Source of the DNA: an uncultured Clostridia bacterium
Lineage (GTDB): Bacteria; Bacillota; Clostridia; TANB77; CAG-508
NCBI GenBank assembly: GCA_944388705.1
Contig: CALXJU010000001.1
Location: 14,674-78,673 of the forward strand
Direction: 5' to 3'
Length of the DNA: 64,000 nt
Made by a program: the position numbers and the translations under genes. How positions within the stretch are numbered: the first letter of the stretch is position 1; each line of letters begins with the position of its first letter. The notes under the pieces are model-generated. The model did no database searches, was not told where the DNA came from, and saw only the letters and a list, made by a program, of their open reading frames with translations. Of the stretch, positions 1 through 64,000 are shown in pieces.

Positions 1-284
1 TTTGTTTCAATTAATCTTTTTAATTCGTTTGTAATTTTTAAACCGATTCCATGTCCTTGAAATTCGGGTTTTACACAAATGTCTGTTAAAACACAAACAA
101 TGCTATAATCACCAACAACTCTACCTATGCCAGCTAGTTTCCCATCAACAGTTGCTTTTACCATAAACATAGTATTTTTTAAAGCTTTTTCAACTTGTAA
201 CTTAGAATATGTATTCCAACCAACAGATTTTACCATTTCTAAAAATTCATTAATAGAAAAAGAGTAATCTAACTGTATATTCAT
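1..284 (-). CDS. GNAT family N-acetyltransferase (3' end runs off the window edge)
   Basis: Minus-strand ORF with ATG at 284 preceded by an AGGAGG RBS. The translation MNIQLDYSF...EFQGHGIGLKITNELKRL contains the GNAT acetyl-CoA motif Q/RGxGxG. Confidence 0.7.
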   Translation of the reverse strand, partial: MNIQLDYSFSINEFLEMVKSVGWNTYSKLQVEKALKNTMFMVKATVDGKLAGIGRVVGDYSIVCVLTDICVKPEFQGHGIGLKITNELKRLIET

Positions 285-294
285 ATGATACCTC

Positions 295-816
295 CTATAT
301 TTGTTTAGAAACAATCATATCTCTAATAATATAATCATTTTTTTCATAGAAATTTAATCCTTTTTTATTTGGACCAAAGACTTCAATATTGATTCTTTTA
401 CAATTAATACTTTTAAAGTATTCTTCCATTTTTTCTAATAAATTTTTTCCAACTCCTTGTCCACGTGCATCATTCCTTACTACTAATTCGAGTATAGCAC
501 CTGTTTTAGCACAATCATTTGTTAATTTGTCAATGTCATCCTTTTCTTCAACTATTCCTATAATTAGACCTATAAGAATGTTATTTTCTATAGATAAATA
601 AATTTTACCATTTTGCTGCATTACTTTTTGTTTATCAATTTTGAACATATTTTCTCTATATTCAGAAAGCAATATCTGCGTGTGCCAATTATCTATATCA
701 ATTAAATAGTTTTGCAATTCTACTAACAAGTCTTTAATTTGTTCATCATAAATTGAATCATATTCTATAATCATTGTAATCCTCCAATAATTAATATTTT
801 TTTCTAGTTTCTTCAA
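295..816 (-). CDS. GNAT family N-acetyltransferase
   Basis: 173-aa ORF carrying the GNAT motif VVRNDARGQGVGKNLL, in tandem with the upstream GNAT. Confidence 0.8.
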   Translation of the reverse strand: MKKLEKNINYWRITMIIEYDSIYDEQIKDLLVELQNYLIDIDNWHTQILLSEYRENMFKIDKQKVMQQNGKIYLSIENNILIGLIIGIVEEKDDIDKLTNDCAKTGAILELVVRNDARGQGVGKNLLEKMEEYFKSINCKRINIEVFGPNKKGLNFYEKNDYIIRDMIVSKQI

Positions 817-2002
817 GCCATTGCTTAAATTGTTCTTCAGTCTTTAATCCATTTTTAATATCTTGTTTAAATATATTTGCTTCTTCTTTCCACTTTTCAT
901 ATTTTTCTAAATACATTGGAATATCAGGATTTCTATTTGCTAACATCTTTTTCGCAGATAAAGTTTTTCTGTATAAAGCAGTTACTTCATTTTTTTTTAA
1001 TTTATCATTGTAAGTTATCATTGCTCCAATTTCTTGGCATGTTTTACCGTGTTCATATATATTATTGCAATATAGTGTATTTTTTTTTGAAGAAGGAATA
1101 AAGTATTTACCACAATTTTTACATACATATATTGGAGTATCATTTTTTATTAACTCTAAAAGAGTTATAAAACAAGCAGTCTCAATTGTATGGCAGTTAA
1201 AGCTGAAAGATAGGTAAATGTCATTATCATACTTTTTAGAATCACTTTTTAATTCTTTTGCAATAATTTTTGCATTTTCTTCAAGACTATTTTTGGCATG
1301 GCATAAAGAAGAAGGTGTTAGATTCTTTATGGGCTCTATATCGTACGAAAGAGTAATAAATTGACTTAATTCTAAATATAAATCAATATAATCATAATCC
1401 GCATATTTATAGATATAAAATCTATCAGCAATAGAAAAATCATTTAAATAATCTAAATTTGATAGGTTATTTATAAAATTAATTAATTTCTTAAATTCGG
1501 ATTGATATTTTATTAGAATTTTCTTTCGTTTTTCAAAAATTTTTTTGCAGACTATAATAAAATCATTTTCAGTTAAAAAAATATTTTTTTTATCATTAGC
1601 AATATTTAAATTGATATATTTATTAAATGGGTTGCTAGGTCCTTTGTTAACATCATAAAAGTCTATTCCTGGTATTCCATATTCACGTACAAACTCTATA
1701 AAGCAATTAAAATCAGTAAAATCATAATTTACAAATTTTAATAAAAGAGTTCCTAATTCATTTGCTTCGCTAACAAAATCAGATTTATATAATTTACAAA
1801 GACTATTAGAATAGTTAGAAAGATATTTTTTATATTCTTTTTTAGTTTTAAAGTCATCTTTTTCTTTTAGTATTGTGTATGAGTCATTATCTTTATTATA
1901 TGATGCATATACAATACTAAAAGAATCTCTTGTAAAAAATTCTTTATTGTTTGAGATACTCAATTTCATATAATAAATTGTAGACACAATATCAAACTTC
2001 AT
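791..2002 (-). CDS. hypothetical protein with C-terminal CxxC...C zinc-ribbon-like motif
   Basis: 403-aa ORF with motif VCKNCGKYF...YCNN...HGKTC. No family recognised. Confidence 0.5.
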   Translation of the reverse strand: MKFDIVSTIYYMKLSISNNKEFFTRDSFSIVYASYNKDNDSYTILKEKDDFKTKKEYKKYLSNYSNSLCKLYKSDFVSEANELGTLLLKFVNYDFTDFNCFIEFVREYGIPGIDFYDVNKGPSNPFNKYINLNIANDKKNIFLTENDFIIVCKKIFEKRKKILIKYQSEFKKLINFINNLSNLDYLNDFSIADRFYIYKYADYDYIDLYLELSQFITLSYDIEPIKNLTPSSLCHAKNSLEENAKIIAKELKSDSKKYDNDIYLSFSFNCHTIETACFITLLELIKNDTPIYVCKNCGKYFIPSSKKNTLYCNNIYEHGKTCQEIGAMITYNDKLKKNEVTALYRKTLSAKKMLANRNPDIPMYLEKYEKWKEEANIFKQDIKNGLKTEEQFKQWLEETRKKY

Positions 2003-2196
2003 ATAAGCCTCCTTGTTAACAATTACAAAAGAATAATAAATGTTGCTAATTTATATCATTTATCAATTTAACATATTGACTTACATAAAATTAGCAATTA
2101 AAATACAGTCAATAAACTTGTTAACAAGATTATACATAGTTAAATAAAAAAAGTCAATATAAAACCTTAAATTTATTTAACTAATGCGAATAGGAG

Positions 2197-2412
2197 GTGA
2201 TAATTATGTCAGTAGATAAAATACATAGAACTACTCTAACTGCAAAAGAGGCAGCAGAATATTTAGGAATATCATATTGGCTAATAACTCAATTAGTTAG
2301 AAGAAAACAAATTCCTTGTTCTAGAGTTGGAAAGAGAATTTTGTTTAGAAAAGAAGCTTTAGACATTTATTTGAGCAAAAAAGAAAATGATTCATTATTA
2401 GAATCTAACTAG
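2197..2412 (+). CDS. excisionase/MerR-type helix-turn-helix DNA-binding protein (mobile-element Xis-like)
   Basis: 71-aa ORF; LTAKEAAEYLGISYWLITQLVRRKQIPCSRVGKRILFRKEALDIYL matches the excisionase-family HTH; GGAGGT RBS. Confidence 0.7.
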   Translation: MIIMSVDKIHRTTLTAKEAAEYLGISYWLITQLVRRKQIPCSRVGKRILFRKEALDIYLSKKENDSLLESN

Positions 2413-2426
2413 AAAGAAGGGAGGAC

Positions 2427-2912
2427 ATGGAAAAAGTCAGATGGATAAAATTAAGCACAGATATATTCTCTAATAGAAAAATTAAAATCTTACTAAAAGA
2501 AAGGGATGGGGACACCTATTTTAGAATGTGGATTCAAATTTTAACTATTGCTGGAGAATGCAACAGAGGTGGAGGACTATATATTAGTGACGATTCACCA
2601 TTTAAAATCGAAGATTTTACAAACATTATCGGAAAATCTTCCAAAACTTTTACGAAAGTTTTACAAAAATTTGTAGATTTGGGCATGCTAATTTATAAGG
2701 ATGATACATACTTTGTGAAGAACTGGAATAGGTATCAAAGTACTGAAAAATTCAACAAAATTATAAAATCAGCTAAAGTAATTGAAGAGAATGAAAATGA
2801 AAAAAGTTCTGAAAATGAGACTATAGATAAGATAAGAAAAGATAAGACTATAATAGAAGAGAAAAGAAAGGAGAAAGAAATAGATGAATCAAATTTTGAA
2901 ACCCTCGTTTGA
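2427..2912 (+). CDS. phage replisome organizer N-terminal domain protein (DnaD-like)
   Basis: The N-terminus MEKVRWIKLSTDIFSNRKIKILL...TYFRMWIQILTIAGECNRGG is typical of phage replisome organizer proteins. Confidence 0.7.
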   Translation: MEKVRWIKLSTDIFSNRKIKILLKERDGDTYFRMWIQILTIAGECNRGGGLYISDDSPFKIEDFTNIIGKSSKTFTKVLQKFVDLGMLIYKDDTYFVKNWNRYQSTEKFNKIIKSAKVIEENENEKSSENETIDKIRKDKTIIEEKRKEKEIDESNFETLV

Positions 2913-3753
2913 TAAAAATGATTATATTGAGTGTGAATACTGTAAAAAGAAATTATACAGAAAAACAATAGAATGGCAATTATATGGTAATAAAAAAGTA
3001 TTAGCACTAGATTATGAAAGATGTAATTGTAAAAAAGCCAAACTTTATTGGAATGAATATGATTTAAAAAAATTAAAGATGTTAGAAGAAGAAAGAAAAC
3101 TAAAGTTAATGCAAGAATTTGCACAAAAAGTGGACAAGATAATAAAAAATAGTAAGATGAGTAAAAGAAGTCTGAATTATAAATTTGAAAACTTTGAAGT
3201 GAATTCAAACAATAAAAAAGTGTATCAGAGTTTAAAAGATTATAGTGAAAGATTTGTTAATTTAGAAGAAAGAAAAGGACTAATTTTAACAGGAAATAAT
3301 GGAGTTGGAAAAACACATTTAGCTTGTAGTATTGCAAATGAATTAATAAAAAATGGAATACCAATTATATATGGAACACTCATTAATTTATTAGCAGAAT
3401 TAAAGAATACTTATGATAATGATAATAATATTTCAGAAATGGAAATTATCAAATTATATGAAAAAGTTGATTTGCTAGTAATTGATGATTTAGGGAAAGA
3501 AAAGCCAAGTGAATGGGGATTAGAAAAATTATTTACTATAATAAATAGCAGATATGAAAATAATTTACCAGTAATTATAACAACAAATTATGATCAAAAT
3601 TCTTTGATAAATAGGCTAAGTATTAATGGAGAAATCGAAACAGTAAAGTCCATTATTTCAAGATTATATGAGATGTGCTACTTAGTAAAAATTAATGATA
3701 TAGATCATAGAATTAAAAAGAAAAAAGTTAGTAATTGCACCAACAATTGCTAA
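2884..3753 (+). CDS. DnaC/IstB-like AAA ATPase (replicative helicase loader) with N-terminal Cys-rich region
   Basis: Walker A LILTGNNGVGKTHLA and Walker B LLVIDDLGKE, plus NNLPVIITTNY. The 5' end overlaps the organizer gene. Confidence 0.8.
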   Translation: MNQILKPSFDKNDYIECEYCKKKLYRKTIEWQLYGNKKVLALDYERCNCKKAKLYWNEYDLKKLKMLEEERKLKLMQEFAQKVDKIIKNSKMSKRSLNYKFENFEVNSNNKKVYQSLKDYSERFVNLEERKGLILTGNNGVGKTHLACSIANELIKNGIPIIYGTLINLLAELKNTYDNDNNISEMEIIKLYEKVDLLVIDDLGKEKPSEWGLEKLFTIINSRYENNLPVIITTNYDQNSLINRLSINGEIETVKSIISRLYEMCYLVKINDIDHRIKKKKVSNCTNNC

Positions 3754-4128
3754 CTAAAAAATGTTATTTTTTAAATATTTTCTAGAAAAATTATAATTTA
3801 TTTTTGCAAAAAAGTAAATAAAAATTTACAAAAAAATTAGGACAGGTAGGTATAAAATTTTTAATAAACTGTCCTAATTTTTGTTAAAATAAAACATAAA
3901 AATAAATAAAAAAATATCCCTCGGAGAGCAAAAAGGGTATTAGGGCATTTTGCCCTAAACAGCAAAAAGGGTGTCAAGACACCAGGCTGGCGAATATTGG
4001 GCAGGAATAAATACCTACAATATTCGGAGCAAAAAATTTGCTCTTGATTTTCTGAAAATAGCTTTTGCTATTTCAGAAAATACAAATAATAAATTTAACA
4101 AAATGTAGAAAGAGAGAAAGTGATATTA

Positions 4129-4748
4129 TGAGAGTTGTAATGAATGAATTTGATAAAATATTTTTATCTTATAAAAAAATATTAAATAAATTTAAAATGT
4201 TAAATATAAAAACTAAAAACGGAAAAGAAATAACACATAAAGACTTAAGATATGCAGTATATGTAATGCTAAAAAAACATCCAACCTGTAGATGGAGAAG
4301 TGAAAAAATATTAAGCAGAAGATATTATATCCTAGATGAAGGATATAAATGGTTAAGATATGTGTATTTTCAAAACGAGAAAAAGCAAATAGATGCTGAT
4401 GTAGATTTTTTTGAAAACAGAATCAAACAATATGAAGAATTGTTAAAAGTAAAGCATAATGAAAATTGGTGGAATGAAGATATGACAATAAAACAATTAG
4501 AAGAATATTTTAATAAATCAAATTCAAGCATTAAAAAGGCAATTAGGAAAATGTGTGATAGTGGTTTTTATGATTATAAATATTTTGATAATAATAAAGT
4601 TATTATTTCTAGTGAAGGTGTTAAATGGTTATGCAAAAATATTTTTAAACAGAAGTATTTAGAGTTATTAGAAAAGTATAAGATGGAGTTAACTGAAATG
4701 TATATTAAAGCTGGATATATTTATGATGAGTTCTTTGGGATGAATTAA
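4129..4748 (+). CDS. hypothetical protein
   Basis: Open frame 4065-4748; ATG at 4129 has the best RBS (GAAAGAGAGAAAG). No recognisable domain. Confidence 0.45.
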
Positions 4749-4848
4749 AAAGGATAAAAATGTAAAAAAATAAGAGAATTTGTTGAGAAATAAATTATTT
4801 TGTGATATATAATATAATAGAAAAGTATAGATAAATGGGGGCAATAAA

Positions 4849-6369
4849 ATGGCAAAAAAAGAATCAAGTACAACACTTGGATATGAGGATAAATTATGGC
4901 AAGCAGCGGACAAGTTAAGAGGTAGTATGGATGCGGCAGAATATAAGCATGTTGTGCTAGGGCTAATATTTTTGAAATATGTATCTGATGCTTTTGAAAC
5001 TAGACAGAAACAATTAGAAAAGGAAGAACTTGCGGATCCAGAAGACAAAGACGAGTATATTTCTGAAAATGTATTTTGGGTTCCAAAAGAAGCAAGATGG
5101 GAAGAAATATTAAAGCATGCAAATACACCAGAGATAGGTCAGATTATAGATAGAGCAATGGAAGCTATCGAAAAAGAAAACCCAAGATTAAAGAATGTAT
5201 TAAATAAAAATTATGCTAGACCAGAATTAGATAAAACAAGATTAGGTGAATTAGTTACACTATTTACAAATTTAGAAATAGGGACAGATAAAGCAAAAGA
5301 AATAGATATGTTAGGGAGAGTATATGAATATTTCTTGAGTAAATTTGCATCCGCAGAAGGAAAAAATGGTGGAGAGTTCTATACTCCAGCATGTATAGTA
5401 AAAACCTTGGTATCCATGATTGAACCATTTAATGGAAAGGTATATGATCCTTGCTGTGGTTCTGGAGGAATGTTTGTTCAATCTTATAAATTTGTAAAAG
5501 AACATCAAGGAAATTTAAGAGATGTGTCAATATATGGGCAAGAAAGAAACCCTACCACTTGGAAATTAGCTAAAATGAATTTAGCGATTAGGCAAGTTGA
5601 TGGAAATTTAGGAGATAGGAATGCAGATACATTTTTTAATGATTTGCATAAAACTCTAAAAGCAGATTATATACTTGCTAATCCGCCATTTAATATTTCT
5701 GATTGGGGTGGAGATAAACTAAAGGAAGATATAAGATGGAAATATGGTGTACCACCAGTAGGAAATGCTAATTATGCATGGTTACAACACATGATTCATC
5801 ACTTGAATCCAGAAACTGGAGTTGCAGGTACAGTTTTAGCCAATGGAGCATTGGCAAGCGATTCTAGTGGTGAAGGTGAGATTAGAAAGAATATGATTGA
5901 AGGTAGAATAATTGAATGTATAGTGGCTATGCCAAGTCAATTATTTTATGCTACAGGTATTCCTTGTTCTTTATGGATAATGAGAAAAAATAGAGATGAA
6001 AGCACAAAAGATAAGATTTTATTTATTGACGCAAGAAATTTAGGAACAATGGTAGATAGAAAAGTAAAAGAACTTACAGATGAAGATATTAATAAAATTG
6101 CTAGTACATATCATAATTGGAGAAAAAATGAGGACTATGAGGATGAATTAGGCTTTTGTAAATCTGCAACAATAGAAGAAGTAAAAGAAAATGATTATGC
6201 ATTAACTCCTGGAAGATATGTAGGTACACCAGAAGAAGAGGATGATGGAATACCATTTGAAGAAAAGATGAAGAAATTAACTGACGAATTATCTAAACAA
6301 TTAAAAGAAGAAGAAGCTCTTAATGTAGAGTTAAAAAAAGTGTTGGGAGCGATTGGATATGAAATTTAA
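4849..6369 (+). CDS. hsdM: Type I restriction-modification system DNA methyltransferase subunit M
   Basis: HsdM N-terminal signature [32 protein letters not shown] motif [10 protein letters not shown], catalytic NPPF in [12 protein letters not shown]. Confidence 0.95.
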
Positions 6370-6901
6370 TATGGTAAAAGCAAGTGAGTTTTGTGATTCA
6401 GTTAGAGATGGAACACATGATTCTCCCAAAAGAGTAAATAAAGGTTATAAGTTAATTACATCGAAACATATAAAAGAATATGGATTAGACTTAGAAAATG
6501 CTTATCATATATCTGAAAAAGATTTTAATAAAATAAATGAAAGAAGCTTAGTTGAAAAGAATGATATTTTGTATAGTATGATAGGAACAGTTGGGCTTAT
6601 TCATAGAATAGGCTATGAGCCTAATTATGCAATTAAAAATATAGGATTATTTAAGTTGAATGATGAAATAAAAAGTAAGTGGTTATATTATTACCTTAAA
6701 AGCCCTAAAATGAAATCTTATATTAATTCATTATTATCTGGTAGTACTCAACAATATATTACACTAAACAACCTAAGAAACTTACCAATAGCAATACCAG
6801 AAAATTATATTGATATGATTAAAATAATTAAAATTTTAGAGTTACTAGAAAAAAAGATTAATATAAATGCTCAAACAAATAATAATTTGTTAGTTGCTTA
6901 A
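6353..6901 (+). pseudogene. hsdS: Type I RM specificity subunit, 5' part (TRD1 plus central conserved region), ended by an in-frame stop inside a 46-bp insertion
   Basis: Start overlaps hsdM stop. The conserved central motif ILELLEKKININAQTNNNL is followed by LVA-stop. The homologous full-length copy at 8641 reads straight through (TNNNLYEIGKALYQEY). Confidence 0.75.
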
Positions 6902-6932
6902 AATTTTATAAATCAATTAGATAAATAATAAT

Positions 6933-7568
6933 TTGTATGAAATAGGAAGAGCTTATTTTGAAAATTATTTAGAAAGTTGTAAAGAAGAAATTAGTATAAA
7001 AGAAGTAGCTAATGAAATATTAGACTATCATAAATCTAAAGAGAAAAAAGTTAAACTAATAAATAGTAGTGATATAACAGAAAATAATTTCCCAGAATTT
7101 GAATTTGTTGATAATTGCAATTTAAAAGGACATTTCAAGAAGAGATTTAGAAAATATGATATATTATATTCTCAAATAAGGCCTAGAAACCATCATTTTG
7201 GATATGTTCTTTTTGGAAATACTGAAGAATATATTGCTTCAACAAGACTGATGGTTGTTAGAGCTAAAGAAGAGAAAATTTCAAGTTCATTACTATATTA
7301 CTATTTAACATCAAAAGAAGCAATAGAAGATTTTACAACAAAAACTGAAACTAGATCAGGAACTTTCCCACAAGGAAATTATGGGGATCTTTCAAGTTTT
7401 AAAATAAAATATAATAAAAATCAAGAAAATATAACGAATGTTTTAAACATTGTTTTAAATAGAATATATTCAAATCAATTAAAAACTAAAAATTTAGAAA
7501 AAATTAGAGATGCACTACTACCAAAACTAATGAATGGCGAAATAGACCTAGACAAAATAGAAATTTAG
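6933..7568 (+). pseudogene. hsdS: Type I RM specificity subunit, 3' part (central repeat remainder plus TRD2 plus C-terminal conserved region)
   Basis: Begins MYEIGRAYFENYLE, which continues the broken central repeat. Ends IRDALLPKLMNGEIDLDKIEI, identical to the C-terminus of the hsdS at 8641-9816. Confidence 0.75.
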
Positions 7569-7630
7569 TCATACAAATTGTTATTTGTTAACATAAATAG
7601 TATAATATTGCTTGGGAGGAATGATATTAT

Positions 7631-8632
7631 ATGGAAAAGGAAGAGATGATTTTAACAATAACAAATGAAATGTCTAATAATTTAACTAATTATCAGCTTG
7701 AATTATTAAAAAATGTACTAATAATAAAATTCCAAAATATTGAAATTACAGTATTGACTGATGAAATAAAGAAAAAGGAAGAACAGAATACTAACGAAAA
7801 ATTTATAAATTCCTTTTTATCTGCAAAAGAAATTGAAGGATGCTCTCAAAGGACGATATCTTATTATAAAGAAAACATACAACGTTTAATATCTAAATTA
7901 GAAAAGCCTATTAAGGGGATTACTACTGAAGATATAAGAAATTATCTTTCAAATTACAAGGAAACAAATAATTGTGGTAGTGTGACAATTGATAACATTA
8001 GAAGAGTATTTTCTAGTTTCTTTGCTTGGTTAGAGGATGAAGATTATATTATTAAAAGTCCTGTAAGAAGAATTCATAAAGTTAAGGCTGCATCGATAAT
8101 TAAAGAAACTTTTACAGATGAGAATATAGAAAAAATGAGAGATGAATGTAAAAATATTAGAAATTTAGCTATAATTGAATTATTAATATCTACAGGAATG
8201 AGAGTTGGAGAATTAGTTAATTTAAATATAGAAGATATAAATTTTGAAGATAGATCTTGTATTGTTCAAGGGAAAGGTAATAAGCAAAGAGAAGTATATT
8301 TTGATGCAAGAACAAAAATACATTTAATGCAGTATCTAAACATAAGAAAAGATGACAACAAAGCTTTATTTGTATCTAAAAATAAACCACATCAGAGGTT
8401 ATCAATTTCAGGAATCGAGCTAATTGTTAGAAAAATAGGAGTTAAAACGGATGTAAATAGAGTTCATCCTCATAAGTTTAGGAGAACATTAGCTACTATG
8501 GCAATAGACAAAGGAATGCCAATAGAACAAGTTCAGAAACTACTAGGACATGTAAAAATAGAGACAACAATGCATTATGCAATGGTAAATCAAAATAATG
8601 TAAAAATATCGCACAGAAAATATATAGGATAG
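7631..8632 (+). CDS. tyrosine site-specific recombinase (XerC/XerD/phage-integrase family)
   Basis: C-terminal catalytic motifs HPHKFRRTLATMAIDKGMPIEQVQKLLGHVKIETTMHYA (R...HxxR...Y). Embedded between two hsdS genes. Confidence 0.9.
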   Translation: MEKEEMILTITNEMSNNLTNYQLELLKNVLIIKFQNIEITVLTDEIKKKEEQNTNEKFINSFLSAKEIEGCSQRTISYYKENIQRLISKLEKPIKGITTEDIRNYLSNYKETNNCGSVTIDNIRRVFSSFFAWLEDEDYIIKSPVRRIHKVKAASIIKETFTDENIEKMRDECKNIRNLAIIELLISTGMRVGELVNLNIEDINFEDRSCIVQGKGNKQREVYFDARTKIHLMQYLNIRKDDNKALFVSKNKPHQRLSISGIELIVRKIGVKTDVNRVHPHKFRRTLATMAIDKGMPIEQVQKLLGHVKIETTMHYAMVNQNNVKISHRKYIG

Positions 8633-8640
8633 GAGGAAGA

Positions 8641-9816
8641 ATGAAGCTAGTTAAGTTAAGTGATATATCAAATAAGATTACAAAAGGAACAACTCCACAA
8701 AAGGAAGCATTTCAGGGAAAAGAAGTTAATTATATTAAATCTGAAAGCTTAAATTATAATGGACATATAGATATTAATTCTTTTTGTAGCATTGATATGG
8801 CAACACATAAATCAAAATTAAAGAGGTCAATTTTAAAAGAAAATGATATTCTTATATCTATTGCAGGAGCAAATTTGGGGAAAATAGGTATAGTAAGTAA
8901 AGATATGCTTCCTGCCAATACTAATCAGGCAGTGGGAATAATATCTTTAAAGCCTAATTTAGTTAAAAGTAGATATGTTTACTATTATATGCAGCAAATT
9001 AGAATAAGAAATATTATAAATAACTCTGTTGCACAGTCGGCACAACCAAACCTAAATCTTACACAATTAGGAAATATTAAAATTGAACTTCCTCAATTAA
9101 ATATACAAGACAAAATTATAAAAATATTAGATATTATATCAAAAAAAATAGACTTAAATATACGTACAAATAATAATTTGTACGAAATAGGAAAAGCACT
9201 TTATCAAGAGTATCTTGAAAATGAAGAATATACAAATAATTATGAAATAAGACAATTAAGCGAGATAACAACTAATAACAGAAATAAGATAGATCAAACT
9301 AAAGAATATAAAGTCTTATCTGCTGTTAATACTGGTAATCTAGTATTATCTGATGATTATTTTGATAAACAAGTTTATAGTAAAGACATAGGAAAATACT
9401 TAAATGTTAATAAAAATGACTTTGCTTATAATCCTGCGAGAATAAATATAGGTTCAATAGGATTAAATACTTTTGATTTTAACTGTTGTGTAAGTCCTGT
9501 ATATGTTACATTTTCAGTAGATAAAGATTATATAGATTTCTTTGATTTCTATTTTAAATCTAAAAGATTTAATGCTGAAGTAACATTAAGAGCTTCTGGC
9601 TCAGTTAGACAAGCTTTAAATTATAATGATTTTGGAATGATAGAAATACCATATCCGACAAAAGAAATGATTGAAAAATTTAATAGTTCATACAAAACAA
9701 TAAAGGAAAGAATCAATATAAATAAAACTAAAATAAGCAATTTAGAACAACTTAGAGATACACTACTACCAAAACTAATGAATGGCGAAATAGACCTAGA
9801 CAAAATAGAAATTTAG
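8641..9816 (+). CDS. hsdS: Type I RM specificity subunit, intact two-TRD copy
   Basis: 391 aa with two different target-recognition domains, a central repeat KILDIISKKIDLNIRTNNNLYEIGKALYQEYLE and a C-terminal repeat LRDTLLPKLMNGEIDLDKIEI. Confidence 0.9.
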   Translation: MKLVKLSDISNKITKGTTPQKEAFQGKEVNYIKSESLNYNGHIDINSFCSIDMATHKSKLKRSILKENDILISIAGANLGKIGIVSKDMLPANTNQAVGIISLKPNLVKSRYVYYYMQQIRIRNIINNSVAQSAQPNLNLTQLGNIKIELPQLNIQDKIIKILDIISKKIDLNIRTNNNLYEIGKALYQEYLENEEYTNNYEIRQLSEITTNNRNKIDQTKEYKVLSAVNTGNLVLSDDYFDKQVYSKDIGKYLNVNKNDFAYNPARINIGSIGLNTFDFNCCVSPVYVTFSVDKDYIDFFDFYFKSKRFNAEVTLRASGSVRQALNYNDFGMIEIPYPTKEMIEKFNSSYKTIKERININKTKISNLEQLRDTLLPKLMNGEIDLDKIEI

Positions 9817-9862
9817 TCATACAAATTGTTATTTGTAAAATAAATAGAGAGGAATGAAAGAT

Positions 9863-19757: not shown

Positions 19758-20507
19758 ATGGTAACAAATATTCAAAAAGGATATCCAAAAGAAGTAAAAA
19801 TAAAGAGAGAAATGAGAATTAAAGAAGCATTAAATTTTGAAAGAGGAACAAAAGAAAGACCAAAAGAACATATTATTGGAGAAGTAAATAATAATAAAAT
19901 ATATTTTTTAAAACCAGGGAAAGAATTTTTTAGAGAAAGAAACAGAAATATAAATGATATGACCCCATATGTAGGAAAATTATATGAAAACTATTCTTTT
20001 AGAAATATATGGAAAGACATGTTGAATTTATCAGTTCGAATTAGTATAGAGTCATATAAACAGTTAAATGTATTGTTATATAGATTAGCATATTTAATGG
20101 ATTGTACAATAGTAAATGAAAAAGTAAGATATGAACCAAAAGGAGAAGTACTTGAGACAATTAAAAATATTCAAAATGAAATTGACAAAAAAGTTTATGA
20201 TTTTAAAGTATTAGAATTTTTAAACTTTATAGATATTTTAAGTTGGAATGAAGACGTAAAATATCAATCAGATTGTAGTTTCAAAAAAGAGAAAGTAGGA
20301 AGAATAAACACAATATTAAGTTTAATATCTATACCATTAATTTTTAAACAATTTGTTGATGAAATTATAGAAAACAAAGATTCCTTAGAACAACTTGACT
20401 ATTCGTTATTAATTGATGTTGCTCAAAATTTTTCAAGAGCAAGAGGAGTTCATCCTATATCAAACAAAAAATTAATTGAATATTTAAGTCCATACCTAAG
20501 CGAATAA
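19758..20507 (+). CDS. hypothetical protein directly upstream of the cytosine-5 methyltransferase (possible restriction-enzyme partner)
   Basis: 249-aa ORF with RBS AAGGAG. No recognisable nuclease motif. Position only. Confidence 0.45.
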   Translation: MVTNIQKGYPKEVKIKREMRIKEALNFERGTKERPKEHIIGEVNNNKIYFLKPGKEFFRERNRNINDMTPYVGKLYENYSFRNIWKDMLNLSVRISIESYKQLNVLLYRLAYLMDCTIVNEKVRYEPKGEVLETIKNIQNEIDKKVYDFKVLEFLNFIDILSWNEDVKYQSDCSFKKEKVGRINTILSLISIPLIFKQFVDEIIENKDSLEQLDYSLLIDVAQNFSRARGVHPISNKKLIEYLSPYLSE

Positions 20508-20594
20508 AATATAAAAAATTTTCAATTGAGTTTTACAAAATTGAAAAAATGTTATAAAATAATGAAGATAAAATCAAAAAGGAGTTATACAAGA

Positions 20595-21801
20595 ATGATA
20601 GAAAAGACAGTGTGTGAACTATTTGCTGGAGTTGGAGGTTTCAGAGTTGGATTAGAAAAAGCTGATTCTAATTGGAATACAGTCTGGGTTAATCAATGGG
20701 AACCTAGTAGAAAAAGTCAGTATGCATTTGATTGTTATGTATCACATTTTGGAAAAAACAAAAATTATATAAATAAAGATATTGCAAGTATAGATAAAAA
20801 TAACATTCCAGACCATAATTTATTAGTAGGAGGATTTCCATGCCAAGATTATTCAGTAGCAAGGACTGGAGCAAAAGGAATAGAAGGAAAAAAAGGAGTA
20901 CTTTGGTGGGAAATTAGAGATATCTTAGAAGCAAAATCACCTAAGTTTGTTCTTTTAGAAAATGTAGATAGACTATTAAAATCACCATCTAATCAAAGAG
21001 GACGCGATTTTGGAGTAATATTAGCATGTTTTAATGATTTAGGATATACAGTTGAATGGAGAGTAATCAATGCTGCAGAATATGGATTTGCTCAAAGAAG
21101 AAGAAGAATATTTGTTTTTGCTTGTAAGAATGATACTAATTATTTTAAAACAATAAAAAATCAAAATCTAGAAGATGTAATACATAAAAATCGGTTTTTT
21201 TGTAGAACAATTTGATATAAATTCTAATATTAACGGATGTTATAAAGAATTTAAATATAATAATCTATATGATGTTTCAGATAATTTTAAAATGGACTTT
21301 AAAAATGCTGGAATAATGAGAAATGGATTAATTTACACTGAAGAAGTAATTCCCAAAGAGATTAAATATACATCATTAAATAAAATTGTTGAAAAAGACG
21401 GCGTAGAAGATAAATATTATTTAGGAAACAATTTAGAAAAATGGAATTATTTAAAAGGAGCAAAAGATATTTTAAGAAAGGCAGGAACTCCACACGAATA
21501 TCATTTTAGAGAAGGAGCTATAGCTTTTCCAGATTCATTGGACAAACCAGCGAGAACAATGCTTACAAGTGAAGGCAGTCTTAATAGAAGCACACATGTA
21601 ATAGAAGATCCAAAAAGTAAATGTTATAGGATATTAACACCATTAGAAACAGAAAGAATAAATGGATTTCCAGATAATTGGACAGATACAGGAATGCCAC
21701 AGAGTTTTAGATATTTTTGCATGGGAAACGCATTAGTTGTAGGATTAATTGAAAAAATGGGAGAAAGGTTAAATAAAATATTTGAAAGCGAGGATAATTA
21801 A
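20595..21801 (+). pseudogene. DNA cytosine-5 methyltransferase split into two ORFs by a frameshift in a T7 tract
   Basis: N-part (20595-21215) has motif I FAGVGGFRVG, motif IV GGFPCQDYS and motif VI LLENV. C-part (21292-21801) has NGFPDNW and GNALVV. Removing one T from the T7 run at 21195-21201 fuses them. Confidence 0.8.
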
Positions 21802-21912
21802 TCTCCGCATTTTATTTTGTTGTATCACTTCTTCTATTATTCAATGATTTATTAATCAAAAATTTACTTTAAATATAGTAAGGTATATTAAAAAAGAGGT
21901 TAGGTGATATAA

Positions 21913-22230
21913 ATGGAAAAGTTAATTAGAGAAATAAAAAAATTTAATGAAGAAAGAGAGTGGGATAAATTCCATACACCAGAAAATTTAGCAAAATCAA
22001 TAATAATAGAATCTGGAGAATTACTAGAATGTTTTCAATGGGATAGTGAAAATTATGACAAAGATGAAGTATATGAAGAACTTGCAGATGTTTTCACATA
22101 TTGTATTCAAATGGCAATAAAATTAAATGTTAATCCAGAAGAAATTATATTAAAAAAATTAGAGAAAACTAAAAAGAAATATCCAATAGAAAAAGCAAAA
22201 GGAGTAAGTACAAAATATAATAAATTGTAA
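21913..22230 (+). CDS. MazG-like nucleotide pyrophosphohydrolase
   Basis: REWDKFHTPENLAKSIIIESGELLECFQW...ELADVFTYCIQMA matches the MazG/NTP-PPase signature. Confidence 0.8.
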   Translation: MEKLIREIKKFNEEREWDKFHTPENLAKSIIIESGELLECFQWDSENYDKDEVYEELADVFTYCIQMAIKLNVNPEEIILKKLEKTKKKYPIEKAKGVSTKYNKL

Positions 22231-22244
22231 AGGAGAATATAAAT

Positions 22245-23117
22245 ATGGTAGATATGCACATGCACACAATATATTCAGATGGAGATAAAACAGTAGAAGA
22301 AATATTAAAAATGTGTGAAGAAAGAAAATTAGAATATATATCAATAACAGACCATGACATTTGTAAACAATATTATGATAATGCTTTAAAAAATAATAGT
22401 ATTTTTACGGGAAAAATCATAATAGGTTCAGAATTACATGCAGTATTCCAAAACAGAAATATTGAAATATTAGCCTATAATATAAATCCAGATATAATTA
22501 ATAAATGGTGTGAAAAATATTATTCAGAAGCTCAATTAAGAGAACAACAAAAAATCTGTAGACAAAGACTATTTGATATATGTGAAAAACATGGATTAAT
22601 ATATGACAAAGATAAAATAAGAGAACCCAAAAAAGCATCTGAATATGTAGAGAGACCAATTTATGAAGAGGTAATGAAACACAAAGAAAATTTTAAGATT
22701 TTAGGAGAATTTACAGAATCATTTGGTATATTTTTTAGAAAAGGCTTAGCAAATCCAGAAAGTAGTTATTTCATGAATCATGTGGAATTTAGACCACCAT
22801 ATAAAGAAGTAATTGATATTATTCATAAAGCTGGTGGGAAAGCATTTTTAGCGCATCCATTTGAATACAAATTCAATGATACTATTGGATTTATTGATAA
22901 CCTAAGAAAAGAAGCGGAATTAGATGGGATAGAGTGTTTCCATCCATCGTCTGAAGAAGATAACAAAAAAGATATACTAGTTAATTATGCTAGAAAGAAC
23001 AATTTATTTATTAGTGGTGGAAGTGATTATCATGGAAATCCAAAACCAGATATAGATATAGGGATAGGAAGAGGAAAATTAAATATTCCAAAAGAAATAA
23101 TAGAAGAATGGAAGTAA
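22245..23117 (+). CDS. PHP (polymerase/histidinol phosphatase) domain metal-dependent phosphoesterase
   Basis: MVDMHMHTIYSDGD N-terminal PHP signature. Confidence 0.8.
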   Translation: MVDMHMHTIYSDGDKTVEEILKMCEERKLEYISITDHDICKQYYDNALKNNSIFTGKIIIGSELHAVFQNRNIEILAYNINPDIINKWCEKYYSEAQLREQQKICRQRLFDICEKHGLIYDKDKIREPKKASEYVERPIYEEVMKHKENFKILGEFTESFGIFFRKGLANPESSYFMNHVEFRPPYKEVIDIIHKAGGKAFLAHPFEYKFNDTIGFIDNLRKEAELDGIECFHPSSEEDNKKDILVNYARKNNLFISGGSDYHGNPKPDIDIGIGRGKLNIPKEIIEEWK

Positions 23118-23121
23118 TAAA

Positions 23122-23958
23122 ATGAAAATAGCAATAATTTCAGATATACACGGAAATTTAGAAGCATTAAAAGCAACTCTAAAAGATATAGAAAAAAGAA
23201 AAGTAGATAAAATAATGTGTTTAGGAGATACAATATCAAAAGGAGTACATCCAAAAGAATGCCTAAAATTAGTAAGAGAAAAATGTGAGATTATATTGCA
23301 AGGAAATTGTGATATTTATTTTTCAATGGAACACAAAGATATAGAACAAAAGTATGAACAAGAACAAAAAAGAATAAAATGGAATCAATCATTAATAAAT
23401 AAAGGAGATAGAGAATATCTATTAGAATTACCATTTTGTTATGAATTTTACATGAGTGGAAGTTTAGTGAGGTTATTTCATGCAACACCTGTTGCAAATA
23501 ATAAGGCTATATTAAATGTTGATAGTATTCAGACAAAATATCAAATGTTTTTACCAAGTAAAAATACAGTATCACAATTAACAGCTGATGTTGTTATATA
23601 TGGACATATACATCATCCATATATGGATAAAATATATAATAAAACAATAATTAATGTTGGAAGTGTAGGAAATTCATATGATGTTATAAGAAACAAAGAG
23701 AAAGATAGCAATGTATTAGAAACCACAAAAAGTAATTATCTAATAATAGAGGGGGAATATAATTGCCAAGAATACAATTCTGATATTTCATTTCAATTTA
23801 TAAAAGTACCATATGATATTAACAAAGAATTAGAAAATCAAAATATAAATATAGAAAAAGAAAATTATAGAGTTGAATTAAAAGAAGGGATATATAGAGA
23901 CATGACTAAAATAAATGAAAATTTCAGAAAATTAGGAATAGATGTAGATAAAATTTAA
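23122..23958 (+). CDS. metallophosphoesterase family protein
   Basis: MKIAIISDIHGNLEAL, CLGDTISKG and GHIHHP motifs. Confidence 0.8.
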   Translation: MKIAIISDIHGNLEALKATLKDIEKRKVDKIMCLGDTISKGVHPKECLKLVREKCEIILQGNCDIYFSMEHKDIEQKYEQEQKRIKWNQSLINKGDREYLLELPFCYEFYMSGSLVRLFHATPVANNKAILNVDSIQTKYQMFLPSKNTVSQLTADVVIYGHIHHPYMDKIYNKTIINVGSVGNSYDVIRNKEKDSNVLETTKSNYLIIEGEYNCQEYNSDISFQFIKVPYDINKELENQNINIEKENYRVELKEGIYRDMTKINENFRKLGIDVDKI

Positions 23959-23996
23959 GATATTAATAGTGTTATTCTAAATATTATAGAATAACA

Positions 23997-24752
23997 CTAC
24001 TTTTCACCTAAATCTTCAAAAAACCTTAGCAAATATCCATCAGGGTCTTGAACAAGAAATTCTTTATTACCCAAAAGTTTATCATCTTGTCTATACCAGT
24101 TTTCTTCTATATCAAAAGCTATTTTATAACTACTATTTTTTAAATTATTATATATATAATCAACGTTATCAACTTCTAGCTGAAAATTAATACCATTTCC
24201 AAAAGGATATGTAAGAGGAGCAACAGTCCATTTATCTTTTGTAGTAATTTCTTGTAACATAAATTGAATATCTCCTAAACTAATAAAAGCAAAATGATTT
24301 TCTGGTCTTTCATATTTAATTACAAAACCAACAGTTTTGTAAAAACTTAAACTATTTTCTAAATTGGTAACAGAAAATTCAGGAATAATTTTATTCCAAA
24401 GTATATAATTATTATCTCTGATAATTTCAGTTTTAAAAAATCTTTCTTGAAAATTTGTCAAAGCTTGAATTTGCTCATTTGAAAAACATGTATCTTCTGG
24501 TACTACAATTAATTTATCATCATTATCATTAAGCCTGTGGATTACGGCAATACATTTACCAGTAAAAGTTTCTAAAGGTTCATAAATACCTAAAATATAA
24601 GCATCTAGTTCCTCATTATCACCACTTATAGTATCTGGAATATATCCATAATTAAGTGAATATATGAACCCGTGTTTAGGATGCTTAGTTCCAATAGGTC
24701 TATCAATCTGCACAGTTACAGTTTTATTTAAAAAATTAATACCATTTTCCAA
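23997..24752 (-). CDS. hypothetical protein with glyoxalase/VOC-like C-terminal region
   Basis: 251-aa ORF. Domain assignment is weak. Confidence 0.45.
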   Translation of the reverse strand: MENGINFLNKTVTVQIDRPIGTKHPKHGFIYSLNYGYIPDTISGDNEELDAYILGIYEPLETFTGKCIAVIHRLNDNDDKLIVVPEDTCFSNEQIQALTNFQERFFKTEIIRDNNYILWNKIIPEFSVTNLENSLSFYKTVGFVIKYERPENHFAFISLGDIQFMLQEITTKDKWTVAPLTYPFGNGINFQLEVDNVDYIYNNLKNSSYKIAFDIEENWYRQDDKLLGNKEFLVQDPDGYLLRFFEDLGEK

Positions 24753-24838
24753 AATAATTCCTCCTATAATAATCTTATGATATATTATAAAAAAATAAAT
24801 TGGATTTGTAAATATAAAAAAACTTGATTTTATATTAG

Positions 24839-25195
24839 TTATTTAATTAATTTAACAATATCTTTCATTATTTCTAAACTTTTATCAATTTCTTCTTTTG
24901 TATATTTTTCTAAAAGAATTCTAGCTTCTGAAATAATATTATCTTCTAAACCAAATAGAATATAATCAGAAGAATGAGCACTTAAATTCATTAATTTTTT
25001 AAGACTTTTACAAACCAGATTGCCTTTACCTTCTTCAATTAAACCTAAAAACTGACTAGAAATTCCTATTTCTCTTGCTAATTGTGACTTGTTCATCTTA
25101 AGTTCTTTTTCACGAATTGCTTTAATTCTTAAACCTCTTTCTATTTTATCAGTAATGTCTGAAAAATCATTAGTATTAACGTTAGATTTATTCAT
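24839..25195 (-). CDS. XRE-family helix-turn-helix transcriptional regulator
   Basis: LKMNKSQLAREIGISSQFLGLIEEGKGNL HTH_3 signature. Confidence 0.8.
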   Translation of the reverse strand: MNKSNVNTNDFSDITDKIERGLRIKAIREKELKMNKSQLAREIGISSQFLGLIEEGKGNLVCKSLKKLMNLSAHSSDYILFGLEDNIISEARILLEKYTKEEIDKSLEIMKDIVKLIK

Positions 25196-25332
25196 TTGAA
25201 AATCTCCTTATAATATATTTATAATATTTTATAGTATTTATAAGTTTTGCATATGAAAAAAACATACTGCTAAATATAGTATTTTTTGGGATTTTATGGT
25301 ATATTATGTAGTAAAAAAGAAGGAGGAATAAT

Positions 25333-26121
25333 ATGGAAACTAAACCTATGAAAATTTTAGTCATAGAAGATGATATTAATGATTGTAACAATTTTATTGA
25401 TTGCATTAAAAAGAGGGATGACATAGAGTTAGTAGCCATAACAGATTCAGATATTGATGGCTTGAAATATGTAAAAACTAAACATCCTGAAGGAATTGTA
25501 TTAGACTTAGAATTAAATAATAGCAAAAATGGTAATACTGATTCTCTAGAATTTCTATCAAACTTGAAAAAATTAAATTTGAATTATCAACCAATTGTAA
25601 TAGTTACAACTCATGTAAATTCAAAAAGAACTTATGATATTCTTCATAGAAATGGAGTGGATTTAATTTTATATAAAGACCATCCAAGTTATTCTTGTAA
25701 TAATGTATTAAATAAATTCATTTATTTAAGAGAAAATTCATCTTCAGTGGTAACTAAAAGTATCGAAGAAGAACTTAAAAGTGAAGAAGATGAAATTTCT
25801 GATTATATATCTAATGAGTTAGAATTAATTGGAATTAATCCTAAATTAAAAGGTAGACAATATATACATGACGGGATTTTGTTTTTAATACAAAATGAGA
25901 AAAGTAATATTAGTGTCATTCAATATTTGACTAAAATACATAAAAAACCAGCAAATACGATTACTAATGGTATTCAAAATGCAATAATACATGCTTGGAG
26001 AGTTACTCCTATAGAAGACTTAACTAAATATTATACTGCTAGAATAAATTATGAAACTGGAATACCAACTCCAATGGAATTAATTTATTATTATGCAGAT
26101 AAAATAAAGAAATTAATCTAG
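25333..26121 (+). CDS. response regulator with receiver domain and Spo0A-C-like DNA-binding domain (Spo0A paralog-like)
   Basis: MKILVIEDD...VLDLEL receiver. C-terminus ...TNGIQNAIIHAWR resembles the Spo0A_C signature (AIRHAIEVAW). The receiver is unlike canonical Spo0A. Confidence 0.65.
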   Translation: METKPMKILVIEDDINDCNNFIDCIKKRDDIELVAITDSDIDGLKYVKTKHPEGIVLDLELNNSKNGNTDSLEFLSNLKKLNLNYQPIVIVTTHVNSKRTYDILHRNGVDLILYKDHPSYSCNNVLNKFIYLRENSSSVVTKSIEEELKSEEDEISDYISNELELIGINPKLKGRQYIHDGILFLIQNEKSNISVIQYLTKIHKKPANTITNGIQNAIIHAWRVTPIEDLTKYYTARINYETGIPTPMELIYYYADKIKKLI

Positions 26122-26269
26122 TGTTTTATATACTAGATTTTTTATGTTTTCACTATTTTTTTCTATCATGAGATACCGCTTATTCACCATAGAATAAATG
26201 GTATTTTTTTTATGACAAAAAATTCTACTGAAGATATTTAAATTACGTAAGAAAAAGGTGGTGAATAGT

Positions 26270-26317
26270 ATGAGTCTTTATGAAGCATTTTTAAGATGGT
26301 TAAACAAATGGATATAA
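26270..26317 (+). CDS. 15-aa Trp-rich peptide ORF (MSLYEAFLRWLNKWI) between the regulator and kinase genes
   Basis: GGTGGTG RBS 6 nt upstream of the ATG; amphipathic W-containing peptide. Could be chance in AT-rich DNA. Confidence 0.3.
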   Translation: MSLYEAFLRWLNKWI

Positions 26318-26405
26318 TCTTTAATAAAAAAATAGAAGTAATATAAGGAAAACTTATATTGCTTCTATTTTTGTTTTGATATATAATGCCTTCGGAGGAC
26401 AAAAT

Positions 26406-27860
26406 ATGGATATTTATATAAGTGATTTATCAATTAATCTTGAAAATATGGAAGTTACAACATATATATTGAAAATGTTTTTTATGCAGATTGGTACTTT
26501 GTACGCTTTTATAAAAATTACTAATGTACCTAAATTAGAAAAAAGAAAATTGCTATATTCATGTATAGCAGTAGCAATAGCTTCTATTGTCATAACGTTA
26601 ATAAAATATAATGTCAATCAATATATTTCAGTAATTAGTATGATTTTATTGTTAAGTTGTTTAAATTCATTAATCTCAAAAAGTAATATAGGATATTCAA
26701 TATTTATTACAATAATTGCATTAAGTATTAACTATGTTTTATTTTTTGGTGCAATATTTATTATATTTATAATTAATTTATTATTACAAATAAAAAATGA
26801 TTTGGTAAACTTAATTTTGATGGAGATAGTACATATATCATCATTGTTCATTCTTTTTAAAATAAAAAAATTTAAATATGGTATTCTCTTTTTGCAAAAA
26901 ACATCTAAGGATGAATATTTTGGAATATTAATACTTAATATTTGTGTAATTATATTATATTCCATAATAATTTTTTCAAATCTGGAACTATTATTATCTG
27001 TACAAAATTTGGATTTTAATTTTGTGATTGTTGCTATAATAATGTTCATAACAATAAAAAAATCACTGCAACTATATTATAAACAGAAATTATTAATACA
27101 AGAATTAGAAGAAACAAAAAGAGAATTAGAAACAAAGAAAAAAGAAGTAGAAGAATTAGAAAAAGAAAATCTAGAATTTAGTAAAACAAGTCATACATTA
27201 GCACACAAACAAAGAATATTAGAACACAAAATAGAAGAATTATCGAATAAATTCGAAGCGGGAAAAGAAATAACTGTAGCAGAAGAAAATAATATAAAAG
27301 ATACTGTACAGAAAATCTCAAAGGAATTATATACCGAAGTAAATGGAATAGAGCTATATAAAACAGAAATACCAGAAATAGACGATATATTAAAATATAT
27401 GCAATCAGAATGTATAAAAAATAAAATAGAATTCAATGTACAAATAAGAGGAAACATATATAAAATGATAAATAATGTAATTCCAAAAGAGGAATTACAA
27501 ATATTGATAGCAGACCATGTAAAAAATGCAATAATTGCTATAAATCATTCGCAAAACATAAATAGAAGTATATTAATACAAATAGGTAAGATTATGGGCA
27601 ACTATGGATTATACATATATGATTCAGGTATAGAATTCGAAAAAGAAACATTAGAAAATTTAGGAAAGAAACCAAGTACTACCCATGCAGAAGAAGGTGG
27701 CACAGGAATAGGCTTTATGAACACATTTGATACATTAAGAAAATATAAAGCAAGTTTAGAGATAGAAGAAATAGGAAAACCAAGTAAAGACAATTATACA
27801 AAAATCTTAAAGATAAAATTTGATGGAAAAGAAGAATATAAAGTAAAAACATATAGATAA
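26406..27860 (+). CDS. polytopic membrane sensor histidine kinase (AgrC/HPK10-like)
   Basis: About 230-aa multi-TM N-terminus, a coiled-coil linker with SHTLAHK, and a GHKL ATPase with G-box GGTGIGF. RBS GGAGGA before ATG 26406. Confidence 0.75.
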   Translation: MDIYISDLSINLENMEVTTYILKMFFMQIGTLYAFIKITNVPKLEKRKLLYSCIAVAIASIVITLIKYNVNQYISVISMILLLSCLNSLISKSNIGYSIFITIIALSINYVLFFGAIFIIFIINLLLQIKNDLVNLILMEIVHISSLFILFKIKKFKYGILFLQKTSKDEYFGILILNICVIILYSIIIFSNLELLLSVQNLDFNFVIVAIIMFITIKKSLQLYYKQKLLIQELEETKRELETKKKEVEELEKENLEFSKTSHTLAHKQRILEHKIEELSNKFEAGKEITVAEENNIKDTVQKISKELYTEVNGIELYKTEIPEIDDILKYMQSECIKNKIEFNVQIRGNIYKMINNVIPKEELQILIADHVKNAIIAINHSQNINRSILIQIGKIMGNYGLYIYDSGIEFEKETLENLGKKPSTTHAEEGGTGIGFMNTFDTLRKYKASLEIEEIGKPSKDNYTKILKIKFDGKEEYKVKTYR

Positions 27861-27913
27861 TAATATTGAGAAAATATATAAATTATGATATAAGTATGAT
27901 AGGAGGAAAAGAT

Positions 27914-28267
27914 ATGGAAAATATATTTATAGAATACTCAAAATGTTCAACATGTAAGAATGCAAAAAAATGGCTAAAAGAAAATAAAGTAGAATTCAAG
28001 GAACGAAATATAGTAGAAGAAACACCAACTGTAGAAGAACTAACAAAATGGATAAAAAAGAGTGGAAAAGAAATAAAAAAATGGTTTAATACAAGCGGAT
28101 TAAAATATAAAGAATTAAATTTAAAAGAAAAATTACCAAATATGAATGACGAGGAAAAAATACAATTACTAGCAAGTGATGGCATGTTAATTAAAAGACC
28201 AATATTAATAACAACTAAAGGAATAACAAATGGATTTAAAGAAGAAGAATGGAAAAAATTATTATAA
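27914..28267 (+). CDS. ArsC/Spx-family (YffB-like) thioredoxin-fold protein
   Basis: MENIFIEYSKCSTCKNAKKWL... N-terminal CxxC in an ArsC-family context. Confidence 0.7.
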   Translation: MENIFIEYSKCSTCKNAKKWLKENKVEFKERNIVEETPTVEELTKWIKKSGKEIKKWFNTSGLKYKELNLKEKLPNMNDEEKIQLLASDGMLIKRPILITTKGITNGFKEEEWKKLL

Positions 28268-28278
28268 GGAGATTAACT

Positions 28279-28821
28279 ATGAAAATATTAATAATATCAG
28301 ACATACATGGTTCAAGTTATTATGCAAAAAAAATAGAAGAAATAGATGAAAGAGAAAAACCAGAACAGATAATATTATTAGGAGACTTATATTATCATGG
28401 ACCAAGAAATGAGCTTACAAATGAATATAATCCAATGCAAGTAGCAGGAATTTTAAATGACCTTAAGGACAAGATTATAGCAGTAAGAGGAAACTGTGAT
28501 GCAGAAGTAGATGAAATGATATCAGATTTCAAATTACAATCATATATAGAAACAGAAATGAATGGAAAACATGTATTTATATCACATGGACATGTTTATA
28601 ATATCGACAATATACCAAATAAAAAAATAGAAATAATGTTTTATGGACATTTCCATACAGGTTTTATAAAAGAAGAAAATGGAATAATATTTGCAAATCC
28701 AGGATCAATATCATTACCAAAAAACAATACTGAGCACAGTTACATGATATTTGAAGAAAACAAAATAACACTAAAAGATGTTGAAGGAAATATAATTGAA
28801 AAAAAGAAATATAATGTATAA
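28279..28821 (+). CDS. YfcE-like metallophosphoesterase
   Basis: MKILIISDIHGS..., LGDLYYHG, GHVYN and GHFH motifs. Confidence 0.8.
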   Translation: MKILIISDIHGSSYYAKKIEEIDEREKPEQIILLGDLYYHGPRNELTNEYNPMQVAGILNDLKDKIIAVRGNCDAEVDEMISDFKLQSYIETEMNGKHVFISHGHVYNIDNIPNKKIEIMFYGHFHTGFIKEENGIIFANPGSISLPKNNTEHSYMIFEENKITLKDVEGNIIEKKKYNV

Positions 28822-28862
28822 ATTTTTTAACCAATTAAGATAATAATATAAGGAGGTTAATT

Positions 28863-29402
28863 ATGAGATTATATTATGTGAGACATGGACAAACTGATTG
28901 GAATGTGGCTAGAAAAATGCAAGGAGGAGCTTCAGAAAAAGATTTAAATGAAACAGGAATAAAACAAGCAAAAGAAGCACAAGAATTATTAAAAGATAAA
29001 GAATATGATATACTAATATCTTCTCCAATGAATAGAGCAATAAAAACAGCTGAAATTATAAATGAAGGAAGAAATGTAAAAATAGTAACTGATGAAAGAA
29101 TTAGAGAAAGAAAATTAGGAGAATTAGAGGGGCATCAAGTAACACCTGAAAGAGAAAAAGAAATATGGGATTATAATCAAAATGTAGATATTAAAGGTGG
29201 AGAAAATTTACATCAATTTGAAAAAAGAATTTTAGATTTTATAAATGAAATAAAAGAAAAATATGCTGATAAAGCAGTATTAGTAGTTGCACATGGTGGT
29301 GTTGCAAAAGTCTTAAAAGCATATTTATATGGAATGCCAAAAGATAATAATTTAAGTAGTATTTCTATGGAAAATTGTGAAATTATAGAGACAGATTTAT
29401 AA
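28863..29402 (+). CDS. histidine phosphatase family protein (phosphoglycerate-mutase-like)
   Basis: LYYVRHGQTDWN RHG motif; VVAHGG. Confidence 0.85.
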   Translation: MRLYYVRHGQTDWNVARKMQGGASEKDLNETGIKQAKEAQELLKDKEYDILISSPMNRAIKTAEIINEGRNVKIVTDERIRERKLGELEGHQVTPEREKEIWDYNQNVDIKGGENLHQFEKRILDFINEIKEKYADKAVLVVAHGGVAKVLKAYLYGMPKDNNLSSISMENCEIIETDL

Positions 29403-29435
29403 AACAATGATATAATGCCTAAAAAGGAGTAAACA

Positions 29436-30071
29436 ATGGAAAAAAATTATTATGAAATACTAGAAGTAGATAAAAATGCATCAGATGAAATAATTGAAAA
29501 AGCATACAAAACACTTGCTAAAAGATATCATCCAGACTTGCAAAATGGTATGCTAAAAAAAGAATATGAAGAAAAAATGAAAATAATAAATGAAGCATAT
29601 TCTGTTTTATCAGATGGTACACAAAAGGCTACATATGATGAACAATTAAAAAACTTTACAGTTTCAATAGAAGAATATCAAAACATTGTACAAGAGAATA
29701 TGATACTTAGACAGGAAATACAAAGATTACAAAACAGTACTCAAAATCAATATGTGAATAACATGAATTTTCAATCAGCACAAAAACAATATGATGAACA
29801 AATAAATAGAGTGGTAAATGAAGCCGTTAATAAAGCAAGAAATCAAGCATATCAAGATGCATATGTGCAAGATATGAGAAATAGAGGATATAGATTTAAG
29901 CGAAAATATACCATAAAAGATTATATAAAATTAGCAGGAATAATAACAGGTTTGATTTTAACTTTAGTAATAATAGCACAAATTCCACCTGTAAAAAGAT
30001 TTCTTGCCGATTTATATGAAAATAATATAATTATAAAAGCATTAGTAGATACATTTAAAACAGGATTTTAA
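29436..30071 (+). CDS. DnaJ (J-domain) protein with C-terminal transmembrane segment
   Basis: [31 protein letters not shown] domain; hydrophobic tail [14 protein letters not shown]. Confidence 0.8.
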
Positions 30072-30094
30072 ACAAATATAGAAAGGAAATTTAT

Positions 30095-30841
30095 ATGAAA
30101 GCATTAATTACAGGTGCATCTTCTGGAATAGGAAGAGACATAGCAAAAGAACTAAGTAAAAAAGGTTATGATTTAATATTAGTTGCTAGAGATTTAGAAA
30201 AATTAGAACAAGTAAAAAGTGAAATAAAAACAAATGTAGAAATAGTCAGTATGGATGTTTCTAGACCTGAAAATTGCGAACAATTACATAAACAATTTAA
30301 AAACATAGATATACTTGTAAATAATGCTGGGTTTGGAGATTGTGGAGATTTTACAAAAACAAAGCTTGAAAAAGAAATAAAAATGATAGAAACAAATATA
30401 ATTGCTTATCATATTTTAACAAAATTATATTTAAAAGATATGAAACAAAAAAATTGTGGAAAGATATTAAATGTTGCTTCAATTGCAGGATTTATGCCAG
30501 GGCCACTAATGGCAACATATTATTCGACAAAAGCATATGTTGTTAGATTATCTGAATCATTAAGGGAAGAATTAAGAAGAGATAAATCAAAAGTTCAAAT
30601 TAGTATATTATGTCCTGGTCCTGTTGATACCAACTTTAATAAAGTTGCAGATGTTCAATTTGCTTTAAAAGGATTAAGTAGTGAGTATGTTGCAAAATAT
30701 GCGATTGAAAAATTTTTGAAAGGAAAATTTTATATTGTCCCTAGTTGGAAAATAAAACTTGCTAAATTTGCATGTAAAATAGTACCAAACAATATTGTTG
30801 CAATGGTTTCATATAATATGCAAAGAAGGAAAATTCAATAA
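30095..30841 (+). CDS. SDR family NAD(P)-dependent oxidoreductase
   Basis: TGASSGIGRDIA cofactor motif; YSTKAY catalytic YxxxK. Confidence 0.85.
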   Translation: MKALITGASSGIGRDIAKELSKKGYDLILVARDLEKLEQVKSEIKTNVEIVSMDVSRPENCEQLHKQFKNIDILVNNAGFGDCGDFTKTKLEKEIKMIETNIIAYHILTKLYLKDMKQKNCGKILNVASIAGFMPGPLMATYYSTKAYVVRLSESLREELRRDKSKVQISILCPGPVDTNFNKVADVQFALKGLSSEYVAKYAIEKFLKGKFYIVPSWKIKLAKFACKIVPNNIVAMVSYNMQRRKIQ

Positions 30842-30891
30842 ATGGTATAGATTAAATATTAATCTATACTTTTTTATACAATAAAAATTAC

Positions 30892-31068
30892 ATCATTAAT
30901 TAATATGATTAAAGATGTCAAAATCTTCATAAACTAAGTGTTAACAAAATTTTTAAATTTTAATCTTATTTTTATTAAATTAAATATTTTTTATAAATCT
31001 CTTGATTTTATTAGATTTTATTGATATAAATTTGTCTATAAATATCATTAATCATATTAATTAATGAT
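30892..31068. repeat. pair of perfect 21-bp inverted repeats (atcattaattaatatgattaa) flanking a 135-bp AT-rich segment upstream of the pilin/LRR gene
   Basis: Left copy 30892-30912. Right copy 31048-31068 is its exact reverse complement. The enclosed segment contains a promoter-like TTGATA...TATAAA. Confidence 0.6.
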
Positions 31069-31132
31069 ATATAGTATTTACAAATACTATATAAAAATAT
31101 ATAATAAAATTAATTAAAAACAAAGGAGGAAA

Positions 31133-32365
31133 ATGATGAAAAATAATAATAAAGGAATAACATTAATAGCATTAGTAGTAACAATAATAGTGTTGATAAT
31201 ATTGGCGAGTATAAGTATAGGAGCATTAACGGGAAAAAATGGAATAATAAATCAATCAAAACAAGCAAAGGAAGAAACAGAAATAGCAGAAGAAAAAGAG
31301 ACAGTTGAAATATCAGCTGTACAAGCTGCAGGAATGGACAGATATGGAAATGTAACAGAAGAAAATCTTAGAAATCAATTAAACAAGAATATAGGAAATG
31401 GAAAATATGAATTAGAGGTAGTAGGAGAAAAATTTAAAGTAACATATACAGAATCACAAAGAAGCTATTATGTAGATAAAGATGGTAATATAGAAATAGC
31501 GGATGGAAGTAATAGTGACGATGGGATATATAGTGAATCAGTATCAGAAGATGAGATAGCACCAGAAGATTTATTCAATTATGAAATAATTAATGATGGA
31601 AGAACAGCAAAAATTGGAGATATAATGTTGCCTGAAAAAACAGTAAAAATAACAGGAATAAAAGCTAAATATTGTAATGAAGATGGCTATAATCCAGATA
31701 CAGGAAGTGCAGATTTACCAGATACTAATTATGAAATAATATATGAAGGGCAAAAGATATCAGATACATTAGTTATACCATATAAAGTAGATGGAAAATT
31801 TGTACAAGGAGGTATAGAAGGAGAAGAGTACACTATAGCAGAAGTTGATTTAACAGTATATTCTTCAGATAAAAGAGGAGACTATATGAGTATGCCTCAT
31901 GTTGAAACAATAATATATCCGAATACAGTAGAAAAAATTTATTCGACACCAAATTCTTTTGGAGGGAAGACAAATTCAAAATTAAAAAAGGTAATATTAC
32001 CAGAAAATATAACAGAAATACCTAATTATATGTTTAAGTATTGCTCAAATATACAAGAAATAGAAATTCCTGAGAATGTAACAAGTATAGGAGAAGATGC
32101 GTTTTTTATGTGTTCTAGTTTAAAAAATATTATAATACCAAACAAAGTAGTATCTATAGGAGATAGTGCATTTCGAGATTGTACAAATCTCAAAACAATA
32201 ACAATACCTGAAAGTGTTGTAAAAATAGAAGAGTATGCGTTTTATTATTGCGATAGTTTAACAACAATAAATTATACAGGAACACAGGAACAATGGAATA
32301 AAATTGAGATTAATAACTCTGGTAATTCAGTTTTAGAAAACATCGATATTAACTTTATGAAATAA
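31133..32365 (+). CDS. surface protein with prepilin-like N-terminal helix and BspA-type leucine-rich repeats
   Basis: N-terminal KGITLIALVVTIIVLIILASI (class III signal/pilin-like). C-terminal repeats IPENVTSIGEDAFFMCSSLKNIIIPNKVVSIGDSAFRDCTNLKTITIPESV are typical of the BspA LRR family. Confidence 0.7.
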   Translation: MMKNNNKGITLIALVVTIIVLIILASISIGALTGKNGIINQSKQAKEETEIAEEKETVEISAVQAAGMDRYGNVTEENLRNQLNKNIGNGKYELEVVGEKFKVTYTESQRSYYVDKDGNIEIADGSNSDDGIYSESVSEDEIAPEDLFNYEIINDGRTAKIGDIMLPEKTVKITGIKAKYCNEDGYNPDTGSADLPDTNYEIIYEGQKISDTLVIPYKVDGKFVQGGIEGEEYTIAEVDLTVYSSDKRGDYMSMPHVETIIYPNTVEKIYSTPNSFGGKTNSKLKKVILPENITEIPNYMFKYCSNIQEIEIPENVTSIGEDAFFMCSSLKNIIIPNKVVSIGDSAFRDCTNLKTITIPESVVKIEEYAFYYCDSLTTINYTGTQEQWNKIEINNSGNSVLENIDINFMK

Positions 32366-32387
32366 TAAATTAAAAAAGCTGAACTTA

Positions 32388-32415
32388 ATGTCACCGAAAG
32401 GTGGCATTTTTAGTA
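32388..32415 (+). terminator. rho-independent terminator
   Basis: aatgtcacc-gaaa-ggtggcatt stem followed by a T-run. Confidence 0.6.
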
Positions 32416-32447
32416 CATAAAAAAATAATAAAAATTTAAAAAAACTA

Positions 32448-32477
32448 TTGACAATTGAATATATATTCAACTATAAT
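32448..32477 (+). promoter_or_regulatory. cad promoter TTGACA-17-TATAAT with a 14-bp perfect palindrome (tgaatatatattca) in the spacer (ArsR/SmtB-type operator)
   Basis: -35 at 32448-32453, -10 at 32472-32477; a dyad between them, as at CadC-regulated promoters. Confidence 0.6.
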
Positions 32478-32539
32478 GTAAATAACAGTTGAGTGACAAT
32501 TCAATTATATATGCATATGATACAAGAAATGGAGGTAAA

Positions 32540-32920
32540 ATGATGTCAAGAAATGAATTTATATGTGATTGTAATATCATACATGAGGAAGTAGTAAAAG
32601 ACACATTAAGTAAAATGGCCGATGACGACTTATTTAATAAATTAGCAGAATTTTTTAAAATATTAGGAGACACTACAAGAGCAAAAATACTATTTGCACT
32701 TGACCAAAATGAAATGTGTGTATGTGATATAGCAAATGTATTGGGAATGAGTAAATCATCAATATCACATCAATTAGGAACATTAAGAAGGTCAGGAATA
32801 GTAAAATGTAGAAAACAAGGTAAAGAAGTTTATTATATGTTAGAAGATGACCATGTAAAAGGATTATTTGAATTAGGAATAGAGCATATTGAACATAAAA
32901 AATTAGGAGGTAGCATATGA
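32540..32920 (+). CDS. cadC: ArsR/SmtB-family metalloregulator (Cd/Pb/Zn-responsive CadC-like)
   Basis: N-terminal CDC plus MCVCDIANVLGMSKSSISHQLGTLRRSGIV HTH with the CVC metal site. RBS GGAGGT. Confidence 0.8.
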   Translation: MMSRNEFICDCNIIHEEVVKDTLSKMADDDLFNKLAEFFKILGDTTRAKILFALDQNEMCVCDIANVLGMSKSSISHQLGTLRRSGIVKCRKQGKEVYYMLEDDHVKGLFELGIEHIEHKKLGGSI

Positions 32921-34767
32921 AAAAAAGAGCGACAAAAATAATAATAGCTTTAATTTTATTTTTAATAGCAATTATAATAAAATTTCCAAACGAATGGCTC
33001 AATAAAGGAATATTTATAATAAGTTATTTAATTGTTGGAATAGAAGTATTAAAAGAAGCAATAGAAAATATATTCAAAGGAGAAGTTTTTGATGAAAACT
33101 TTTTAATGTCAATAGCAACAATAGGTGCTTTTGCAATAGGAGAATTTCCAGAAGCAGTAGCAGTAATGCTATTTTATCAAATAGGGGAATTATTCCAAAG
33201 TTATGCAGTAGATAAATCAAGAAAATCAATTGCAAGTTTGATGGATATAAGACCAGATTATGCAAATGTAAAAAGAGAAAATGAAATATCAAAAGTAAAT
33301 CCAGAAGAAGTTGAAATAGGAGAAACAATAGTAGTAAAACCAGGAGAAAAAATACCACTAGATGGAAAAGTAGTAGATGGAGAATCTTTAATAGATACAT
33401 CAGCGCTAACAGGAGAATCAGTACCAAGAAAAGCAAAAATAGGAGATGAAGTATTAAGTGGTTGTATAAATCAAAATGGTTTATTAGAAATAAAAGTAAC
33501 AAAAGAGTTTGGGGAATCTACTGTAAGTAAAATATTAGACTTAGTAGAAAATGCAAGTAGCAAAAAATCTAAATCAGAAAACTTTATAACAAAATTTGCA
33601 AGATATTATACACCAGCTGTAGTAATAATTGCAGTAATATTAGCAATAGTACCACCATTTATATTTCATAATGCAACATTTACAGAATGGCTATATAGAG
33701 CACTAACATTTTTAGTAGTATCATGTCCATGTGCATTAGTAATATCAATCCCTCTAGGATTTTTTGGAGGAATTGGTGGAGCTTCTAAAATGGGAATTCT
33801 AGTAAAAGGAAGTAACTATTTAGAAGCATTATCACAAACTGAGATAGTTGTGTTTGACAAAACAGGAACATTAACGCAAGGAATATTTGAAGTACAAAAA
33901 ATAGAGACAGAAGAAATTTCTAAAGAAGAGATGTTAAGACTTGTAACACATGCTGAAAACTATTCAAATCATCCAATATCACAATCAATAAAAAAGGCTT
34001 ATGGAAAAGAAATAGATAAAAATATAATTTCAAAAACAGAAGAAATTTCAGGAAAAGGAATTATTGCAAAAGTTGAAAATAATGATATAATAATTGGTAA
34101 TAATAAATTAATGGATGAAAAAAATATACAATATAAAAAATGTAATGAAATTGGAACAATATTATATGTAGCTATAAATAATAAATTTGCAGGATATATA
34201 GTAATTGCAGATAAAGTAAAAGAAGATGCTCAAAAAACAATAAAAACTTTAAAACAAAATCATATCAAAAAAACAGTTATGCTTACAGGAGATAAAAAAG
34301 AAGTAGGAGAAAAAGTTGCTAAAAAATTAAATATAGATGAAGTTTATACAGAATTATTACCAGATGGCAAAGTAGAAAAAGTTGAAGAATTAATCAAACA
34401 AAAAAGTGAAAAAGGAAAACTTGCTTTTGTAGGAGATGGAATTAATGATGCACCTGTTTTAGCACTTAGTGACATTGGAATAGCAATGGGAGGACTTGGC
34501 TCAGATAGTGCAATTGAAGCAGCTGATATTGTTATTATGACTGATGAACCATCTAAATTAATAAATGCAATTAAAATTTCTAAAAAAACAATGAGAATTG
34601 TTAAAGAAAATATAATTTTTGCAATTGCAGTAAAAGTAGCAGTTCTAATTTTAAGTGCATTTGGACTTTCAACAATGTGGGAAGCGGTATTTGCAGATGT
34701 TGGAGTTTCAGTTATTGCAATAATAAATTCATTAAGAGTATTAAGAGTAAAAAAATTTAATAAATAG
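32917..34767 (+). CDS. cadA: heavy-metal (Cd/Zn-type) P1B-type ATPase lacking an N-terminal HMA domain
   Basis: TM CPC motif, DKTGTLT phosphorylation site, GDGINDAP, HP motif SNHP. Overlaps the cadC stop. Confidence 0.85.
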   Translation: MKKRATKIIIALILFLIAIIIKFPNEWLNKGIFIISYLIVGIEVLKEAIENIFKGEVFDENFLMSIATIGAFAIGEFPEAVAVMLFYQIGELFQSYAVDKSRKSIASLMDIRPDYANVKRENEISKVNPEEVEIGETIVVKPGEKIPLDGKVVDGESLIDTSALTGESVPRKAKIGDEVLSGCINQNGLLEIKVTKEFGESTVSKILDLVENASSKKSKSENFITKFARYYTPAVVIIAVILAIVPPFIFHNATFTEWLYRALTFLVVSCPCALVISIPLGFFGGIGGASKMGILVKGSNYLEALSQTEIVVFDKTGTLTQGIFEVQKIETEEISKEEMLRLVTHAENYSNHPISQSIKKAYGKEIDKNIISKTEEISGKGIIAKVENNDIIIGNNKLMDEKNIQYKKCNEIGTILYVAINNKFAGYIVIADKVKEDAQKTIKTLKQNHIKKTVMLTGDKKEVGEKVAKKLNIDEVYTELLPDGKVEKVEELIKQKSEKGKLAFVGDGINDAPVLALSDIGIAMGGLGSDSAIEAADIVIMTDEPSKLINAIKISKKTMRIVKENIIFAIAVKVAVLILSAFGLSTMWEAVFADVGVSVIAIINSLRVLRVKKFNK

Positions 34768-34782
34768 AAAGGTGGAAAAATT

Positions 34783-34983
34783 ATGGAAGAAACAATAATA
34801 AAAGTAGAAGGAATGATGTGTACAGGATGTGAAAACAGAATACAAAATGCTGTAAGTGAAATAAAAGGAGTAGAAAGTGTAAAAGCAGACCATGAAAAAG
34901 GAATAGTGGAAGTAAAAGGAACAGCAGATATAAAAGAAGTAAAAGAGGCAATTGAAGACATTGGTTTTGAAGTAAAGGAATAA
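34783..34983 (+). CDS. copZ: copper chaperone (HMA domain)
   Basis: GMMCTGCENRI MxCxxC motif; 66 aa. Confidence 0.85.
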   Translation: MEETIIKVEGMMCTGCENRIQNAVSEIKGVESVKADHEKGIVEVKGTADIKEVKEAIEDIGFEVKE

Positions 34984-34987
34984 AAAT

Positions 34988-37201
34988 ATGAAAAAAGTAA
35001 TTTTAAAAATAGATGGAATGACATGTAGTGCATGTTCAAATGGTTTAGAAAAATATTTAAATAAACAAGAAGGAATACAAAATGCAAGTGTAAATCTAGT
35101 AATGTCAAATGCATTAATAGAATATGATGAAAAGAAATTAAATTTAGAACAGTTAGAAACATTTGTAAAAAAAGCAGGGTTTAAAAGTCTAGGATTATAT
35201 GATAATAAAACAGAAGAAGATAAAAATAAAGGAGAAAAAACAAAATTCATAATTTTTGGAGTATTAGCAGTAATATTGTTATATATTTCAATGGGGCATA
35301 TGGTTGGAATGCCAATATTTGATTTTTTAAATATGCATAAAAGTCCTATAAATTATACAATAGTGTTATTAATATTAACACTAGGCTTTATATATTATGG
35401 ATTTGATATATTAAAAAATGGATATAAAAACTTAATTCATAAAACACCAAATATGGATACATTAGTATCAATAGGTGTAATAAGCAGTATGGCATATAGT
35501 TTATACAGCATGGTAATGATATTCCAAGGAAAACATGAATATGTAGAATATTTATATTTTGAATCAGCAGCGATAGTAATATTTTTTATAAAATTAGGAA
35601 GATATTTAGATGGAATAAGTAAAGATAAAACAAAAGAAGCAATACAAAAATTAGTACAAATTACGCCAAATAAAGCTATAGTAAAAGTAGATGGAAAAGA
35701 AAAAGAAGTAACAATAGATGAAATAAAAAAAGGAGATATAGTTGTAAGCCATGCAGGAGATAGAATTTCAGTAGATGGTGAAATTGTAAACGGAAAAGCA
35801 CATTTAGATGAATCATTTATAACAGGAGAAAGTAAACCTTCAAGCAAAACAATAGGAAACAAGGTAATTGCAGGAAGTATAAATTATGATGGATATCTTG
35901 AATATAAAGCAGAAAAAATCGGAAGAGATTCAACTATTTCTCAAATAGTAAGATTAGTAGTAGAAGCAACTAACACAAAAGCACCAATAGCTAAAATAGC
36001 AGATAAAGTAAGTGGATATTTTGTGCCTGCAGTAATAATCATAGCAGTATTAACATTTATAGGTTATTTAGTACTTGGATTTCCATTTAATGAAGCAATA
36101 AGTTCATTTGTAACAATTTTAGTAGTAGCATGTCCTTGTGCATTAGGATTAGCGACGCCACTTGCAATAGTAGTAAGTGAAGGAACTTGTGCAAATGAAG
36201 GAATACTTGTAAAAAAGAGTGAAATCTTAGAAAATGCTGAAAAAATAAATACAATTGTATTTGATAAAACAGGAACATTAACATATGGAACTTTAAAAAT
36301 TGCTAAAATAATAAATTATAGCAATATAGAAGAAAAAGAATTAATGCAATATGTGGGAAGTTTAGAAGCAAAATCAACACATCCAATTGCAAAGGCATTT
36401 GAACAATACCTTAAAGAAAATAAAATATCAAATCTAGAAGTAAAAGAATTTGAAAATATAAGTGGTTATGGGATAAAAGGATTTGTTGCAGATAAAGAAA
36501 TAATTTTAGGAAATGCAAAAATTTTAACATATTTTAATATTGAAAATAAATATCAAGAAGATGAAAAACTTTTGAGTAAAGAAGGAAATAGTATTATATA
36601 TGTTGTGCAAAATAAAGAAGTAATTGCAATAATTGGAGTAAATGATATTGTAAGAGAAAATGCAAAACAAGTAATTGAAAAATTAAATAAAAATAATATA
36701 CAAACAATAATCTTAACAGGAGATAATGAAGAAACAGCTAAAATCATAGCAGAAAAAATTGGAATTGCAGATGTAATTGCAAATGTTGTACCATCAGAAA
36801 AAGCAGATATAATAAAAAAATTAAAATCAGAAAATAAAAAAGTTATGATGTGTGGAGATGGTATAAATGATAGCCCAGCACTAGCAAATGCAGATATTGG
36901 TGTTAGTGTAAATAGTGGAACAGATATTGCAATGGATTCATCAGATGTAATTTTAATGAAAAATGATTTAAGCAAAATATTAGACTTAATTAATATTAGT
37001 AAACATACAATTAGAAATATAAAACAAAATTTATTTTGGGCATTTTTCTATAATAGTTTGATGATACCAGTTTCAATGGGACTCCTAAGACCTTGGGGAA
37101 TTTCAATAAATCCAATGTTCGCAGGTTTTGCAATGGTTATTAGTAGCTTAACTGTTATATTAAATTCTTTGAGATTAAAAAAGGTGAAAAAAGTTATATA
37201 A
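34988..37201 (+). CDS. copA: copper-translocating P1B-type ATPase
   Basis: N-terminal HMA GMTCSACSNG, CPC, DKTGTLT, GDGINDSPAL. Confidence 0.9.
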   Translation: MKKVILKIDGMTCSACSNGLEKYLNKQEGIQNASVNLVMSNALIEYDEKKLNLEQLETFVKKAGFKSLGLYDNKTEEDKNKGEKTKFIIFGVLAVILLYISMGHMVGMPIFDFLNMHKSPINYTIVLLILTLGFIYYGFDILKNGYKNLIHKTPNMDTLVSIGVISSMAYSLYSMVMIFQGKHEYVEYLYFESAAIVIFFIKLGRYLDGISKDKTKEAIQKLVQITPNKAIVKVDGKEKEVTIDEIKKGDIVVSHAGDRISVDGEIVNGKAHLDESFITGESKPSSKTIGNKVIAGSINYDGYLEYKAEKIGRDSTISQIVRLVVEATNTKAPIAKIADKVSGYFVPAVIIIAVLTFIGYLVLGFPFNEAISSFVTILVVACPCALGLATPLAIVVSEGTCANEGILVKKSEILENAEKINTIVFDKTGTLTYGTLKIAKIINYSNIEEKELMQYVGSLEAKSTHPIAKAFEQYLKENKISNLEVKEFENISGYGIKGFVADKEIILGNAKILTYFNIENKYQEDEKLLSKEGNSIIYVVQNKEVIAIIGVNDIVRENAKQVIEKLNKNNIQTIILTGDNEETAKIIAEKIGIADVIANVVPSEKADIIKKLKSENKKVMMCGDGINDSPALANADIGVSVNSGTDIAMDSSDVILMKNDLSKILDLINISKHTIRNIKQNLFWAFFYNSLMIPVSMGLLRPWGISINPMFAGFAMVISSLTVILNSLRLKKVKKVI

Positions 37202-37202
37202 A

Positions 37203-37231
37203 AGAGCAGTTGATTAGACTGCTCTAATTTT
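37203..37231. terminator. bidirectional hairpin terminator (gagcagt...actgctc plus T-run) between copA and the convergent PyrE-like gene
   Basis: 7-bp stem with 7-nt loop followed by TTTTTT. Confidence 0.6.
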
Positions 37232-38089
37232 TTAATTCAAATTGTATAAATTTCCATCAATCAAAAGTTGAGCTCTTTTCTTAGTTTTTTCATCAGAATT
37301 TAAAGAATTTTCTAAAAACTCAGGATGTTCAATTAAAAATTGTCTCATTGTTTCATCAGGATTTTCAAAAAAACCTTTTAACATATCAAATTGAGATTTA
37401 TTAATAATTTTTAGATTAAGAGCTTTTTTAAATAAAGCAGTGTCAACTTGAACTAAAGAGAAAGATTTTACACCTTCAGCTTCAATTTTATCTTTACCTC
37501 CTTGCATCCTATCTACAACAACGCAAGACCAACAAATTTTAGAACCTAGAGCATTAATTGCAGGAATCCATGCACGGATATAACTTGATGCAACAGTAAT
37601 TAAATCAGCAACATGTAGAACTTTTTTACCAGCTAATGAAGTAATTATTTCTGTATTTTCAAAATTACTATCGCTAACAACTGTAGATAAATCTTTGAAA
37701 ATAGTAATATGAGGTTTTCCTAAAAGATGAGCAATTATATTAGAAAAAAACCAATCTCTTCTTTCTCCACCTGAAACATAGTCAATTTCATCAACATTAA
37801 TATTTTCATTGATAAAAGATTTCATAGTATCAATTATATTTTTATAAATTTCATTATTATTGTATTGAATTAAAGTCTTATCGAAAACTTTTTTTGGTAA
37901 AGTTAATTTATCAGATAAACAATCATCAATAAAAGACAATAATTCAGTTGCCTCTTTTTCGCTTCCATAAACAAAATGAGTATTAATAAAATATGGACCT
38001 ATTTTTCCTGAAGTATACCAAAATGGTTTGTTTTCTTCGCAAAATCTAATTGCATTTGTTTCAAATAAATATGACATTACATCAGACAT
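37232..38089 (-). CDS. orotate phosphoribosyltransferase-like (PRTase domain) protein, divergent from the pyr operon
   Basis: N-terminal NAIRFCEENKPFWYTSGKIGPYFINT resembles the PyrE hood. PRPP-binding-like VLHVADLITVASSY. Longer (285 aa) than typical PyrE. Confidence 0.5.
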   Translation of the reverse strand: MSDVMSYLFETNAIRFCEENKPFWYTSGKIGPYFINTHFVYGSEKEATELLSFIDDCLSDKLTLPKKVFDKTLIQYNNNEIYKNIIDTMKSFINENINVDEIDYVSGGERRDWFFSNIIAHLLGKPHITIFKDLSTVVSDSNFENTEIITSLAGKKVLHVADLITVASSYIRAWIPAINALGSKICWSCVVVDRMQGGKDKIEAEGVKSFSLVQVDTALFKKALNLKIINKSQFDMLKGFFENPDETMRQFLIEHPEFLENSLNSDEKTKKRAQLLIDGNLYNLN

Positions 38090-38211
38090 ATTAAATTCCT
38101 CCTTAAATTAATCTATAATCATTTTAAATGCAAAACTTTAAAAAGTCAAGAAAAGTATTGAAAACAAGTAGAAAACATGATAAAATGGGGCAAAAGGAAA
38201 GGAGAATGTAA

Positions 38212-39483
38212 ATGAAAACATTATTAAAAAATGGAACATTAATTGATTACAAAACAAATACATTTGAAAAATACGATATATTAATTCAAGACGAAAAAAT
38301 CGTAAAAATTGAAAAAGACATAAAAGATGAAGCTGACAAAATAATTGACTGTACAAATTTAAATATTATACCTGGAATGATTGATATTCATTGTCATTTA
38401 AGAGAGCCTGGATTTGAATATAAAGAAACAATCGAGACAGGTGCAAAAAGTGCTGTTTGTGGAGGATTTACAACAATTTGCCCTATGCCAAATACTAAAC
38501 CAACCCCAGATAGTGCTATTATTTTGCAAAAAATTATAGATGAAGGTAAAAGAGTGAATCTATGTAATATATTGCCATATGCATCTGTAAGCAAAGGTGA
38601 AAGAGGAGAAGAATTAGTAGATTTTGAAGAACTAAAAAAAGCCGGAGCAATTGCATTTTCAGATGATGGAATGCCAGTAGTAAGTAGCAAAATGATGAGA
38701 GAAGCAATTATTGAAGCAGATAAATTAGGAACATTTGTAGCATCACATTGTGAAGAAAAATCAGTAGCAAAAGGAGCAATAAATGCAGGAAAAGTTGCTG
38801 ATGAACTTGGAGTAGAAGGAGTACTACCTGAAGCTGAAGAAATAATGGCTGCAAGAGAAATAGTAATATCAGAAACAAACAATGTAAGAGCACATATATG
38901 TCATATAAGTACAAGAACTACAAAAAATATGGTAAGAGATGCGAAAAAAAGAGGAGTAAAAATAACATGTGAAACATGTCCACATTATTTCACATTTACA
39001 GTTGATGAAGTAAAAAAATCAGGTACAAATGCAAAAATGAATCCTCCATTAAGAGAAGAAAAAGACAGATTAGCAATAATAGAAGGATTAAAAGAAGGAA
39101 CAATAGATTGTATAATCACAGACCATGCACCACATTCAGAAGAAGAAAAAATGCAAGAACTTGCAAAAGCACCAAATGGAATAATAGGATTTGAAACAGC
39201 ATTACCAGCAGAAATAATGAATTTAGTTGATACAGGAGATATAACTTATTTAGACCTAGTAAGATTAACTTCATATAACCCTGCTCAATTAATAAAAATA
39301 GATAGAGGAACAATAGAAGTTGGTAAAATTGCAGATATTACAATATTTGACCCAAATGAAGAATATGTGTATACAAAAGAAATGATAGTATCAAAATCAA
39401 AGAATAGTCCATTTATAGGTAAAAAACTAAAAGGGAAAGTAAAATATACATTGGTAAGTGGAAAAGTAGTATATCAAGATTAA
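38212..39483 (+). CDS. pyrC: dihydroorotase
   Basis: GMIDIHCHLREPG metal-binding HxH; PMPNTKP; 423 aa. Confidence 0.9.
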   Translation: MKTLLKNGTLIDYKTNTFEKYDILIQDEKIVKIEKDIKDEADKIIDCTNLNIIPGMIDIHCHLREPGFEYKETIETGAKSAVCGGFTTICPMPNTKPTPDSAIILQKIIDEGKRVNLCNILPYASVSKGERGEELVDFEELKKAGAIAFSDDGMPVVSSKMMREAIIEADKLGTFVASHCEEKSVAKGAINAGKVADELGVEGVLPEAEEIMAAREIVISETNNVRAHICHISTRTTKNMVRDAKKRGVKITCETCPHYFTFTVDEVKKSGTNAKMNPPLREEKDRLAIIEGLKEGTIDCIITDHAPHSEEEKMQELAKAPNGIIGFETALPAEIMNLVDTGDITYLDLVRLTSYNPAQLIKIDRGTIEVGKIADITIFDPNEEYVYTKEMIVSKSKNSPFIGKKLKGKVKYTLVSGKVVYQD

Positions 39484-39509
39484 AATGATATATCAGAAAA
39501 GGAGAAAAA

Positions 39510-40193
39510 ATGAGATTAATAGGAATAACAGGTAAAGCAGGTTCAGGGAAAACTACCTTTTCTGATATACTTGCTCAAAAATCAGGAATAGCAGTAGTAC
39601 ATATAGATGACATTTTAAAAGAAATAAAATTAAAATATTTTAGACCTCTAATGAAACAAGATAAACATGGAGAAAAGACAAAGGTTGACTCAAGATTGAA
39701 AACAATATTATATTCAAATAAAATATTATTTGGAATGTTTATGAAATTTAGAGCAAAGCTCATCCAAAAACCATTAGAAAAAAGAATTCAAGAATTATCA
39801 GATGAAAAAAATAGAATAATAATAATTGATGATATATTTTTACAATATCAGAAATGTTATCCAGAATTATCAGAAATATTTTTAATGGAAAGACCATTTA
39901 TTGATAGAAGACAATCAATAAGAGAAAGAGATGATTTATCAAAAGAAGAAGTTGTTGCATGTGATATTGCTCATTATAAGGGCAATTATAAAAACTTATT
40001 AAATAATGAACATATAATAAAAATACAAAACAATAAAACAAAAGAAGAGTTAACTAGACTAGCAGAAGAAGTATACCAAAAACGTTTTTCAACAATGAAA
40101 GAACGATATAGAGAAGATGTTAATGAAAAGGAACAACAGCAAGACAAAAATATAATACAAAGAGTTAATAATCAAAAAGGAGAAGTAAGATAG
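39510..40193 (+). CDS. P-loop nucleotide kinase-like protein (dephospho-CoA kinase/uridine kinase-like fold)
   Basis: MRLIGITGKAGSGKTT Walker A. Lies inside the pyr operon. Confidence 0.5.
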   Translation: MRLIGITGKAGSGKTTFSDILAQKSGIAVVHIDDILKEIKLKYFRPLMKQDKHGEKTKVDSRLKTILYSNKILFGMFMKFRAKLIQKPLEKRIQELSDEKNRIIIIDDIFLQYQKCYPELSEIFLMERPFIDRRQSIRERDDLSKEEVVACDIAHYKGNYKNLLNNEHIIKIQNNKTKEELTRLAEEVYQKRFSTMKERYREDVNEKEQQQDKNIIQRVNNQKGEVR

Positions 40194-41123
40194 ATGAAAA
40201 ATGCAATTGATATGTTAATAGAAAAGATAAAAGAAACTAAAAATCCAACAGTAATAGGATTAGACCCAAGATATGAAATGTTACCAAAAATAGTAACAGA
40301 TAAATATCCTCAAAATTTAGAAGGAGTTGGAAAAGCAATAATAGAATACAATAAAAACATAATAGATGAAATATGTGACATAATACCTGCAATAAAGCCA
40401 CAAATAGCGTTTTATGAAATGTATGGAATTCCAGGGATGGAAGCATTTGCAGAAACATGTAAATATGCAAAACAAAAAGGGATGATAGTAATAGCAGATA
40501 TTAAAAGAGGAGATATAGGTTCAACAGCACAAGGGTATTCAAATGCGTATTTAGGAAAAACAAAAATAGGCGAAAAAGAAGAATCTTTATATGACATAGA
40601 TTTTGTTACAGTAAATCCATACATGGGAACAGATTGTGTAAAACCATTTGTAGAAGATTGTAAAAAATATAATAAAGGATTATTTGTTTTAGTAAAAACA
40701 TCAAACCCATCATCAGGAGAATTACAAGACGAAAGACTTGAAAATGGAGAAGAAGTTTACACAAGAGTTGCAAAACTTGTGGAAAACTGGGGCGAAAATT
40801 TGAGAGGAGAGTACAATTATAGTAGTATATCAGCAGTTGTTGGAGCAACTTATCCACAACAATTACAAGAAATAAGAAGAATTGCACCACATACTTATTT
40901 CTTAATTCCTGGTTATGGAGCACAAGGTGGAAATGCAGAAGACATCGCATTAGGATTTGATGAAAACGGATTAGGTGGAATAGTAAATGCTTCAAGAAGT
41001 CTAATGTGTGCATATAGAGCAGAAATGTGGAAAAATAAGTTTGAAGAAAAAGATTATGCAAAAGCAACTAGAGCAGAAGCTATAAGAATGAGAGACGAAT
41101 TAAATAATGCAATTAATAAATAA
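40194..41123 (+). CDS. pyrF: orotidine 5'-phosphate decarboxylase (long type 2 form)
   Basis: VIADIKRGDIGST DxKxxD active-site motif; 309 aa. Confidence 0.85.
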   Translation: MKNAIDMLIEKIKETKNPTVIGLDPRYEMLPKIVTDKYPQNLEGVGKAIIEYNKNIIDEICDIIPAIKPQIAFYEMYGIPGMEAFAETCKYAKQKGMIVIADIKRGDIGSTAQGYSNAYLGKTKIGEKEESLYDIDFVTVNPYMGTDCVKPFVEDCKKYNKGLFVLVKTSNPSSGELQDERLENGEEVYTRVAKLVENWGENLRGEYNYSSISAVVGATYPQQLQEIRRIAPHTYFLIPGYGAQGGNAEDIALGFDENGLGGIVNASRSLMCAYRAEMWKNKFEEKDYAKATRAEAIRMRDELNNAINK

Positions 41124-41148
41124 AAATTATTAATAGGAGGATAATAAA

Positions 41149-41940
41149 ATGCCAGTTAATATAAAAGCAAAATTAATAAGTAAAGAACAATTAAAACCAG
41201 ATATATTCAAATATAGTGTAAAAGCAGATGAAATTACAAGTGTTGCAAAACCAGGACAATTTATTGAAATAAGAGTAAATAATGATATTGAACCATTTTT
41301 AAGAAGACCAATAAGCATTTATAATATGAAAAAAGAAGAAGGAATATTAGAATTTATATTTCAAGTAAAAGGTAAAGGAACAAAAATATTATCAGAAAGA
41401 AGAGAAGGAGAAGAAATAGATATAGTTGGACCATTAGGATATGGACCATTCAAAATTTCTAATTATCAAAATATTGCAGTAATAGGTGGAGGAATAGGAG
41501 TATTTCCATTATATGAATTATCAAAAAATGCAAAAAAAGAAAACAAAAATGTAAATATATATTTAGGATTTAGAAATAAAGATTTAGTGGTATTAGAAGA
41601 GGAATTCAAAGGAGTATCAGACAAATTAGTTATAACAACAGATGATGGAAGTTATGCTGAAAAAGGATTTGCAATAGATTTTATGAAAAAAGATATTGAA
41701 GAAAAGAAAGTAGATTGTATATTTGCATGTGGACCATTACCAATGTTAAAAGCAGTAAGAGAATATGCAATTGAAAATAATATACCTTGTCAAATTTCAT
41801 TGGAAGAAAAGATGGCTTGTGGATTAGGAGTATGTTTGGGATGTGCAGTAAAAACAACTAAAAGCTCAAAAGAAAATCCAGAATATTGGCATGTATGTAA
41901 AGCAGGTCCAGTATTTCAAGCAAAAGATGTAGAAATATAG
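41149..41940 (+). CDS. pyrK: dihydroorotate dehydrogenase electron-transfer subunit
   Basis: FAD/NAD-binding RRPISIYN; C-terminal 2Fe-2S cysteines MACGLGVCLGCAV. Confidence 0.85.
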   Translation: MPVNIKAKLISKEQLKPDIFKYSVKADEITSVAKPGQFIEIRVNNDIEPFLRRPISIYNMKKEEGILEFIFQVKGKGTKILSERREGEEIDIVGPLGYGPFKISNYQNIAVIGGGIGVFPLYELSKNAKKENKNVNIYLGFRNKDLVVLEEEFKGVSDKLVITTDDGSYAEKGFAIDFMKKDIEEKKVDCIFACGPLPMLKAVREYAIENNIPCQISLEEKMACGLGVCLGCAVKTTKSSKENPEYWHVCKAGPVFQAKDVEI

Positions 41941-41953
41941 GAGGTAATAAAAA

Positions 41954-42862
41954 ATGAATACAAAAATTAATTTTGCAGGAATTGAAATGAAAAATCCAGT
42001 TACAGTTGCTTCAGGAACGTTTGGATATGGTAGAGAATTTAGCGATTTCTTTGATTTAAGCAAATTAGGAGGAATAATAACAAAAGGTACTTCTTTAAAA
42101 CCAAGAAGCGGAAATAAACCACCAAGAGTATGTGAAACAGCAAGTGGAATGCTAAATAGCATAGGACTTCAAAATCCAGGTGTAGAATATTTTGCACAAA
42201 ATGACCTTCCATTTTTAAGAAAATTTGATACAGCAGTTATTGTTAATGCATGTGGAAGCAGTATAGATGAATATGTAGAACTATGTAAAGTATTAAATAC
42301 ATTAGATATAGATGGCGTTGAATTAAATCTTTCATGTCCTAATGTTAAAGCAGGTTGCATGGCATTTGGAAATACATATGAAGGTGTAAAAGAGGTTACA
42401 AGCCAAGTTAGAAAAGTATTAGATAAGCCACTTATAGTAAAATTAACACCAAATGTAACAAATATAGCAGAAATAGCAAAAGCAGTTGAAGATGCAGGAG
42501 CAGACGGAGTTTCTTTAATTAATACATTACTTGGAATGAAAATTGATATTCATAAAAGAAAACCTGTACTTGCAAATAATACAGGTGGACTTTCAGGACC
42601 AGCGATTAAACCAGTTGCAGTTCGTATGGTTTATCAAGTTGCACAAGCTGTTAATATTCCAATCATAGGAATGGGCGGAATTGTTAATGGAGAAGATGCT
42701 ATAGAATTTATGCTTGCAGGTGCAAAAGCAGTTTCTATTGGAGCAGGTAATTTTATAAAACCTACAACAAGCATTGAGACAATTTCTCAAATTGAAGATT
42801 ATATGAAAAAATATAATATTCAAGATATTAACGAAATAATCGGAAAAGTTGAAATGAATTAG
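41954..42862 (+). CDS. pyrD: dihydroorotate dehydrogenase catalytic subunit (class 1B)
   Basis: GTFGYGREF...NSIGLQNPG...NLSCPN, typical of PyrD 1B. Confidence 0.9.
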   Translation: MNTKINFAGIEMKNPVTVASGTFGYGREFSDFFDLSKLGGIITKGTSLKPRSGNKPPRVCETASGMLNSIGLQNPGVEYFAQNDLPFLRKFDTAVIVNACGSSIDEYVELCKVLNTLDIDGVELNLSCPNVKAGCMAFGNTYEGVKEVTSQVRKVLDKPLIVKLTPNVTNIAEIAKAVEDAGADGVSLINTLLGMKIDIHKRKPVLANNTGGLSGPAIKPVAVRMVYQVAQAVNIPIIGMGGIVNGEDAIEFMLAGAKAVSIGAGNFIKPTTSIETISQIEDYMKKYNIQDINEIIGKVEMN

Positions 42863-42866
42863 TATA

Positions 42867-42900
42867 AAACAGGTTATTTTTCAGAATAACCTGTTTTTTT
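42867..42900 (+). terminator. rho-independent terminator of the pyr operon
   Basis: aaacaggttatt-tttcag-aataacctgttt followed by a T-run. Confidence 0.7.
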
Positions 42901-42953
42901 CGCTAAACTACTTGAAAAATTTGAAAATTCACAGTATAATAAATAGGTAATAT

Positions 42954-43030
<77 letters not shown>

Positions 43031-43212
43031 TATTACATTTTTATCATTATTTTTAAATTATTAGATTATATTTATTAAAAAATTTATTCAAAATTTGTTT
43101 TCAAATATATTTCCAGTATATATATTAGAGAAAATATAACTAAAGATAAAATTGCATTGTGATTTATTTGACTTTGCAATATAGTGCAAAATATTATAGA
43201 GGAGTGATATAT

Positions 43213-44058
43213 ATGATAAAATTAGAGAAAAGTGAAAATTATAATAATCAAACTTTTGAAGATATTAAACATATTAATGAGGATGGAATTGAATATTGGT
43301 ATGCAAGAGAATTACAAAAAGTTTTAAATTATAAGGAATGGAGAAAATTTGAAAATGTAATAAATAAAGCAAAAGAAGCATGCAAAAATACTGATGTGAG
43401 TGTGTTTAAGCATTTTGTCGACGTCGACAAGTTGTCAAAACGTGCCAATAATGCGGAAGTTGTGATAAAAGACTATAAACTAACACGTTATGCTTGTTAT
43501 TTAATAGCACAAAATGGAGACAGTAGAAAAAAAGTAATAGCACTTGCACAAACATATTTTGCAGTTCAAACTAGAAAACAAGAAATTAGCGAAAAAGAAT
43601 ATAGTTCGTTAACAGAAGATGAAAAAAGATTTTATCAAAGAGATCTTACAAGAAAAGGAAATTATTCTCTTAATCAAACAGCTAAAAAAGCAGGAGTTAA
43701 AAATTTTGATAAATTTCATAATTATGGATATAAAGGATTATATAATGGAGAAAGTGCTGATGATATTGCAAAAAGAAAAGGTTTAAGATACAGAGAAGAT
43801 ATTTTAGACAACATGGGAAGTGATGAACTTATAGCAAATTTATTTAGAATTTCCCAAACAGAGCAAAAATTAAAAAAAGATAATATACAAACTGAAAAAG
43901 AAGCTAATAAAACTCATTATAATATAGGCAAGAATATAAGAGAAGTAATTGCGAAAAATGGTGGAACTATGCCAGAAGAATTACCTACACCTAAAAAGAG
44001 TTTGAAACAATTAGAAAAGGAAGATAAAAAAATGTTAAATAGAATAAATAGCATATGA
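43213..44058 (+). CDS. DinD/RhuM-family protein (DNA-damage-inducible protein D-like)
   Basis: EDIKHINEDGIEYWYARELQKVLNYKEWRKFENVINKAKEAC...KHFVDV...YKLTRYACYLIAQNGD matches the DinD/RhuM N-terminal signature. Confidence 0.6.
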   Translation: MIKLEKSENYNNQTFEDIKHINEDGIEYWYARELQKVLNYKEWRKFENVINKAKEACKNTDVSVFKHFVDVDKLSKRANNAEVVIKDYKLTRYACYLIAQNGDSRKKVIALAQTYFAVQTRKQEISEKEYSSLTEDEKRFYQRDLTRKGNYSLNQTAKKAGVKNFDKFHNYGYKGLYNGESADDIAKRKGLRYREDILDNMGSDELIANLFRISQTEQKLKKDNIQTEKEANKTHYNIGKNIREVIAKNGGTMPEELPTPKKSLKQLEKEDKKMLNRINSI

Positions 44059-44388
44059 AAAATAAACCTGTTAGATAAGAATGACGATTTTGAAATAAAT
44101 TACTTAAAATATTGAATATTTCAAGATTGTATAGTATATTATTTTCATAATTTAATTATCTTGCAATCGCAAGTTAAAGATTTATTATTTTTTATTTACA
44201 AACTAAATCATTTTTTGGGGCATTTTCTCATTTCTTTACTTAAGACATTATCACATTTCTTTCATACTAGACTTAAAAAATTTTGAAAAATATTTGACAT
44301 TTTCTAAATAATTTATTCTAATAATTATAGAAGACAGATACCACAGAAATGTGGCATGTCTGGTTAAGAATATATTAAGAATACATCT

Positions 44389-44517
44389 CTAACGGTCAAG
44401 CAGAGATGTGTTTTTTTCGTTGTCTAATTTTCTTACTGTAACAACGAGTGCCACAAATAAGGCAATAGCGACAACAGTTACTATTGCAAGTTCAATAATA
44501 TGTAGTACATAGGACAT
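44389..44517 (-). CDS. 42-aa hydrophobic peptide MSYVLHIIELAIVTVVAIALFVALVVTVRKLDNEKNTSLLDR (holin-like/type I toxin-like)
   Basis: Single predicted TM helix followed by a charged tail. Not in the ORF track (<60 aa). Preceded on the same strand by a 44-aa ORF (44543-44677) and a hairpin. Confidence 0.4.
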   Translation of the reverse strand: MSYVLHIIELAIVTVVAIALFVALVVTVRKLDNEKNTSLLDR

Positions 44518-44785
44518 ACAAAAAAGACTAACAAAAGTTAGTCTAGTATTTTTTTAATGTATCTTCTAAAACATAAGAAACTGGTAAAATACTTTCATTG
44601 TCAGTAAACATTTGGAAATCGGTTTTATTCTGTTTATCTCTGTAAACAGATATAGTAATAGTACCTATCTTTTCCATACAAACACCTCTTTTCTTTTGTG
44701 CACAAGAAGATACTAACACATAAACAAGAAAATGTCAAATATTGTAATTGAAAGAGGAACATTAATTAACATAACAAAAAACTTA

Positions 44786-44814
44786 TTGACTTTTACTTTT
44801 AAAATAAATATAAT
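44786..44814 (+). promoter_or_regulatory. consensus sigma-A promoter TTGACT-17-TATAAT for zupT
   Basis: -35 at 44786-44791, -10 at 44809-44814. Confidence 0.6.
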
Positions 44815-44827
44815 GTCATTGGAGATG

Positions 44828-45610
44828 ATGAGTATGAATACAGCAATAGGTTTGTTAATTCCTTTTTTAGGAACTACACTAGGAGCCGCAATGGTATTTT
44901 TTATGAAAAAAGAAATTAATATAAAAGTAAAAAAATTACTTTTAGGATTTGCGGCAGGAGTTATGATTTCAGCATCTATTTGGTCTCTTTTGATACCAGC
45001 AATAGATATGACAGAAGAACAAGGAAAAATAGGCTGGATTCCAGCGTCTATAGGATTTATAATTGGAATATTATTCCTATTATTATTGGATAATTTGATA
45101 CCACATTTACATATTGAGGGAAATAAAACAGAAGGAATTAAAGTTAAATTTAAGAAAACTACAATGATGTTGTTAGCAGTAATACTTCATAATATACCAG
45201 AAGGAATGACAATAGGAGTAGTATATGCAGGAGTTTTAGCACAAAATGCAGGAATAACTTTAGCAGGTGCAGTTGCTCTTTCATTAGGAATAGCAATACA
45301 AAATTTTCCAGAAGGAGCTATTATTTCAATGCCATTAAAAAGTGAAGGGGTATCAAAAACAAAAGCATTTCTATATGGAACATTATCAGGAATAGTTGAG
45401 CCAGTTGCAGCATTAATAACAATACTTTTAACAAATGCAGTACTACCAATTCTACCATATCTATTATCATTTGCAGCAGGTGCAATGATATATGTAGTAG
45501 TAGAAGAATTAATACCAGATGCACATGCTGGAGAACACTCAAATATTGGAACAATAGGAGTAGCTATTGGATTTGTTATAATGATGATATTAGATATTTC
45601 TTTAGGGTAA
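44828..45610 (+). CDS. zupT: ZIP-family zinc/metal transporter
   Basis: HNIPEGMTIGV and QNFPEGAIISMP ZIP signatures, multiple TM helices. Confidence 0.85.
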   Translation: MSMNTAIGLLIPFLGTTLGAAMVFFMKKEINIKVKKLLLGFAAGVMISASIWSLLIPAIDMTEEQGKIGWIPASIGFIIGILFLLLLDNLIPHLHIEGNKTEGIKVKFKKTTMMLLAVILHNIPEGMTIGVVYAGVLAQNAGITLAGAVALSLGIAIQNFPEGAIISMPLKSEGVSKTKAFLYGTLSGIVEPVAALITILLTNAVLPILPYLLSFAAGAMIYVVVEELIPDAHAGEHSNIGTIGVAIGFVIMMILDISLG

Positions 45611-45626
45611 GAACAATAATTTAAAA

Positions 45627-46748
45627 TTATTTTTTAGTTAATACAATATCAAAAGTTCTAGTAACATATCCTCTGCTGATATTAATTGAAATAGTATCAC
45701 CAGGGGATTTACTATAAATAAATTCTTTAAGTTCAATCATATTATTAATAACTTTTCCATCAATAGAAGTAATAATATCACCTGTTTGAATACCACTAGA
45801 AATAGCAGGACTATTACTATCAATATGAACAACATATATTCCAGAAGAGAAATTAGGAGTAGTGGCAATATAAGGTATAACTTCTTTATCATAAGCATAG
45901 ATACCAAGAAAAGGTTCATCAAATTTATTATTATTGATAAATTTTTCTATAACAGGTTTAACAACATTAATAGGAACAGCAAAACCAATACCTTCTGCAG
46001 AAGTAATTTTAACAGTATTTACGGCGATTACTTCACCATTAGGTAAAATTAGAGGACCACCACTATTACCAGGATTAATAGAAGCATCTGTTTGAATTAA
46101 ATCAGTCATATAAGAAACATTATTATCTTCTTCAATTTTTATAGTTCTATTAGTTGCACTAATAATACCAGAAGTAATAGTACGTCTAAATTCATAGCCA
46201 ATTGGATTTCCAATAGCATAAACAGTTTCACCAGATTTTGCTAAAGAAGAATCACCAATAGTAGCGTAAGGTAAATTAGTGGCATTAATTTTTGTAATAG
46301 ACAAATCTAAATCAACATCACACCAAACAACTGAACCATCATATGTATAACCATTTTCTAAAGTAATATAACAAGTACTAAGTTCTTCGCCAGTAACATG
46401 GCAATTACTTAAAATATAACCATTACTAGAAACAATAATTCCTGTTCCAAGACCAAGTTCACTAATAGAATTATTAGAAAATATAGAATTTGAGCGAGAT
46501 TTGATTTTAGAAATACCAACAACACTTTGTGAAACTTTTTCTAACATATCTGCGACAGAATTACTGTTTTGGATAGCATTTTCCACAGTTTCTGAATTAA
46601 TTGTGGAACCAGTACGTTTAATTTCATATTCAGGTGTAATAGCAATATTAATATATGTATCATATAAAAAATATCCTATTACTGATAATAAAATCACAGC
46701 AACAATGCTAAAAATAAAATTTCTAATTTTATGACTTTTTTTATACAT
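45627..46748 (-). CDS. membrane-anchored HtrA/DegP-like S1C serine protease with PDZ domain
   Basis: N-terminal TM, catalytic SNCHVTG (His) and NPGNSGGPL (Ser), C-terminal PDZ (GIQTGDIITSIDGKVI). Confidence 0.85.
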   Translation of the reverse strand: MYKKSHKIRNFIFSIVAVILLSVIGYFLYDTYINIAITPEYEIKRTGSTINSETVENAIQNSNSVADMLEKVSQSVVGISKIKSRSNSIFSNNSISELGLGTGIIVSSNGYILSNCHVTGEELSTCYITLENGYTYDGSVVWCDVDLDLSITKINATNLPYATIGDSSLAKSGETVYAIGNPIGYEFRRTITSGIISATNRTIKIEEDNNVSYMTDLIQTDASINPGNSGGPLILPNGEVIAVNTVKITSAEGIGFAVPINVVKPVIEKFINNNKFDEPFLGIYAYDKEVIPYIATTPNFSSGIYVVHIDSNSPAISSGIQTGDIITSIDGKVINNMIELKEFIYSKSPGDTISINISRGYVTRTFDIVLTKK

Positions 46749-46825
46749 ATACTCAACTCCAATTAAAATAATTTGTTTAAGTATGTGATAAAAACATAAA
46801 AAATAATCATAATTTTCAAAAAAAA

Positions 46826-46854
46826 TTGCAAAATATGTAAAAAAATGATATACT
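46826..46854 (+). promoter_or_regulatory. putative promoter TTGCAA-17-TATACT upstream of the NRPS gene
   Basis: -35 at 46826-46831, -10 at 46849-46854, about 35 nt before the NRPS RBS AGGAGAGAAGG. Confidence 0.45.
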
Positions 46855-46888
46855 TGTAAATAGAATATTGAATTAGAAGGAGAGAAGG

Positions 46889-49800
46889 ATGTTAGAAGAA
46901 TTAACTCAAGCTCAAAAAAGCATTTGGCTTACTGAGAAATATTATCAAGGAACAAGTGTAAACACAATATGTGGAACAGCGATAATTGAAGAAAAAGTTG
47001 ATTTTGTAAAATTAAAAAAAGCTATTGAAATAGTATGTCAGAAATATGACATTTTTAAATTGTGTTTTAAAATAGTAGAAGGAGAAATAAAACAAGAACT
47101 ATCTGAAAAAAATAATTTCAAGATAGAAATTATTAATGTTGCAAATTTACAAGAATTAGAAAAAGTAAGAAAGAAAATAATAGAAAAACCTTTAGAAATA
47201 GAAAGTTCAGAACTATCTCAATTTTATATCGTTAAATTTGACAATGGCGAAGGAGCATTTATAGCAAATATCCACCATATAATTTCTGATGCGTGGACAT
47301 TAGCCATTGTGTGTAAAGAAATAATTCAAATATATTCAAATCTAAAAAATAATCAAGAAATAGAAACAAAAGCTAAATATTCATATATAGAACATATTAA
47401 TTCAGAAAAAGAATATATCAAAAGTGAAAAATTCCAAAAAGACAAAAAATACTGGGAAGAAAAATTTGAAAAAATTCCAGAAGTAGCAGTAATACCAGGA
47501 AGCAAAAATGAAATAGAAAATAACATAAAAGGAAACAGAAAACAATTTACAATAGATAAAAATATAATAGAAAAAGTAAAAAAATACTGTAAAGAAAATA
47601 GTATATCACTATTTAATTTCTTTATGGCAACTTTTGGTATATATATTTCTGAGATTTCGAATTTAGATGAATTTGTAATAGGAACACCAATATTAAATAG
47701 AACAAATTATAAAGAAAAAAGTGCAATGGGAATGTTTATTAATACTGCACCATTAAAAATTAATTTAAATGGAGTAGAAGATTTCAAAACATTTGTAAAA
47801 AATATAGCAATAGACTCATTAAATATGCTAAAACACCAAAAATATTCATATCAGTCATTATTAGAAAATTTGAGAGAAAAAGACAGAAATATCCCAAATT
47901 TGTATAATATATTGTTATCATATCAAATAACTGATACAACATTAAAAGATGAAGATATAAAATATAGGTCAGAATGGACATTTAATGGATATTGTCCTGA
48001 TAATATGCAAATACATATATATGATTTTAATGATACAGATAATTTTAATATAGCATATGATTATAGAACAAGTATTTATGATGAAAAAGATATAGAACAA
48101 TTACATGATAGAATAAAACATGTAATAAGACAAGTTATTTCTGAAGAAAATATTAAAATTAAAGATATAGAAATTGTAACACCAGAAGAAAAAGAAAAAT
48201 TAGTAATAGATTTTAACAAAACACAATTAGAATATGATAAAACAAAGCCAATAATAAAATATTTTGAAGAACAAGTAGAAAAAACTCCAGAAGAAGTAGC
48301 AATGGTATTTGAAAATAAAAAATTAACATATAAAGAATTAAACGAAAAAGCAAATAGTTTAGCACATAAACTAAGAGAAGAAGGAATAACAAATAATTCA
48401 ATTGTAGGAATTATGAAAGAGCGTTCATTTGAAATAATAATAGCAATAATAGCAGTGCTAAAGGCAGGAGGAAGTTATATTCCAATTGCACCAGATTATC
48501 CTGATGATAGAATTAATTATATGTTAGAAGATAGTCATGCACAAATTGTGTTAGTAGGAAAAAAGCAACTATCAAGAATAAAAGAAGGACAAAAAGCAAT
48601 AAATATAGATTTATCAAATAAAGAAATATATGATTATAATAAGGAAAATATAGAAAATATTTCAAAACCAGAAGATTTATCATATTTAATATATACATCT
48701 GGTTCAACAGGAATACCAAAAGGTGTAATGTTGAAACAACAAAATTTAAGTAATTTTTATAATGCCATGAAGTCAACAATCAAATATTTAAATGATGGAA
48801 ACAAACATAAAATAATATCAATAACAACATTATCATTTGATATATTTGGATTTGAAACACTAATGTCTTTAACAAGAGGATTAACATTATATATGACAAA
48901 TGAAAATGAACAAAAAATAACTTCAAAACTAGAAAAAATAATAAAAGAAAATGGTATAGAAATAATACAAACAACACCATCTGTAATGAAATTTCATTTG
49001 GATAATATAGAAGATATAAAAGATTTATCTAGTCTAAAATATGTAATCCTTGCAGGAGAACAATTACCAAAAACACTAGTAGATAGATTAAAAAAAGATA
49101 TACCAGGAGTAACAATATATAATGGATATGGACCATCAGAAACAACAATATTTTCAACAATAACAGATGTGACAAATTTAGAAAAAGTAACAATAGGTAA
49201 TCCTATAGCAAATACACAAATATATATATTAAATAAAAATAAAAAATTAGTACCACAAGGAACAATTGGAGAAATATATATAGCTGGAGATGGTGTTGGA
49301 AAAGGATACATGAACAAAAAAGAACAGACAGAAAAATCATATTTAAAAAATCCATTTATAGAAAATTCTATAATGTATAAGTCAGGAGATTTAGGTTCAT
49401 TTGATTCAAAAGGAAAAATTACTTGTTATGGAAGAATTGATAATCAAGTAAAGATAAATGGATTAAGAATAGAACTTTCTGAAATCGAAAAGTTGATGTT
49501 ATCAATATATAATATATCAGATTGTGTTGTAATAAAAAAACATATAAATGATAGAGATGCTTTATGTGCATATTATACACAAAAAGGACATGTTGAAGAA
49601 GAAATAATAAAAACTGTATTAAAAAATAAATTACCACAATATATGATACCACAATATTTTATAAAAATAAATCAAATGCCACATACACCAAATGGAAAAA
49701 TAGACAAAAAACTATTACCAGAACCTAGTATTCAAGAAAATGATAAACAAATTATAAAAATAAGAAATCAAATAGATGAAGAATTAATCAAAATGATTAA

Positions 49801-52800
49801 AAAAATGTTATATGTAGAAAATATTAGTTTATCAGATACTTTACTTGATTTAGGGGGAGATTCATTAACTGCAATTACATTATCAACTAAGATATTATCT
49901 AAATTTAATGTGCAAGTTAATATAAAAGACATATTATCAAATTATACTATAAAAGATATATCAGATTTTATAAGAGATAATCAATCAAAAATTAGTGCAA
50001 AAATAAAAATAGAAAAAGCTCCAAAACAAGAATTATATCCATTATCAACAGCACAAAAAAGGATATATTATAATTCTAAAATGATAGGAGACGAAAATAT
50101 TGTTTACAATTTACCTGGAGCTGTAATTGTTGATGAAATATTGAATAAAGAAAAAGTTAATAATATATTTAAAAAGATAATAGAAAGACATGAAATACTT
50201 AGAACATCTTTTGTAATAAAAGATGATAATGTAATGCAAAAAATACAAGAAAATATAGATTTTAATATACAAACATATCAAAATACTGAAAAAGAACAAC
50301 AAAAGATAATGGAAGAATTTTCAAAGCCATTTAACTTAGAAAAAGCTCCATTATTAAGAGTAGAACTACATTATTTAGATAATAAAAAGACTTTATTATT
50401 ACTAGAAACACATCATATAGTAATGGATGGAACTGGATTAAATAATTTAATAATAGAATTTAATAGATTATATAATGGAGAAAATTTAAAAAGAATCCCA
50501 ATACAATATAAAGATTATGCAGTATGGGAAAACAAATTTAATGAAAGTGAAAATGTAAAAAAATATGAACAATATTGGGTAAATAAATTTAAAGATTGTG
50601 AATTTTCACAATTAAATTTACCATATGATTATAAAATATCAGCAAATAGAAATTATAATGGAAACAAAGTAATAAATGTAGTAGATGAACATAAATTTAA
50701 AAAAATAGAAAGATATGCTAAGAAAAAAGGAGTATCACCATATATATTATTTATATCTGCATTTTTCGTATTATTATATAAATATACTGGACAAGAAGAA
50801 ATTGTCTTAGGAAGTCCATTTGCAAATAGAAATATAAATGAAACGAAAAGAATGATAGGAATGTTTGTAAATAATATTGTTGTAAAAGGAAAAATAAAAT
50901 CAGAGGCAACATTCCAAGAATTTTTAAATGAAATAAAAGAACAAGTGTTAGATGACTTATCTAATCAGCCATATCCTTTTGATAGTTTAGTAAAAAAACT
51001 CGGAGTTACAGGCGATAACTCAAGAAATCCATTATTTGATATAATGTTTACATATCAAAATAAAGAAGAAAATATTATAAAATTACATGAAAAAGAAGTA
51101 CAAATAATAGAAATAAATAATAATATAGCAAAATTCAATTTATCATTAGAAATAAAGCCTAAAACACATTCAATTAATATTGAATATAATACAGATTTAT
51201 TTAAAGAGATAACAATAAAAAGTATATTTGAACATTATATGTACATTTTAGAACAAATAATGAATAACATTAATATTAAAATTAATGACGTAGATATGAT
51301 TACTGAAAATGAAAGTAAAATATTAGATAGGTTTAATAATACAGAAGGAGAAATAAATAATGATACAACAGCATTTTTAATAGAACAACAGGTAATCAAA
51401 AATCCGGATAATATAGCAGTTATATGTGAAGATAAATCAATAACATATGGAGAATTAGATAAAAAAGCAAATAGCTTAGCAAACTATTTAATAAAAAAAG
51501 GAATAAAAAATAATGATATAGTATGTATAATGACAAATAGGTCAATAGAGACAATTGTTGCAATGTATGCTATATTGAAAGCAGGAGGAGCATTTTTAAA
51601 TATAGATCCTACATATCCAATTGATAGAACGAAATATTATATAGAAAATAGTAAAACACAGTATGTACTAGTACAAAGAGAATTAAAAGAATTGGTAAGA
51701 GAAATCCCAAATTGTATAGAAATAGATTTAGAAAATAATCCAATATATGACTCAAATTTTGAAAAGCCACAAGTAGATATAAAAATGGATGATTTATCAT
51801 ATATAATATATACATCTGGTTCAACAGGTGTTCCAAAAGGTGTAATGCTAGAACAAGTGGGGTTAACAAATATGGCAAAAGCAATGACAAAAGCATTAGA
51901 CTACTTACATGATGGTAAAATACATACATTGTTATCAGTAACATCAACACCATTTGATATATTTGTTTATGAAATAATAGTATCATTAACACATGGACAA
52001 AGAATAGTTATGGCAAATAATGCAGAACATAGAAATCCAAAACTACTAGAAAAATTAATGAAAAAATATAACACAGATGTAATGACAGTAACACCAAGTT
52101 TAATGAAAATCATATATGATAATAGAGAAAAAGAAACATCATTAGGTTTAGTAAAAAATATGGTTTTTGGAGGAGAACCATTACCAGAAAAATTTGTAAA
52201 GGATTTAAAAGCACTTGCAAATGATATAACAGTATTCAATATATATGGACCAAGTGAAATAACAGTATTGTCAAATGTACAAAATTTAAATGGTGAAACA
52301 GAAATCACAACAGGTCCACCTATAATGAATACACAAATTCATATATTAGATAAAAATCTAAACCGAGTCCCAATAGGTGTTGTTGGAGAAATATATATAT
52401 CTGGAGTTCAAGTAGGAAAAGGATATCTAGGAAAACCAGAACTAACAAGTGAAAAATTCTTACCAAACAAATTTGGAAAAGGTAAAATGTATAAATCTGG
52501 AGATATAGGAAGATGGACATTTGAAGGAAAAGTTCAATGCTTAGGTAGAATAGACCATCAAATAAAGCTTAGAGGATTAAGAATTGAACTAGGAGAAATA
52601 GAAAGTAAAATGGAGCAATATCCGGGTATATCAGCAGCAGTAGTAAATAAAGTCAATGTAGAAGATAAAGAAAGTTTATGTGGATATTATGTTACAGAAG
52701 AACAAGCAAAAGTTGAAGAAGCAGAAGTAAAAAGCTATTTAAGAAAATACTTGCCACAATATATGGTACCAAGCTACATTGTACATTTAGAAAAAATGCC

Positions 52801-54346
52801 ATATACAATAAACAGAAAAATAGATAGAAAAGCATTACCGTTACCAAATGTAAATGAAGAAAAATTTAAAGAAAGTGACCCAAATAAATTTGACAAAACT
52901 GAACTAAAACTATTACAAATTTGGAAAAATATATTACATATAAAAAATATATCATTAGAAGATAATTTCTTTGATATAGGTGGAGATTCAATATCTGCTA
53001 TAAAAATGCAAATAGAAGCATTAAAATATGGCTTTGATTTTGAATATGCAGATATATTTAAATATCCAACAATAAAAGAATTAGCAGGAAAGAAAATGAC
53101 TCAAGTAGGAGAAAATATATCAGAATATGACTATTCGAAAATTAATAAAATGTTAGAAGCAAATCAAATAGAAAATCTAAAAACAATAAAAAAATATCAA
53201 GTAAAGAACATTTTATTAATAGGAGGTACAGGATATTTAGGAGTACATATATTAAATGAATTTTTACAAAAAGAGAAGGGCAAAATCTATTGCCTAGTAA
53301 GAAGAAAAGACAATAAAGACCCTATAGTAAGATTACAACAAAAGATAGCATTTTATTTCGGTAATGATTATTTTGAAAAATACCAGAATAGAATAAAAGT
53401 AATTGAAGGGGATATAGTCAAAAGAAATCTTGGACTTTCAAGAGAAGATAATGAATTACTAAAAAATGCAATAACAACAGTTGTAAATGCAGGTGCAATC
53501 GTTAAACATTTTGGAACGCCAAAATTATTTAATGAAATAAATGTAACAGGAACACAAAATATTGTAAACTATTGTAAAAGAGAAAGTAAAAGATTAATAC
53601 ATATATCTACAATTAGTGTATCAGGTAATGGCGAAAAAGAAGAAAATATAGAAGAAACAAAAGAAAATATAAAAAATAAAAAAATATTCAAAGAAAATAC
53701 TTTATATATAAATCAAAATATTTCTGGAATTTATACGACTACAAAATATAAAGCAGAAATTATAGTTCTGAATGCAATTGCAGAAGGGTTAGATGCACAA
53801 ATATTAAGGATGGGAAATATCACAAACCGATTTTCGGATGGAGTTTTTCAACAAAATGTTGAAGAAAATGCTTTTGCCAAAAGGTTAAAATCATTTATAG
53901 AAATAGGAGCATTCCCAGAATATTTACTACAACATGCAATAGAACTTGGACCAGTAGACTTATGTGCAGAAGCGGTAATAAAAATATTAGAACATAATAG
54001 TAAATGCAATGTGTTCCACTTGTATAATTCAAATTTATTAGAAATTAAATTATTAATATCTACTTTAAATGAATTAGGTATAAAAATACAAGGTGTAAGT
54101 GATAAAATGATGTCAGAAACAATAACAGAAATTCTAGAAGATAATGATAGAAAAGAAATATTATCTGGTATTATAAATGATATTGACTCAAATAAAAAAT
54201 TAGTATATACTTCTAATGTAAGAATAGATTCTGAATTTACAGAAAGATATTTAGAAAAAATAGGATTTTCTTGGAAAAAGATTGACAAAGAGTACATATT
54301 AAAATATATGGACTACTTCAAGAAAATAAAATTTATAAATTATTAA
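46889..54346 (+). CDS. two-module nonribosomal peptide synthetase C-A-T-C-A-T-R with C-terminal thioester reductase domain
   Basis: C domains HHIISDAWT (about nt 47270) and HHIVMDGTG (about 50420). A domains LSYLIYTSGSTGIPKGV / YGPSETT / YKSGDLGSF / GRIDNQVKINGLRIELSEIE and LSYIIYTSGSTGVPKGV / YGPSEIT / YKSGDIGRW / GRIDHQIKLRGLRIELGEIE. PCP serines LGGDSLTAI and IGGDSISAI. R domain LLIGGTGYLGVHIL (Rossmann) with YTTTKYKAE (YxxxK). Confidence 0.95.
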   Translation: MLEELTQAQKSIWLTEKYYQGTSVNTICGTAIIEEKVDFVKLKKAIEIVCQKYDIFKLCFKIVEGEIKQELSEKNNFKIEIINVANLQELEKVRKKIIEKPLEIESSELSQFYIVKFDNGEGAFIANIHHIISDAWTLAIVCKEIIQIYSNLKNNQEIETKAKYSYIEHINSEKEYIKSEKFQKDKKYWEEKFEKIPEVAVIPGSKNEIENNIKGNRKQFTIDKNIIEKVKKYCKENSISLFNFFMATFGIYISEISNLDEFVIGTPILNRTNYKEKSAMGMFINTAPLKINLNGVEDFKTFVKNIAIDSLNMLKHQKYSYQSLLENLREKDRNIPNLYNILLSYQITDTTLKDEDIKYRSEWTFNGYCPDNMQIHIYDFNDTDNFNIAYDYRTSIYDEKDIEQLHDRIKHVIRQVISEENIKIKDIEIVTPEEKEKLVIDFNKTQLEYDKTKPIIKYFEEQVEKTPEEVAMVFENKKLTYKELNEKANSLAHKLREEGITNNSIVGIMKERSFEIIIAIIAVLKAGGSYIPIAPDYPDDRINYMLEDSHAQIVLVGKKQLSRIKEGQKAINIDLSNKEIYDYNKENIENISKPEDLSYLIYTSGSTGIPKGVMLKQQNLSNFYNAMKSTIKYLNDGNKHKIISITTLSFDIFGFETLMSLTRGLTLYMTNENEQKITSKLEKIIKENGIEIIQTTPSVMKFHLDNIEDIKDLSSLKYVILAGEQLPKTLVDRLKKDIPGVTIYNGYGPSETTIFSTITDVTNLEKVTIGNPIANTQIYILNKNKKLVPQGTIGEIYIAGDGVGKGYMNKKEQTEKSYLKNPFIENSIMYKSGDLGSFDSKGKITCYGRIDNQVKINGLRIELSEIEKLMLSIYNISDCVVIKKHINDRDALCAYYTQKGHVEEEIIKTVLKNKLPQYMIPQYFIKINQMPHTPNGKIDKKLLPEPSIQENDKQIIKIRNQIDEELIKMIKKMLYVENISLSDTLLDLGGDSLTAITLSTKILSKFNVQVNIKDILSNYTIKDISDFIRDNQSKISAKIKIEKAPKQELYPLSTAQKRIYYNSKMIGDENIVYNLPGAVIVDEILNKEKVNNIFKKIIERHEILRTSFVIKDDNVMQKIQENIDFNIQTYQNTEKEQQKIMEEFSKPFNLEKAPLLRVELHYLDNKKTLLLLETHHIVMDGTGLNNLIIEFNRLYNGENLKRIPIQYKDYAVWENKFNESENVKKYEQYWVNKFKDCEFSQLNLPYDYKISANRNYNGNKVINVVDEHKFKKIERYAKKKGVSPYILFISAFFVLLYKYTGQEEIVLGSPFANRNINETKRMIGMFVNNIVVKGKIKSEATFQEFLNEIKEQVLDDLSNQPYPFDSLVKKLGVTGDNSRNPLFDIMFTYQNKEENIIKLHEKEVQIIEINNNIAKFNLSLEIKPKTHSINIEYNTDLFKEITIKSIFEHYMYILEQIMNNINIKINDVDMITENESKILDRFNNTEGEINNDTTAFLIEQQVIKNPDNIAVICEDKSITYGELDKKANSLANYLIKKGIKNNDIVCIMTNRSIETIVAMYAILKAGGAFLNIDPTYPIDRTKYYIENSKTQYVLVQRELKELVREIPNCIEIDLENNPIYDSNFEKPQVDIKMDDLSYIIYTSGSTGVPKGVMLEQVGLTNMAKAMTKALDYLHDGKIHTLLSVTSTPFDIFVYEIIVSLTHGQRIVMANNAEHRNPKLLEKLMKKYNTDVMTVTPSLMKIIYDNREKETSLGLVKNMVFGGEPLPEKFVKDLKALANDITVFNIYGPSEITVLSNVQNLNGETEITTGPPIMNTQIHILDKNLNRVPIGVVGEIYISGVQVGKGYLGKPELTSEKFLPNKFGKGKMYKSGDIGRWTFEGKVQCLGRIDHQIKLRGLRIELGEIESKMEQYPGISAAVVNKVNVEDKESLCGYYVTEEQAKVEEAEVKSYLRKYLPQYMVPSYIVHLEKMPYTINRKIDRKALPLPNVNEEKFKESDPNKFDKTELKLLQIWKNILHIKNISLEDNFFDIGGDSISAIKMQIEALKYGFDFEYADIFKYPTIKELAGKKMTQVGENISEYDYSKINKMLEANQIENLKTIKKYQVKNILLIGGTGYLGVHILNEFLQKEKGKIYCLVRRKDNKDPIVRLQQKIAFYFGNDYFEKYQNRIKVIEGDIVKRNLGLSREDNELLKNAITTVVNAGAIVKHFGTPKLFNEINVTGTQNIVNYCKRESKRLIHISTISVSGNGEKEENIEETKENIKNKKIFKENTLYINQNISGIYTTTKYKAEIIVLNAIAEGLDAQILRMGNITNRFSDGVFQQNVEENAFAKRLKSFIEIGAFPEYLLQHAIELGPVDLCAEAVIKILEHNSKCNVFHLYNSNLLEIKLLISTLNELGIKIQGVSDKMMSETITEILEDNDRKEILSGIINDIDSNKKLVYTSNVRIDSEFTERYLEKIGFSWKKIDKEYILKYMDYFKKIKFINY

Positions 54347-54358
54347 AGGAGTAAAAAG

Positions 54359-56182
54359 ATGCAACTAATAAATGTAGAATTTATATTATTATTAATATCA
54401 GCATTTTCCACAACATTATTGATGTGTAATATTATGAGAAAAAAGCCTTTAAAGCAATTGCATAAGGCTTTTTCCTCTGTGTTATTATGTGTTCTTATTA
54501 TTTGCGTAGGAGTCATATCACAACTGGTATGCAGTACTTTTTGGAATATAAATCCATTGTATTTTGAAAATTTTATATACATAGGCACATGTATGTTACC
54601 AGTCGCATTATTTTTTACGGCAATAATTTTTAAAAAAACAAAAATAAAAGTTAAGAAAAGATATCTTTTGTTATTTATAATACCAATACTTTCGTTATTA
54701 GTATTATATACAAATAAATATCATAGTTTATTTTATAAAGTGTATTCTTCAAATTTAAATGAAATGGTTTTTGGAAATTATTTTTATATACATACAATAT
54801 ACACATATGGATTATTAATAGTAAGCATAGCAATAATGTTAAATGTTTCACTAAAGAATTCAGGTGTATTTTCAAAACAAACATTATTAATAATAATAGG
54901 AACAATGTTTCCAATAATAATAAATATTATGGGAACACTTAAGATATTTAAAATGAATGTTTGTTTAACACCAATAAGTTTTTCAATAGCTGTAATGTTT
55001 TATACATTTGCGATAATGAGATTTAATTTTTTAAATATTACACCAATTGCATTAAGAACAATAGTAGATAGAATATCAGATAGTTATATTGTGCTAGATG
55101 AAAATAATGTAGTTACAGATTTTAATAAAACATTTTTAGATACATTTAAAATAAAAGAAGAAAGTATAAGAAGTAAAAATATATTTGAATTTTTAGAAGA
55201 AAATAAAAAATATAAAGCTAATATATTAAAACTAAAAAATACATTAGAAAAAACGAAACATTCAAATGATACAATATCCTATGAGCAAAAATTTGAAAAA
55301 ATTAATAAATATTTTTTAATCGAGGTAACAGAAATTAATGTTGACAAATCATCATTAGGAACATTACTACTATTAAAAGACATAACACAACACAAAGAAG
55401 ATATGGAAACAATAAAAAACAATCAAGACATACTAATGGAAAGAGAAAGATTAGCTTCTTTAGGACAATTAATAGGAGGAATTGCACATAACTTAAAAAC
55501 ACCAATTATGTCTATATCTGGGGCAGTAGAAGGGCTAGAAGACTTAATAAAAGAATATGATGCATCAATAGATGACCCATTAGTAAATTCACAAGACCAT
55601 CATGAAATAGCAAGAGATATGCAAAGTTGGATACCAAAAATAAAAACACACATAGAATACATGTCAGACATTATTACAACAGTAAAAGGACAAGCTGTAG
55701 CATTATCAAATCAAGAAGAAATGTCATTTACAATTGGAGAATTAGTAAAAAGAGTTAATATATTAATGAAACATGAATTAAAAAATGCATATTTATATCT
55801 TAATGTTTTAATGAAAACAGATGAAAATTTAGTCTTGTCAGGAGATGTAAATAATCTTGTACAAGTAATAAATAATATGATTTCAAATTCAATCCAAGCT
55901 TATAATGGAGAAAGAGATAAAAATATTGAACTTGAAATTACTAAAGAAAAAAATAATGTGATTTTTTCAGTAAGAGATTATGCTGGGGGAATACCAAGAG
56001 AAGTACAAGATAAATTATTTAATGAGATGGTTACAACTAAAGGTAAAAATGGAACAGGACTAGGATTATATATATCATATTCAAATATAAAAGCACATTT
56101 TGGTGGAGATATAAATTTTGTAACAGTAGATGGACAAGGAACAACATTTAATATAATAATTCCAATTAAAAAAGCCGTTTAA
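54359..56182 (+). CDS. sensor histidine kinase (polytopic N-terminus, PAS, HisKA, HATPase)
   Basis: Multiple TM helices, H-box LASLGQLIGGIAHNLKTP, G-boxes GGIPRE / GTGLGL. Starts 13 nt after the NRPS stop. Confidence 0.85.
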   Translation: MQLINVEFILLLISAFSTTLLMCNIMRKKPLKQLHKAFSSVLLCVLIICVGVISQLVCSTFWNINPLYFENFIYIGTCMLPVALFFTAIIFKKTKIKVKKRYLLLFIIPILSLLVLYTNKYHSLFYKVYSSNLNEMVFGNYFYIHTIYTYGLLIVSIAIMLNVSLKNSGVFSKQTLLIIIGTMFPIIINIMGTLKIFKMNVCLTPISFSIAVMFYTFAIMRFNFLNITPIALRTIVDRISDSYIVLDENNVVTDFNKTFLDTFKIKEESIRSKNIFEFLEENKKYKANILKLKNTLEKTKHSNDTISYEQKFEKINKYFLIEVTEINVDKSSLGTLLLLKDITQHKEDMETIKNNQDILMERERLASLGQLIGGIAHNLKTPIMSISGAVEGLEDLIKEYDASIDDPLVNSQDHHEIARDMQSWIPKIKTHIEYMSDIITTVKGQAVALSNQEEMSFTIGELVKRVNILMKHELKNAYLYLNVLMKTDENLVLSGDVNNLVQVINNMISNSIQAYNGERDKNIELEITKEKNNVIFSVRDYAGGIPREVQDKLFNEMVTTKGKNGTGLGLYISYSNIKAHFGGDINFVTVDGQGTTFNIIIPIKKAV

Positions 56183-56195
56183 ACGGCTTTTTTAT
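56169..56195 (+). terminator. rho-independent terminator
   Basis: aaagccgttt/aaacggcttt perfect stem plus T-run. Confidence 0.7.
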
Positions 56196-56197
56196 AT

Positions 56198-56536
56198 CTA
56201 TATAAATAAATTCATTATAGTAAGAACTAAAGTAGAAAAAAATGCTTTTATTGAATATTTAAATCCTCTTTTTACAAAAACTGCAGGAGTAGAAAGTCTA
56301 TTTTCGCCAATAATAGTTAAAGCAACACAAGGTTCTTCAATTTCACGATATTCTATTATAGCAGTTGAAGGACTTTCTTCAGTCTTTTTTTCTTCTTGAG
56401 CCATAACTTCTTCTTCTACTTGAATTTCTTCATCTTGTAAATTTATATTTTCTTCTATCTCAGAGACTTCTTCTATATTATTTTTATTTAGAATTTCTTC
56501 AGTTTCTTCAATATTTCCTTCTAATAATTTGTCCAT
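56198..56536 (-). CDS. hypothetical acidic protein with C-terminal hydrophobic segment
   Basis: 112-aa Glu-rich ORF with no known domain. Confidence 0.4.
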   Translation of the reverse strand: MDKLLEGNIEETEEILNKNNIEEVSEIEENINLQDEEIQVEEEVMAQEEKKTEESPSTAIIEYREIEEPCVALTIIGENRLSTPAVFVKRGFKYSIKAFFSTLVLTIMNLFI

Positions 56537-56840
56537 AATACCTCCATATAATTATACAATTTTAGTATATCAAGCCAGATTATAAAAATCAAATAAAATG
56601 ATAAAATGTCATAAAAAAGTAATATATTCGTAATATTGTTGTAATATTTTTGATTAATAAATTATAATATATAACTATTTCATAGCAAAAACATATTCTG
56701 GGTCTTCGTCGGGGGTCTTTGCTTATTCAATAGTTATATATTATAATTTATAAAATTTAAAAAATTAACAAAAAATATTGATTTTTGTCGAATAAATGAC
56801 TATAATATCGATAAATGGGATGATAACAAGGAGGAGGAAT

Positions 56841-57902
56841 ATGAGAAAAGCACTTCAAAATCAATTAAACGGAGCTGAACAAGTAAAATATAAAATAATA
56901 GCTGTTGATGATGAAATAGGAATAATTGATTCATTATCAGTTTTTTTAAAAAGGACTGATTATGAATTTGTGGGAATTACAGACCCAGTAGAAGCAATAG
57001 AAACAATAAAAAGAGAACACTTTGATTTGATGTTATTAGACTTTATGATGACACCATTACATGGAGATGAAGTTGTAGAAGAAATTAGAAAATTTAATAA
57101 AGAATTATATATTTTATTATTAACAGGGCATAAAGATTTAGCCCCACCATTAGAAACAATAAAAAGATTAGATATACAAGGTTATTGCGAGAAAAGTGAT
57201 AAATTCGATCAATTACTTTTATTAATAGAGTCAGGAATAAAATCAATAAAACAAATGCAAGAAATAAAAAGAATAAATGATGAACTAGAAGAAACAAATG
57301 AAAAATTAGAACAAGCATATTTAGAAAGTGTTCAAACATTAAGATATACAGTAGAAGCAAAAGATACATATACAAGAGGTCATTCAGATAGAGTATCAGA
57401 ATATTCAGTCTTAATTGGAACAAAATTAGGATTGCCAGAAGAACAATTAAAAATATTAAGAATAGGAGGGTTATTCCACGATATAGGAAAAATAGGAATA
57501 CCAGATAGTATATTACAAAAAAATGCAAAATTAACAGATGATGAATATTCTGAAATAAAAAATCATCCATCAATAGGAGCACATATATTAGGTGCAGCAT
57601 CAATATTTAAAGATATAATACCAATAGTAAAACATCATCATGAAAGATATGATGGAAAAGGATATCCTTCAGGATTAGCTGGTGAAAATATACCATATTT
57701 AGCAAGGATAACAGCAGTTGCAGATACATTTGATGCGATGACAAGTAAAAGAAGTTATAGAGATGCATTAGATTTACAATATGTAAAAGATGAATTTGAA
57801 AGATGTAAAGGAACACAATTTGACCCACAAATTGCTGAAGTATTTATAAATATCTTGAATAATGATTTTGAAAAAATAAAAGAGATACAAAACAAGTATT
57901 AA
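56841..57902 (+). CDS. response regulator with HD-GYP phosphohydrolase domain (c-di-GMP phosphodiesterase-type)
   Basis: Receiver IIAVDDE...MLLDFMM. HD-GYP domain HSDRV...GGLFHDIGK...HHERYDGKGYP. RBS GGAGGAGG before ATG 56841. Confidence 0.85.
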   Translation: MRKALQNQLNGAEQVKYKIIAVDDEIGIIDSLSVFLKRTDYEFVGITDPVEAIETIKREHFDLMLLDFMMTPLHGDEVVEEIRKFNKELYILLLTGHKDLAPPLETIKRLDIQGYCEKSDKFDQLLLLIESGIKSIKQMQEIKRINDELEETNEKLEQAYLESVQTLRYTVEAKDTYTRGHSDRVSEYSVLIGTKLGLPEEQLKILRIGGLFHDIGKIGIPDSILQKNAKLTDDEYSEIKNHPSIGAHILGAASIFKDIIPIVKHHHERYDGKGYPSGLAGENIPYLARITAVADTFDAMTSKRSYRDALDLQYVKDEFERCKGTQFDPQIAEVFINILNNDFEKIKEIQNKY

Positions 57903-57904
57903 GA

Positions 57905-57935
57905 AAAAGAGGCTGTTTTTTAACAGTCTCTTTTT
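57905..57935 (+). terminator. rho-independent terminator
   Basis: agaggctgtt-tttt-aacagtctct followed by a T-run. Confidence 0.6.
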
Positions 57936-58039
57936 GCGTGCCTAAAATATACGCAAAAAGAGAAATATAAAATATGCAAAAAGAATAACTAATTGAATGA
58001 AAAAATAATAGAAAAACAGTATAATATTACCTAAGAGAG

Positions 58040-58983
58040 GTGGTAGATGTGAACATTTTTAAAAAGGGAAATAACTTAACCCTTTGGTGGGTAAGGTTTA
58101 GACGACTCACGGACAATTGGTTATTATATAAAAAACATAAAATAAAAGAATCAACATATTTGAATTATAATTATATTATAAATACATATCTTAATAAAAA
58201 ATTCGCAAAAAAACGATTAAGTTATTTTTTAGATTATGATATGAATGAATTTATAGACAGTTTAAAAAAAACTTATCAAATAAAACTGTAAGAGATATAG
58301 TATTAGTATTAAAATCGATATTAAAATTTGCAGAAAGAAAATATAATACAAACTTTAAATTAGATTTAATAACAATGCCAAGTTCAGAAAAAACAGAATT
58401 ACAGGTATTTAATGAAAAAGAAATAAAGAAACTAGAAAAAATATGTATAAAATCAGAAGATATAAGAGATATAGGAATATTAATAGCAATATATACAGGA
58501 ATGAGGATAGGAGAAATATGTGCATTAAAATGGGAACATATTGATTTAAATAAAAAATTAATAAATGTAAAACAAACATTACAACGAGTTTATGTGGAAA
58601 AGAAAAAAACAAAAGTAATAATAACTCCACCTAAAACTAAAACATCAGAAAGAAAAATTCCTATACCACAAGTATTATATGATGAATTAAAGATTAAGAG
58701 CATAAATTATTCAAAACAGGCATATGTAACAACAGGGCTAGAAGATAAATATATTGAACCAAGAAGTTTTCAATATGTATATAAAAAAGCACTTGAAACA
58801 GGCGAAATTAAATACAGAAATTTTCACTGCTTAAGACATACATTTGCAACAAGATGTATAAGAGTAGGTATGGATATAAAATCTTTAAGTGAAGTATTAG
58901 GACATGCAGATGTTAATATAACATTAAATAGATATGTACATTCTTCTTATGATTCAAAGAAAAGATTTATGGAAAAATTATAA
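58040..58983 (+). pseudogene. phage-type tyrosine integrase split by a frameshift in an A8 homopolymer
   Basis: N-part 58040-58291 is the SAM-like domain. C-part 58375-58983 carries HCLRHTFATRCIRVGMDIKSLSEVLGHADVNITLNRYVH. Frame continuity is restored with A9 or A6 at 58264-58271. Confidence 0.75.
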
Positions 58984-59034
58984 TAAACAAAAGATAAGAG
59001 GGCATAAGGATACGCCCTCTGGTCAGTCTAAATT

Positions 59035-61218
59035 TTATATTTTCATAGAGAGACCAACTTTTTTTCGTTCTTGGTCAAGTTTTATAACTTTAACTTTTAC
59101 AATATCACCAACTGACACAACTTCAGAAGGAGACTTAATATAAGAATCGCTCATTTCAGAGATATGAACAAGTCCATCATATTTTACTCCAATATCAACA
59201 AAAGCTCCAAAATCAATAACATTACGAACAGTACCAGTAAGAACCATACCTTCAGTTAAATCCTCAAATTTTAGAACATCATTACGAAGTACAGGTTTTG
59301 GCATACTATCTCTTGGATCACGACCAGGTTTAGACAATTCGGAAATAATATCAGACAAAGTCATTTCTCCAATATCAAGTTCTTTAGAAATAGAATGAAC
59401 ATCTAAAGTACTTAATTGTGTTTTTAAAACATTTAATCTATCTCGATTTCTTAAATCATTTTTATCAAACCCTAATTTAGATAAAAGCTTTTCAGTCTGT
59501 TCATAACTTTCTGGGTGAACAGCAGTATTTTCTAATGGGTTAATACCATCAGGAATTCTGATAAAACCTGCACATTGTTCATAAGCAACTTTTCCTAATT
59601 TAGGAACTTTTAAAAGTTCTTTTCTTTCTTTTAATTTACCATTTTCATCTCTATATTTAACAATATTTTTTGCTATTGTACTATTGATACCAGAAACATA
59701 AGATAAAAGTGAAGGAGTAGCAGTATTAACATCAACACCAACTTTATTAACACTATCTTCAACAACACCTGTTAAACTTTCAGATAATTTCTTCTGATTA
59801 ACATCATGTTGATATTGACCAACACCAATAGCTTTAGGGTCAATTTTTACAAGTTCTGCTAAAGGGTCTTGAAGTCTACGTGCAATTGAAATTGCTCCTC
59901 TAAGTGAAACATTTATATCAGGATATTCTTCTGTTGCAAGTTTAGAAGCAGAATATACAGATGCACCTGCTTCACTAACAATAACATAACAAATATCATG
60001 TTTAACTTCTTTAATCATTTCAGCAACAAACATTTCTGATTCTCTTGAAGCAGTACCATTACCAATTGCAATTATATCAATACGATATTTATTAATTAAA
60101 TCTAAAAGAATTTTCTTTGCACCTTCTTCATCATTTTGAGGAGCAGTTGGATATACAGTTGCAGTATCTAAAACTTTTCCTGTTTCATCTATAACTGCAA
60201 TTTTACAACCTGTTCTATATGCTGGGTCAAATCCCATAACAGTTTTACCTTTTATAGGAGCACCTAATAATAATTGTTTTGCATTTTGTCCAAAAACTTT
60301 TATAGCTTTTTCTTCAGCTTTTTCGGTTAAATCAGAACGAATCTCTCTATCAATAGATGGTTCAATTAATCTTTTAAAAGCATCTAAAATAGTAGCTTGA
60401 AGCATTTCTGTAAACTGATTTTTGCCTTTTAAAATATCTTTTTCCATATAATATAAAATTTTATCTTCAGGTTTATTAATAGAAACTTTTAAAAATTCTT
60501 CAGTTTCACCTCTATTAATTGCTAAAATTCTATGACTTGGAAGCTTACAAACTAATTCTAAAAAATCATAATACATTTCATAATTAGATTTTTCATCAGG
60601 TTTTGAAGCTTTTGTAACAATTGTTCCTTCTCTGTAACAAACTTTTTTAATATATTTTCTGAATTTTGCATTATCAGAAATATTTTCAGCTATGATATCT
60701 AAGGCACCTTGAATTGCCTCTTCAACATTTGCTACAACTTTATCTTTATTTTTCTTATCTTGAACAGATAATTTGTCAATATTAATATATTGTTTTGCAA
60801 TTTCTTCTATAGGAGTTTTTTCTTCTTGCTCTAGTATTATTTGTGCTAAAGGTTCTAAGCCTTTTGCCTTTGCAACAGTTGCTCTTGTTTTCTTTTTTTG
60901 TTTATATGGTCTATATAAATCTTCTACATCTGCAAGAGTTTCAGCAGTAGCAATTGCAATAGTCAATTCATCAGTTAATTTACCTTGTTCATCAATGGAT
61001 TTTGTTACTTCAGCTTTACGAGTCTCTAAATTTCTTAAATAAGTTAATCTTTCTCCTAAATCTCTTAAGATTTCGTCACTTAATCCACCAGTTACTTCTT
61101 TTCTATAACGTGCAATAAATGGAATTGTATTTCCTTCATCAATTAGTTTTACGGCATTTTCTACCTGTATAGGTTTTACATTTAATTCTTCTGCAATTTT
61201 GTTAATAATTTTTTCCAT
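59035..61218 (-). CDS. tex: Tex-like transcription accessory protein (YqgF/RNase-H-like, HhH and S1 domains)
   Basis: MEKIINKIAEEL...IPFIARYRKE..., C-terminal S1 domain GMVLTGTVRNVIDFGAFVDIG. ATG at 61218 with AAGGA RBS. Confidence 0.9.
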   Translation of the reverse strand: MEKIINKIAEELNVKPIQVENAVKLIDEGNTIPFIARYRKEVTGGLSDEILRDLGERLTYLRNLETRKAEVTKSIDEQGKLTDELTIAIATAETLADVEDLYRPYKQKKKTRATVAKAKGLEPLAQIILEQEEKTPIEEIAKQYINIDKLSVQDKKNKDKVVANVEEAIQGALDIIAENISDNAKFRKYIKKVCYREGTIVTKASKPDEKSNYEMYYDFLELVCKLPSHRILAINRGETEEFLKVSINKPEDKILYYMEKDILKGKNQFTEMLQATILDAFKRLIEPSIDREIRSDLTEKAEEKAIKVFGQNAKQLLLGAPIKGKTVMGFDPAYRTGCKIAVIDETGKVLDTATVYPTAPQNDEEGAKKILLDLINKYRIDIIAIGNGTASRESEMFVAEMIKEVKHDICYVIVSEAGASVYSASKLATEEYPDINVSLRGAISIARRLQDPLAELVKIDPKAIGVGQYQHDVNQKKLSESLTGVVEDSVNKVGVDVNTATPSLLSYVSGINSTIAKNIVKYRDENGKLKERKELLKVPKLGKVAYEQCAGFIRIPDGINPLENTAVHPESYEQTEKLLSKLGFDKNDLRNRDRLNVLKTQLSTLDVHSISKELDIGEMTLSDIISELSKPGRDPRDSMPKPVLRNDVLKFEDLTEGMVLTGTVRNVIDFGAFVDIGVKYDGLVHISEMSDSYIKSPSEVVSVGDIVKVKVIKLDQERKKVGLSMKI

Positions 61219-61481
61219 GTTTTTGTCCTTTCTTGCCAAAATGGAACAGTCCTGTTTAAAATGAGATAGTTCTGTTTGGCACATATGTTCTGATTATATA
61301 TGTATTTTTTAGGAATTGCAAGAAAAATTATATATTAATTGAAAAAAATATAAAAAAATAATTTATTAAAGGGGATTGTTAGCATTGACAAAATTCTACA
61401 ATATAGATATAATGACATGTGGTAAAAAACAATAATAAAAAGCAATAAAATGGAAATAATAGAGTAAATGGAGGTAATAGT

Positions 61482-63719
61482 ATGAAATTTGAAGAATGGA
61501 AAGACTTTGAACCAGGAGACTGGCAAAGAGAAATAAATGTTAGAGATTTTATACAGAGAAACTATACACCATATGAAGGTGATTCAAGTTTCCTAAAAGG
61601 GACAACAGAAAAAACAAAAAAATTATGGAACGAAGTATTAGAATTATATAAAAAAGAGCATGAAGCAGAAGGTGGAGTACTAGATATAGATACAAAAACA
61701 ATATCAACAGTATCAAGTCATGAAGCTGGATATATAGATAAAGATTTAGAAGAAATAGTAGGTTTACAAACAGATAAGCCATTAAAAAGAGCAATAATGC
61801 CATATGGAGGAATAAAAATAGTAGAAAAATCTTGTGAAGCATATGGTAGAAAAGTAGACCCAGAAGTTGATTATATTTTTAATAATATAAGAAAAACACA
61901 TAATGATGGAGTATTTAGTGTGTATACACCAGATATAAGAGCAGCAAGAAGTTCACACTTAATAACCGGATTACCAGATGGATATGGAAGAGGAAGAATA
62001 ATTGGAGATTATAGAAGAGTAGCATTATATGGAGTAGATGCATTAATCGAAGAAAAACAACAGGAATTAGACATTTTAAATGTAGATGACTTTACAGAAA
62101 ATGTAATAAGAGAAAGAGAAGAAATATTTGAACAAATAAAAGCATTAAAAGAATTAAAAGTAATGGCACAAAAGTATGGATTTGATATTTCAAAACCAGC
62201 TAAAAATGCAAAAGAAGCAGTTCAATGGCTATATTTTGGATATTTAGGAGCAGTAAAAGACCAAAATGGAGCCGCAATGAGTATAGGAAGAACATCAACA
62301 TTTTTAGACATATATTTTGAAAGAGATATGAAAAATGGAACATTAACAGAAGAACAAGTACAAGAAATAATGGACCATTTTGTAATGAAACTAAGACTTG
62401 TAAGATTTTTAAGAACACCAGAATATAATGAATTATTCAGTGGAGACCCTGTATGGGTAACTGAAAGTATTGGTGGAATGGGAATAGATGGCAGAACATT
62501 AGTAACTAAAAACTCATTTAGAATATTACACACATTAGAGAATTTAGGACCAGCACCAGAACCAAATTTAACAGTATTATGGTCAACAAGATTACCAGAA
62601 GGTTTCAAAAAATATACAGCAGATTTATCAATAAAAACATCATCAATACAATATGAAAATGATGATGTAATGAGAGTAACATTAGGAGATGATTATGGAA
62701 TAGCATGTTGTGTATCACCAATGAAAATTGGAAAACAAATGCAGTTCTTTGGTGCAAGAGCAAATTTAGCAAAAACATTATTATATGCAATAAATGGTGG
62801 AAGAGACGAAATGACAGGAAAACAAGTAACACCTAGATTTGAACCAATTACAACAGAATATTTAAATTATGATGAAGTAATATTCAAATTTGACCAAATG
62901 ATGGATTATGTTGCAAAAATATATATAAAAGCATTAAATGCGATACATTATATGCATGATAAATATTCATATGAAGCAATAGAAATGGCATTACATGATA
63001 AAGATATAATAAGAACAATGGCATGTGGTATAGCAGGTTTATCAGTAGTAGCAGATTCATTATCAGCAATAAAATATGCAAAAGTAAAAGTAATAAGAAA
63101 TGAAGATGGACTAGCAGTAGATTATAAAATAGAAGGAGATTATCCTAAATTTGGAAATGATGACGAAAAAGTTGATGAGATTGCAACTCAAATCGCTGGA
63201 AAATTCTTAAATAAACTAAAAAGATATCCAACATATAGAGGAGCAAAACACACATTATCAATATTAACAATTACATCAAATGTTGTATATGGTAAAGCAA
63301 CAGGTAATACACCTGATGGAAGAAAAGCAGGAGAACCATTTGGACCAGGAGCAAATCCTTTACATGGTAGAGATACAAATGGAGCATTAGCAGTAATGAA
63401 TTCAATTGCAAAATTACCATTTGAAGACTCAGAAGATGGTATATCATATACATTTTCAATTACACCTGGAACATTAGGACAAGATGAAGAAACAAAAATT
63501 AATAATTTAGTAAATATGTTAGATGGATTTTTTGCACAAACAGGTCATCACATAAATGTAAATGTTTTTGATAGAGCATTATTAGAAGATGCTATGGAAC
63601 ATCCAGAAAAATATCCTCAACTTACAATAAGAGTATCAGGATATGCGGTTCACTTTACAAAATTAACAAGAGAACAACAATTAGATGTAATAAATAGAAC
63701 AATTCATGAAAAAATTTAG
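61482..63719 (+). CDS. pflB: formate C-acetyltransferase (pyruvate formate-lyase)
   Basis: 745 aa. Glycyl-radical motif RVSGYAVHF near the C-terminus; catalytic CC (GIACCVSP). Confidence 0.95.
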
Positions 63720-63721
63720 GA

Positions 63722-63767
63722 AAAAATGGGGACGGTTCTCTTTTTGTCCAAAGGGAAAAAAGAGAAC
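63722..63767 (+). terminator. long hairpin (13-bp stem ggggacggttctc/gagaaccgtcccc) after pflB
   Basis: Perfect inverted repeat with an 18-nt loop. Confidence 0.55.
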
Positions 63768-63857
63768 CGTCCCCAAATTGCCAAAAGGGAAAAAACGGGA
63801 CAGGTCCCAAATTACCCAAAAGGAAAAAAAGGGACAGACATAAAATGGGAGGATGTT

Positions 63858-64000
63858 ATGGAAAAAGATTTGAAATATTATGCGAAAGTGCATTCAGTAG
63901 AGAGTTTTGGGACAGTAGATGGACCTGGGATAAGATATGTGATTTTTTTACAAGGTTGTCGTCTACAATGTAAATATTGCCATAATAGAGACACTTGGGA
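63858..64000 (+). CDS. pflA: pyruvate formate-lyase activating enzyme (radical SAM), 5' portion; continues beyond the window
   Basis: MEKDLKYY...[28 protein letters not shown] carries the CxxxCxxC motif. RBS GGGAGG. Confidence 0.9.

Follow-up and report, generated by a model that had tools for sequence, protein, structure and literature searches.

A direct-repeat Type I restriction-modification locus of an uncultured Clostridia bacterium that resembles pneumococcal tvr and is probably shuffled by its embedded recombinase

A 64,000-nucleotide stretch of DNA from an uncultured Clostridia bacterium (the window) carries a locus for Type I restriction-modification that we judge, with a probability of roughly 0.8, to be a phase-variable system of the pneumococcal tvr (SpnIV) kind, shuffled by a recombinase at two classes of short sites, P and E. 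The ORF list, Pfam and NCBIfam bear out the gene order given in an initial annotation of this DNA, in which hsdM is followed on the same (+) strand by a split hsdS(a), the gene of a tyrosine recombinase, an intact hsdS(b) and then hsdR (Table 1). The modules of the locus can be written as 1a/P/i/P/2a/E/rec-1b/P/2b/E.

Table 1. Features of the hsd locus, with positions counted from the first nucleotide of the window.
Feature	Positions	Strand	Remarks
hsdM, Type I methyltransferase subunit	4849..6369	+	Pfam N6_Mtase 1.7e-111, HsdM_N
hsdS(a) N-terminal half, TRD1a and left part of central conserved region	6353..6901	+	Methylase_S 4.9e-14
P1, mid-gene site ACAAATAATAATTTGT	6875..6890	+	rearrangement breakpoint; kept in relatives
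Stop spacer i, between P1 and P2, 30 nt	6891..6920	+	TAA 6899-6901, stops in all three frames
P2, second mid-gene site ATAAATAATAATTTGT, left arm degenerate	6921..6936	+	
hsdS(a) C-terminal half, TRD2a and C-terminal conserved region	6933..7568	+	Methylase_S 7e-08
Tail repeat copy 1, 76 nt exact	7513..7588	+	closes in E1 core ACAAATTGTTATTTGT at 7573-7588
Candidate recombinase promoter	7578..7606	+	-35 TTGTTA within E1, 17 nt, TATAAT 7601-7606
Tyrosine recombinase, TvrR family	7631..8632	+	Phage_integrase 1.5e-38, plus SAM-like N domain
hsdS(b), TRD1b-P3-TRD2b, intact in the window's arrangement	8641..9816	+	Methylase_S 1.5e-19
P3, mid-gene site ACAAATAATAATTTGT, compensated 9-bp arms CGTACAAAT / ATTTGTACG	9166..9181	+	
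Tail repeat copy 2	9761..9836	+	closes in E2 core at 9821-9836
hsdR, Type I restriction/translocase subunit	9854..12994	+	HSDR_N, SWI2_SNF2, T1RH-like_C; TIGR00348 2.6e-188

As the initial annotation claimed, the two hsdS copies have entirely different target-recognition domains (TRDs; 27% identity between TRD1a and TRD1b, 31% between TRD2a and TRD2b) and a common central motif, ...TNNNL/YEIG, which we find in both. The N-terminal half of hsdS(a), whose protein ends in ...TNNNL-LVA-stop, is given a start at ATG 6359 by gene callers and appears as a called gene of 180 amino acids in two metagenome contigs (L097 and L107). The C-terminal half starts with TTG, has no Shine-Dalgarno sequence and ends with the stop codon at 7566-7568 (9814-9816 in hsdS(b)); given this start and the missing Shine-Dalgarno sequence, it is probably a silent cassette in the window's arrangement. 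Elsewhere the same half is joined to TRD1a (L001) or to TRD1b (L008), or lies behind 1b-i (L106).

P is a mid-gene palindrome of 16-17 bp (ACAAAT-AATA-ATTTGT) that is present in three copies in the locus and encodes the ...TNNNL of the HsdS central conserved region. E is a palindrome (ACAAAT-TGTT-ATTTGT) present in two copies, each of which closes a 76-bp tail repeat after an hsdS stop codon. The two classes have common arms but different 4-nt centres, E matches P best on the opposite strand, and, as a point against the tvr-like reading, it is ambiguous how E is oriented with respect to P. The near-perfect 78-bp direct repeat described previously is real (77 of 78 bases match between 7513-7590 and 9761-9838), although its second copy had been placed 10 nt off, at 9771-9848. 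In every lineage the identity of the tail repeat ends exactly at the right edge of E, and in L011 just 29 nt of the repeat are identical. The pattern ACAAAT-N4-ATTTGT occurs four times in the window, always within the hsd locus, against 0.07 occurrences expected. P, E and the P-spacer-P doublet are all kept in relatives whose recombinases are 72-87% identical.

Contigs from public gut metagenomes, all of them short-read assemblies (ENA SPAdes and MEGAHIT, Logan), carry these modules in four arrangements while being otherwise 99.9-100% identical to the window. The arrangements differ by the position of a 46-bp unit, composed of spacer i and one copy of P, in hsdS(a) or hsdS(b), and by a swap of the C-terminal TRDs, and all breakpoints fall within P or within the 76-bp tail repeat. 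Arrangement A, (1a-i-2a) rec (1b-2b), has 1b2b as its intact gene and is that of the window and L107. B, (1a-2a) rec (1b-i-2b), leaves 1a2a intact (L001); C, (1a-i-2b) rec (1b-2a), leaves 1b2a intact (from L097, and from L096 plus L008 of one sample); and D, (1a-2b) rec (1b-i-2a), leaves 1a2b intact (L106, a 92.5-kb contig). Over 12.5 kb, L001 differs from the window by 10 mismatches and a sole structural change, the position of the 46-bp unit, and L107 and L106 are exact module permutations on a common SNP background. All nine pairs of left (1a, 1b, i) and right (i, 2a, 2b) flanks were found at P, with the i/i junction seen only in L111, a strain with a different TRD1 allele, and all four flank combinations were found at E. 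TRD1a, adjoining hsdM, is fixed in all contigs of the window's lineage, and TRD1b lies directly behind the recombinase in every contig compared. None of these contigs contains an inverted module, and all segments are co-directional. Such natural arrangements, whose breakpoints fall exactly within the mid-gene and tail repeats, support the earlier proposal of a phase-variable Type I system with direct-repeat hsdS rearrangement.

One might suspect that short reads were wrongly assembled across the repeats and that the alternative arrangements are artificial. Indeed, L139 and L140 are impossible or ambiguous walks through the assembly graph, the start of L138 repeats the contig's own E region in inverted form, and thirteen contig ends lie inside the 76-bp tail repeat, which is longer than the assembler k. 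This explanation is nonetheless very improbable. Crossovers at P, such as that in L008, are resolved to stretches of at most 17 identical bp, and because this is shorter than any assembler k-mer, the P junctions must come from real reads. Independent samples and different assemblers also yield the same junctions; A, B and D each lie on a single contig from hsdM to hsdR (window, L107, L001 and L106), with C assembled from junction contigs; and four further lineages behave likewise. Contigs from seven samples have between them nine true ends inside the 16-bp P core. Since this core is shorter than k, the assembly graph branches there, which implies more than one arrangement within one sample. 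Instead of a clone that switches, a mixture of strains could account for this heterogeneity; in L004, SNPs separate the two TRD1b copies.

The 46-bp insertion in hsdS(a), with its stop codon and duplicated 13-mer, had been interpreted as either a recombination scar or a deliberate arrangement. The insertion is genuine and its TAA is in frame, but the 13-mers are at 6877-6889 and 6923-6935 rather than at 6882-6894 and 6925-6937. Spacer i is precisely relocated into hsdS(b) in L001, L002, L003 and L010; in relatives the spacer lies in hsdS(a) of some contigs and in hsdS(b) of others from the same lineage, and 12 alleles of 20-31 nt occur across about nine lineages. This precise shifting between the two genes and the retention of equivalents in relatives speak for the deliberate arrangement and against the scar. 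Judged from these sequences, spacer i is a design feature. Within the window alone, the stop in hsdS(a) and the missing ribosome-binding site of its C-terminal half would also fit a static locus in which hsdS(a) is a decaying pseudogene and the insertion a one-off duplication scar. However, this reading is contradicted by contigs of otherwise identical DNA that have the unit precisely in hsdS(b) and an uninterrupted hsdS(a). In other contigs, moreover, intact genes contain in frame the TRDs that belong to the split copy here, and with P-flanked stop spacers spread over so many lineages, a static locus has almost no likelihood.

Because spacer i has stops in all three frames, each arrangement contains one split and one intact hsdS, of which presumably the intact gene alone is functional. 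Exactly one intact hsdS is not a universal rule, because both copies are split in L108, L111 and L126. A different possibility, compatible with tvr-like shuffling, is that the split gene encodes a working pair of half-HsdS proteins, in which the N-half, made up of TRD1 and the central helix, forms dimers or joins other halves and so provides a second, palindromic specificity in each arrangement, much as the truncated HsdS proteins of EcoDXXI and EcoR124I work as dimers. The N-half reading frame is intact and translationally coupled to hsdM, and in all lineages with a recombinase of at least 72% identity its product ends in L-V-A, L-A-A, Q-A-A, N-V-A or L-V-V; among the N-half ends compared, a tail of this type is absent from more distant relatives. 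Since the tail is conserved at the protein level, the N-half is probably translated. Against a working pair stand the C-half's lack of a Shine-Dalgarno sequence and its TTG-only start, the loci in which both copies are split, and the L-V-A or L-A-A end, which resembles a degradation signal more than an assembly interface. We hold such a pair to be unlikely, though more plausible than any other alternative discussed here. ssrA-type C-terminal degradation tags end in ...LAA, with an engineered variant ending in ...LVA. The likeness lies in the end residues, whereas here three residues only are involved and they are encoded by the gene rather than added by tmRNA; that the conserved ...L-V-A-stop tail is a degradation tag may be taken as a speculative hint.

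The recombinase and pneumococcal TvrR share 59% identity over 286 amino acids without gaps, in support of the earlier claim that the enzyme of this locus serves hsdS rearrangement, and its catalytic residues can be located (R191, K218, H281, R284, H307 and Y316). It also scores 248.9 with the NCBIfam XerA equivalog model (cutoff 220), and replication or mobility genes are found near the locus (Phage_rep_org_N, a DnaC-like gene, HTH_17 and, in L135, a relaxase too). These observations would suit an enzyme that lies between hsdS genes by chance, either as integrase of a surrounding mobile island or prophage or as a dimer resolvase of the Xer type. Its identity to TvrR argues otherwise, as do the confinement of candidate sites to the hsd locus and the many loci among the best 80 in GTDB, from several phyla, in which an hsdM...hsdR operon has the recombinase gene next to an hsdS gene or between two; a chance position is exceedingly improbable. 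Relatives at about 60% identity reside in mixed-orientation loci of Streptococcus and Bacteroidota. The candidate recombinase promoter is a consensus match only (10 of 12 positions) and is followed by a ribosome-binding site, GGGAGG, at 7614-7619; in most related lineages a TATAAT box lies 9-12 nt 3' of E1.

These products might also arise, with the recombinase uninvolved, if the conserved regions of the two hsdS genes, or strains, exchanged DNA by general (RecA-type) homologous recombination or by gene conversion. Lactococcal hsdS genes recombine via conserved regions. The tail repeat here is perfectly identical over 76 bp, a length sufficient for recombination without the recombinase, and low-level excision at the long tail repeats of tvr persists without TvrR (Kwun et al. 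2018, PMC6265443). However, P crossovers occur in 13-17 bp of identity between flanks that are merely 73-79% similar, and they disfavour this route because such lengths are below the usual minimum for efficient homologous recombination. The palindromic arm-spacer-arm sites are furthermore kept across lineages with diverged flanks and match those of the homologous TvrR system, and recombinases of this family are embedded in hsdS loci of several phyla. We regard the RecA-type route as improbable and infer that the exchanges are catalysed by the recombinase of the locus.

Under the tvr-like reading, switching probably proceeds by excision and reintegration. The TvrR-family recombinase would act on two classes of co-directional sites, pairing P with P only and E with E only, because their 4-nt centres differ despite common arms; the absence of P x E products points to this incompatibility. 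A circle of roughly 2.25 kb carrying the recombinase gene, the putative intermediate by analogy with tvr, would be excised and reinserted at another P or E, thereby permuting the segments, although sister-chromosome exchange could provide another route to the same products. The outcome would be the four arrangements with 1b2b, 1a2a, 1b2a or 1a2b as intact hsdS and, if true, a switch between four specificities of methylation and restriction. Engineered lox / lox2272 cassette exchange likewise relies on heterospecific sites with common recombinase-binding arms and incompatible central spacers, such that a segment flanked by one site of each class can be swapped without scrambling, whereas the incompatibility of P and E is presumed from the lack of P x E products.

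Inverting hsdS shufflons, also termed epigenetic invertons, are known from pneumococcal ivr/SpnD39III, Mycoplasma pulmonis hsd, Bacteroides fragilis and Streptococcus suis (Huang et al. 2020, PMC7672463). Like the present locus, these are Type I systems with an embedded recombinase in which site-specific recombination in hsdS conserved regions reshuffles TRDs, but their repeats are inverted, their silent hsdS copies point the opposite way and they switch by inversion, whereas all segments here are co-directional. For a locus of Sphaerochaeta halotolerans that also has direct repeats in hsdS and an adjacent recombinase, we are aware neither of data on its arrangements nor of a definition of its sites. 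We know this locus only from its mention by Huang et al. (2020, PMC7672463), where excision and reintegration are predicted.

The closest parallel is tvr, the one experimentally studied case of direct-repeat hsdS shuffling found in the literature searched, and the Clostridia locus is probably a variant of this mechanism known from pneumococcus. In tvr the recombinase enhances shuffling via circular intermediates among four arrangements, with the hsdM-adjacent TRD fixed (Kwun et al. 2018, PMC6265443). Both loci have an hsdM...hsdR operon with co-directional TRD segments and an embedded tyrosine recombinase, four arrangements with a fixed TRD adjoining hsdM, and repeats built as arm, 4-nt centre and arm, with an identical order of sites, three of the mid type and two of the tail type. 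The mid-gene repeat is about 18 bp in tvr (CTCGTCAAAT-CCCG-ATTTAACGAG) and 17 bp here, the tail repeat is about 70 bp in tvr (core GACAAAT-CACA-ATT(T/G)G) and 76 bp here, and a core (A)CAAAT-N4-ATTT is common to the mid-gene and tail repeats of both. The differences are nevertheless substantial. HsdM and HsdR are 25-28% identical to the tvr proteins, the tvrA/tvrT toxin-antitoxin pair is absent, and there is no obvious attenuator in the 62-nt gap between hsdS(a) and the recombinase gene. The tail core lies 3' of the stop codon here but inside the coding region in tvr, and the second N-terminal TRD forms one segment with the recombinase and moves with it. Finally, a stop spacer of 20-31 nt occupies the place between two mid-gene sites that a whole TRD has in tvr, and each of the four arrangements therefore has a single intact hsdS, unlike tvr with its 2+2 states and two complete genes.

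Open reading frame and protein family searches confirm a co-directional hsd operon in which HsdM, HsdS and HsdR are encoded together, as in a Type I restriction-modification system. The Pfam family Methylase_S is matched three times at the locus, once in each half of the interrupted hsdS(a) gene and once in the intact hsdS(b) gene, and the hsdR product also scores above the cutoff of the NCBIfam model TIGR00348. Whereas the conserved regions of the two hsdS genes can be aligned, the N-terminal TRDs (1a and 1b) are 27% identical and the C-terminal TRDs (2a and 2b) 31% identical, such that the four TRDs are in practice unrelated. No record in public assemblies matched the intact HsdS(b) protein exactly. 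The gene between the two hsdS copies encodes a tyrosine recombinase with the R-K-H-R-H-Y catalytic set.

Features of the hsd locus, in window coordinates (P, mid-gene site; E, site at the end of the tail repeat)
Feature	Position	Strand	Details
hsdM	4849-6369	+	Pfam N6_Mtase and HsdM_N
hsdS(a) N-half	6353-6901	+	Methylase_S; ends ...TNNNL-LVA-stop
hsdS(a) C-half	6933-7568	+	Methylase_S; TTG start without Shine-Dalgarno
Tyrosine recombinase	7631-8632	+	Catalytic residues R191, K218, H281, R284, H307, Y316
hsdS(b), intact	8641-9816	+	Methylase_S
hsdR	9854-12994	+	Pfam HSDR_N, SWI2_SNF2, T1RH-like_C
P1	6875-6890		Centre AATA; within TNNNL codons
P2	6921-6936		ATAAATAATAATTTGT, degenerate arm; fifth site copy, closes the insertion
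P3	9166-9181		Centre AATA; within TNNNL codons
E1	7573-7588		Centre TGTT; 4 nt past hsdS(a) stop codon
E2	9821-9836		Centre TGTT; 4 nt past hsdS(b) stop codon
Candidate recombinase promoter	7601-7606 (TATAAT)		-35 TTGTTA inside E1, then 17 nt; consensus match

Two kinds of repeat punctuate this operon. The tail repeat described in the initial annotation is real, forming an exact run of 76 nt at 7513-7588 and 9761-9836; its second copy was displaced by 10 nt in that annotation. Likewise, the 46-bp insertion reported in hsdS(a) exists together with the 13-mer that it duplicates, and the true positions of the 13-mer are 6877-6889 and 6923-6935 rather than those first assigned. The motif ACAAAT-N4-ATTTGT is common to both kinds of repeat and is found four times in the 64-kb window, always within the locus, versus an expectation of 0.07. 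Specifically, P (ACAAAT-AATA-ATTTGT) is identical over 16-17 bp in three copies, and the two 76-bp copies of the tail repeat terminate in E (ACAAAT-TGTT-ATTTGT), which has the same arms. With P2 included there are five candidate recombinase sites in the window, none of them outside the hsd locus. Because the 46-bp insertion is bounded by P1 and P2, it is equivalent to a 30-nt spacer, termed i, between tandem P sites. The arms of P3 extend to a compensated 9-bp palindrome (CGTACAAAT/ATTTGTACG), and the arms in relatives read CATACAAAT/ATTTGTATG. The P copies form direct repeats among themselves, and so do the E copies. E matches P best on the opposite strand (19/20 for arms 6921-6940 and 7569-7588), and with palindromic arms the orientation of E relative to P is ambiguous from sequence. 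A P/E-like sequence with one mismatch, ACAAAGCTTTATTTGT, resides within the recombinase gene (8358-8373) and is kept in the lineage, and no breakpoint at this sequence is seen in the contigs.

Rearrangement at these sites is evident from public assemblies. Searches with the exact recombinase, HsdM, HsdR and 2a-half proteins returned approximately 40 contigs, all of them short-read assemblies, in which the modules are 99-100% identical to those of the window and their order differs. Four arrangements of the TRD modules and spacer are found, designated states A through D.

Arrangements of the locus in the window and in public contigs (M, hsdM; rec, recombinase; R, hsdR; handles beginning with L denote contigs)
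State	Arrangement	Found in
A	M[1a-P-i-P-2a-E]rec[1b-P-2b-E]R	Window; L107, L006
B	M[1a-2a]rec[1b-i-2b]R	L001, L002, L003
C	M[1a-i-2b]...rec[1b-2a]	L097; L096 and L008 (one sample)
D	M[1a-2b]rec[1b-i-2a]R	L106 (92.5-kb contig), L109, L112, L093 and L005

State C is pieced together from junction contigs, with no single spanning contig found. Over 12.5 kb, L001 has 10 mismatches to the window, and its 46-bp unit lies in another position. On a common SNP background, L106 and L107 are exact permutations of one another. At the nucleotide level, crossovers at P are confined to 13-17 bp. All combinations of left and right flanks are found both at P (9/9) and at E (4/4), with i|i occurring only in L111, from a strain with another TRD1 allele. 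In every arrangement TRD1a adjoins hsdM and TRD1b adjoins the recombinase gene; thus, natural populations hold alternative arrangements in which the hsdM-adjacent TRD is immobile, as in the pneumococcal tvr (SpnIV) locus. We reject an inverting hsdS shufflon (ivr or 'epigenetic inverton'), which switches by inversion between inverted repeats of oppositely oriented hsdS copies: both hsdS genes are on the + strand, and no reverse-oriented module is present in about 60 related contigs. No inversion or P x E hybrid junction is seen in any contig. At the start of contig L138 (1-120) its own E1/tail region is repeated in inverted form, creating a palindromic contig end that is probably an assembler artefact; the alternative is a real inversion at E.

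Several contigs also vary in other ways. The hsdR gene is split into 209- and 821-aa ORFs in L002 (3017-6148) and into 414- and 631-aa ORFs in L109 (2403-5539), while hsdM, hsdS and the recombinase gene are intact; in these two samples restriction may have been lost and variable methylation retained. In L095, L108, L110 and L111, which belong to the same lineage (hsdM 98-99.7% identical), differing TRD1 alleles lie just downstream of hsdM, and the TRD2b variants are about 90% identical. Such alleles are between-strain diversity added to switching.

More than one arrangement can be present within a single sample. Nine true contig ends, on contigs of 7 samples, fall within the 16-bp core of P. 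Two Logan contigs, L099 and L100, stop at the final base common to '1a-P-i' and '1a-P-2x', and L094 stops one base further, at the final base common to '1a-P-2a' and '1a-P-2b'. Logan assemblies use k=31, and accordingly their contigs enter the 76-nt repeat by 29-30 nt. Because the stretch of identity at P falls short of the assembler k, contig ends in P are real branches of the assembly graph and therefore indicate more than one arrangement in one sample, a heterogeneity that may arise from strain mixture. A further 13 contig ends lie in the 76-bp repeat and tell us nothing on this point. Most contigs carrying the recombinase gene are approximately 2.2-2.4 kb, which is the spacing of the tail repeats, and thus short-read assemblies break systematically at this locus.

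Indirect hints of excision circles come from L004 and L139, which can be read as loops through the recombinase gene and hsdS. L139 (40-4561) carries two perfectly identical tandem 2261-bp units, each with the recombinase gene and a 395-aa hsdS; on one side they are bordered by a tail repeat belonging to another TRD2, on the other by the hsdR flank. This tandem could have come from a circle, from reintegration in tandem, or from an assembler that traversed one loop twice. We do not take L139, L140 or L004 as proof of circles or tandem reintegration, since mixed arrangements give the same assembly-graph loops and explain them equally well. Similarly, L113 (1c-i-2a, then hsdR directly) was considered as a post-excision deletion product and set aside, since it crosses the 76-bp repeat and may be chimeric.

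The sites, permutations and breakpoints, and the homology of both enzyme and sites to tvr, are shown by these data, and from them we infer the following scheme. The recombinase would excise a circle of ~2.25 kb carrying its own gene by P x P or E x E recombination, and this circle would reinsert at another site of the same class. State A could be converted to B by excision between P2 and P3 and reinsertion at P1, and to D by excision between P1 and P3 and reinsertion at E. Exchange between sister chromosomes would yield equal products, and would also account for loci with two spacers. Since P and E have common arms and unlike centres, the two classes should not recombine with each other. The candidate recombinase promoter would travel with the circle and could be occluded by recombinase bound to E1. 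Its TATAAT box near E1 recurs in relatives, yet the promoter scan gave 45 matches versus 40 in shuffled AT-rich sequence, and with no enrichment this promoter can be considered only a candidate.

Twelve spacer alleles of 20-31 nt from about nine lineages vary in length and in their 3´ part, and all twelve carry an in-frame stop (10/12 have stops in all three frames). The encoded ends are LLVA, LLAA, LQAA, YNVA, KLVA or KLVV, each of which fits [LQN][VA][AV]-stop. Among them, Val is encoded by all four of its codons and Ala by three, in DNA of 26% G+C, the G+C content of the uncultured host. This pattern suggests that the C-terminus of the orphan N-half protein is under selection. Tails such as L-A-A and L-V-A are well known as degradation signals of the ClpXP type. 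One tentative proposal, which on these sequence features we judge clearly less probable than even, is that the spacer might act as a 'silencing cassette' moved by the recombinase, combining a three-frame stop with an L-V-A/L-A-A tail that would mark the N-half HsdS for ClpXP-type proteolysis. If true, there would be exactly one specificity subunit per arrangement, and a locus with two spacers would be in an OFF state. Spacers are present in both hsdS genes of L108 (4194-4245 and 6457-6508) and L126, where neither gene is intact, and these loci may be OFF states. L111 (652-760) has a tandem P-i-P-i-P in its upstream hsdS and another spacer allele downstream. The LVA tail was rejected as a general rule for distant relatives, as L014, L015 and L017-L019 end differently. 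It also does not apply to the Opitutales loci L064 (5156-5237 and 7439-7520, both hsdS copies) and L069 (7511-7592, seen once), where a 66-nt in-frame duplication forms the mid-gene doublet and lengthens the protein by 22 aa (DWEDYFSICHKIIELEEENQNL) without introducing a stop codon. The Victivallaceae locus L074 has a stop spacer ending in EKRAA.

Of the 80 closest loci in GTDB genomes, many have a recombinase of this family (58-83% identical) inside an hsd operon, in direct or mixed orientation; they come from Clostridia and Bacilli MAGs, Bacteroidota, Streptococcus and other groups. The closest relatives, L011, L012 and L016 (recombinase 72-83% identical), have the M-S-rec-S-R layout, P and E motifs as in the window, and a P-spacer-P doublet in one of two hsdS genes. 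Four more lineages (L126-L150; recombinase 83-87% identical) behave alike: the spacer occupies hsdS(a) in L135, hsdS(b) in L136 and L143, and both copies in L146 and L147. In every lineage, the identity of the tail repeat ends exactly at the right edge of E, and it can be as short as 29 nt (L011), which suggests that the functional element is E and not the extended homology.

Genes of mobile elements and of defence surround the locus. Upstream (window 791-4748) are genes for DUF6076, HTH_17, Phage_rep_org_N (replisome organiser) and DnaC-like ATPase proteins, and WapI-like, metallophosphatase and AbiEii-like AAA_21 genes follow downstream (12972-16678). One related lineage has a relaxase gene ahead of hsdM (L135:1-555), and the 8-kb locus gave no informative match in phage and plasmid collections. 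Elsewhere, the window carries two adjacent P-type ATPase genes (32917-37201), whose listed ORFs overlap and of which one has an HMA domain, a tRNA-Arg(ACG) (42954-43030) and a 2485-aa ORF (46889-54346).

Automatic annotation will probably call this recombinase a Xer protein or an integron integrase. The NCBIfam equivalog model XerA_Arch scores 248.9 on this recombinase, above its curated cutoff of 220. Nevertheless, a Xer chromosome-dimer resolvase is contradicted by the position of the gene inside hsd operons in many of its 80 closest loci and by the confinement of all five candidate sites to the locus. An integron is contradicted as well: integron-integrase models stay far under their cutoffs (81.7 versus 265, and 40 versus 435), and the sites are simple 16-bp palindromes rather than attC.

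Direct-repeat hsdS loci were rare among those sampled by Huang et al. (2020; PMC7672463). The gut surveys of epigenetic phase variation consulted here focus on inverted repeats; one such microbiome survey describes these, and the terms 'excision' and 'direct repeat' are absent from it. In the literature searched, hsdS shuffling by excision and reintegration at direct repeats has been studied experimentally in one organism only. Together with its relatives, this locus shows that direct-repeat shuffling of hsdS occurs commonly among uncultured gut bacteria of low G+C content. The mechanism appears to lie on or beside mobile elements and is probably active enough for several arrangements to occur in single samples. 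Search tools designed only for invertons will miss such loci. The site set is compact, consisting of a 16-bp palindrome with two centres that are predicted to be incompatible, and four TRDs would give four specificities, one at a time, by way of a movable stop spacer. This logic could be reused as a natural multi-state DNA switch.

Among the closest known systems is tvr, in which co-directional TRD segments lie between hsdM and hsdR and are shuffled with the tyrosine recombinase TvrR (Kwun et al., 2018; PMC6265443). Its direct repeats comprise a midpoint repeat of ~18 bp and a tail-end repeat of ~70 bp with a common core of ~11 bp; circular intermediates were detected, and four arrangements occur in which the hsdM-adjacent segment is fixed (PMC6265443). 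We fetched pneumococcal-type tvr loci with the published tvrA primer. The window recombinase and TvrR (L116:3637-4602) are 59% identical over 286 aa without gaps, and the HsdM and HsdR proteins are only 25-28% identical to their tvr counterparts. In the fetched loci the midpoint repeat reads CTCGTCAAAT-CCCG-ATTTAACGAG, and GACAAAT-CACA-ATT(T/G)G forms the core of the tail-end repeat; both have a design of arm, 4-nt centre and arm like that of P and E. The window thus shares with tvr the pairing of short mid-gene repeats and ~70-bp tail direct repeats around a common core, as well as the co-directional TRD segments between hsdM and hsdR, which also characterize L011, L012, L016 and L126-L150.

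In tvr, the toxin-antitoxin pair TvrAT and an attenuator restrain tvrR, and TvrA/TvrT are reported to modulate the shuffling rate (PMC6265443). The 62 nt between the hsdS(a) stop (7568) and the recombinase start (7631) hold no ORF, the phd-doc-like TvrA/TvrT pair is absent, and no terminator-like hairpin was found in this gap. We treat the pair and attenuator as accessory. The order of sites is equal in the two systems, N1|m|X|m|C|t|R|m|C'|t, with m standing for mid-gene and t for tail sites. However, X is a complete second N-terminal TRD in tvr and a stop spacer only in the window locus, whereas R is tvrA-tvrT-tvrR in tvr and the recombinase gene plus TRD1b in the window locus. Therefore, tvr switches between states in which two hsdS genes are complete and states in which only one is. 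The window locus, by contrast, has a single intact hsdS in each arrangement, and its four arrangements cover every combination of N- and C-terminal TRDs.

Follow-up and report, generated by a model that had tools for sequence, protein, structure and literature searches.

The 177-bp intergenic segment at 30,892–31,068 of the DNA studied here very probably is, or very recently was, a promoter flipped by a recombinase, i.e., an inverton, judging from its sequence and from those of its relatives. Throughout, "the window" denotes the whole 64-kb stretch that was analyzed. It derives from an uncultured, very AT-rich (~25% G+C) gut Clostridia lineage. The switch appears to be one of a family of at least five that lie before genes for pilin-like surface proteins, most with BspA-type LRR domains. 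The initial annotation had proposed a recombinase-flipped promoter switch before a surface-protein gene. Support for this proposal comes from the dyad structure of the recombination sites, from compensated changes in their spacers, from the existence of the family, and from the inversion of one of its members, called switch 2 below.

Two Inverted Dyad Sites Bracket an AT-Rich Segment

The 21-nt sequence ATCATTAATTAATATGATTAA lies at 30,892–30,912, and its exact reverse complement lies at 31,048–31,068, with 135 nt between them. A reading of the sequence and a repeat finder both bore out the two perfect 21-bp repeats and the coordinates given for them in the initial annotation. The same annotation placed the repeats 65 bp upstream of a gene; the upstream position stands, and the distance becomes 64 nt when counted from the end of the right repeat to the first ATG. 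With two mismatches allowed, the repeat grows to 28 nt (30,889–30,916 and 31,044–31,071; 93%). The 21-nt pair is the sole copy in the window. A perfect inverted repeat longer than 18 nt, with an arm gap of 30–500 nt, arose in none of 200 first-order Markov simulations of the window, and 21 nt was reached in 4 of 100 simulations in which the whole 64 kb was set to the extreme AT content of the intergenic region. These simulations, together with the repeat finder, indicate that the repeat is real and not a chance match.

Searches for further copies gave consistently negative results. In the GTDB set of one genome per species, the 21-mer gave five hits, all of them isolated, in unrelated taxa, and attributable to chance; none belonged to a pair of sites. 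Within the window, neither an nhmmer profile of the six switch types considered here nor degenerate site patterns revealed a second copy. A phage collection contained no match to the switch, and a plasmid collection yielded only weak, AT-rich chance matches. Rfam returned nothing in the 30,892–31,068 region, and a single tRNA was its sole match in the entire window. The two-site pattern matched two viral contigs; both matches were rejected as chance, being inside coding regions and having spacers that do not match one another.

Each arm of the repeat belongs to a 25-bp dyad, ATCATTAAT-N7-ATTAA(A/T)GAT, in which two inverted 9-bp half-sites surround an asymmetric 7-bp spacer (Table 1). The gene-proximal site has a perfect half-site dyad, and its spacer reads as the distal spacer exactly reversed and complemented. 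The two sites start 152 bp apart. Simple tyrosine-recombinase core sites, of the lox, FRT, and dif type, consist of inverted half-sites flanking a short asymmetric crossover spacer. The asymmetry of the spacer sets the polarity and orientation of the site, and the spacer must match that of the partner site. Serine invertases act on dyad sites of even length, which they cut with a 2-bp stagger at the center. The 9-7-9 dyads are most likely tyrosine-recombinase core sites, a reading suggested by their layout and by the spacer covariation documented below. Thus, a tyrosine recombinase is the most likely enzyme, given the 9-7-9 dyad and its asymmetric 7-bp spacer. The odd length of 25 bp, the non-palindromic 7-bp spacer, and the lack of a resolvase-family domain among the 50 window ORFs scanned against Pfam argue against a serine invertase of the Hin, Gin, or Mpi class.

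Table 1. Features of the putative switch locus and recombinase genes discussed in the text; positions refer to the window unless a contig is named
Feature	Position	Strand	Description
SDR gene	30095–30841		Upstream of the switch; Pfam adh_short 4e-47
Intrinsic-terminator-like hairpin and T6	30845–30875	+	GTATAGATTAA-ATA-TTAATCTATAC; ends SDR gene; hairpin 30845–30869, T6 30870–30875
Gene-distal recombination site (putative)	30892–30916	.	ATCATTAAT-TAATATG-ATTAAAGAT; perfect 21-nt arm 30892–30912
Invertible interior (putative)	30917–31043	.	127 nt, 13% G+C; promoter block at gene-proximal end
Conserved promoter block (predicted)	31002–31030	+	-35 TTGATT 31002–31007, 17-nt spacer, TG 31022–31023, -10 TATAAA 31025–31030
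Gene-proximal recombination site (putative)	31044–31068	.	ATCATTAAT-CATATTA-ATTAATGAT; perfect 21-nt arm 31048–31068
Second, fixed promoter-like match outside the switch	31077–31105	+	TTTACA-17-TATAAT, 11/12; best sigma-70-like match in region
Controlled gene (predicted)	31133–32365	+	409/410 aa; gene callers start at second ATG, 31136; RBS GGAGG 31125–31129
Tyrosine recombinase	7631–8632		Intact; among hsdS genes of type I R-M cluster
Orphan tyrosine recombinase, speculative candidate for trans invertase	58049–58983	+	~311 aa; Pfam Phage_integrase 2.6e-28
Orphan integrase allele, L023	6540–7502 (L023)		Nonsense codon
Orphan integrase allele, L024	6549–7509 (L024)		Same 1-nt deletion as window
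Orphan integrase allele, L026	163–1125 (L026)		1-nt insertion in A-run elsewhere
Orphan integrase allele, L025	630–1565 (L025)		Intact, 311 aa

The Same Locus in Other Strains

Exact-protein look-ups identified eight other metagenome contigs that span the locus (L002–L004, L010–L012, L014, and duplicates). Additional Logan contigs end short of the switch, and the searchable collections hold ~10 assemblies of the organism. In all eight contigs, as in the window, the interior has the same orientation, which corresponds to the predicted ON state, and the flipped state was not seen in these assemblies. The absence of a flipped copy is a weak negative because consensus assemblies show the majority state only. 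In JGI metagenome contigs, the flipped junction and the general site-gap-site pattern had no match; this result is uninformative because the organism is absent from that collection, in either orientation.

L002–L004 are identical to the window. L010–L012, which represent a sister strain, are 96–99% identical to the window in the flanking genes, 81% in the interior, and 65–69% in the remaining intergenic DNA. The half-sites are kept in the sister strain, and the spacer reads TTGTATA versus TAATATG in the window, with a difference at 3 of 7 positions. Each of these changes is mirrored in the partner site (TATACAA versus CATATTA). Compensated changes of this kind are expected for a recombination system, if the two spacers must stay identical for strand exchange; they are not expected for transcription-factor operators.

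A different type of change distinguishes L014, from strain BRZ_AH. Specifically, an 11-nt deletion has removed the spacer of the proximal site (positions 3920–3933 of L014, equivalent to 31,044–31,068 of the window). The intergenic region of L014 is otherwise 100% identical to that of the window, and the adjacent LRR gene is only 81% identical. Thus, the surface-protein gene is mosaic. One more contig, L013, with a 72% orthologue, is uninformative: an IS91-family insertion (Y2 transposase) at 757–2200 stands in place of the switch and of the gene's 5' end.

A Family of Switches, One of Them Seen in Both Orientations

The protein encoded downstream of the window switch carries a C-terminal, BspA-type LRR_5 domain (Pfam, 1.4e-31). 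Its hydrophobic N-terminus, KGITLIALVVTIIVLIILA, is pilin-like and has no Glu at +5, and its match to N_methyl is sub-threshold (E 0.008). A homology search with this LRR protein, followed by context look-ups, uncovered related switches. Four more paralogous genes with the same pilin-like N-terminus follow such switches; three encode BspA-type LRR proteins, and one encodes a DUF285/LRR protein. The pilin-like N-terminus is conserved across all genes downstream of these switches. Family size is a lower bound, with at least four other switches and at least five in all.

Two of the other switches, switch 1 and switch 2, precede tandem paralogous pilin-LRR genes on contigs L015–L018. Some of these contigs (L015/L016) come from samples that also contain contigs carrying the window genes at 100% protein identity, and in one such sample a pair of these contigs has similar coverage (6.08x versus 5.94x). 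L020 carries switches A and B before two genes that share this N-terminus, a BspA-LRR gene and a DUF285/LRR gene. L020 may derive from a related species, as its ZIP transporter is only 49% identical to that of the window. More distant homologues, in L019, L021, and L028/L029, have no switch, and the homologue in L028 is preceded by a fixed promoter of the ordinary kind.

The half-site consensus nTCnTTAAT-N7-ATTAAnGAn is common to the window and to the switches of L010, L015, L017, and L020. Every switch pair has a private spacer that is identical between its two sites. At four loci (the window, L010, L015 switch 1, and L020 switch B), the starts of the two sites are 152 nt apart; the corresponding distances are 154 nt for L020 switch A and 169 nt for switch 2.

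Inversion is captured at switch 2, which is present in three assemblies. L015 and L016 have one orientation, and L017, from a different study, has the opposite orientation. Over its 148 nt, the L017 interior exactly matches the L015/L016 interior read on the opposite strand, and the promoter block in L017 faces the gene. The two forms have identical 22-nt repeat cores, 90 nt of identical left flank, and 120 nt of identical right flank. The occurrence of switch 2 in both orientations shows that sites of this family support inversion in nature, with the caveat that the two forms were observed in assemblies of short-read metagenomes and not in the reads themselves.

One family member has decayed. 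About 7 kb past the end of the window, L024, which is the same contig as L002, carries a degenerate switch (19,773–19,965) before a gene on the minus strand whose product shares the pilin-like N-terminus. Of its two sites, one (ATCCTTAAT-TTATTTA-ATTAAGGAT) is perfect and the other is reduced to a single half-site, and the promoter block faces the gene. This degenerate switch appears locked ON.

A Conserved, Predicted Promoter Block inside the Switch

The predicted promoter block of the window switch, a consensus match in DNA of 13% G+C, points at the LRR gene. The orientation present in the window is the one that aims a -35/-10 pair at the gene, and it is taken as ON. The motif TTGA.TTT...TTATTG.TAT is invariant in all six switch types once these are oriented by interior or block. 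At the sequence level, we predict that it represents a -35 TTGAYT and a -10 TATNNN separated by 17 nt, the last three of which are TG-N. The block always adjoins one site, and it lies 31–39 nt from the switch end in the five types scored by script; in L010, the -10 reads TATAAG, and the block was placed by alignment. It points toward the gene at four loci (the window, L010, L015 switch 1, and L020 switch B) and away from the gene at two (switch 2 as present in L015/L016, and L020 switch A).

The initial annotation had noted promoter-like hexamers inside the segment. The conserved internal block agrees with that observation, but the best sigma-70-like match of the region, at 31,077–31,105, lies outside. 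Promoter-like sites in the region are not more numerous in total than in shuffles, and the L010-type strain, in which a 14-nt indel affects this place, lacks the outside match. This match may confer basal expression irrespective of orientation, or it may be fortuitous. In the former case, the window switch would tune expression and not act as its gate. Only 22–23 nt separate the proximal site from the ATG at L015 switch 1 and L020 switch A, which leaves a fixed promoter no room, so the promoter at these two loci would have to be internal. We also considered a minus-strand TTGACA-18-AATGAT at the distal end as a second, outward promoter, and rejected it because it is not conserved in the other switch types.

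Candidate Recombinases

The initial annotation held that no recombinase is adjacent and that one would have to act in trans. The neighborhood agrees with this view. The genes around the switch encode SDR, DnaJ-domain, ArsR, and P-type ATPase proteins, and the distance to the nearest recombinase genes is 22 kb on the upstream side and 27 kb on the downstream side. With no recombinase gene next to it, the switch would require one acting in trans. A Pfam scan of 50 ORFs across the window found two tyrosine recombinases and no serine recombinase or resolvase-family domain.

The upstream tyrosine recombinase most likely serves its own type I R-M cluster, and a degenerate pattern search of the hsdS/recombinase cluster found nothing that resembles the switch sites. 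The cluster itself (4849–12,994) comprises hsdM, two half-length hsdS genes (6353–6901 and 6933–7568), the recombinase gene, a full hsdS (8641–9816), and hsdR. It contains a 131-nt direct repeat (7461–7591 and 9709–9839; 88%) and inverted repeats, e.g., 6916–6940 and 9817–9841. In its arrangement, the cluster looks like a recombinase-driven, phase-variable specificity system.

The downstream gene encodes an orphan integrase. It sits between an HD-GYP response-regulator gene and tex, outside any recognizable mobile element, and it belongs to a widespread family of 305–311-aa proteins with SAM_3 and Phage_integrase domains, whose database entries bear no gene names. In the window, the gene is split by a 1-nt deletion next to an A-run (~58,262–58,270), leaving a C-terminal ORF at 58,375–58,983. 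There are three independent lesions among near-identical strains, and the gene is intact in the more divergent L025 (Table 1), as it is in many database relatives at 70–97% identity. The nonsense allele (L023) and the 11-nt loss from the proximal site (L014) reside on one contig, BRZ_AH NODE_504. The orphan integrase is a conjectural candidate for the invertase, as its location outside mobile elements is the one thing that ties it to the sites.

How the Switch Could Operate

We propose that a recombinase encoded elsewhere, most likely of the tyrosine type, would bind both 25-bp sites as dimers and pair them across the 152 bp that separate their starts. Strand exchange inside the identical 7-bp spacers would then flip the 127-bp interior. 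In the ON state, an internal sigma-A-type promoter (TTGATT-17-TATAAA with an upstream TG) would read across the proximal site into the gene. In the flipped state, the promoter would aim at the SDR terminator, and the gene would be OFF, or its expression would be reduced if the outside TTTACA-17-TATAAT promoter is real.

A broader scenario can be entertained, tentatively and with considerable doubt. The notion is that the organism possesses a regulon of at least four to five invertible promoters with shared half-sites and with private 7-bp spacers that would block recombination between loci, and that this regulon as a whole would express pilin-like LRR adhesins in varying combinations. The orphan 311-aa integrase would act as master invertase, and its repeated inactivation in populations would freeze a favorable pattern of expression.

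Weighing Alternative Explanations

The alternative nearest to an active switch is that the locus originated as an inverton and no longer flips in this strain, the invertase having been inactivated and the gene being constitutively ON. We regard this as possible but on the whole unlikely. Every assembly of the window locus is ON; the orphan integrase is broken in the window, L023, L024, and L026, and intact in L025 and many relatives; the BRZ_AH strain that carries the nonsense allele also lacks 11 nt of the proximal site; and the decayed switch ~7 kb past the window end has no partner site. All of these observations fit a locked switch. However, nothing ties the orphan integrase to the switches, an intact tyrosine recombinase exists at 7631–8632, and the window covers only a minor part of the genome. 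Moreover, both window sites are perfect, the compensated spacers of the L010 type imply recombination competence until recently, and switch 2 differs in orientation between assemblies with identical flanks. A different matter is whether the 25-bp dyads are sites of recombination at all. In principle, the dyads could bind a transcription factor that acts as a dimer, perhaps with the DNA looped over 152 bp, and no rearrangement would be involved. Operators, too, typically show 9-7-9 dyad symmetry, the constancy of the 152-bp spacing at four loci could be a matter of loop geometry, and a gene for an ArsR-family regulator lies just downstream. Operators do not require spacers that are reverse complements, and they predict neither mirrored substitutions nor private spacers. 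They leave unexplained the exact inversion of the sister switch and the two loci at which the promoter block points away from the gene, and the ArsR gene adjoins, and belongs with, the neighboring metal ATPase genes. Operator function is accordingly improbable.

Two further readings fare worse. Terminal inverted repeats around a short, AT-rich, non-coding segment, present in several copies in related contigs, could recall a miniature inverted-repeat transposable element (MITE) or an IS remnant that landed upstream of the gene by chance. We consider this origin highly improbable: the ends show no target-site duplication, the window contains a single copy, and the copies share only the sites and the promoter block, always directly before paralogous genes and in fixed register with the RBS. 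The phage and plasmid records, with no match and weak AT-rich matches, respectively, also speak against a mobile element, and the sister switch inverts in place and does not move. Finally, the two arms could pair in RNA or DNA as a long-range hairpin, serving as a bidirectional terminator or a leader structure, and compensated changes would likewise preserve such pairing. This idea is barely tenable. With its 135-nt loop, a 21-bp stem does not make a terminator, the space before the left arm is too small for a promoter, the internal dyad in each arm would be purposeless in such a fold, Rfam has no family in the region, and the inversion of the sister switch would go unexplained. The bidirectional-terminator alternative, which the initial annotation had itself raised, also lacks support because the SDR gene has its own hairpin and T-run upstream of the left arm. 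That hairpin was indeed recognized in the annotation, at 30,846–30,870, one base away from its true position (Table 1). It forms the left boundary of the switch and is no part of it, and in an alignment with the sister-strain contigs L010–L012 its stem is kept through paired changes. Of the readings considered here, a recombinase-flipped promoter is the one we favor.

Other Features of the Window

Several observations elsewhere in the window deserve mention in their own right. Close to the orphan integrase, a perfect 23-nt inverted repeat with a 49-nt G+C-rich loop (56,657–56,751) lies upstream of the response-regulator/HD-GYP gene (56,796–57,902). The orientation of this repeat does not differ among the window, L023, and L024, and Rfam has no entry that matches it; a regulatory hairpin and a small RNA are both conceivable. 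With respect to DNA modification and defense, a C5 cytosine DNA methylase is split (20,526–21,801) into ORFs 20,526–21,215 and 21,292–21,801, which correspond to its N- and C-terminal Pfam parts; it is either a pseudogene or a split enzyme. At 15,327–17,415, a 32-nt, 94% complementary hairpin (15,327–15,396) precedes a gene pair encoding AAA_21 (AbiEii-like ATPase) and DUF3800 proteins, which could be a defense module. Phage-like genes occur at two places: a replisome organizer with a DnaC/IstB-like loader at 2427–3753, and, at 42,954–44,058, a gene for a Bro-N domain protein (43,159–44,058) directly after a tRNA-Arg (42,954–43,030). Both are possibly remnants of integrated elements. Last, the gene at 46,889–54,346 encodes a 2485-aa, two-module non-ribosomal peptide synthetase (C-A-T-C-A-T-R) with a terminal reductase and is followed by a 7TM histidine kinase gene.

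Significance and Comparison with Known Systems

An active switch would let the bacterium change the set of pilin-like LRR surface proteins on display, and thereby probably its adhesion and its ability to escape host immunity or phages in the gut. As a clean natural case, the family exemplifies two design rules of multi-locus inversion systems: shared half-sites combined with locus-private spacers, and a near-constant 152-bp site spacing. The natural variants that appear locked, by site deletion, by a decayed partner site, or by broken integrase alleles, could be used for studying the loss of phase variation. Invertible promoters before surface-protein genes are already known to be common in gut bacteria, including Clostridia, and the mechanism class is well known; the switch described here does not change current understanding.

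Surveys of gut invertons with PhaseFinder, PhaseFinderDC, and DeepInverton report a median of ~3 per genome for the class Clostridia (PMC11892184, PMC11602134). The surveyed invertons are intergenic, bear promoters, lie beside surface-protein genes, and include groups with common repeat and promoter motifs (PMC11892184, PMC11602134). Those surveys covered defined communities, whereas the organism of the window is an uncultured metagenome lineage outside them.

With regard to the sites, the window switch resembles loxP, FRT, and dif in layout, and its assignment to this class draws on that layout and on the spacer covariation. The half-sites of those systems measure 11–13 bp, whereas those of the window measure 9 bp around a 7-bp spacer, and the sequences are unrelated. 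In E. coli, a short promoter segment is flipped before a pilus gene: PMC2784873 describes fimS as inverted by the tyrosine recombinases FimB and FimE, whose genes reside in the fim locus. The fimS segment is 296 bp, excluding its inverted repeats (PMC5903667). It is thus larger than the window segment, which has 127 bp between 25-bp dyad sites, and recombinase genes adjoin fimS and do not adjoin the window switch, which sets the latter apart from the Fim type.

In its dispersed organization, the family is reminiscent of the Mpi regulon of Bacteroides fragilis. Mpi is a master serine recombinase that acts in trans on at least 13 invertible promoter regions, according to the summary in PMC5903667. 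The Mpi set comprises dispersed invertible promoters with related inverted repeats and produces combinatorial ON/OFF surface expression, as the family described here would. The Mpi system differs in having a serine enzyme, a host in the Bacteroidota, and capsule operons as targets, whereas the geometry of the window sites points to a tyrosine enzyme and the genes are of the pilin-like LRR kind.

Along with the Mpi regulon, the closest functional analogues are the RecV switches of Clostridioides difficile, which include cwpV/Cdi1, flgB/Cdi4, and others. These switches have ~21-bp repeats around 154–195-bp segments and control surface structures (PMC2784873, PMC7446863, PMC5903667). RecV is a tyrosine recombinase that is encoded far from its switches and serves several loci (PMC2784873, PMC7446863, PMC5903667). 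By analogy, the window switch shares with them a Clostridia host, similar repeat and segment sizes, probable control of a surface structure, and, as proposed here, a distant tyrosine recombinase serving several loci. Two differences stand out. At cwpV, the promoter lies upstream of the switch, and OFF results from terminator formation (PMC2784873), whereas the conserved block of the window lies inside. Post-initiation regulation of the RecV type, as at cwpV and flgB with their outside promoters, is not what the sequences of the family suggest: the predicted window block is internal, and two sister loci have no room for a promoter outside. In addition, the repeats of the C. difficile switches are mostly unrelated to one another (PMC5903667), whereas the family described here is united by one half-site consensus and individualized by private spacers.

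Follow-up and report, generated by a model that had tools for sequence, protein, structure and literature searches.

A reductase-terminated NRPS and a seven-helix sensor kinase in one predicted operon of uncultured Clostridia: a candidate signal synthase and receptor pair

In the 64-kb window (the whole stretch of DNA that was analysed), one ORF with an ATG start encodes a 2485-aa NRPS and is followed on the same strand by genes for a sensor histidine kinase and a response regulator. The features of the locus are listed below, with the basis for each in brackets.

46826..46888, + strand: upstream region with a -35/-10-like pair (TTGCAA, 17 nt, TG-TATACT) and an RBS, GGAGAGAAGG, 7 nt before the ATG (consensus match only)
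46889..54346, + strand: NRPS gene, 2485 aa, domain order C-A-T-C-A-T-R (ORF, Pfam, NCBIfam and motif inspection)
46889..48208, + strand: C1 condensation domain, aa 1-440, part of the backbone (Pfam, motif, PDB similarity, family comparison)
48251..49738, + strand: A1 adenylation domain, aa ~455-950, code DIFTIAGIFK, variable cassette 1 (specificity code, family comparison)
49781..49972, + strand: T1 carrier domain, aa 965-1028, phosphopantetheine Ser992 (Pfam, motif)
50024..51319, + strand: C2 condensation domain, aa 1046-1477, HHIVMDG, LCL-like (Pfam, motif, TycC 2jgp at 297 bits)
51371..52843, + strand: A2 adenylation domain, aa ~1495-1985, code DIYTVGIVLK, where variable cassette 2 begins (code, family comparison)
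52901..53098, + strand: T2 carrier domain, Ser2034 (Pfam, motif)
53210..54343, + strand: R domain, terminal thioester reductase, GGTGYLG at 2112, Tyr2282/Lys2286 (Pfam, motifs, PDB matches)
54359..56182, + strand: sensor histidine kinase, 607 aa, with 7TM sensor, PAS and kinase parts (Pfam/NCBIfam; RBS and gap read from the sequence)
54359..55048, + strand: HisKA_7TM sensor, aa 1-230, seven hydrophobic helices with short loops, where variable cassette 2 ends (domain match, helix count, family comparison)
55049..55408, + strand: kinase PAS domain, aa 231-350, which tracks the backbone (domain match, identity correlations)
55409..56179, + strand: DHp/HATPase_c core with the H-box GGIAHNLKTP (His377) and the N, G1 and G2 boxes (domain match, motifs)
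56170..56195, no strand assigned: hairpin AAAAGCCG-TTTAAA-CGGCTTTT with a T-run, overlapping the kinase stop, likely a bidirectional intrinsic terminator (read from the sequence)
56796..57902, + strand: REC + HD-GYP response regulator, HD at aa 228 and GYP at aa 289 (domain matches, intact motifs)

All seven NRPS domains lie in one polypeptide. Pfam found two Condensation, two AMP-binding, two PP-binding and two AMP-binding_C domains and a terminal NAD_binding_4/Epimerase domain, with E-values ranging from 1e-183 to 1e-15, and the order C-A-T-C-A-T-R was given by both Pfam and NCBIfam. An earlier reading made from the sequence only had described this ORF as two full modules with a terminal reductase and had named the domain cores that it could see (HHxxxD, A3-A10, the PCP serines, GxxGxxG and YxxxK); its coordinates were exact, the domain HMMs recovered the terminal R, both PCP and both A domains, and every one of the cores was located in the translation. 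The condensation motifs are HHIISDA at aa 129 in C1, in which Ala replaces the usual Gly but both His residues and the Asp are kept, and HHIVMDG at aa 1175 in C2. The two A domains carry A3 (SGSTG(I/V)PKG, aa 604 and 1643), A4 (FDIF, aa 650 and 1689), A5 (N(G/I)YGPSE, aa 745 and 1784) and A8 (aa 848 and 1886), and A10 of A2 reads NRKIDRK, with its Lys retained. The carrier motifs are LGGDSL (Ser992) and IGGDSI (Ser2034), and the R domain has the Rossmann motif GGTGYLG at aa 2112 and Y2282-x3-K2286, i.e. the catalytic motifs are intact in both C, both A and both carrier domains and in R. The promoter scan gave 117 matches where 113 were expected from shuffled sequence and is therefore uninformative in this 25% GC DNA.

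The histidine kinase gene starts 12 nt past the NRPS stop, and its RBS, AAGGAG, overlaps that stop. Because of this short gap, the overlapping RBS and the presence of a terminator only 3' of the kinase, the two genes clearly form one predicted, co-transcribed operon. The hairpin at 56170..56195 was not reported by the consensus terminator scan. The REC-HD-GYP regulator gene lies 0.6 kb 3' of the kinase and is presumed to encode the cognate output, a predicted c-di-GMP phosphodiesterase. As its HD-GYP output domain is enzymatic and not DNA-binding, the regulator is not a typical pathway-specific transcription factor. The sequence-only reading had called this a single-gene NRPS, a description that leaves out the co-transcribed 7TM kinase and the REC-HD-GYP regulator that normally follows.

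We searched every window ORF of at least 80-100 aa for accessory functions. No PPTase, MbtH, thioesterase, ACP or acyl ligase was found in the 64-kb window, as the earlier reading had said for MbtH, PPTase and thioesterase, and the window ORFs include no PF01648-type protein. There is also no exporter within the window, and the Rfam scan found no riboswitch there, c-di-GMP riboswitches included, its sole match being one tRNA. The gene 5' of the NRPS is a divergent htrA, and this membrane serine protease is found divergently upstream in most related loci. We considered HtrA as a functional partner or target and rejected it, since the adjacency fits ancestral synteny, HtrA is missing from several loci, and in one locus (L019) exactly the NRPS-kinase unit is inverted between HtrA and the regulator-Tex flank.

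The pairing of NRPS and kinase is conserved. Among genome loci in which the NRPS is at least 50% identical, all 26 for which downstream sequence is available carry a kinase 3' of the NRPS, and so do three trimodular NRPS relatives of 37-55% identity. Seen from the other side, an NRPS R-domain ORF adjoins the kinase in 95 of 96 loci. In 70 of 86 loci a REC-HD-GYP gene is found no more than 3 kb further downstream on the same strand, most often 40-170 bp from the end of the kinase gene. The kinase is thus retained at 37% NRPS identity, and it is retained where the flanks are unrelated. The relatives of the NRPS were found in MAGs of uncultured Clostridia and on contigs of human-gut metagenomes, with Clostridium sp. 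CAG:356 among the sources, and no cultured-isolate name appears among the best 120 of 1934 NRPS matches. The Clostridia that carry the locus are uncultured and of low GC content (about 25%), in which they differ from the hosts of the characterised gut clusters.

We used the domain content to predict the product, which the sequence-only reading had held to be unpredictable. It is in fact partly predictable: extraction of the specificity codes gave a Phe-like code for A1 (DIFTIAGIFK) and an uncharged hydrophobic pocket for A2 (DIYTVGIVLK). At first sight both A domains seemed especially similar to the glycine module of LgrA (574-627 bits), but this was an artefact of summing over the two A domains that LgrA supplies; scored domain by domain, the matches are ordinary (267-318 bits). 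The earlier claim of reductive release gained support from the R domain, which matches PDB 6vtj at 1e-63 and AusA-R (4f6l) at 7e-39. Together with the architecture, these matches bear out the placement of the NRPS with gut-Clostridia and AusA-like R-domain enzymes, and support its assignment to the known gut-Clostridia class of reductase-terminated dimodular NRPSs, with an N-acyl dipeptide aldehyde as the predicted product. Related Clostridium clusters yield N-octanoyl-Met-Phe-H and N-acyl Leu-Glu-H, and ruminopeptin is another product of this class of cluster (PMC8518294); published work describes these metabolites as protease inhibitors (PMC8518294; PMC12327764).

The predicted product, a small, probably fatty-acylated, dipeptide aldehyde, depends on what the R domain releases and on what C1 does. 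The R domain might carry out a four-electron reduction and release an N-acyl dipeptide alcohol, which would be stable, non-electrophilic and so fitter for signalling; the alcohol-forming MxaA and MxcG-type R domains match the NRPS R domain too, and two- and four-electron R domains share the same motifs and are not separable by sequence (PMC8024701). We nevertheless consider the alcohol unlikely, as the nearest characterised R domain, AusA-R, is aldehyde-forming and the characterised gut relatives release aldehydes (PMC8518294). The other alternative concerns C1, which forms the extreme N-terminus of the protein, its core motif starting at about aa 5-6, with no carrier domain preceding it in cis or in a neighbouring gene. 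C1 is a diverged C domain: against PDB C domains it scored 98 bits with TycC (LCL), 45 with RzmA-Cs (starter) and 40 with CDA-C1 (starter), where C2 scored 297 bits with TycC. If C1 did not N-acylate the first residue, the free dipeptide aldehyde would cyclise and oxidise to a dihydropyrazinone or pyrazinone, which would then be the product or signal. The weak similarity to solved starter domains, the HHxxxDA motif in place of DG and the alignment of the NCBIfam AusA model across aa 374-2479 all favour such a product, and the pyrazinones AI-3 and DPO are known signals. However, C1 retains both His residues and the Asp, and its 45-100% identity throughout the family, where it belongs to the backbone, implies that it is used; a pyrazinone requires a free amine, and so an intact and conserved C1 makes the N-acylated linear aldehyde the more likely product. 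Clusters of the same architecture also gave N-acyl aldehydes (PMC8518294), and we regard a pyrazinone as quite improbable. Of the dipeptide aldehyde/pyrazinone-type product proposed earlier, the aldehyde half is therefore favoured by the architecture and the R domain, and the pyrazinone half is less likely.

We compared pairwise identities of the individual segments in 48 non-redundant NRPS-kinase pairs. The family is a mosaic of a conserved backbone (C1, T1-C2, PAS and kinase) and swapped cassettes, one being A1 and the other A2-T2-R together with the transmembrane sensor of the kinase. Identities of A2, T2, R and 7TM were intercorrelated (rho 0.43-0.76), as were those of C1, PAS and kinase (rho 0.54-0.75), and the 7TM sensor showed no correlation with the kinase domain of the same protein (rho -0.06 and 0.10). 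Between family members the DHp/HATPase_c core of that domain has 62-100% identity (typically 65-96%). The correlation was 0.57-0.71 for 7TM and R but only 0.18-0.21 for 7TM and PAS, i.e. it dropped sharply inside the kinase gene and held up over the gap between the two genes. The segment that co-varied most strongly with the sensor was the adjoining R domain (partial Mantel, 7TM vs R, r=0.79, p=2e-4, such permutations being anti-conservative when sequences are related), as would be expected from plain linkage of neighbouring DNA, and A2 had no independent effect on 7TM with R identity in the model.

Analysis of parts of the sensor revealed that residues 1-100 track the R domain, and that residues 120-230 also track A1. 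An effect of A1 on the whole 7TM region was significant with coarse covariates and was lost when R identity was included (p about 0.1), so we did not retain it; it returned for residues 120-230 (helices 5-7) alone, with a coefficient of 0.20 (p=5e-4) when kinase, C1, R and A2 were controlled for. The PAS control did not track A1 (p=0.56). Different cassettes also occur in pairs of otherwise close strains, with flanks of 97-99% DNA identity. In the six pairs examined the right breakpoint lay within the kinase gene, either near aa 75 or where 7TM meets PAS, and never at the NRPS stop or within T2/R. In the pair L063/L075, A1-T1 and kinase aa 121-360 were both replaced, while the ∼4 kb between them was 92-100% identical and there was no frameshift; this two-patch replacement is hard to attribute to a single recombination tract. 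Not every pair fits: L018 and L011 have a common A2 code but a sensor identity of only 57%, and L010 and L086 have 69% sensor identity with only 39% A2 identity. The swap events may be non-independent and reflect a few old allele classes. As judged from these comparisons, the specificity determinants of synthase and sensor co-diversify in a pherotype-like manner, with linkage as a partial confound.

That the sensing part of the kinase changes with the amino-acid-selecting parts of the NRPS points to strain-specific chemical signalling and not only to a protease inhibitor. On gene content, the locus has a synthase and a polytopic kinase in one operon, seven TM segments in the sensor and a REC-HD-GYP partner in which HD and GYP are intact. 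We consider the chances evenly balanced that it pairs a signal synthase with its cognate receptor, in pherotype-like alleles and with a c-di-GMP output. From the domain content and inferred chemistry, the dimodular NRPS would be primed by a PPTase encoded elsewhere, and C1 would most likely move an acyl group from a primary-metabolism acyl-CoA or acyl-ACP onto residue 1. The two residues coupled by C2 would both be hydrophobic, a Phe-like one loaded by A1 and an uncharged one loaded by A2, and the R domain would use NAD(P)H to free the thioester as an N-acyl dipeptide aldehyde, or possibly alcohol. Comparative genomics suggests that this lipophilic product would be the ligand of the co-translated kinase, sensed by its seven-helix membrane domain. 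Going by its domains, the kinase would then phosphorylate the REC-HD-GYP protein, altering c-di-GMP hydrolysis and cell behaviour. Alleles of A1, A2-T2-R and the 7TM sensor, exchanged as cassettes between and within species, would give private 'pherotypes' in an agr-like way. More tentatively, and at somewhat less than even probability, we propose a previously unrecognised kind of quorum sensing in gut Clostridia, in which the autoinducer is an NRPS-made N-acyl dipeptide aldehyde or alcohol, helices 1-3 of the 7TM kinase receptor read the C-terminal residue or warhead and helices 5-7 read residue 1, REC-HD-GYP changes c-di-GMP, and swappable cassettes create many private pherotypes.

The main competing explanation is that this is an ordinary secondary-metabolite gene, the N-acyl dipeptide aldehyde of which inhibits cysteine or serine proteases of the host or of competitors, with the kinase and regulator as neighbours that at most control expression or sense something else. 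The class literature agrees with it (PMC8518294; PMC12327764), inhibition needs no receptor, and a membrane serine protease is encoded divergently upstream in most loci, although the HtrA adjacency is accounted for by old synteny and the inversion described above. On this explanation the co-variation of sensor and A2-T2-R would arise only because they are contiguous DNA in one recombination tract, which fits the fact that R, the nearest segment, best predicts sensor identity and that A2 adds nothing beyond it. However, the correlation falls inside the kinase gene and not over the intergenic gap, the distant A1 co-varies with sensor helices 5-7, two separate patches were replaced in L063/L075, and the kinase pairing survives at low NRPS identity and amid unrelated flanks. 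We therefore place this explanation on the unlikely side, while noting that a protease-inhibitor role is compatible with a signalling role.

We compared the locus with known systems, beginning with those that share its chemistry. Guo et al. (2017) reportedly described gut-Clostridia R-domain NRPS clusters such as MIBiG BGC0001686, said to give N-octanoyl-Met-Phe-H. This cluster and rup of Ruminococcus bromii (ruminopeptin) resemble the present locus, by architecture and description, in a dimodular NRPS, a terminal reductase, an N-terminal C domain, origin in human-gut Clostridia and a predicted N-acyl dipeptide aldehyde. In the literature covered, outside which the primary cluster reports lie, the descriptions of these clusters mention no obligatory co-transcribed 7TM kinase or cassette polymorphism, and our search found no NRPS-kinase signalling link for the dipeptide-aldehyde class. 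The aureusimine synthetase AusA of Staphylococcus aureus has in common the A-T-C-A-T-R core and an aldehyde-forming R domain, but has a free N-terminal amine where the NRPS here has an extra intact C domain, makes products that cyclise to pyrazinones, and has its dedicated PPTase, AusB, next door. The NRPS is not an AusA equivalog, because its NF047350 score (1511.9 bits) is under the cutoff of 2500. The best solved relative of T2-R is the PCP-R didomain (6vtj/6vtz) of Mru_0351 from another gut/rumen anaerobe, Methanobrevibacter ruminantium; Mru_0351 is archaeal and a much larger multimodular NRPS (R domain at aa 3701-4187).

Among signalling systems, the agr-, Cqs- or Rpf-like label used here is one of functional class and not of homology. 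Staphylococcal agr (AgrB-AgrD-AgrC-AgrA) combines signal-making genes and a polytopic membrane histidine kinase in one operon and has specificity groups. As at the present locus, its hypervariable segment covers the signal determinant and the transmembrane sensor of the kinase between conserved ends, with alleles within one species; its signal, however, is a ribosomal thiolactone peptide processed by AgrB and not an NRPS product, its output is a DNA-binding regulator and not HD-GYP, and there is no homology. In Xanthomonas Rpf/DSF, RpfF is the synthase, RpfC the sensor kinase and RpfG a REC-HD-GYP protein (PMC8042644). Like the locus here, Rpf has an adjoining synthase, a small lipophilic signal, a multi-pass membrane kinase and a REC-HD-GYP c-di-GMP phosphodiesterase relay; CqsA/CqsS and LqsA/LqsS are further synthase/sensor pairs, and the synthases differ from an NRPS, being a crotonase (Rpf) or a PLP enzyme (Cqs and Lqs), with a fatty acid or hydroxyketone as signal. 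We know of no cassette-type allelic diversity in Rpf, Cqs or Lqs. The Pseudomonas Pvf system provides a precedent on the synthase side, in that PvfC, an NRPS with a reductase, makes a cell-density signal (PMC10194917). Unlike the kinase here, the Pvf receptor is not encoded alongside the NRPS. At pyoverdine loci NRPS specificity and the FpvA receptor co-diversify within species, although FpvA is a TonB-dependent uptake receptor and not a kinase.

Although the hosts are uncultured, synthetic N-acyl dipeptide aldehydes and reconstituted kinases would allow a direct test of the signalling idea. For NRPS engineering, the locus is useful as a natural collection of functional A-domain, C-A and A-T-R swaps, the breakpoints of which can be seen by comparing near-identical strains, and synthetic biology in anaerobes could draw on it for orthogonal signal/receptor pairs. 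Few biosynthetic genes of the human gut are as widespread as the reductase-terminated dipeptide NRPS clusters, whose products are at present interpreted as protease inhibitors directed at the host. If the proposal is correct, the locus would be a rare case of an NRPS-based pherotype system, the conserved and co-diversifying kinase would be a bacterial receptor that gives dipeptide aldehydes a native role in cell-cell signalling, and the gut 'protease-inhibitor' peptide aldehydes would primarily, or also, be bacterial signals.

The NRPS gene, at 2485 aa the region's longest ORF, lies in DNA with a G+C content of ~25% along the entire window. Pfam assigned it two Condensation, two AMP-binding, two AMP-binding_C and two PP-binding domains and a C-terminal NAD_binding_4/Epimerase domain, and its top NCBIfam model was AusA aureusimine synthetase, spanning aa 374-2479 (1512 bits; cutoff 2500). 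As the core motifs were also all found, the C-A-T-C-A-T-R architecture proposed in the sequence-only reading is real, and the NRPS alone is a further member of an already known class. That reading had also reported no MbtH, PPTase or thioesterase nearby, and comparison of all window ORFs of at least 80-100 aa with Pfam or NCBIfam agreed, finding none of these and no ACP or acyl-CoA ligase. The description as a single gene was incomplete: the Shine-Dalgarno sequence of a histidine kinase gene overlaps the end of the NRPS gene.

Features of the NRPS, kinase and regulator genes (coordinates in the window; aa positions in the respective protein)
46889-54346, + strand: NRPS
NRPS aa 129: C1 motif HHIISDA
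NRPS aa 1175: C2 motif HHIVMDG
NRPS A1 and A2: motifs A3, A4, A5, A7 and A8 in both
NRPS Ser992 and Ser2034: carrier serines of T1 and T2
NRPS aa 2112 and Tyr2282/Lys2286: R domain motifs, the first being GGTGYLG
from 54359, + strand: histidine kinase, 607 aa, with HisKA_7TM, PAS, H-box and ATPase boxes
kinase aa 1-222: HisKA_7TM (the sensor, or 7TM), seven hydrophobic helices with short loops
56796-57902, + strand: response regulator, REC + HD-GYP, both signature motifs present

The NRPS stop codon (TAA, 54344-54346) falls within the Shine-Dalgarno AAGGAG of the kinase gene, and the kinase has an intact H-box (His377), intact ATPase boxes and a PAS domain. A consensus terminator scan returned nothing terminator-like on the + strand from the NRPS start to the kinase stop; it also missed a hairpin (GC stem) with a T-run at 56170-56195, overlapping the kinase stop, which was seen by reading the sequence. 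The REC-HD-GYP protein RpfG has a c-di-GMP phosphodiesterase output (PMC8042644), and by analogy the regulator is predicted to have the same output. Between kinase and regulator, on the opposite strand, lies a 112-aa ORF (56198-56536) that has no Pfam match; its N-terminal half is very acidic and its C-terminal tail hydrophobic. Many related loci have it in the corresponding place (43-75% identity), but not those in which kinase and regulator are immediate neighbours.

To predict the product, Stachelhaus positions were read by alignment to a GrsA-PheA fragment; its numbering returns the published code DAWTIAAICK, and relatives yield the textbook codes for Thr (DFWNIGMVHK), Val (DAFWLGGTFK), Gly (DILQLGMIWK) and Pro (DVQFIAHV-K). 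The A1 code, DIFTIAGIFK, shares 5 of 9 pocket positions with the Phe code; the closest single-domain PDB relatives of A1 are TycA and GrsA-PheA. The A2 code, DIYTVGIVLK, matched no nameable known code and predicts an uncharged, hydrophobic pocket. C2 (297 bits to TycC) is a standard LCL-type domain. C1, a C domain that has diverged (98 bits to TycC, 40-45 bits to the two solved starter C domains), retains His-His-Asp, is conserved throughout the family and begins at residue 5, with no carrier domain upstream. The best match of T2-R was the PCP-R didomain of the archaeal NRPS Mru_0351 (6vtj, 1e-63), followed by AusA-R (7e-39); the Mru_0351 product is not known, and aldehyde and alcohol release are not separable from R-domain sequence (PMC8024701). 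A Clostridium cluster of this type, BGC0001686, gave N-octanoyl-Met-Phe-H in E. coli (PMC8518294), ruminopeptin is an N-acyl Leu-Glu aldehyde, and such clusters are frequent in gut metagenomes (PMC8518294; PMC12327764). Taken together, the codes, the C1 and R features and the published relatives make an N-acyl-(Phe-like)-(hydrophobic) dipeptide aldehyde the most likely product; we hold reductive release of a dipeptide to be quite probable, and N-acylation to be favoured by a smaller margin.

An identical NRPS protein is present in ENA metagenome assembly ERZ24773228 (contig BRZ_AH, 86.8 kb). A scan of one genome per species gave 26 loci with 50-90% NRPS identity, all from uncultured 'Clostridia bacterium' or 'Clostridium sp.' MAGs, obtained from human samples (Hadza, Nepal, Brazil) and from rabbit. 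The relatives that carry a name are Clostridium sp. CAG:356, 28_12 and 26_21, no cultured organism is named among the best matches listed, and a single 70%-identity cluster comprises 1295 member sequences. The kinase lies directly 3' of the NRPS in every genome locus with an intact NRPS and downstream sequence (gap -14 to +52 nt), even where the flanks show no relation to the window (L007, L011, L015, L026), and is also next in trimodular relatives of 37-55% identity; relatives at 33% and 24% identity are without it. The reverse test, a kinase alignment against metagenomes, gave 80 kinases (53-73% identity), mostly on contigs with a human-gut metagenome label, and an R-domain ORF adjoins the kinase in 95 of 96 metagenome and genome loci that have 1.3 kb or more of sequence upstream. 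As a REC-HD-GYP gene also lies less than 3 kb downstream on the same strand in 70 of 86 loci (usually at 40-170 bp), the common gene order is NRPS, kinase, regulator. In one locus, L019, the NRPS-kinase unit, and nothing more, is inverted with respect to its htrA and regulator-tex flanks. Regulator and/or HtrA flanks are reversed relative to the unit in L019, L072, L080, L083, L096, L101, L107 and L112, implying that inversions ending at the unit borders have happened more than once. Separately, the NRPS is interrupted, with kinase and regulator intact, in L091/L092, L035, L110, L037, L040 and L022; three interrupted loci have a 'C-A' ORF followed by 'T-C-A-T-R', broken within A1, and the break position is identical in L091 and L092, which come from independent samples. 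Such loci may represent 'listener' genotypes that make no signal, or artefacts of sequencing.

Across a dereplicated set of 48 NRPS-kinase pairs the A-domain codes were combinatorially diverse, with Phe-like, Gly, Gly-like, Thr, Pro, Val and other variants of A1, and DIYTVGI[VI]LK, DAFWLGGTFK, DVWYLGGICK, DIFQTAGVFK, DILTLG[MV]IWK and others in the last A domain. Segment-wise pairwise identities fell into two blocks, a backbone of C1, T1, C2, PAS and kinase core (C1 vs PAS rho 0.66-0.75 despite >6 kb separation) and a block of A2, T2, R and 7TM (rho 0.43-0.76). The 7TM was essentially uncorrelated with its own kinase core (rho -0.06 and 0.10) and reached only 0.18-0.21 with the adjacent PAS. 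In partial Mantel tests controlling for kinase, C1 and C2, whose permutations, here and below, are anti-conservative with related sequences, the 7TM was associated with R (r=0.79) and A2 (r=0.74; both p=2e-4), and its coefficient with the kinase was -0.19. Some cassettes, the exchanged segments, are closer between species than the backbone is (L009/L021, A2-R-7TM 81-85% vs C1 64%; L030/L017, A2 85% vs C1 62%), which indicates between-species transfer or old balanced alleles.

Several pairs of loci have flanks that are 97-99% identical in DNA, and so belong to the same species, yet carry different cassettes.

Identities and replaced tracts in near-isogenic pairs of loci
L017/L086: C1-A1-T1 98-100%; C2 to 7TM end 8-75%; PAS onward mostly 92-100% (one PAS window 70%)
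L023/L034: C1 and kinase core 100%; A1 46%; A2-T2-R-7TM 37-42%
L010/L016 and L020/L021: replaced from the A2 core as far as kinase ~aa 75
L084/L094 and L061/L064: A1-T1-C2 replaced; R and 7TM moderately divergent

Where the last module had changed (six pairs), the right breakpoint always lay within the kinase transmembrane region or at its PAS junction, and never in T2, R or the NRPS stop.

The adjacent R domain was the strongest predictor of sensor identity: with R included, A2 added nothing for the 7TM and the effect of A1 on the whole 7TM was not significant (p about 0.1), as expected if neighbouring DNA is simply transferred together. Three observations exceed linkage, namely the break inside the kinase gene, the association of A1 with the sensor and a double replacement in L063/L075. 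The correlation falls sharply within the kinase gene and not over the NRPS-kinase intergenic junction. Sensor residues 1-100 track R, not A1 (coefficient for R 0.80, p=2e-4), whereas residues 120-230 are independently associated with the distant A1 (coefficient 0.20, p=5e-4, controlling for kinase, C1, R and A2); PAS, the control region, showed no A1 association (p=0.56). L063 and L075 differ by the replacement of two separate tracts, A1-T1 and kinase aa 121-360 (DNA identity 56-83%, one 3-nt gap, no frameshift), and the intervening ~4 kb (C2 from ~aa 1120, A2, T2, R and sensor aa 1-120) is mostly 92-100% identical. L010/L016 and L020/L021 are the reciprocal case: the change is confined to the A2 block, and within the sensor aa 1-75 differ and aa 120-230 remain 80-100% identical. 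The swap events may be few and old, co-variation has exceptions (L018 vs L011; L010 vs L086), and metagenome assemblies may be chimeric over conserved stretches, an effect that would weaken associations, not create them.

Elsewhere in the window, a defence and mobile-element island (2427-23958) holds a phage replisome organiser and IstB-like ATPase (2427-3753), a type I restriction-modification system (4849-12994; hsdM, three hsdS-type genes and hsdR), a WapI-like immunity protein, an AbiEii-like AAA_21 ATPase with DUF3800 (15443-17415) and a MazG-like protein. The hsdS-type genes have a tyrosine recombinase in their midst, a layout that points to a phase-variable shufflon for specificity. A C-5 cytosine DNA methylase (20526-21801) is split into adjacent ORFs of 229 and 169 aa covering profile positions 3-178 and 203-323, which probably reflects a frameshift, a pseudogene or an error in assembly. 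Between regulator and tex, a XerC/D-like tyrosine recombinase (58040-58983) is likewise split, into a SAM-like N-terminal ORF (58040-58291) and a catalytic ORF (58375-58983); at that site L001, L006, L020 and L021 have one ORF of 309-314 aa. The 90%-identical, otherwise syntenic relative L001 lacks an AAA_18/cytidylate-kinase-like gene (39510-40193) that lies between the dihydroorotase and OMP decarboxylase genes of the pyrimidine operon. It also differs in content at 42954-44058, where tRNA-Arg(ACG) and a BRO-N domain protein (43159-44058) follow the operon, which suggests an integration hot spot. The presence of a Spo0A-like response regulator (REC + Spo0A_C, 25333-26121) suggests that this small-genome gut Clostridia lineage may keep sporulation control.

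As far as our literature search shows, the coupled, co-diversifying kinase is so far undescribed, although an earlier mention is possible: no paper with both 'dipeptide aldehyde' and 'histidine kinase' was found in the literature searched, key primary papers on the class being outside its coverage, and other searches on an NRPS-kinase link gave nothing relevant. A functional analogue is agr, in which the AgrB C-terminus, AgrD and the AgrC sensor are hypervariable. The module also resembles Rpf in its path from membrane kinase to REC-HD-GYP (PMC8042644), and Pvf is a precedent for an NRPS-made autoinducer, the receptor of which is not known (PMC10194917). A role as a protease inhibitor could coexist with signalling. 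The simplest model covering all of the facts is a module of signal synthase and receptor, since the NRPS-kinase pair is obligatory and translationally coupled, the sensor is membrane-embedded, the regulator's output is enzymatic (second messenger) and not DNA-binding, and alternative within-species alleles extend over the specificity-determining parts of synthase and sensor alike. We put the chances that the kinase senses the NRPS product at about even; in this model the conserved C1 is consistent with an acyl group that stays constant, and the variable residues 1 and 2 would confer specificity.
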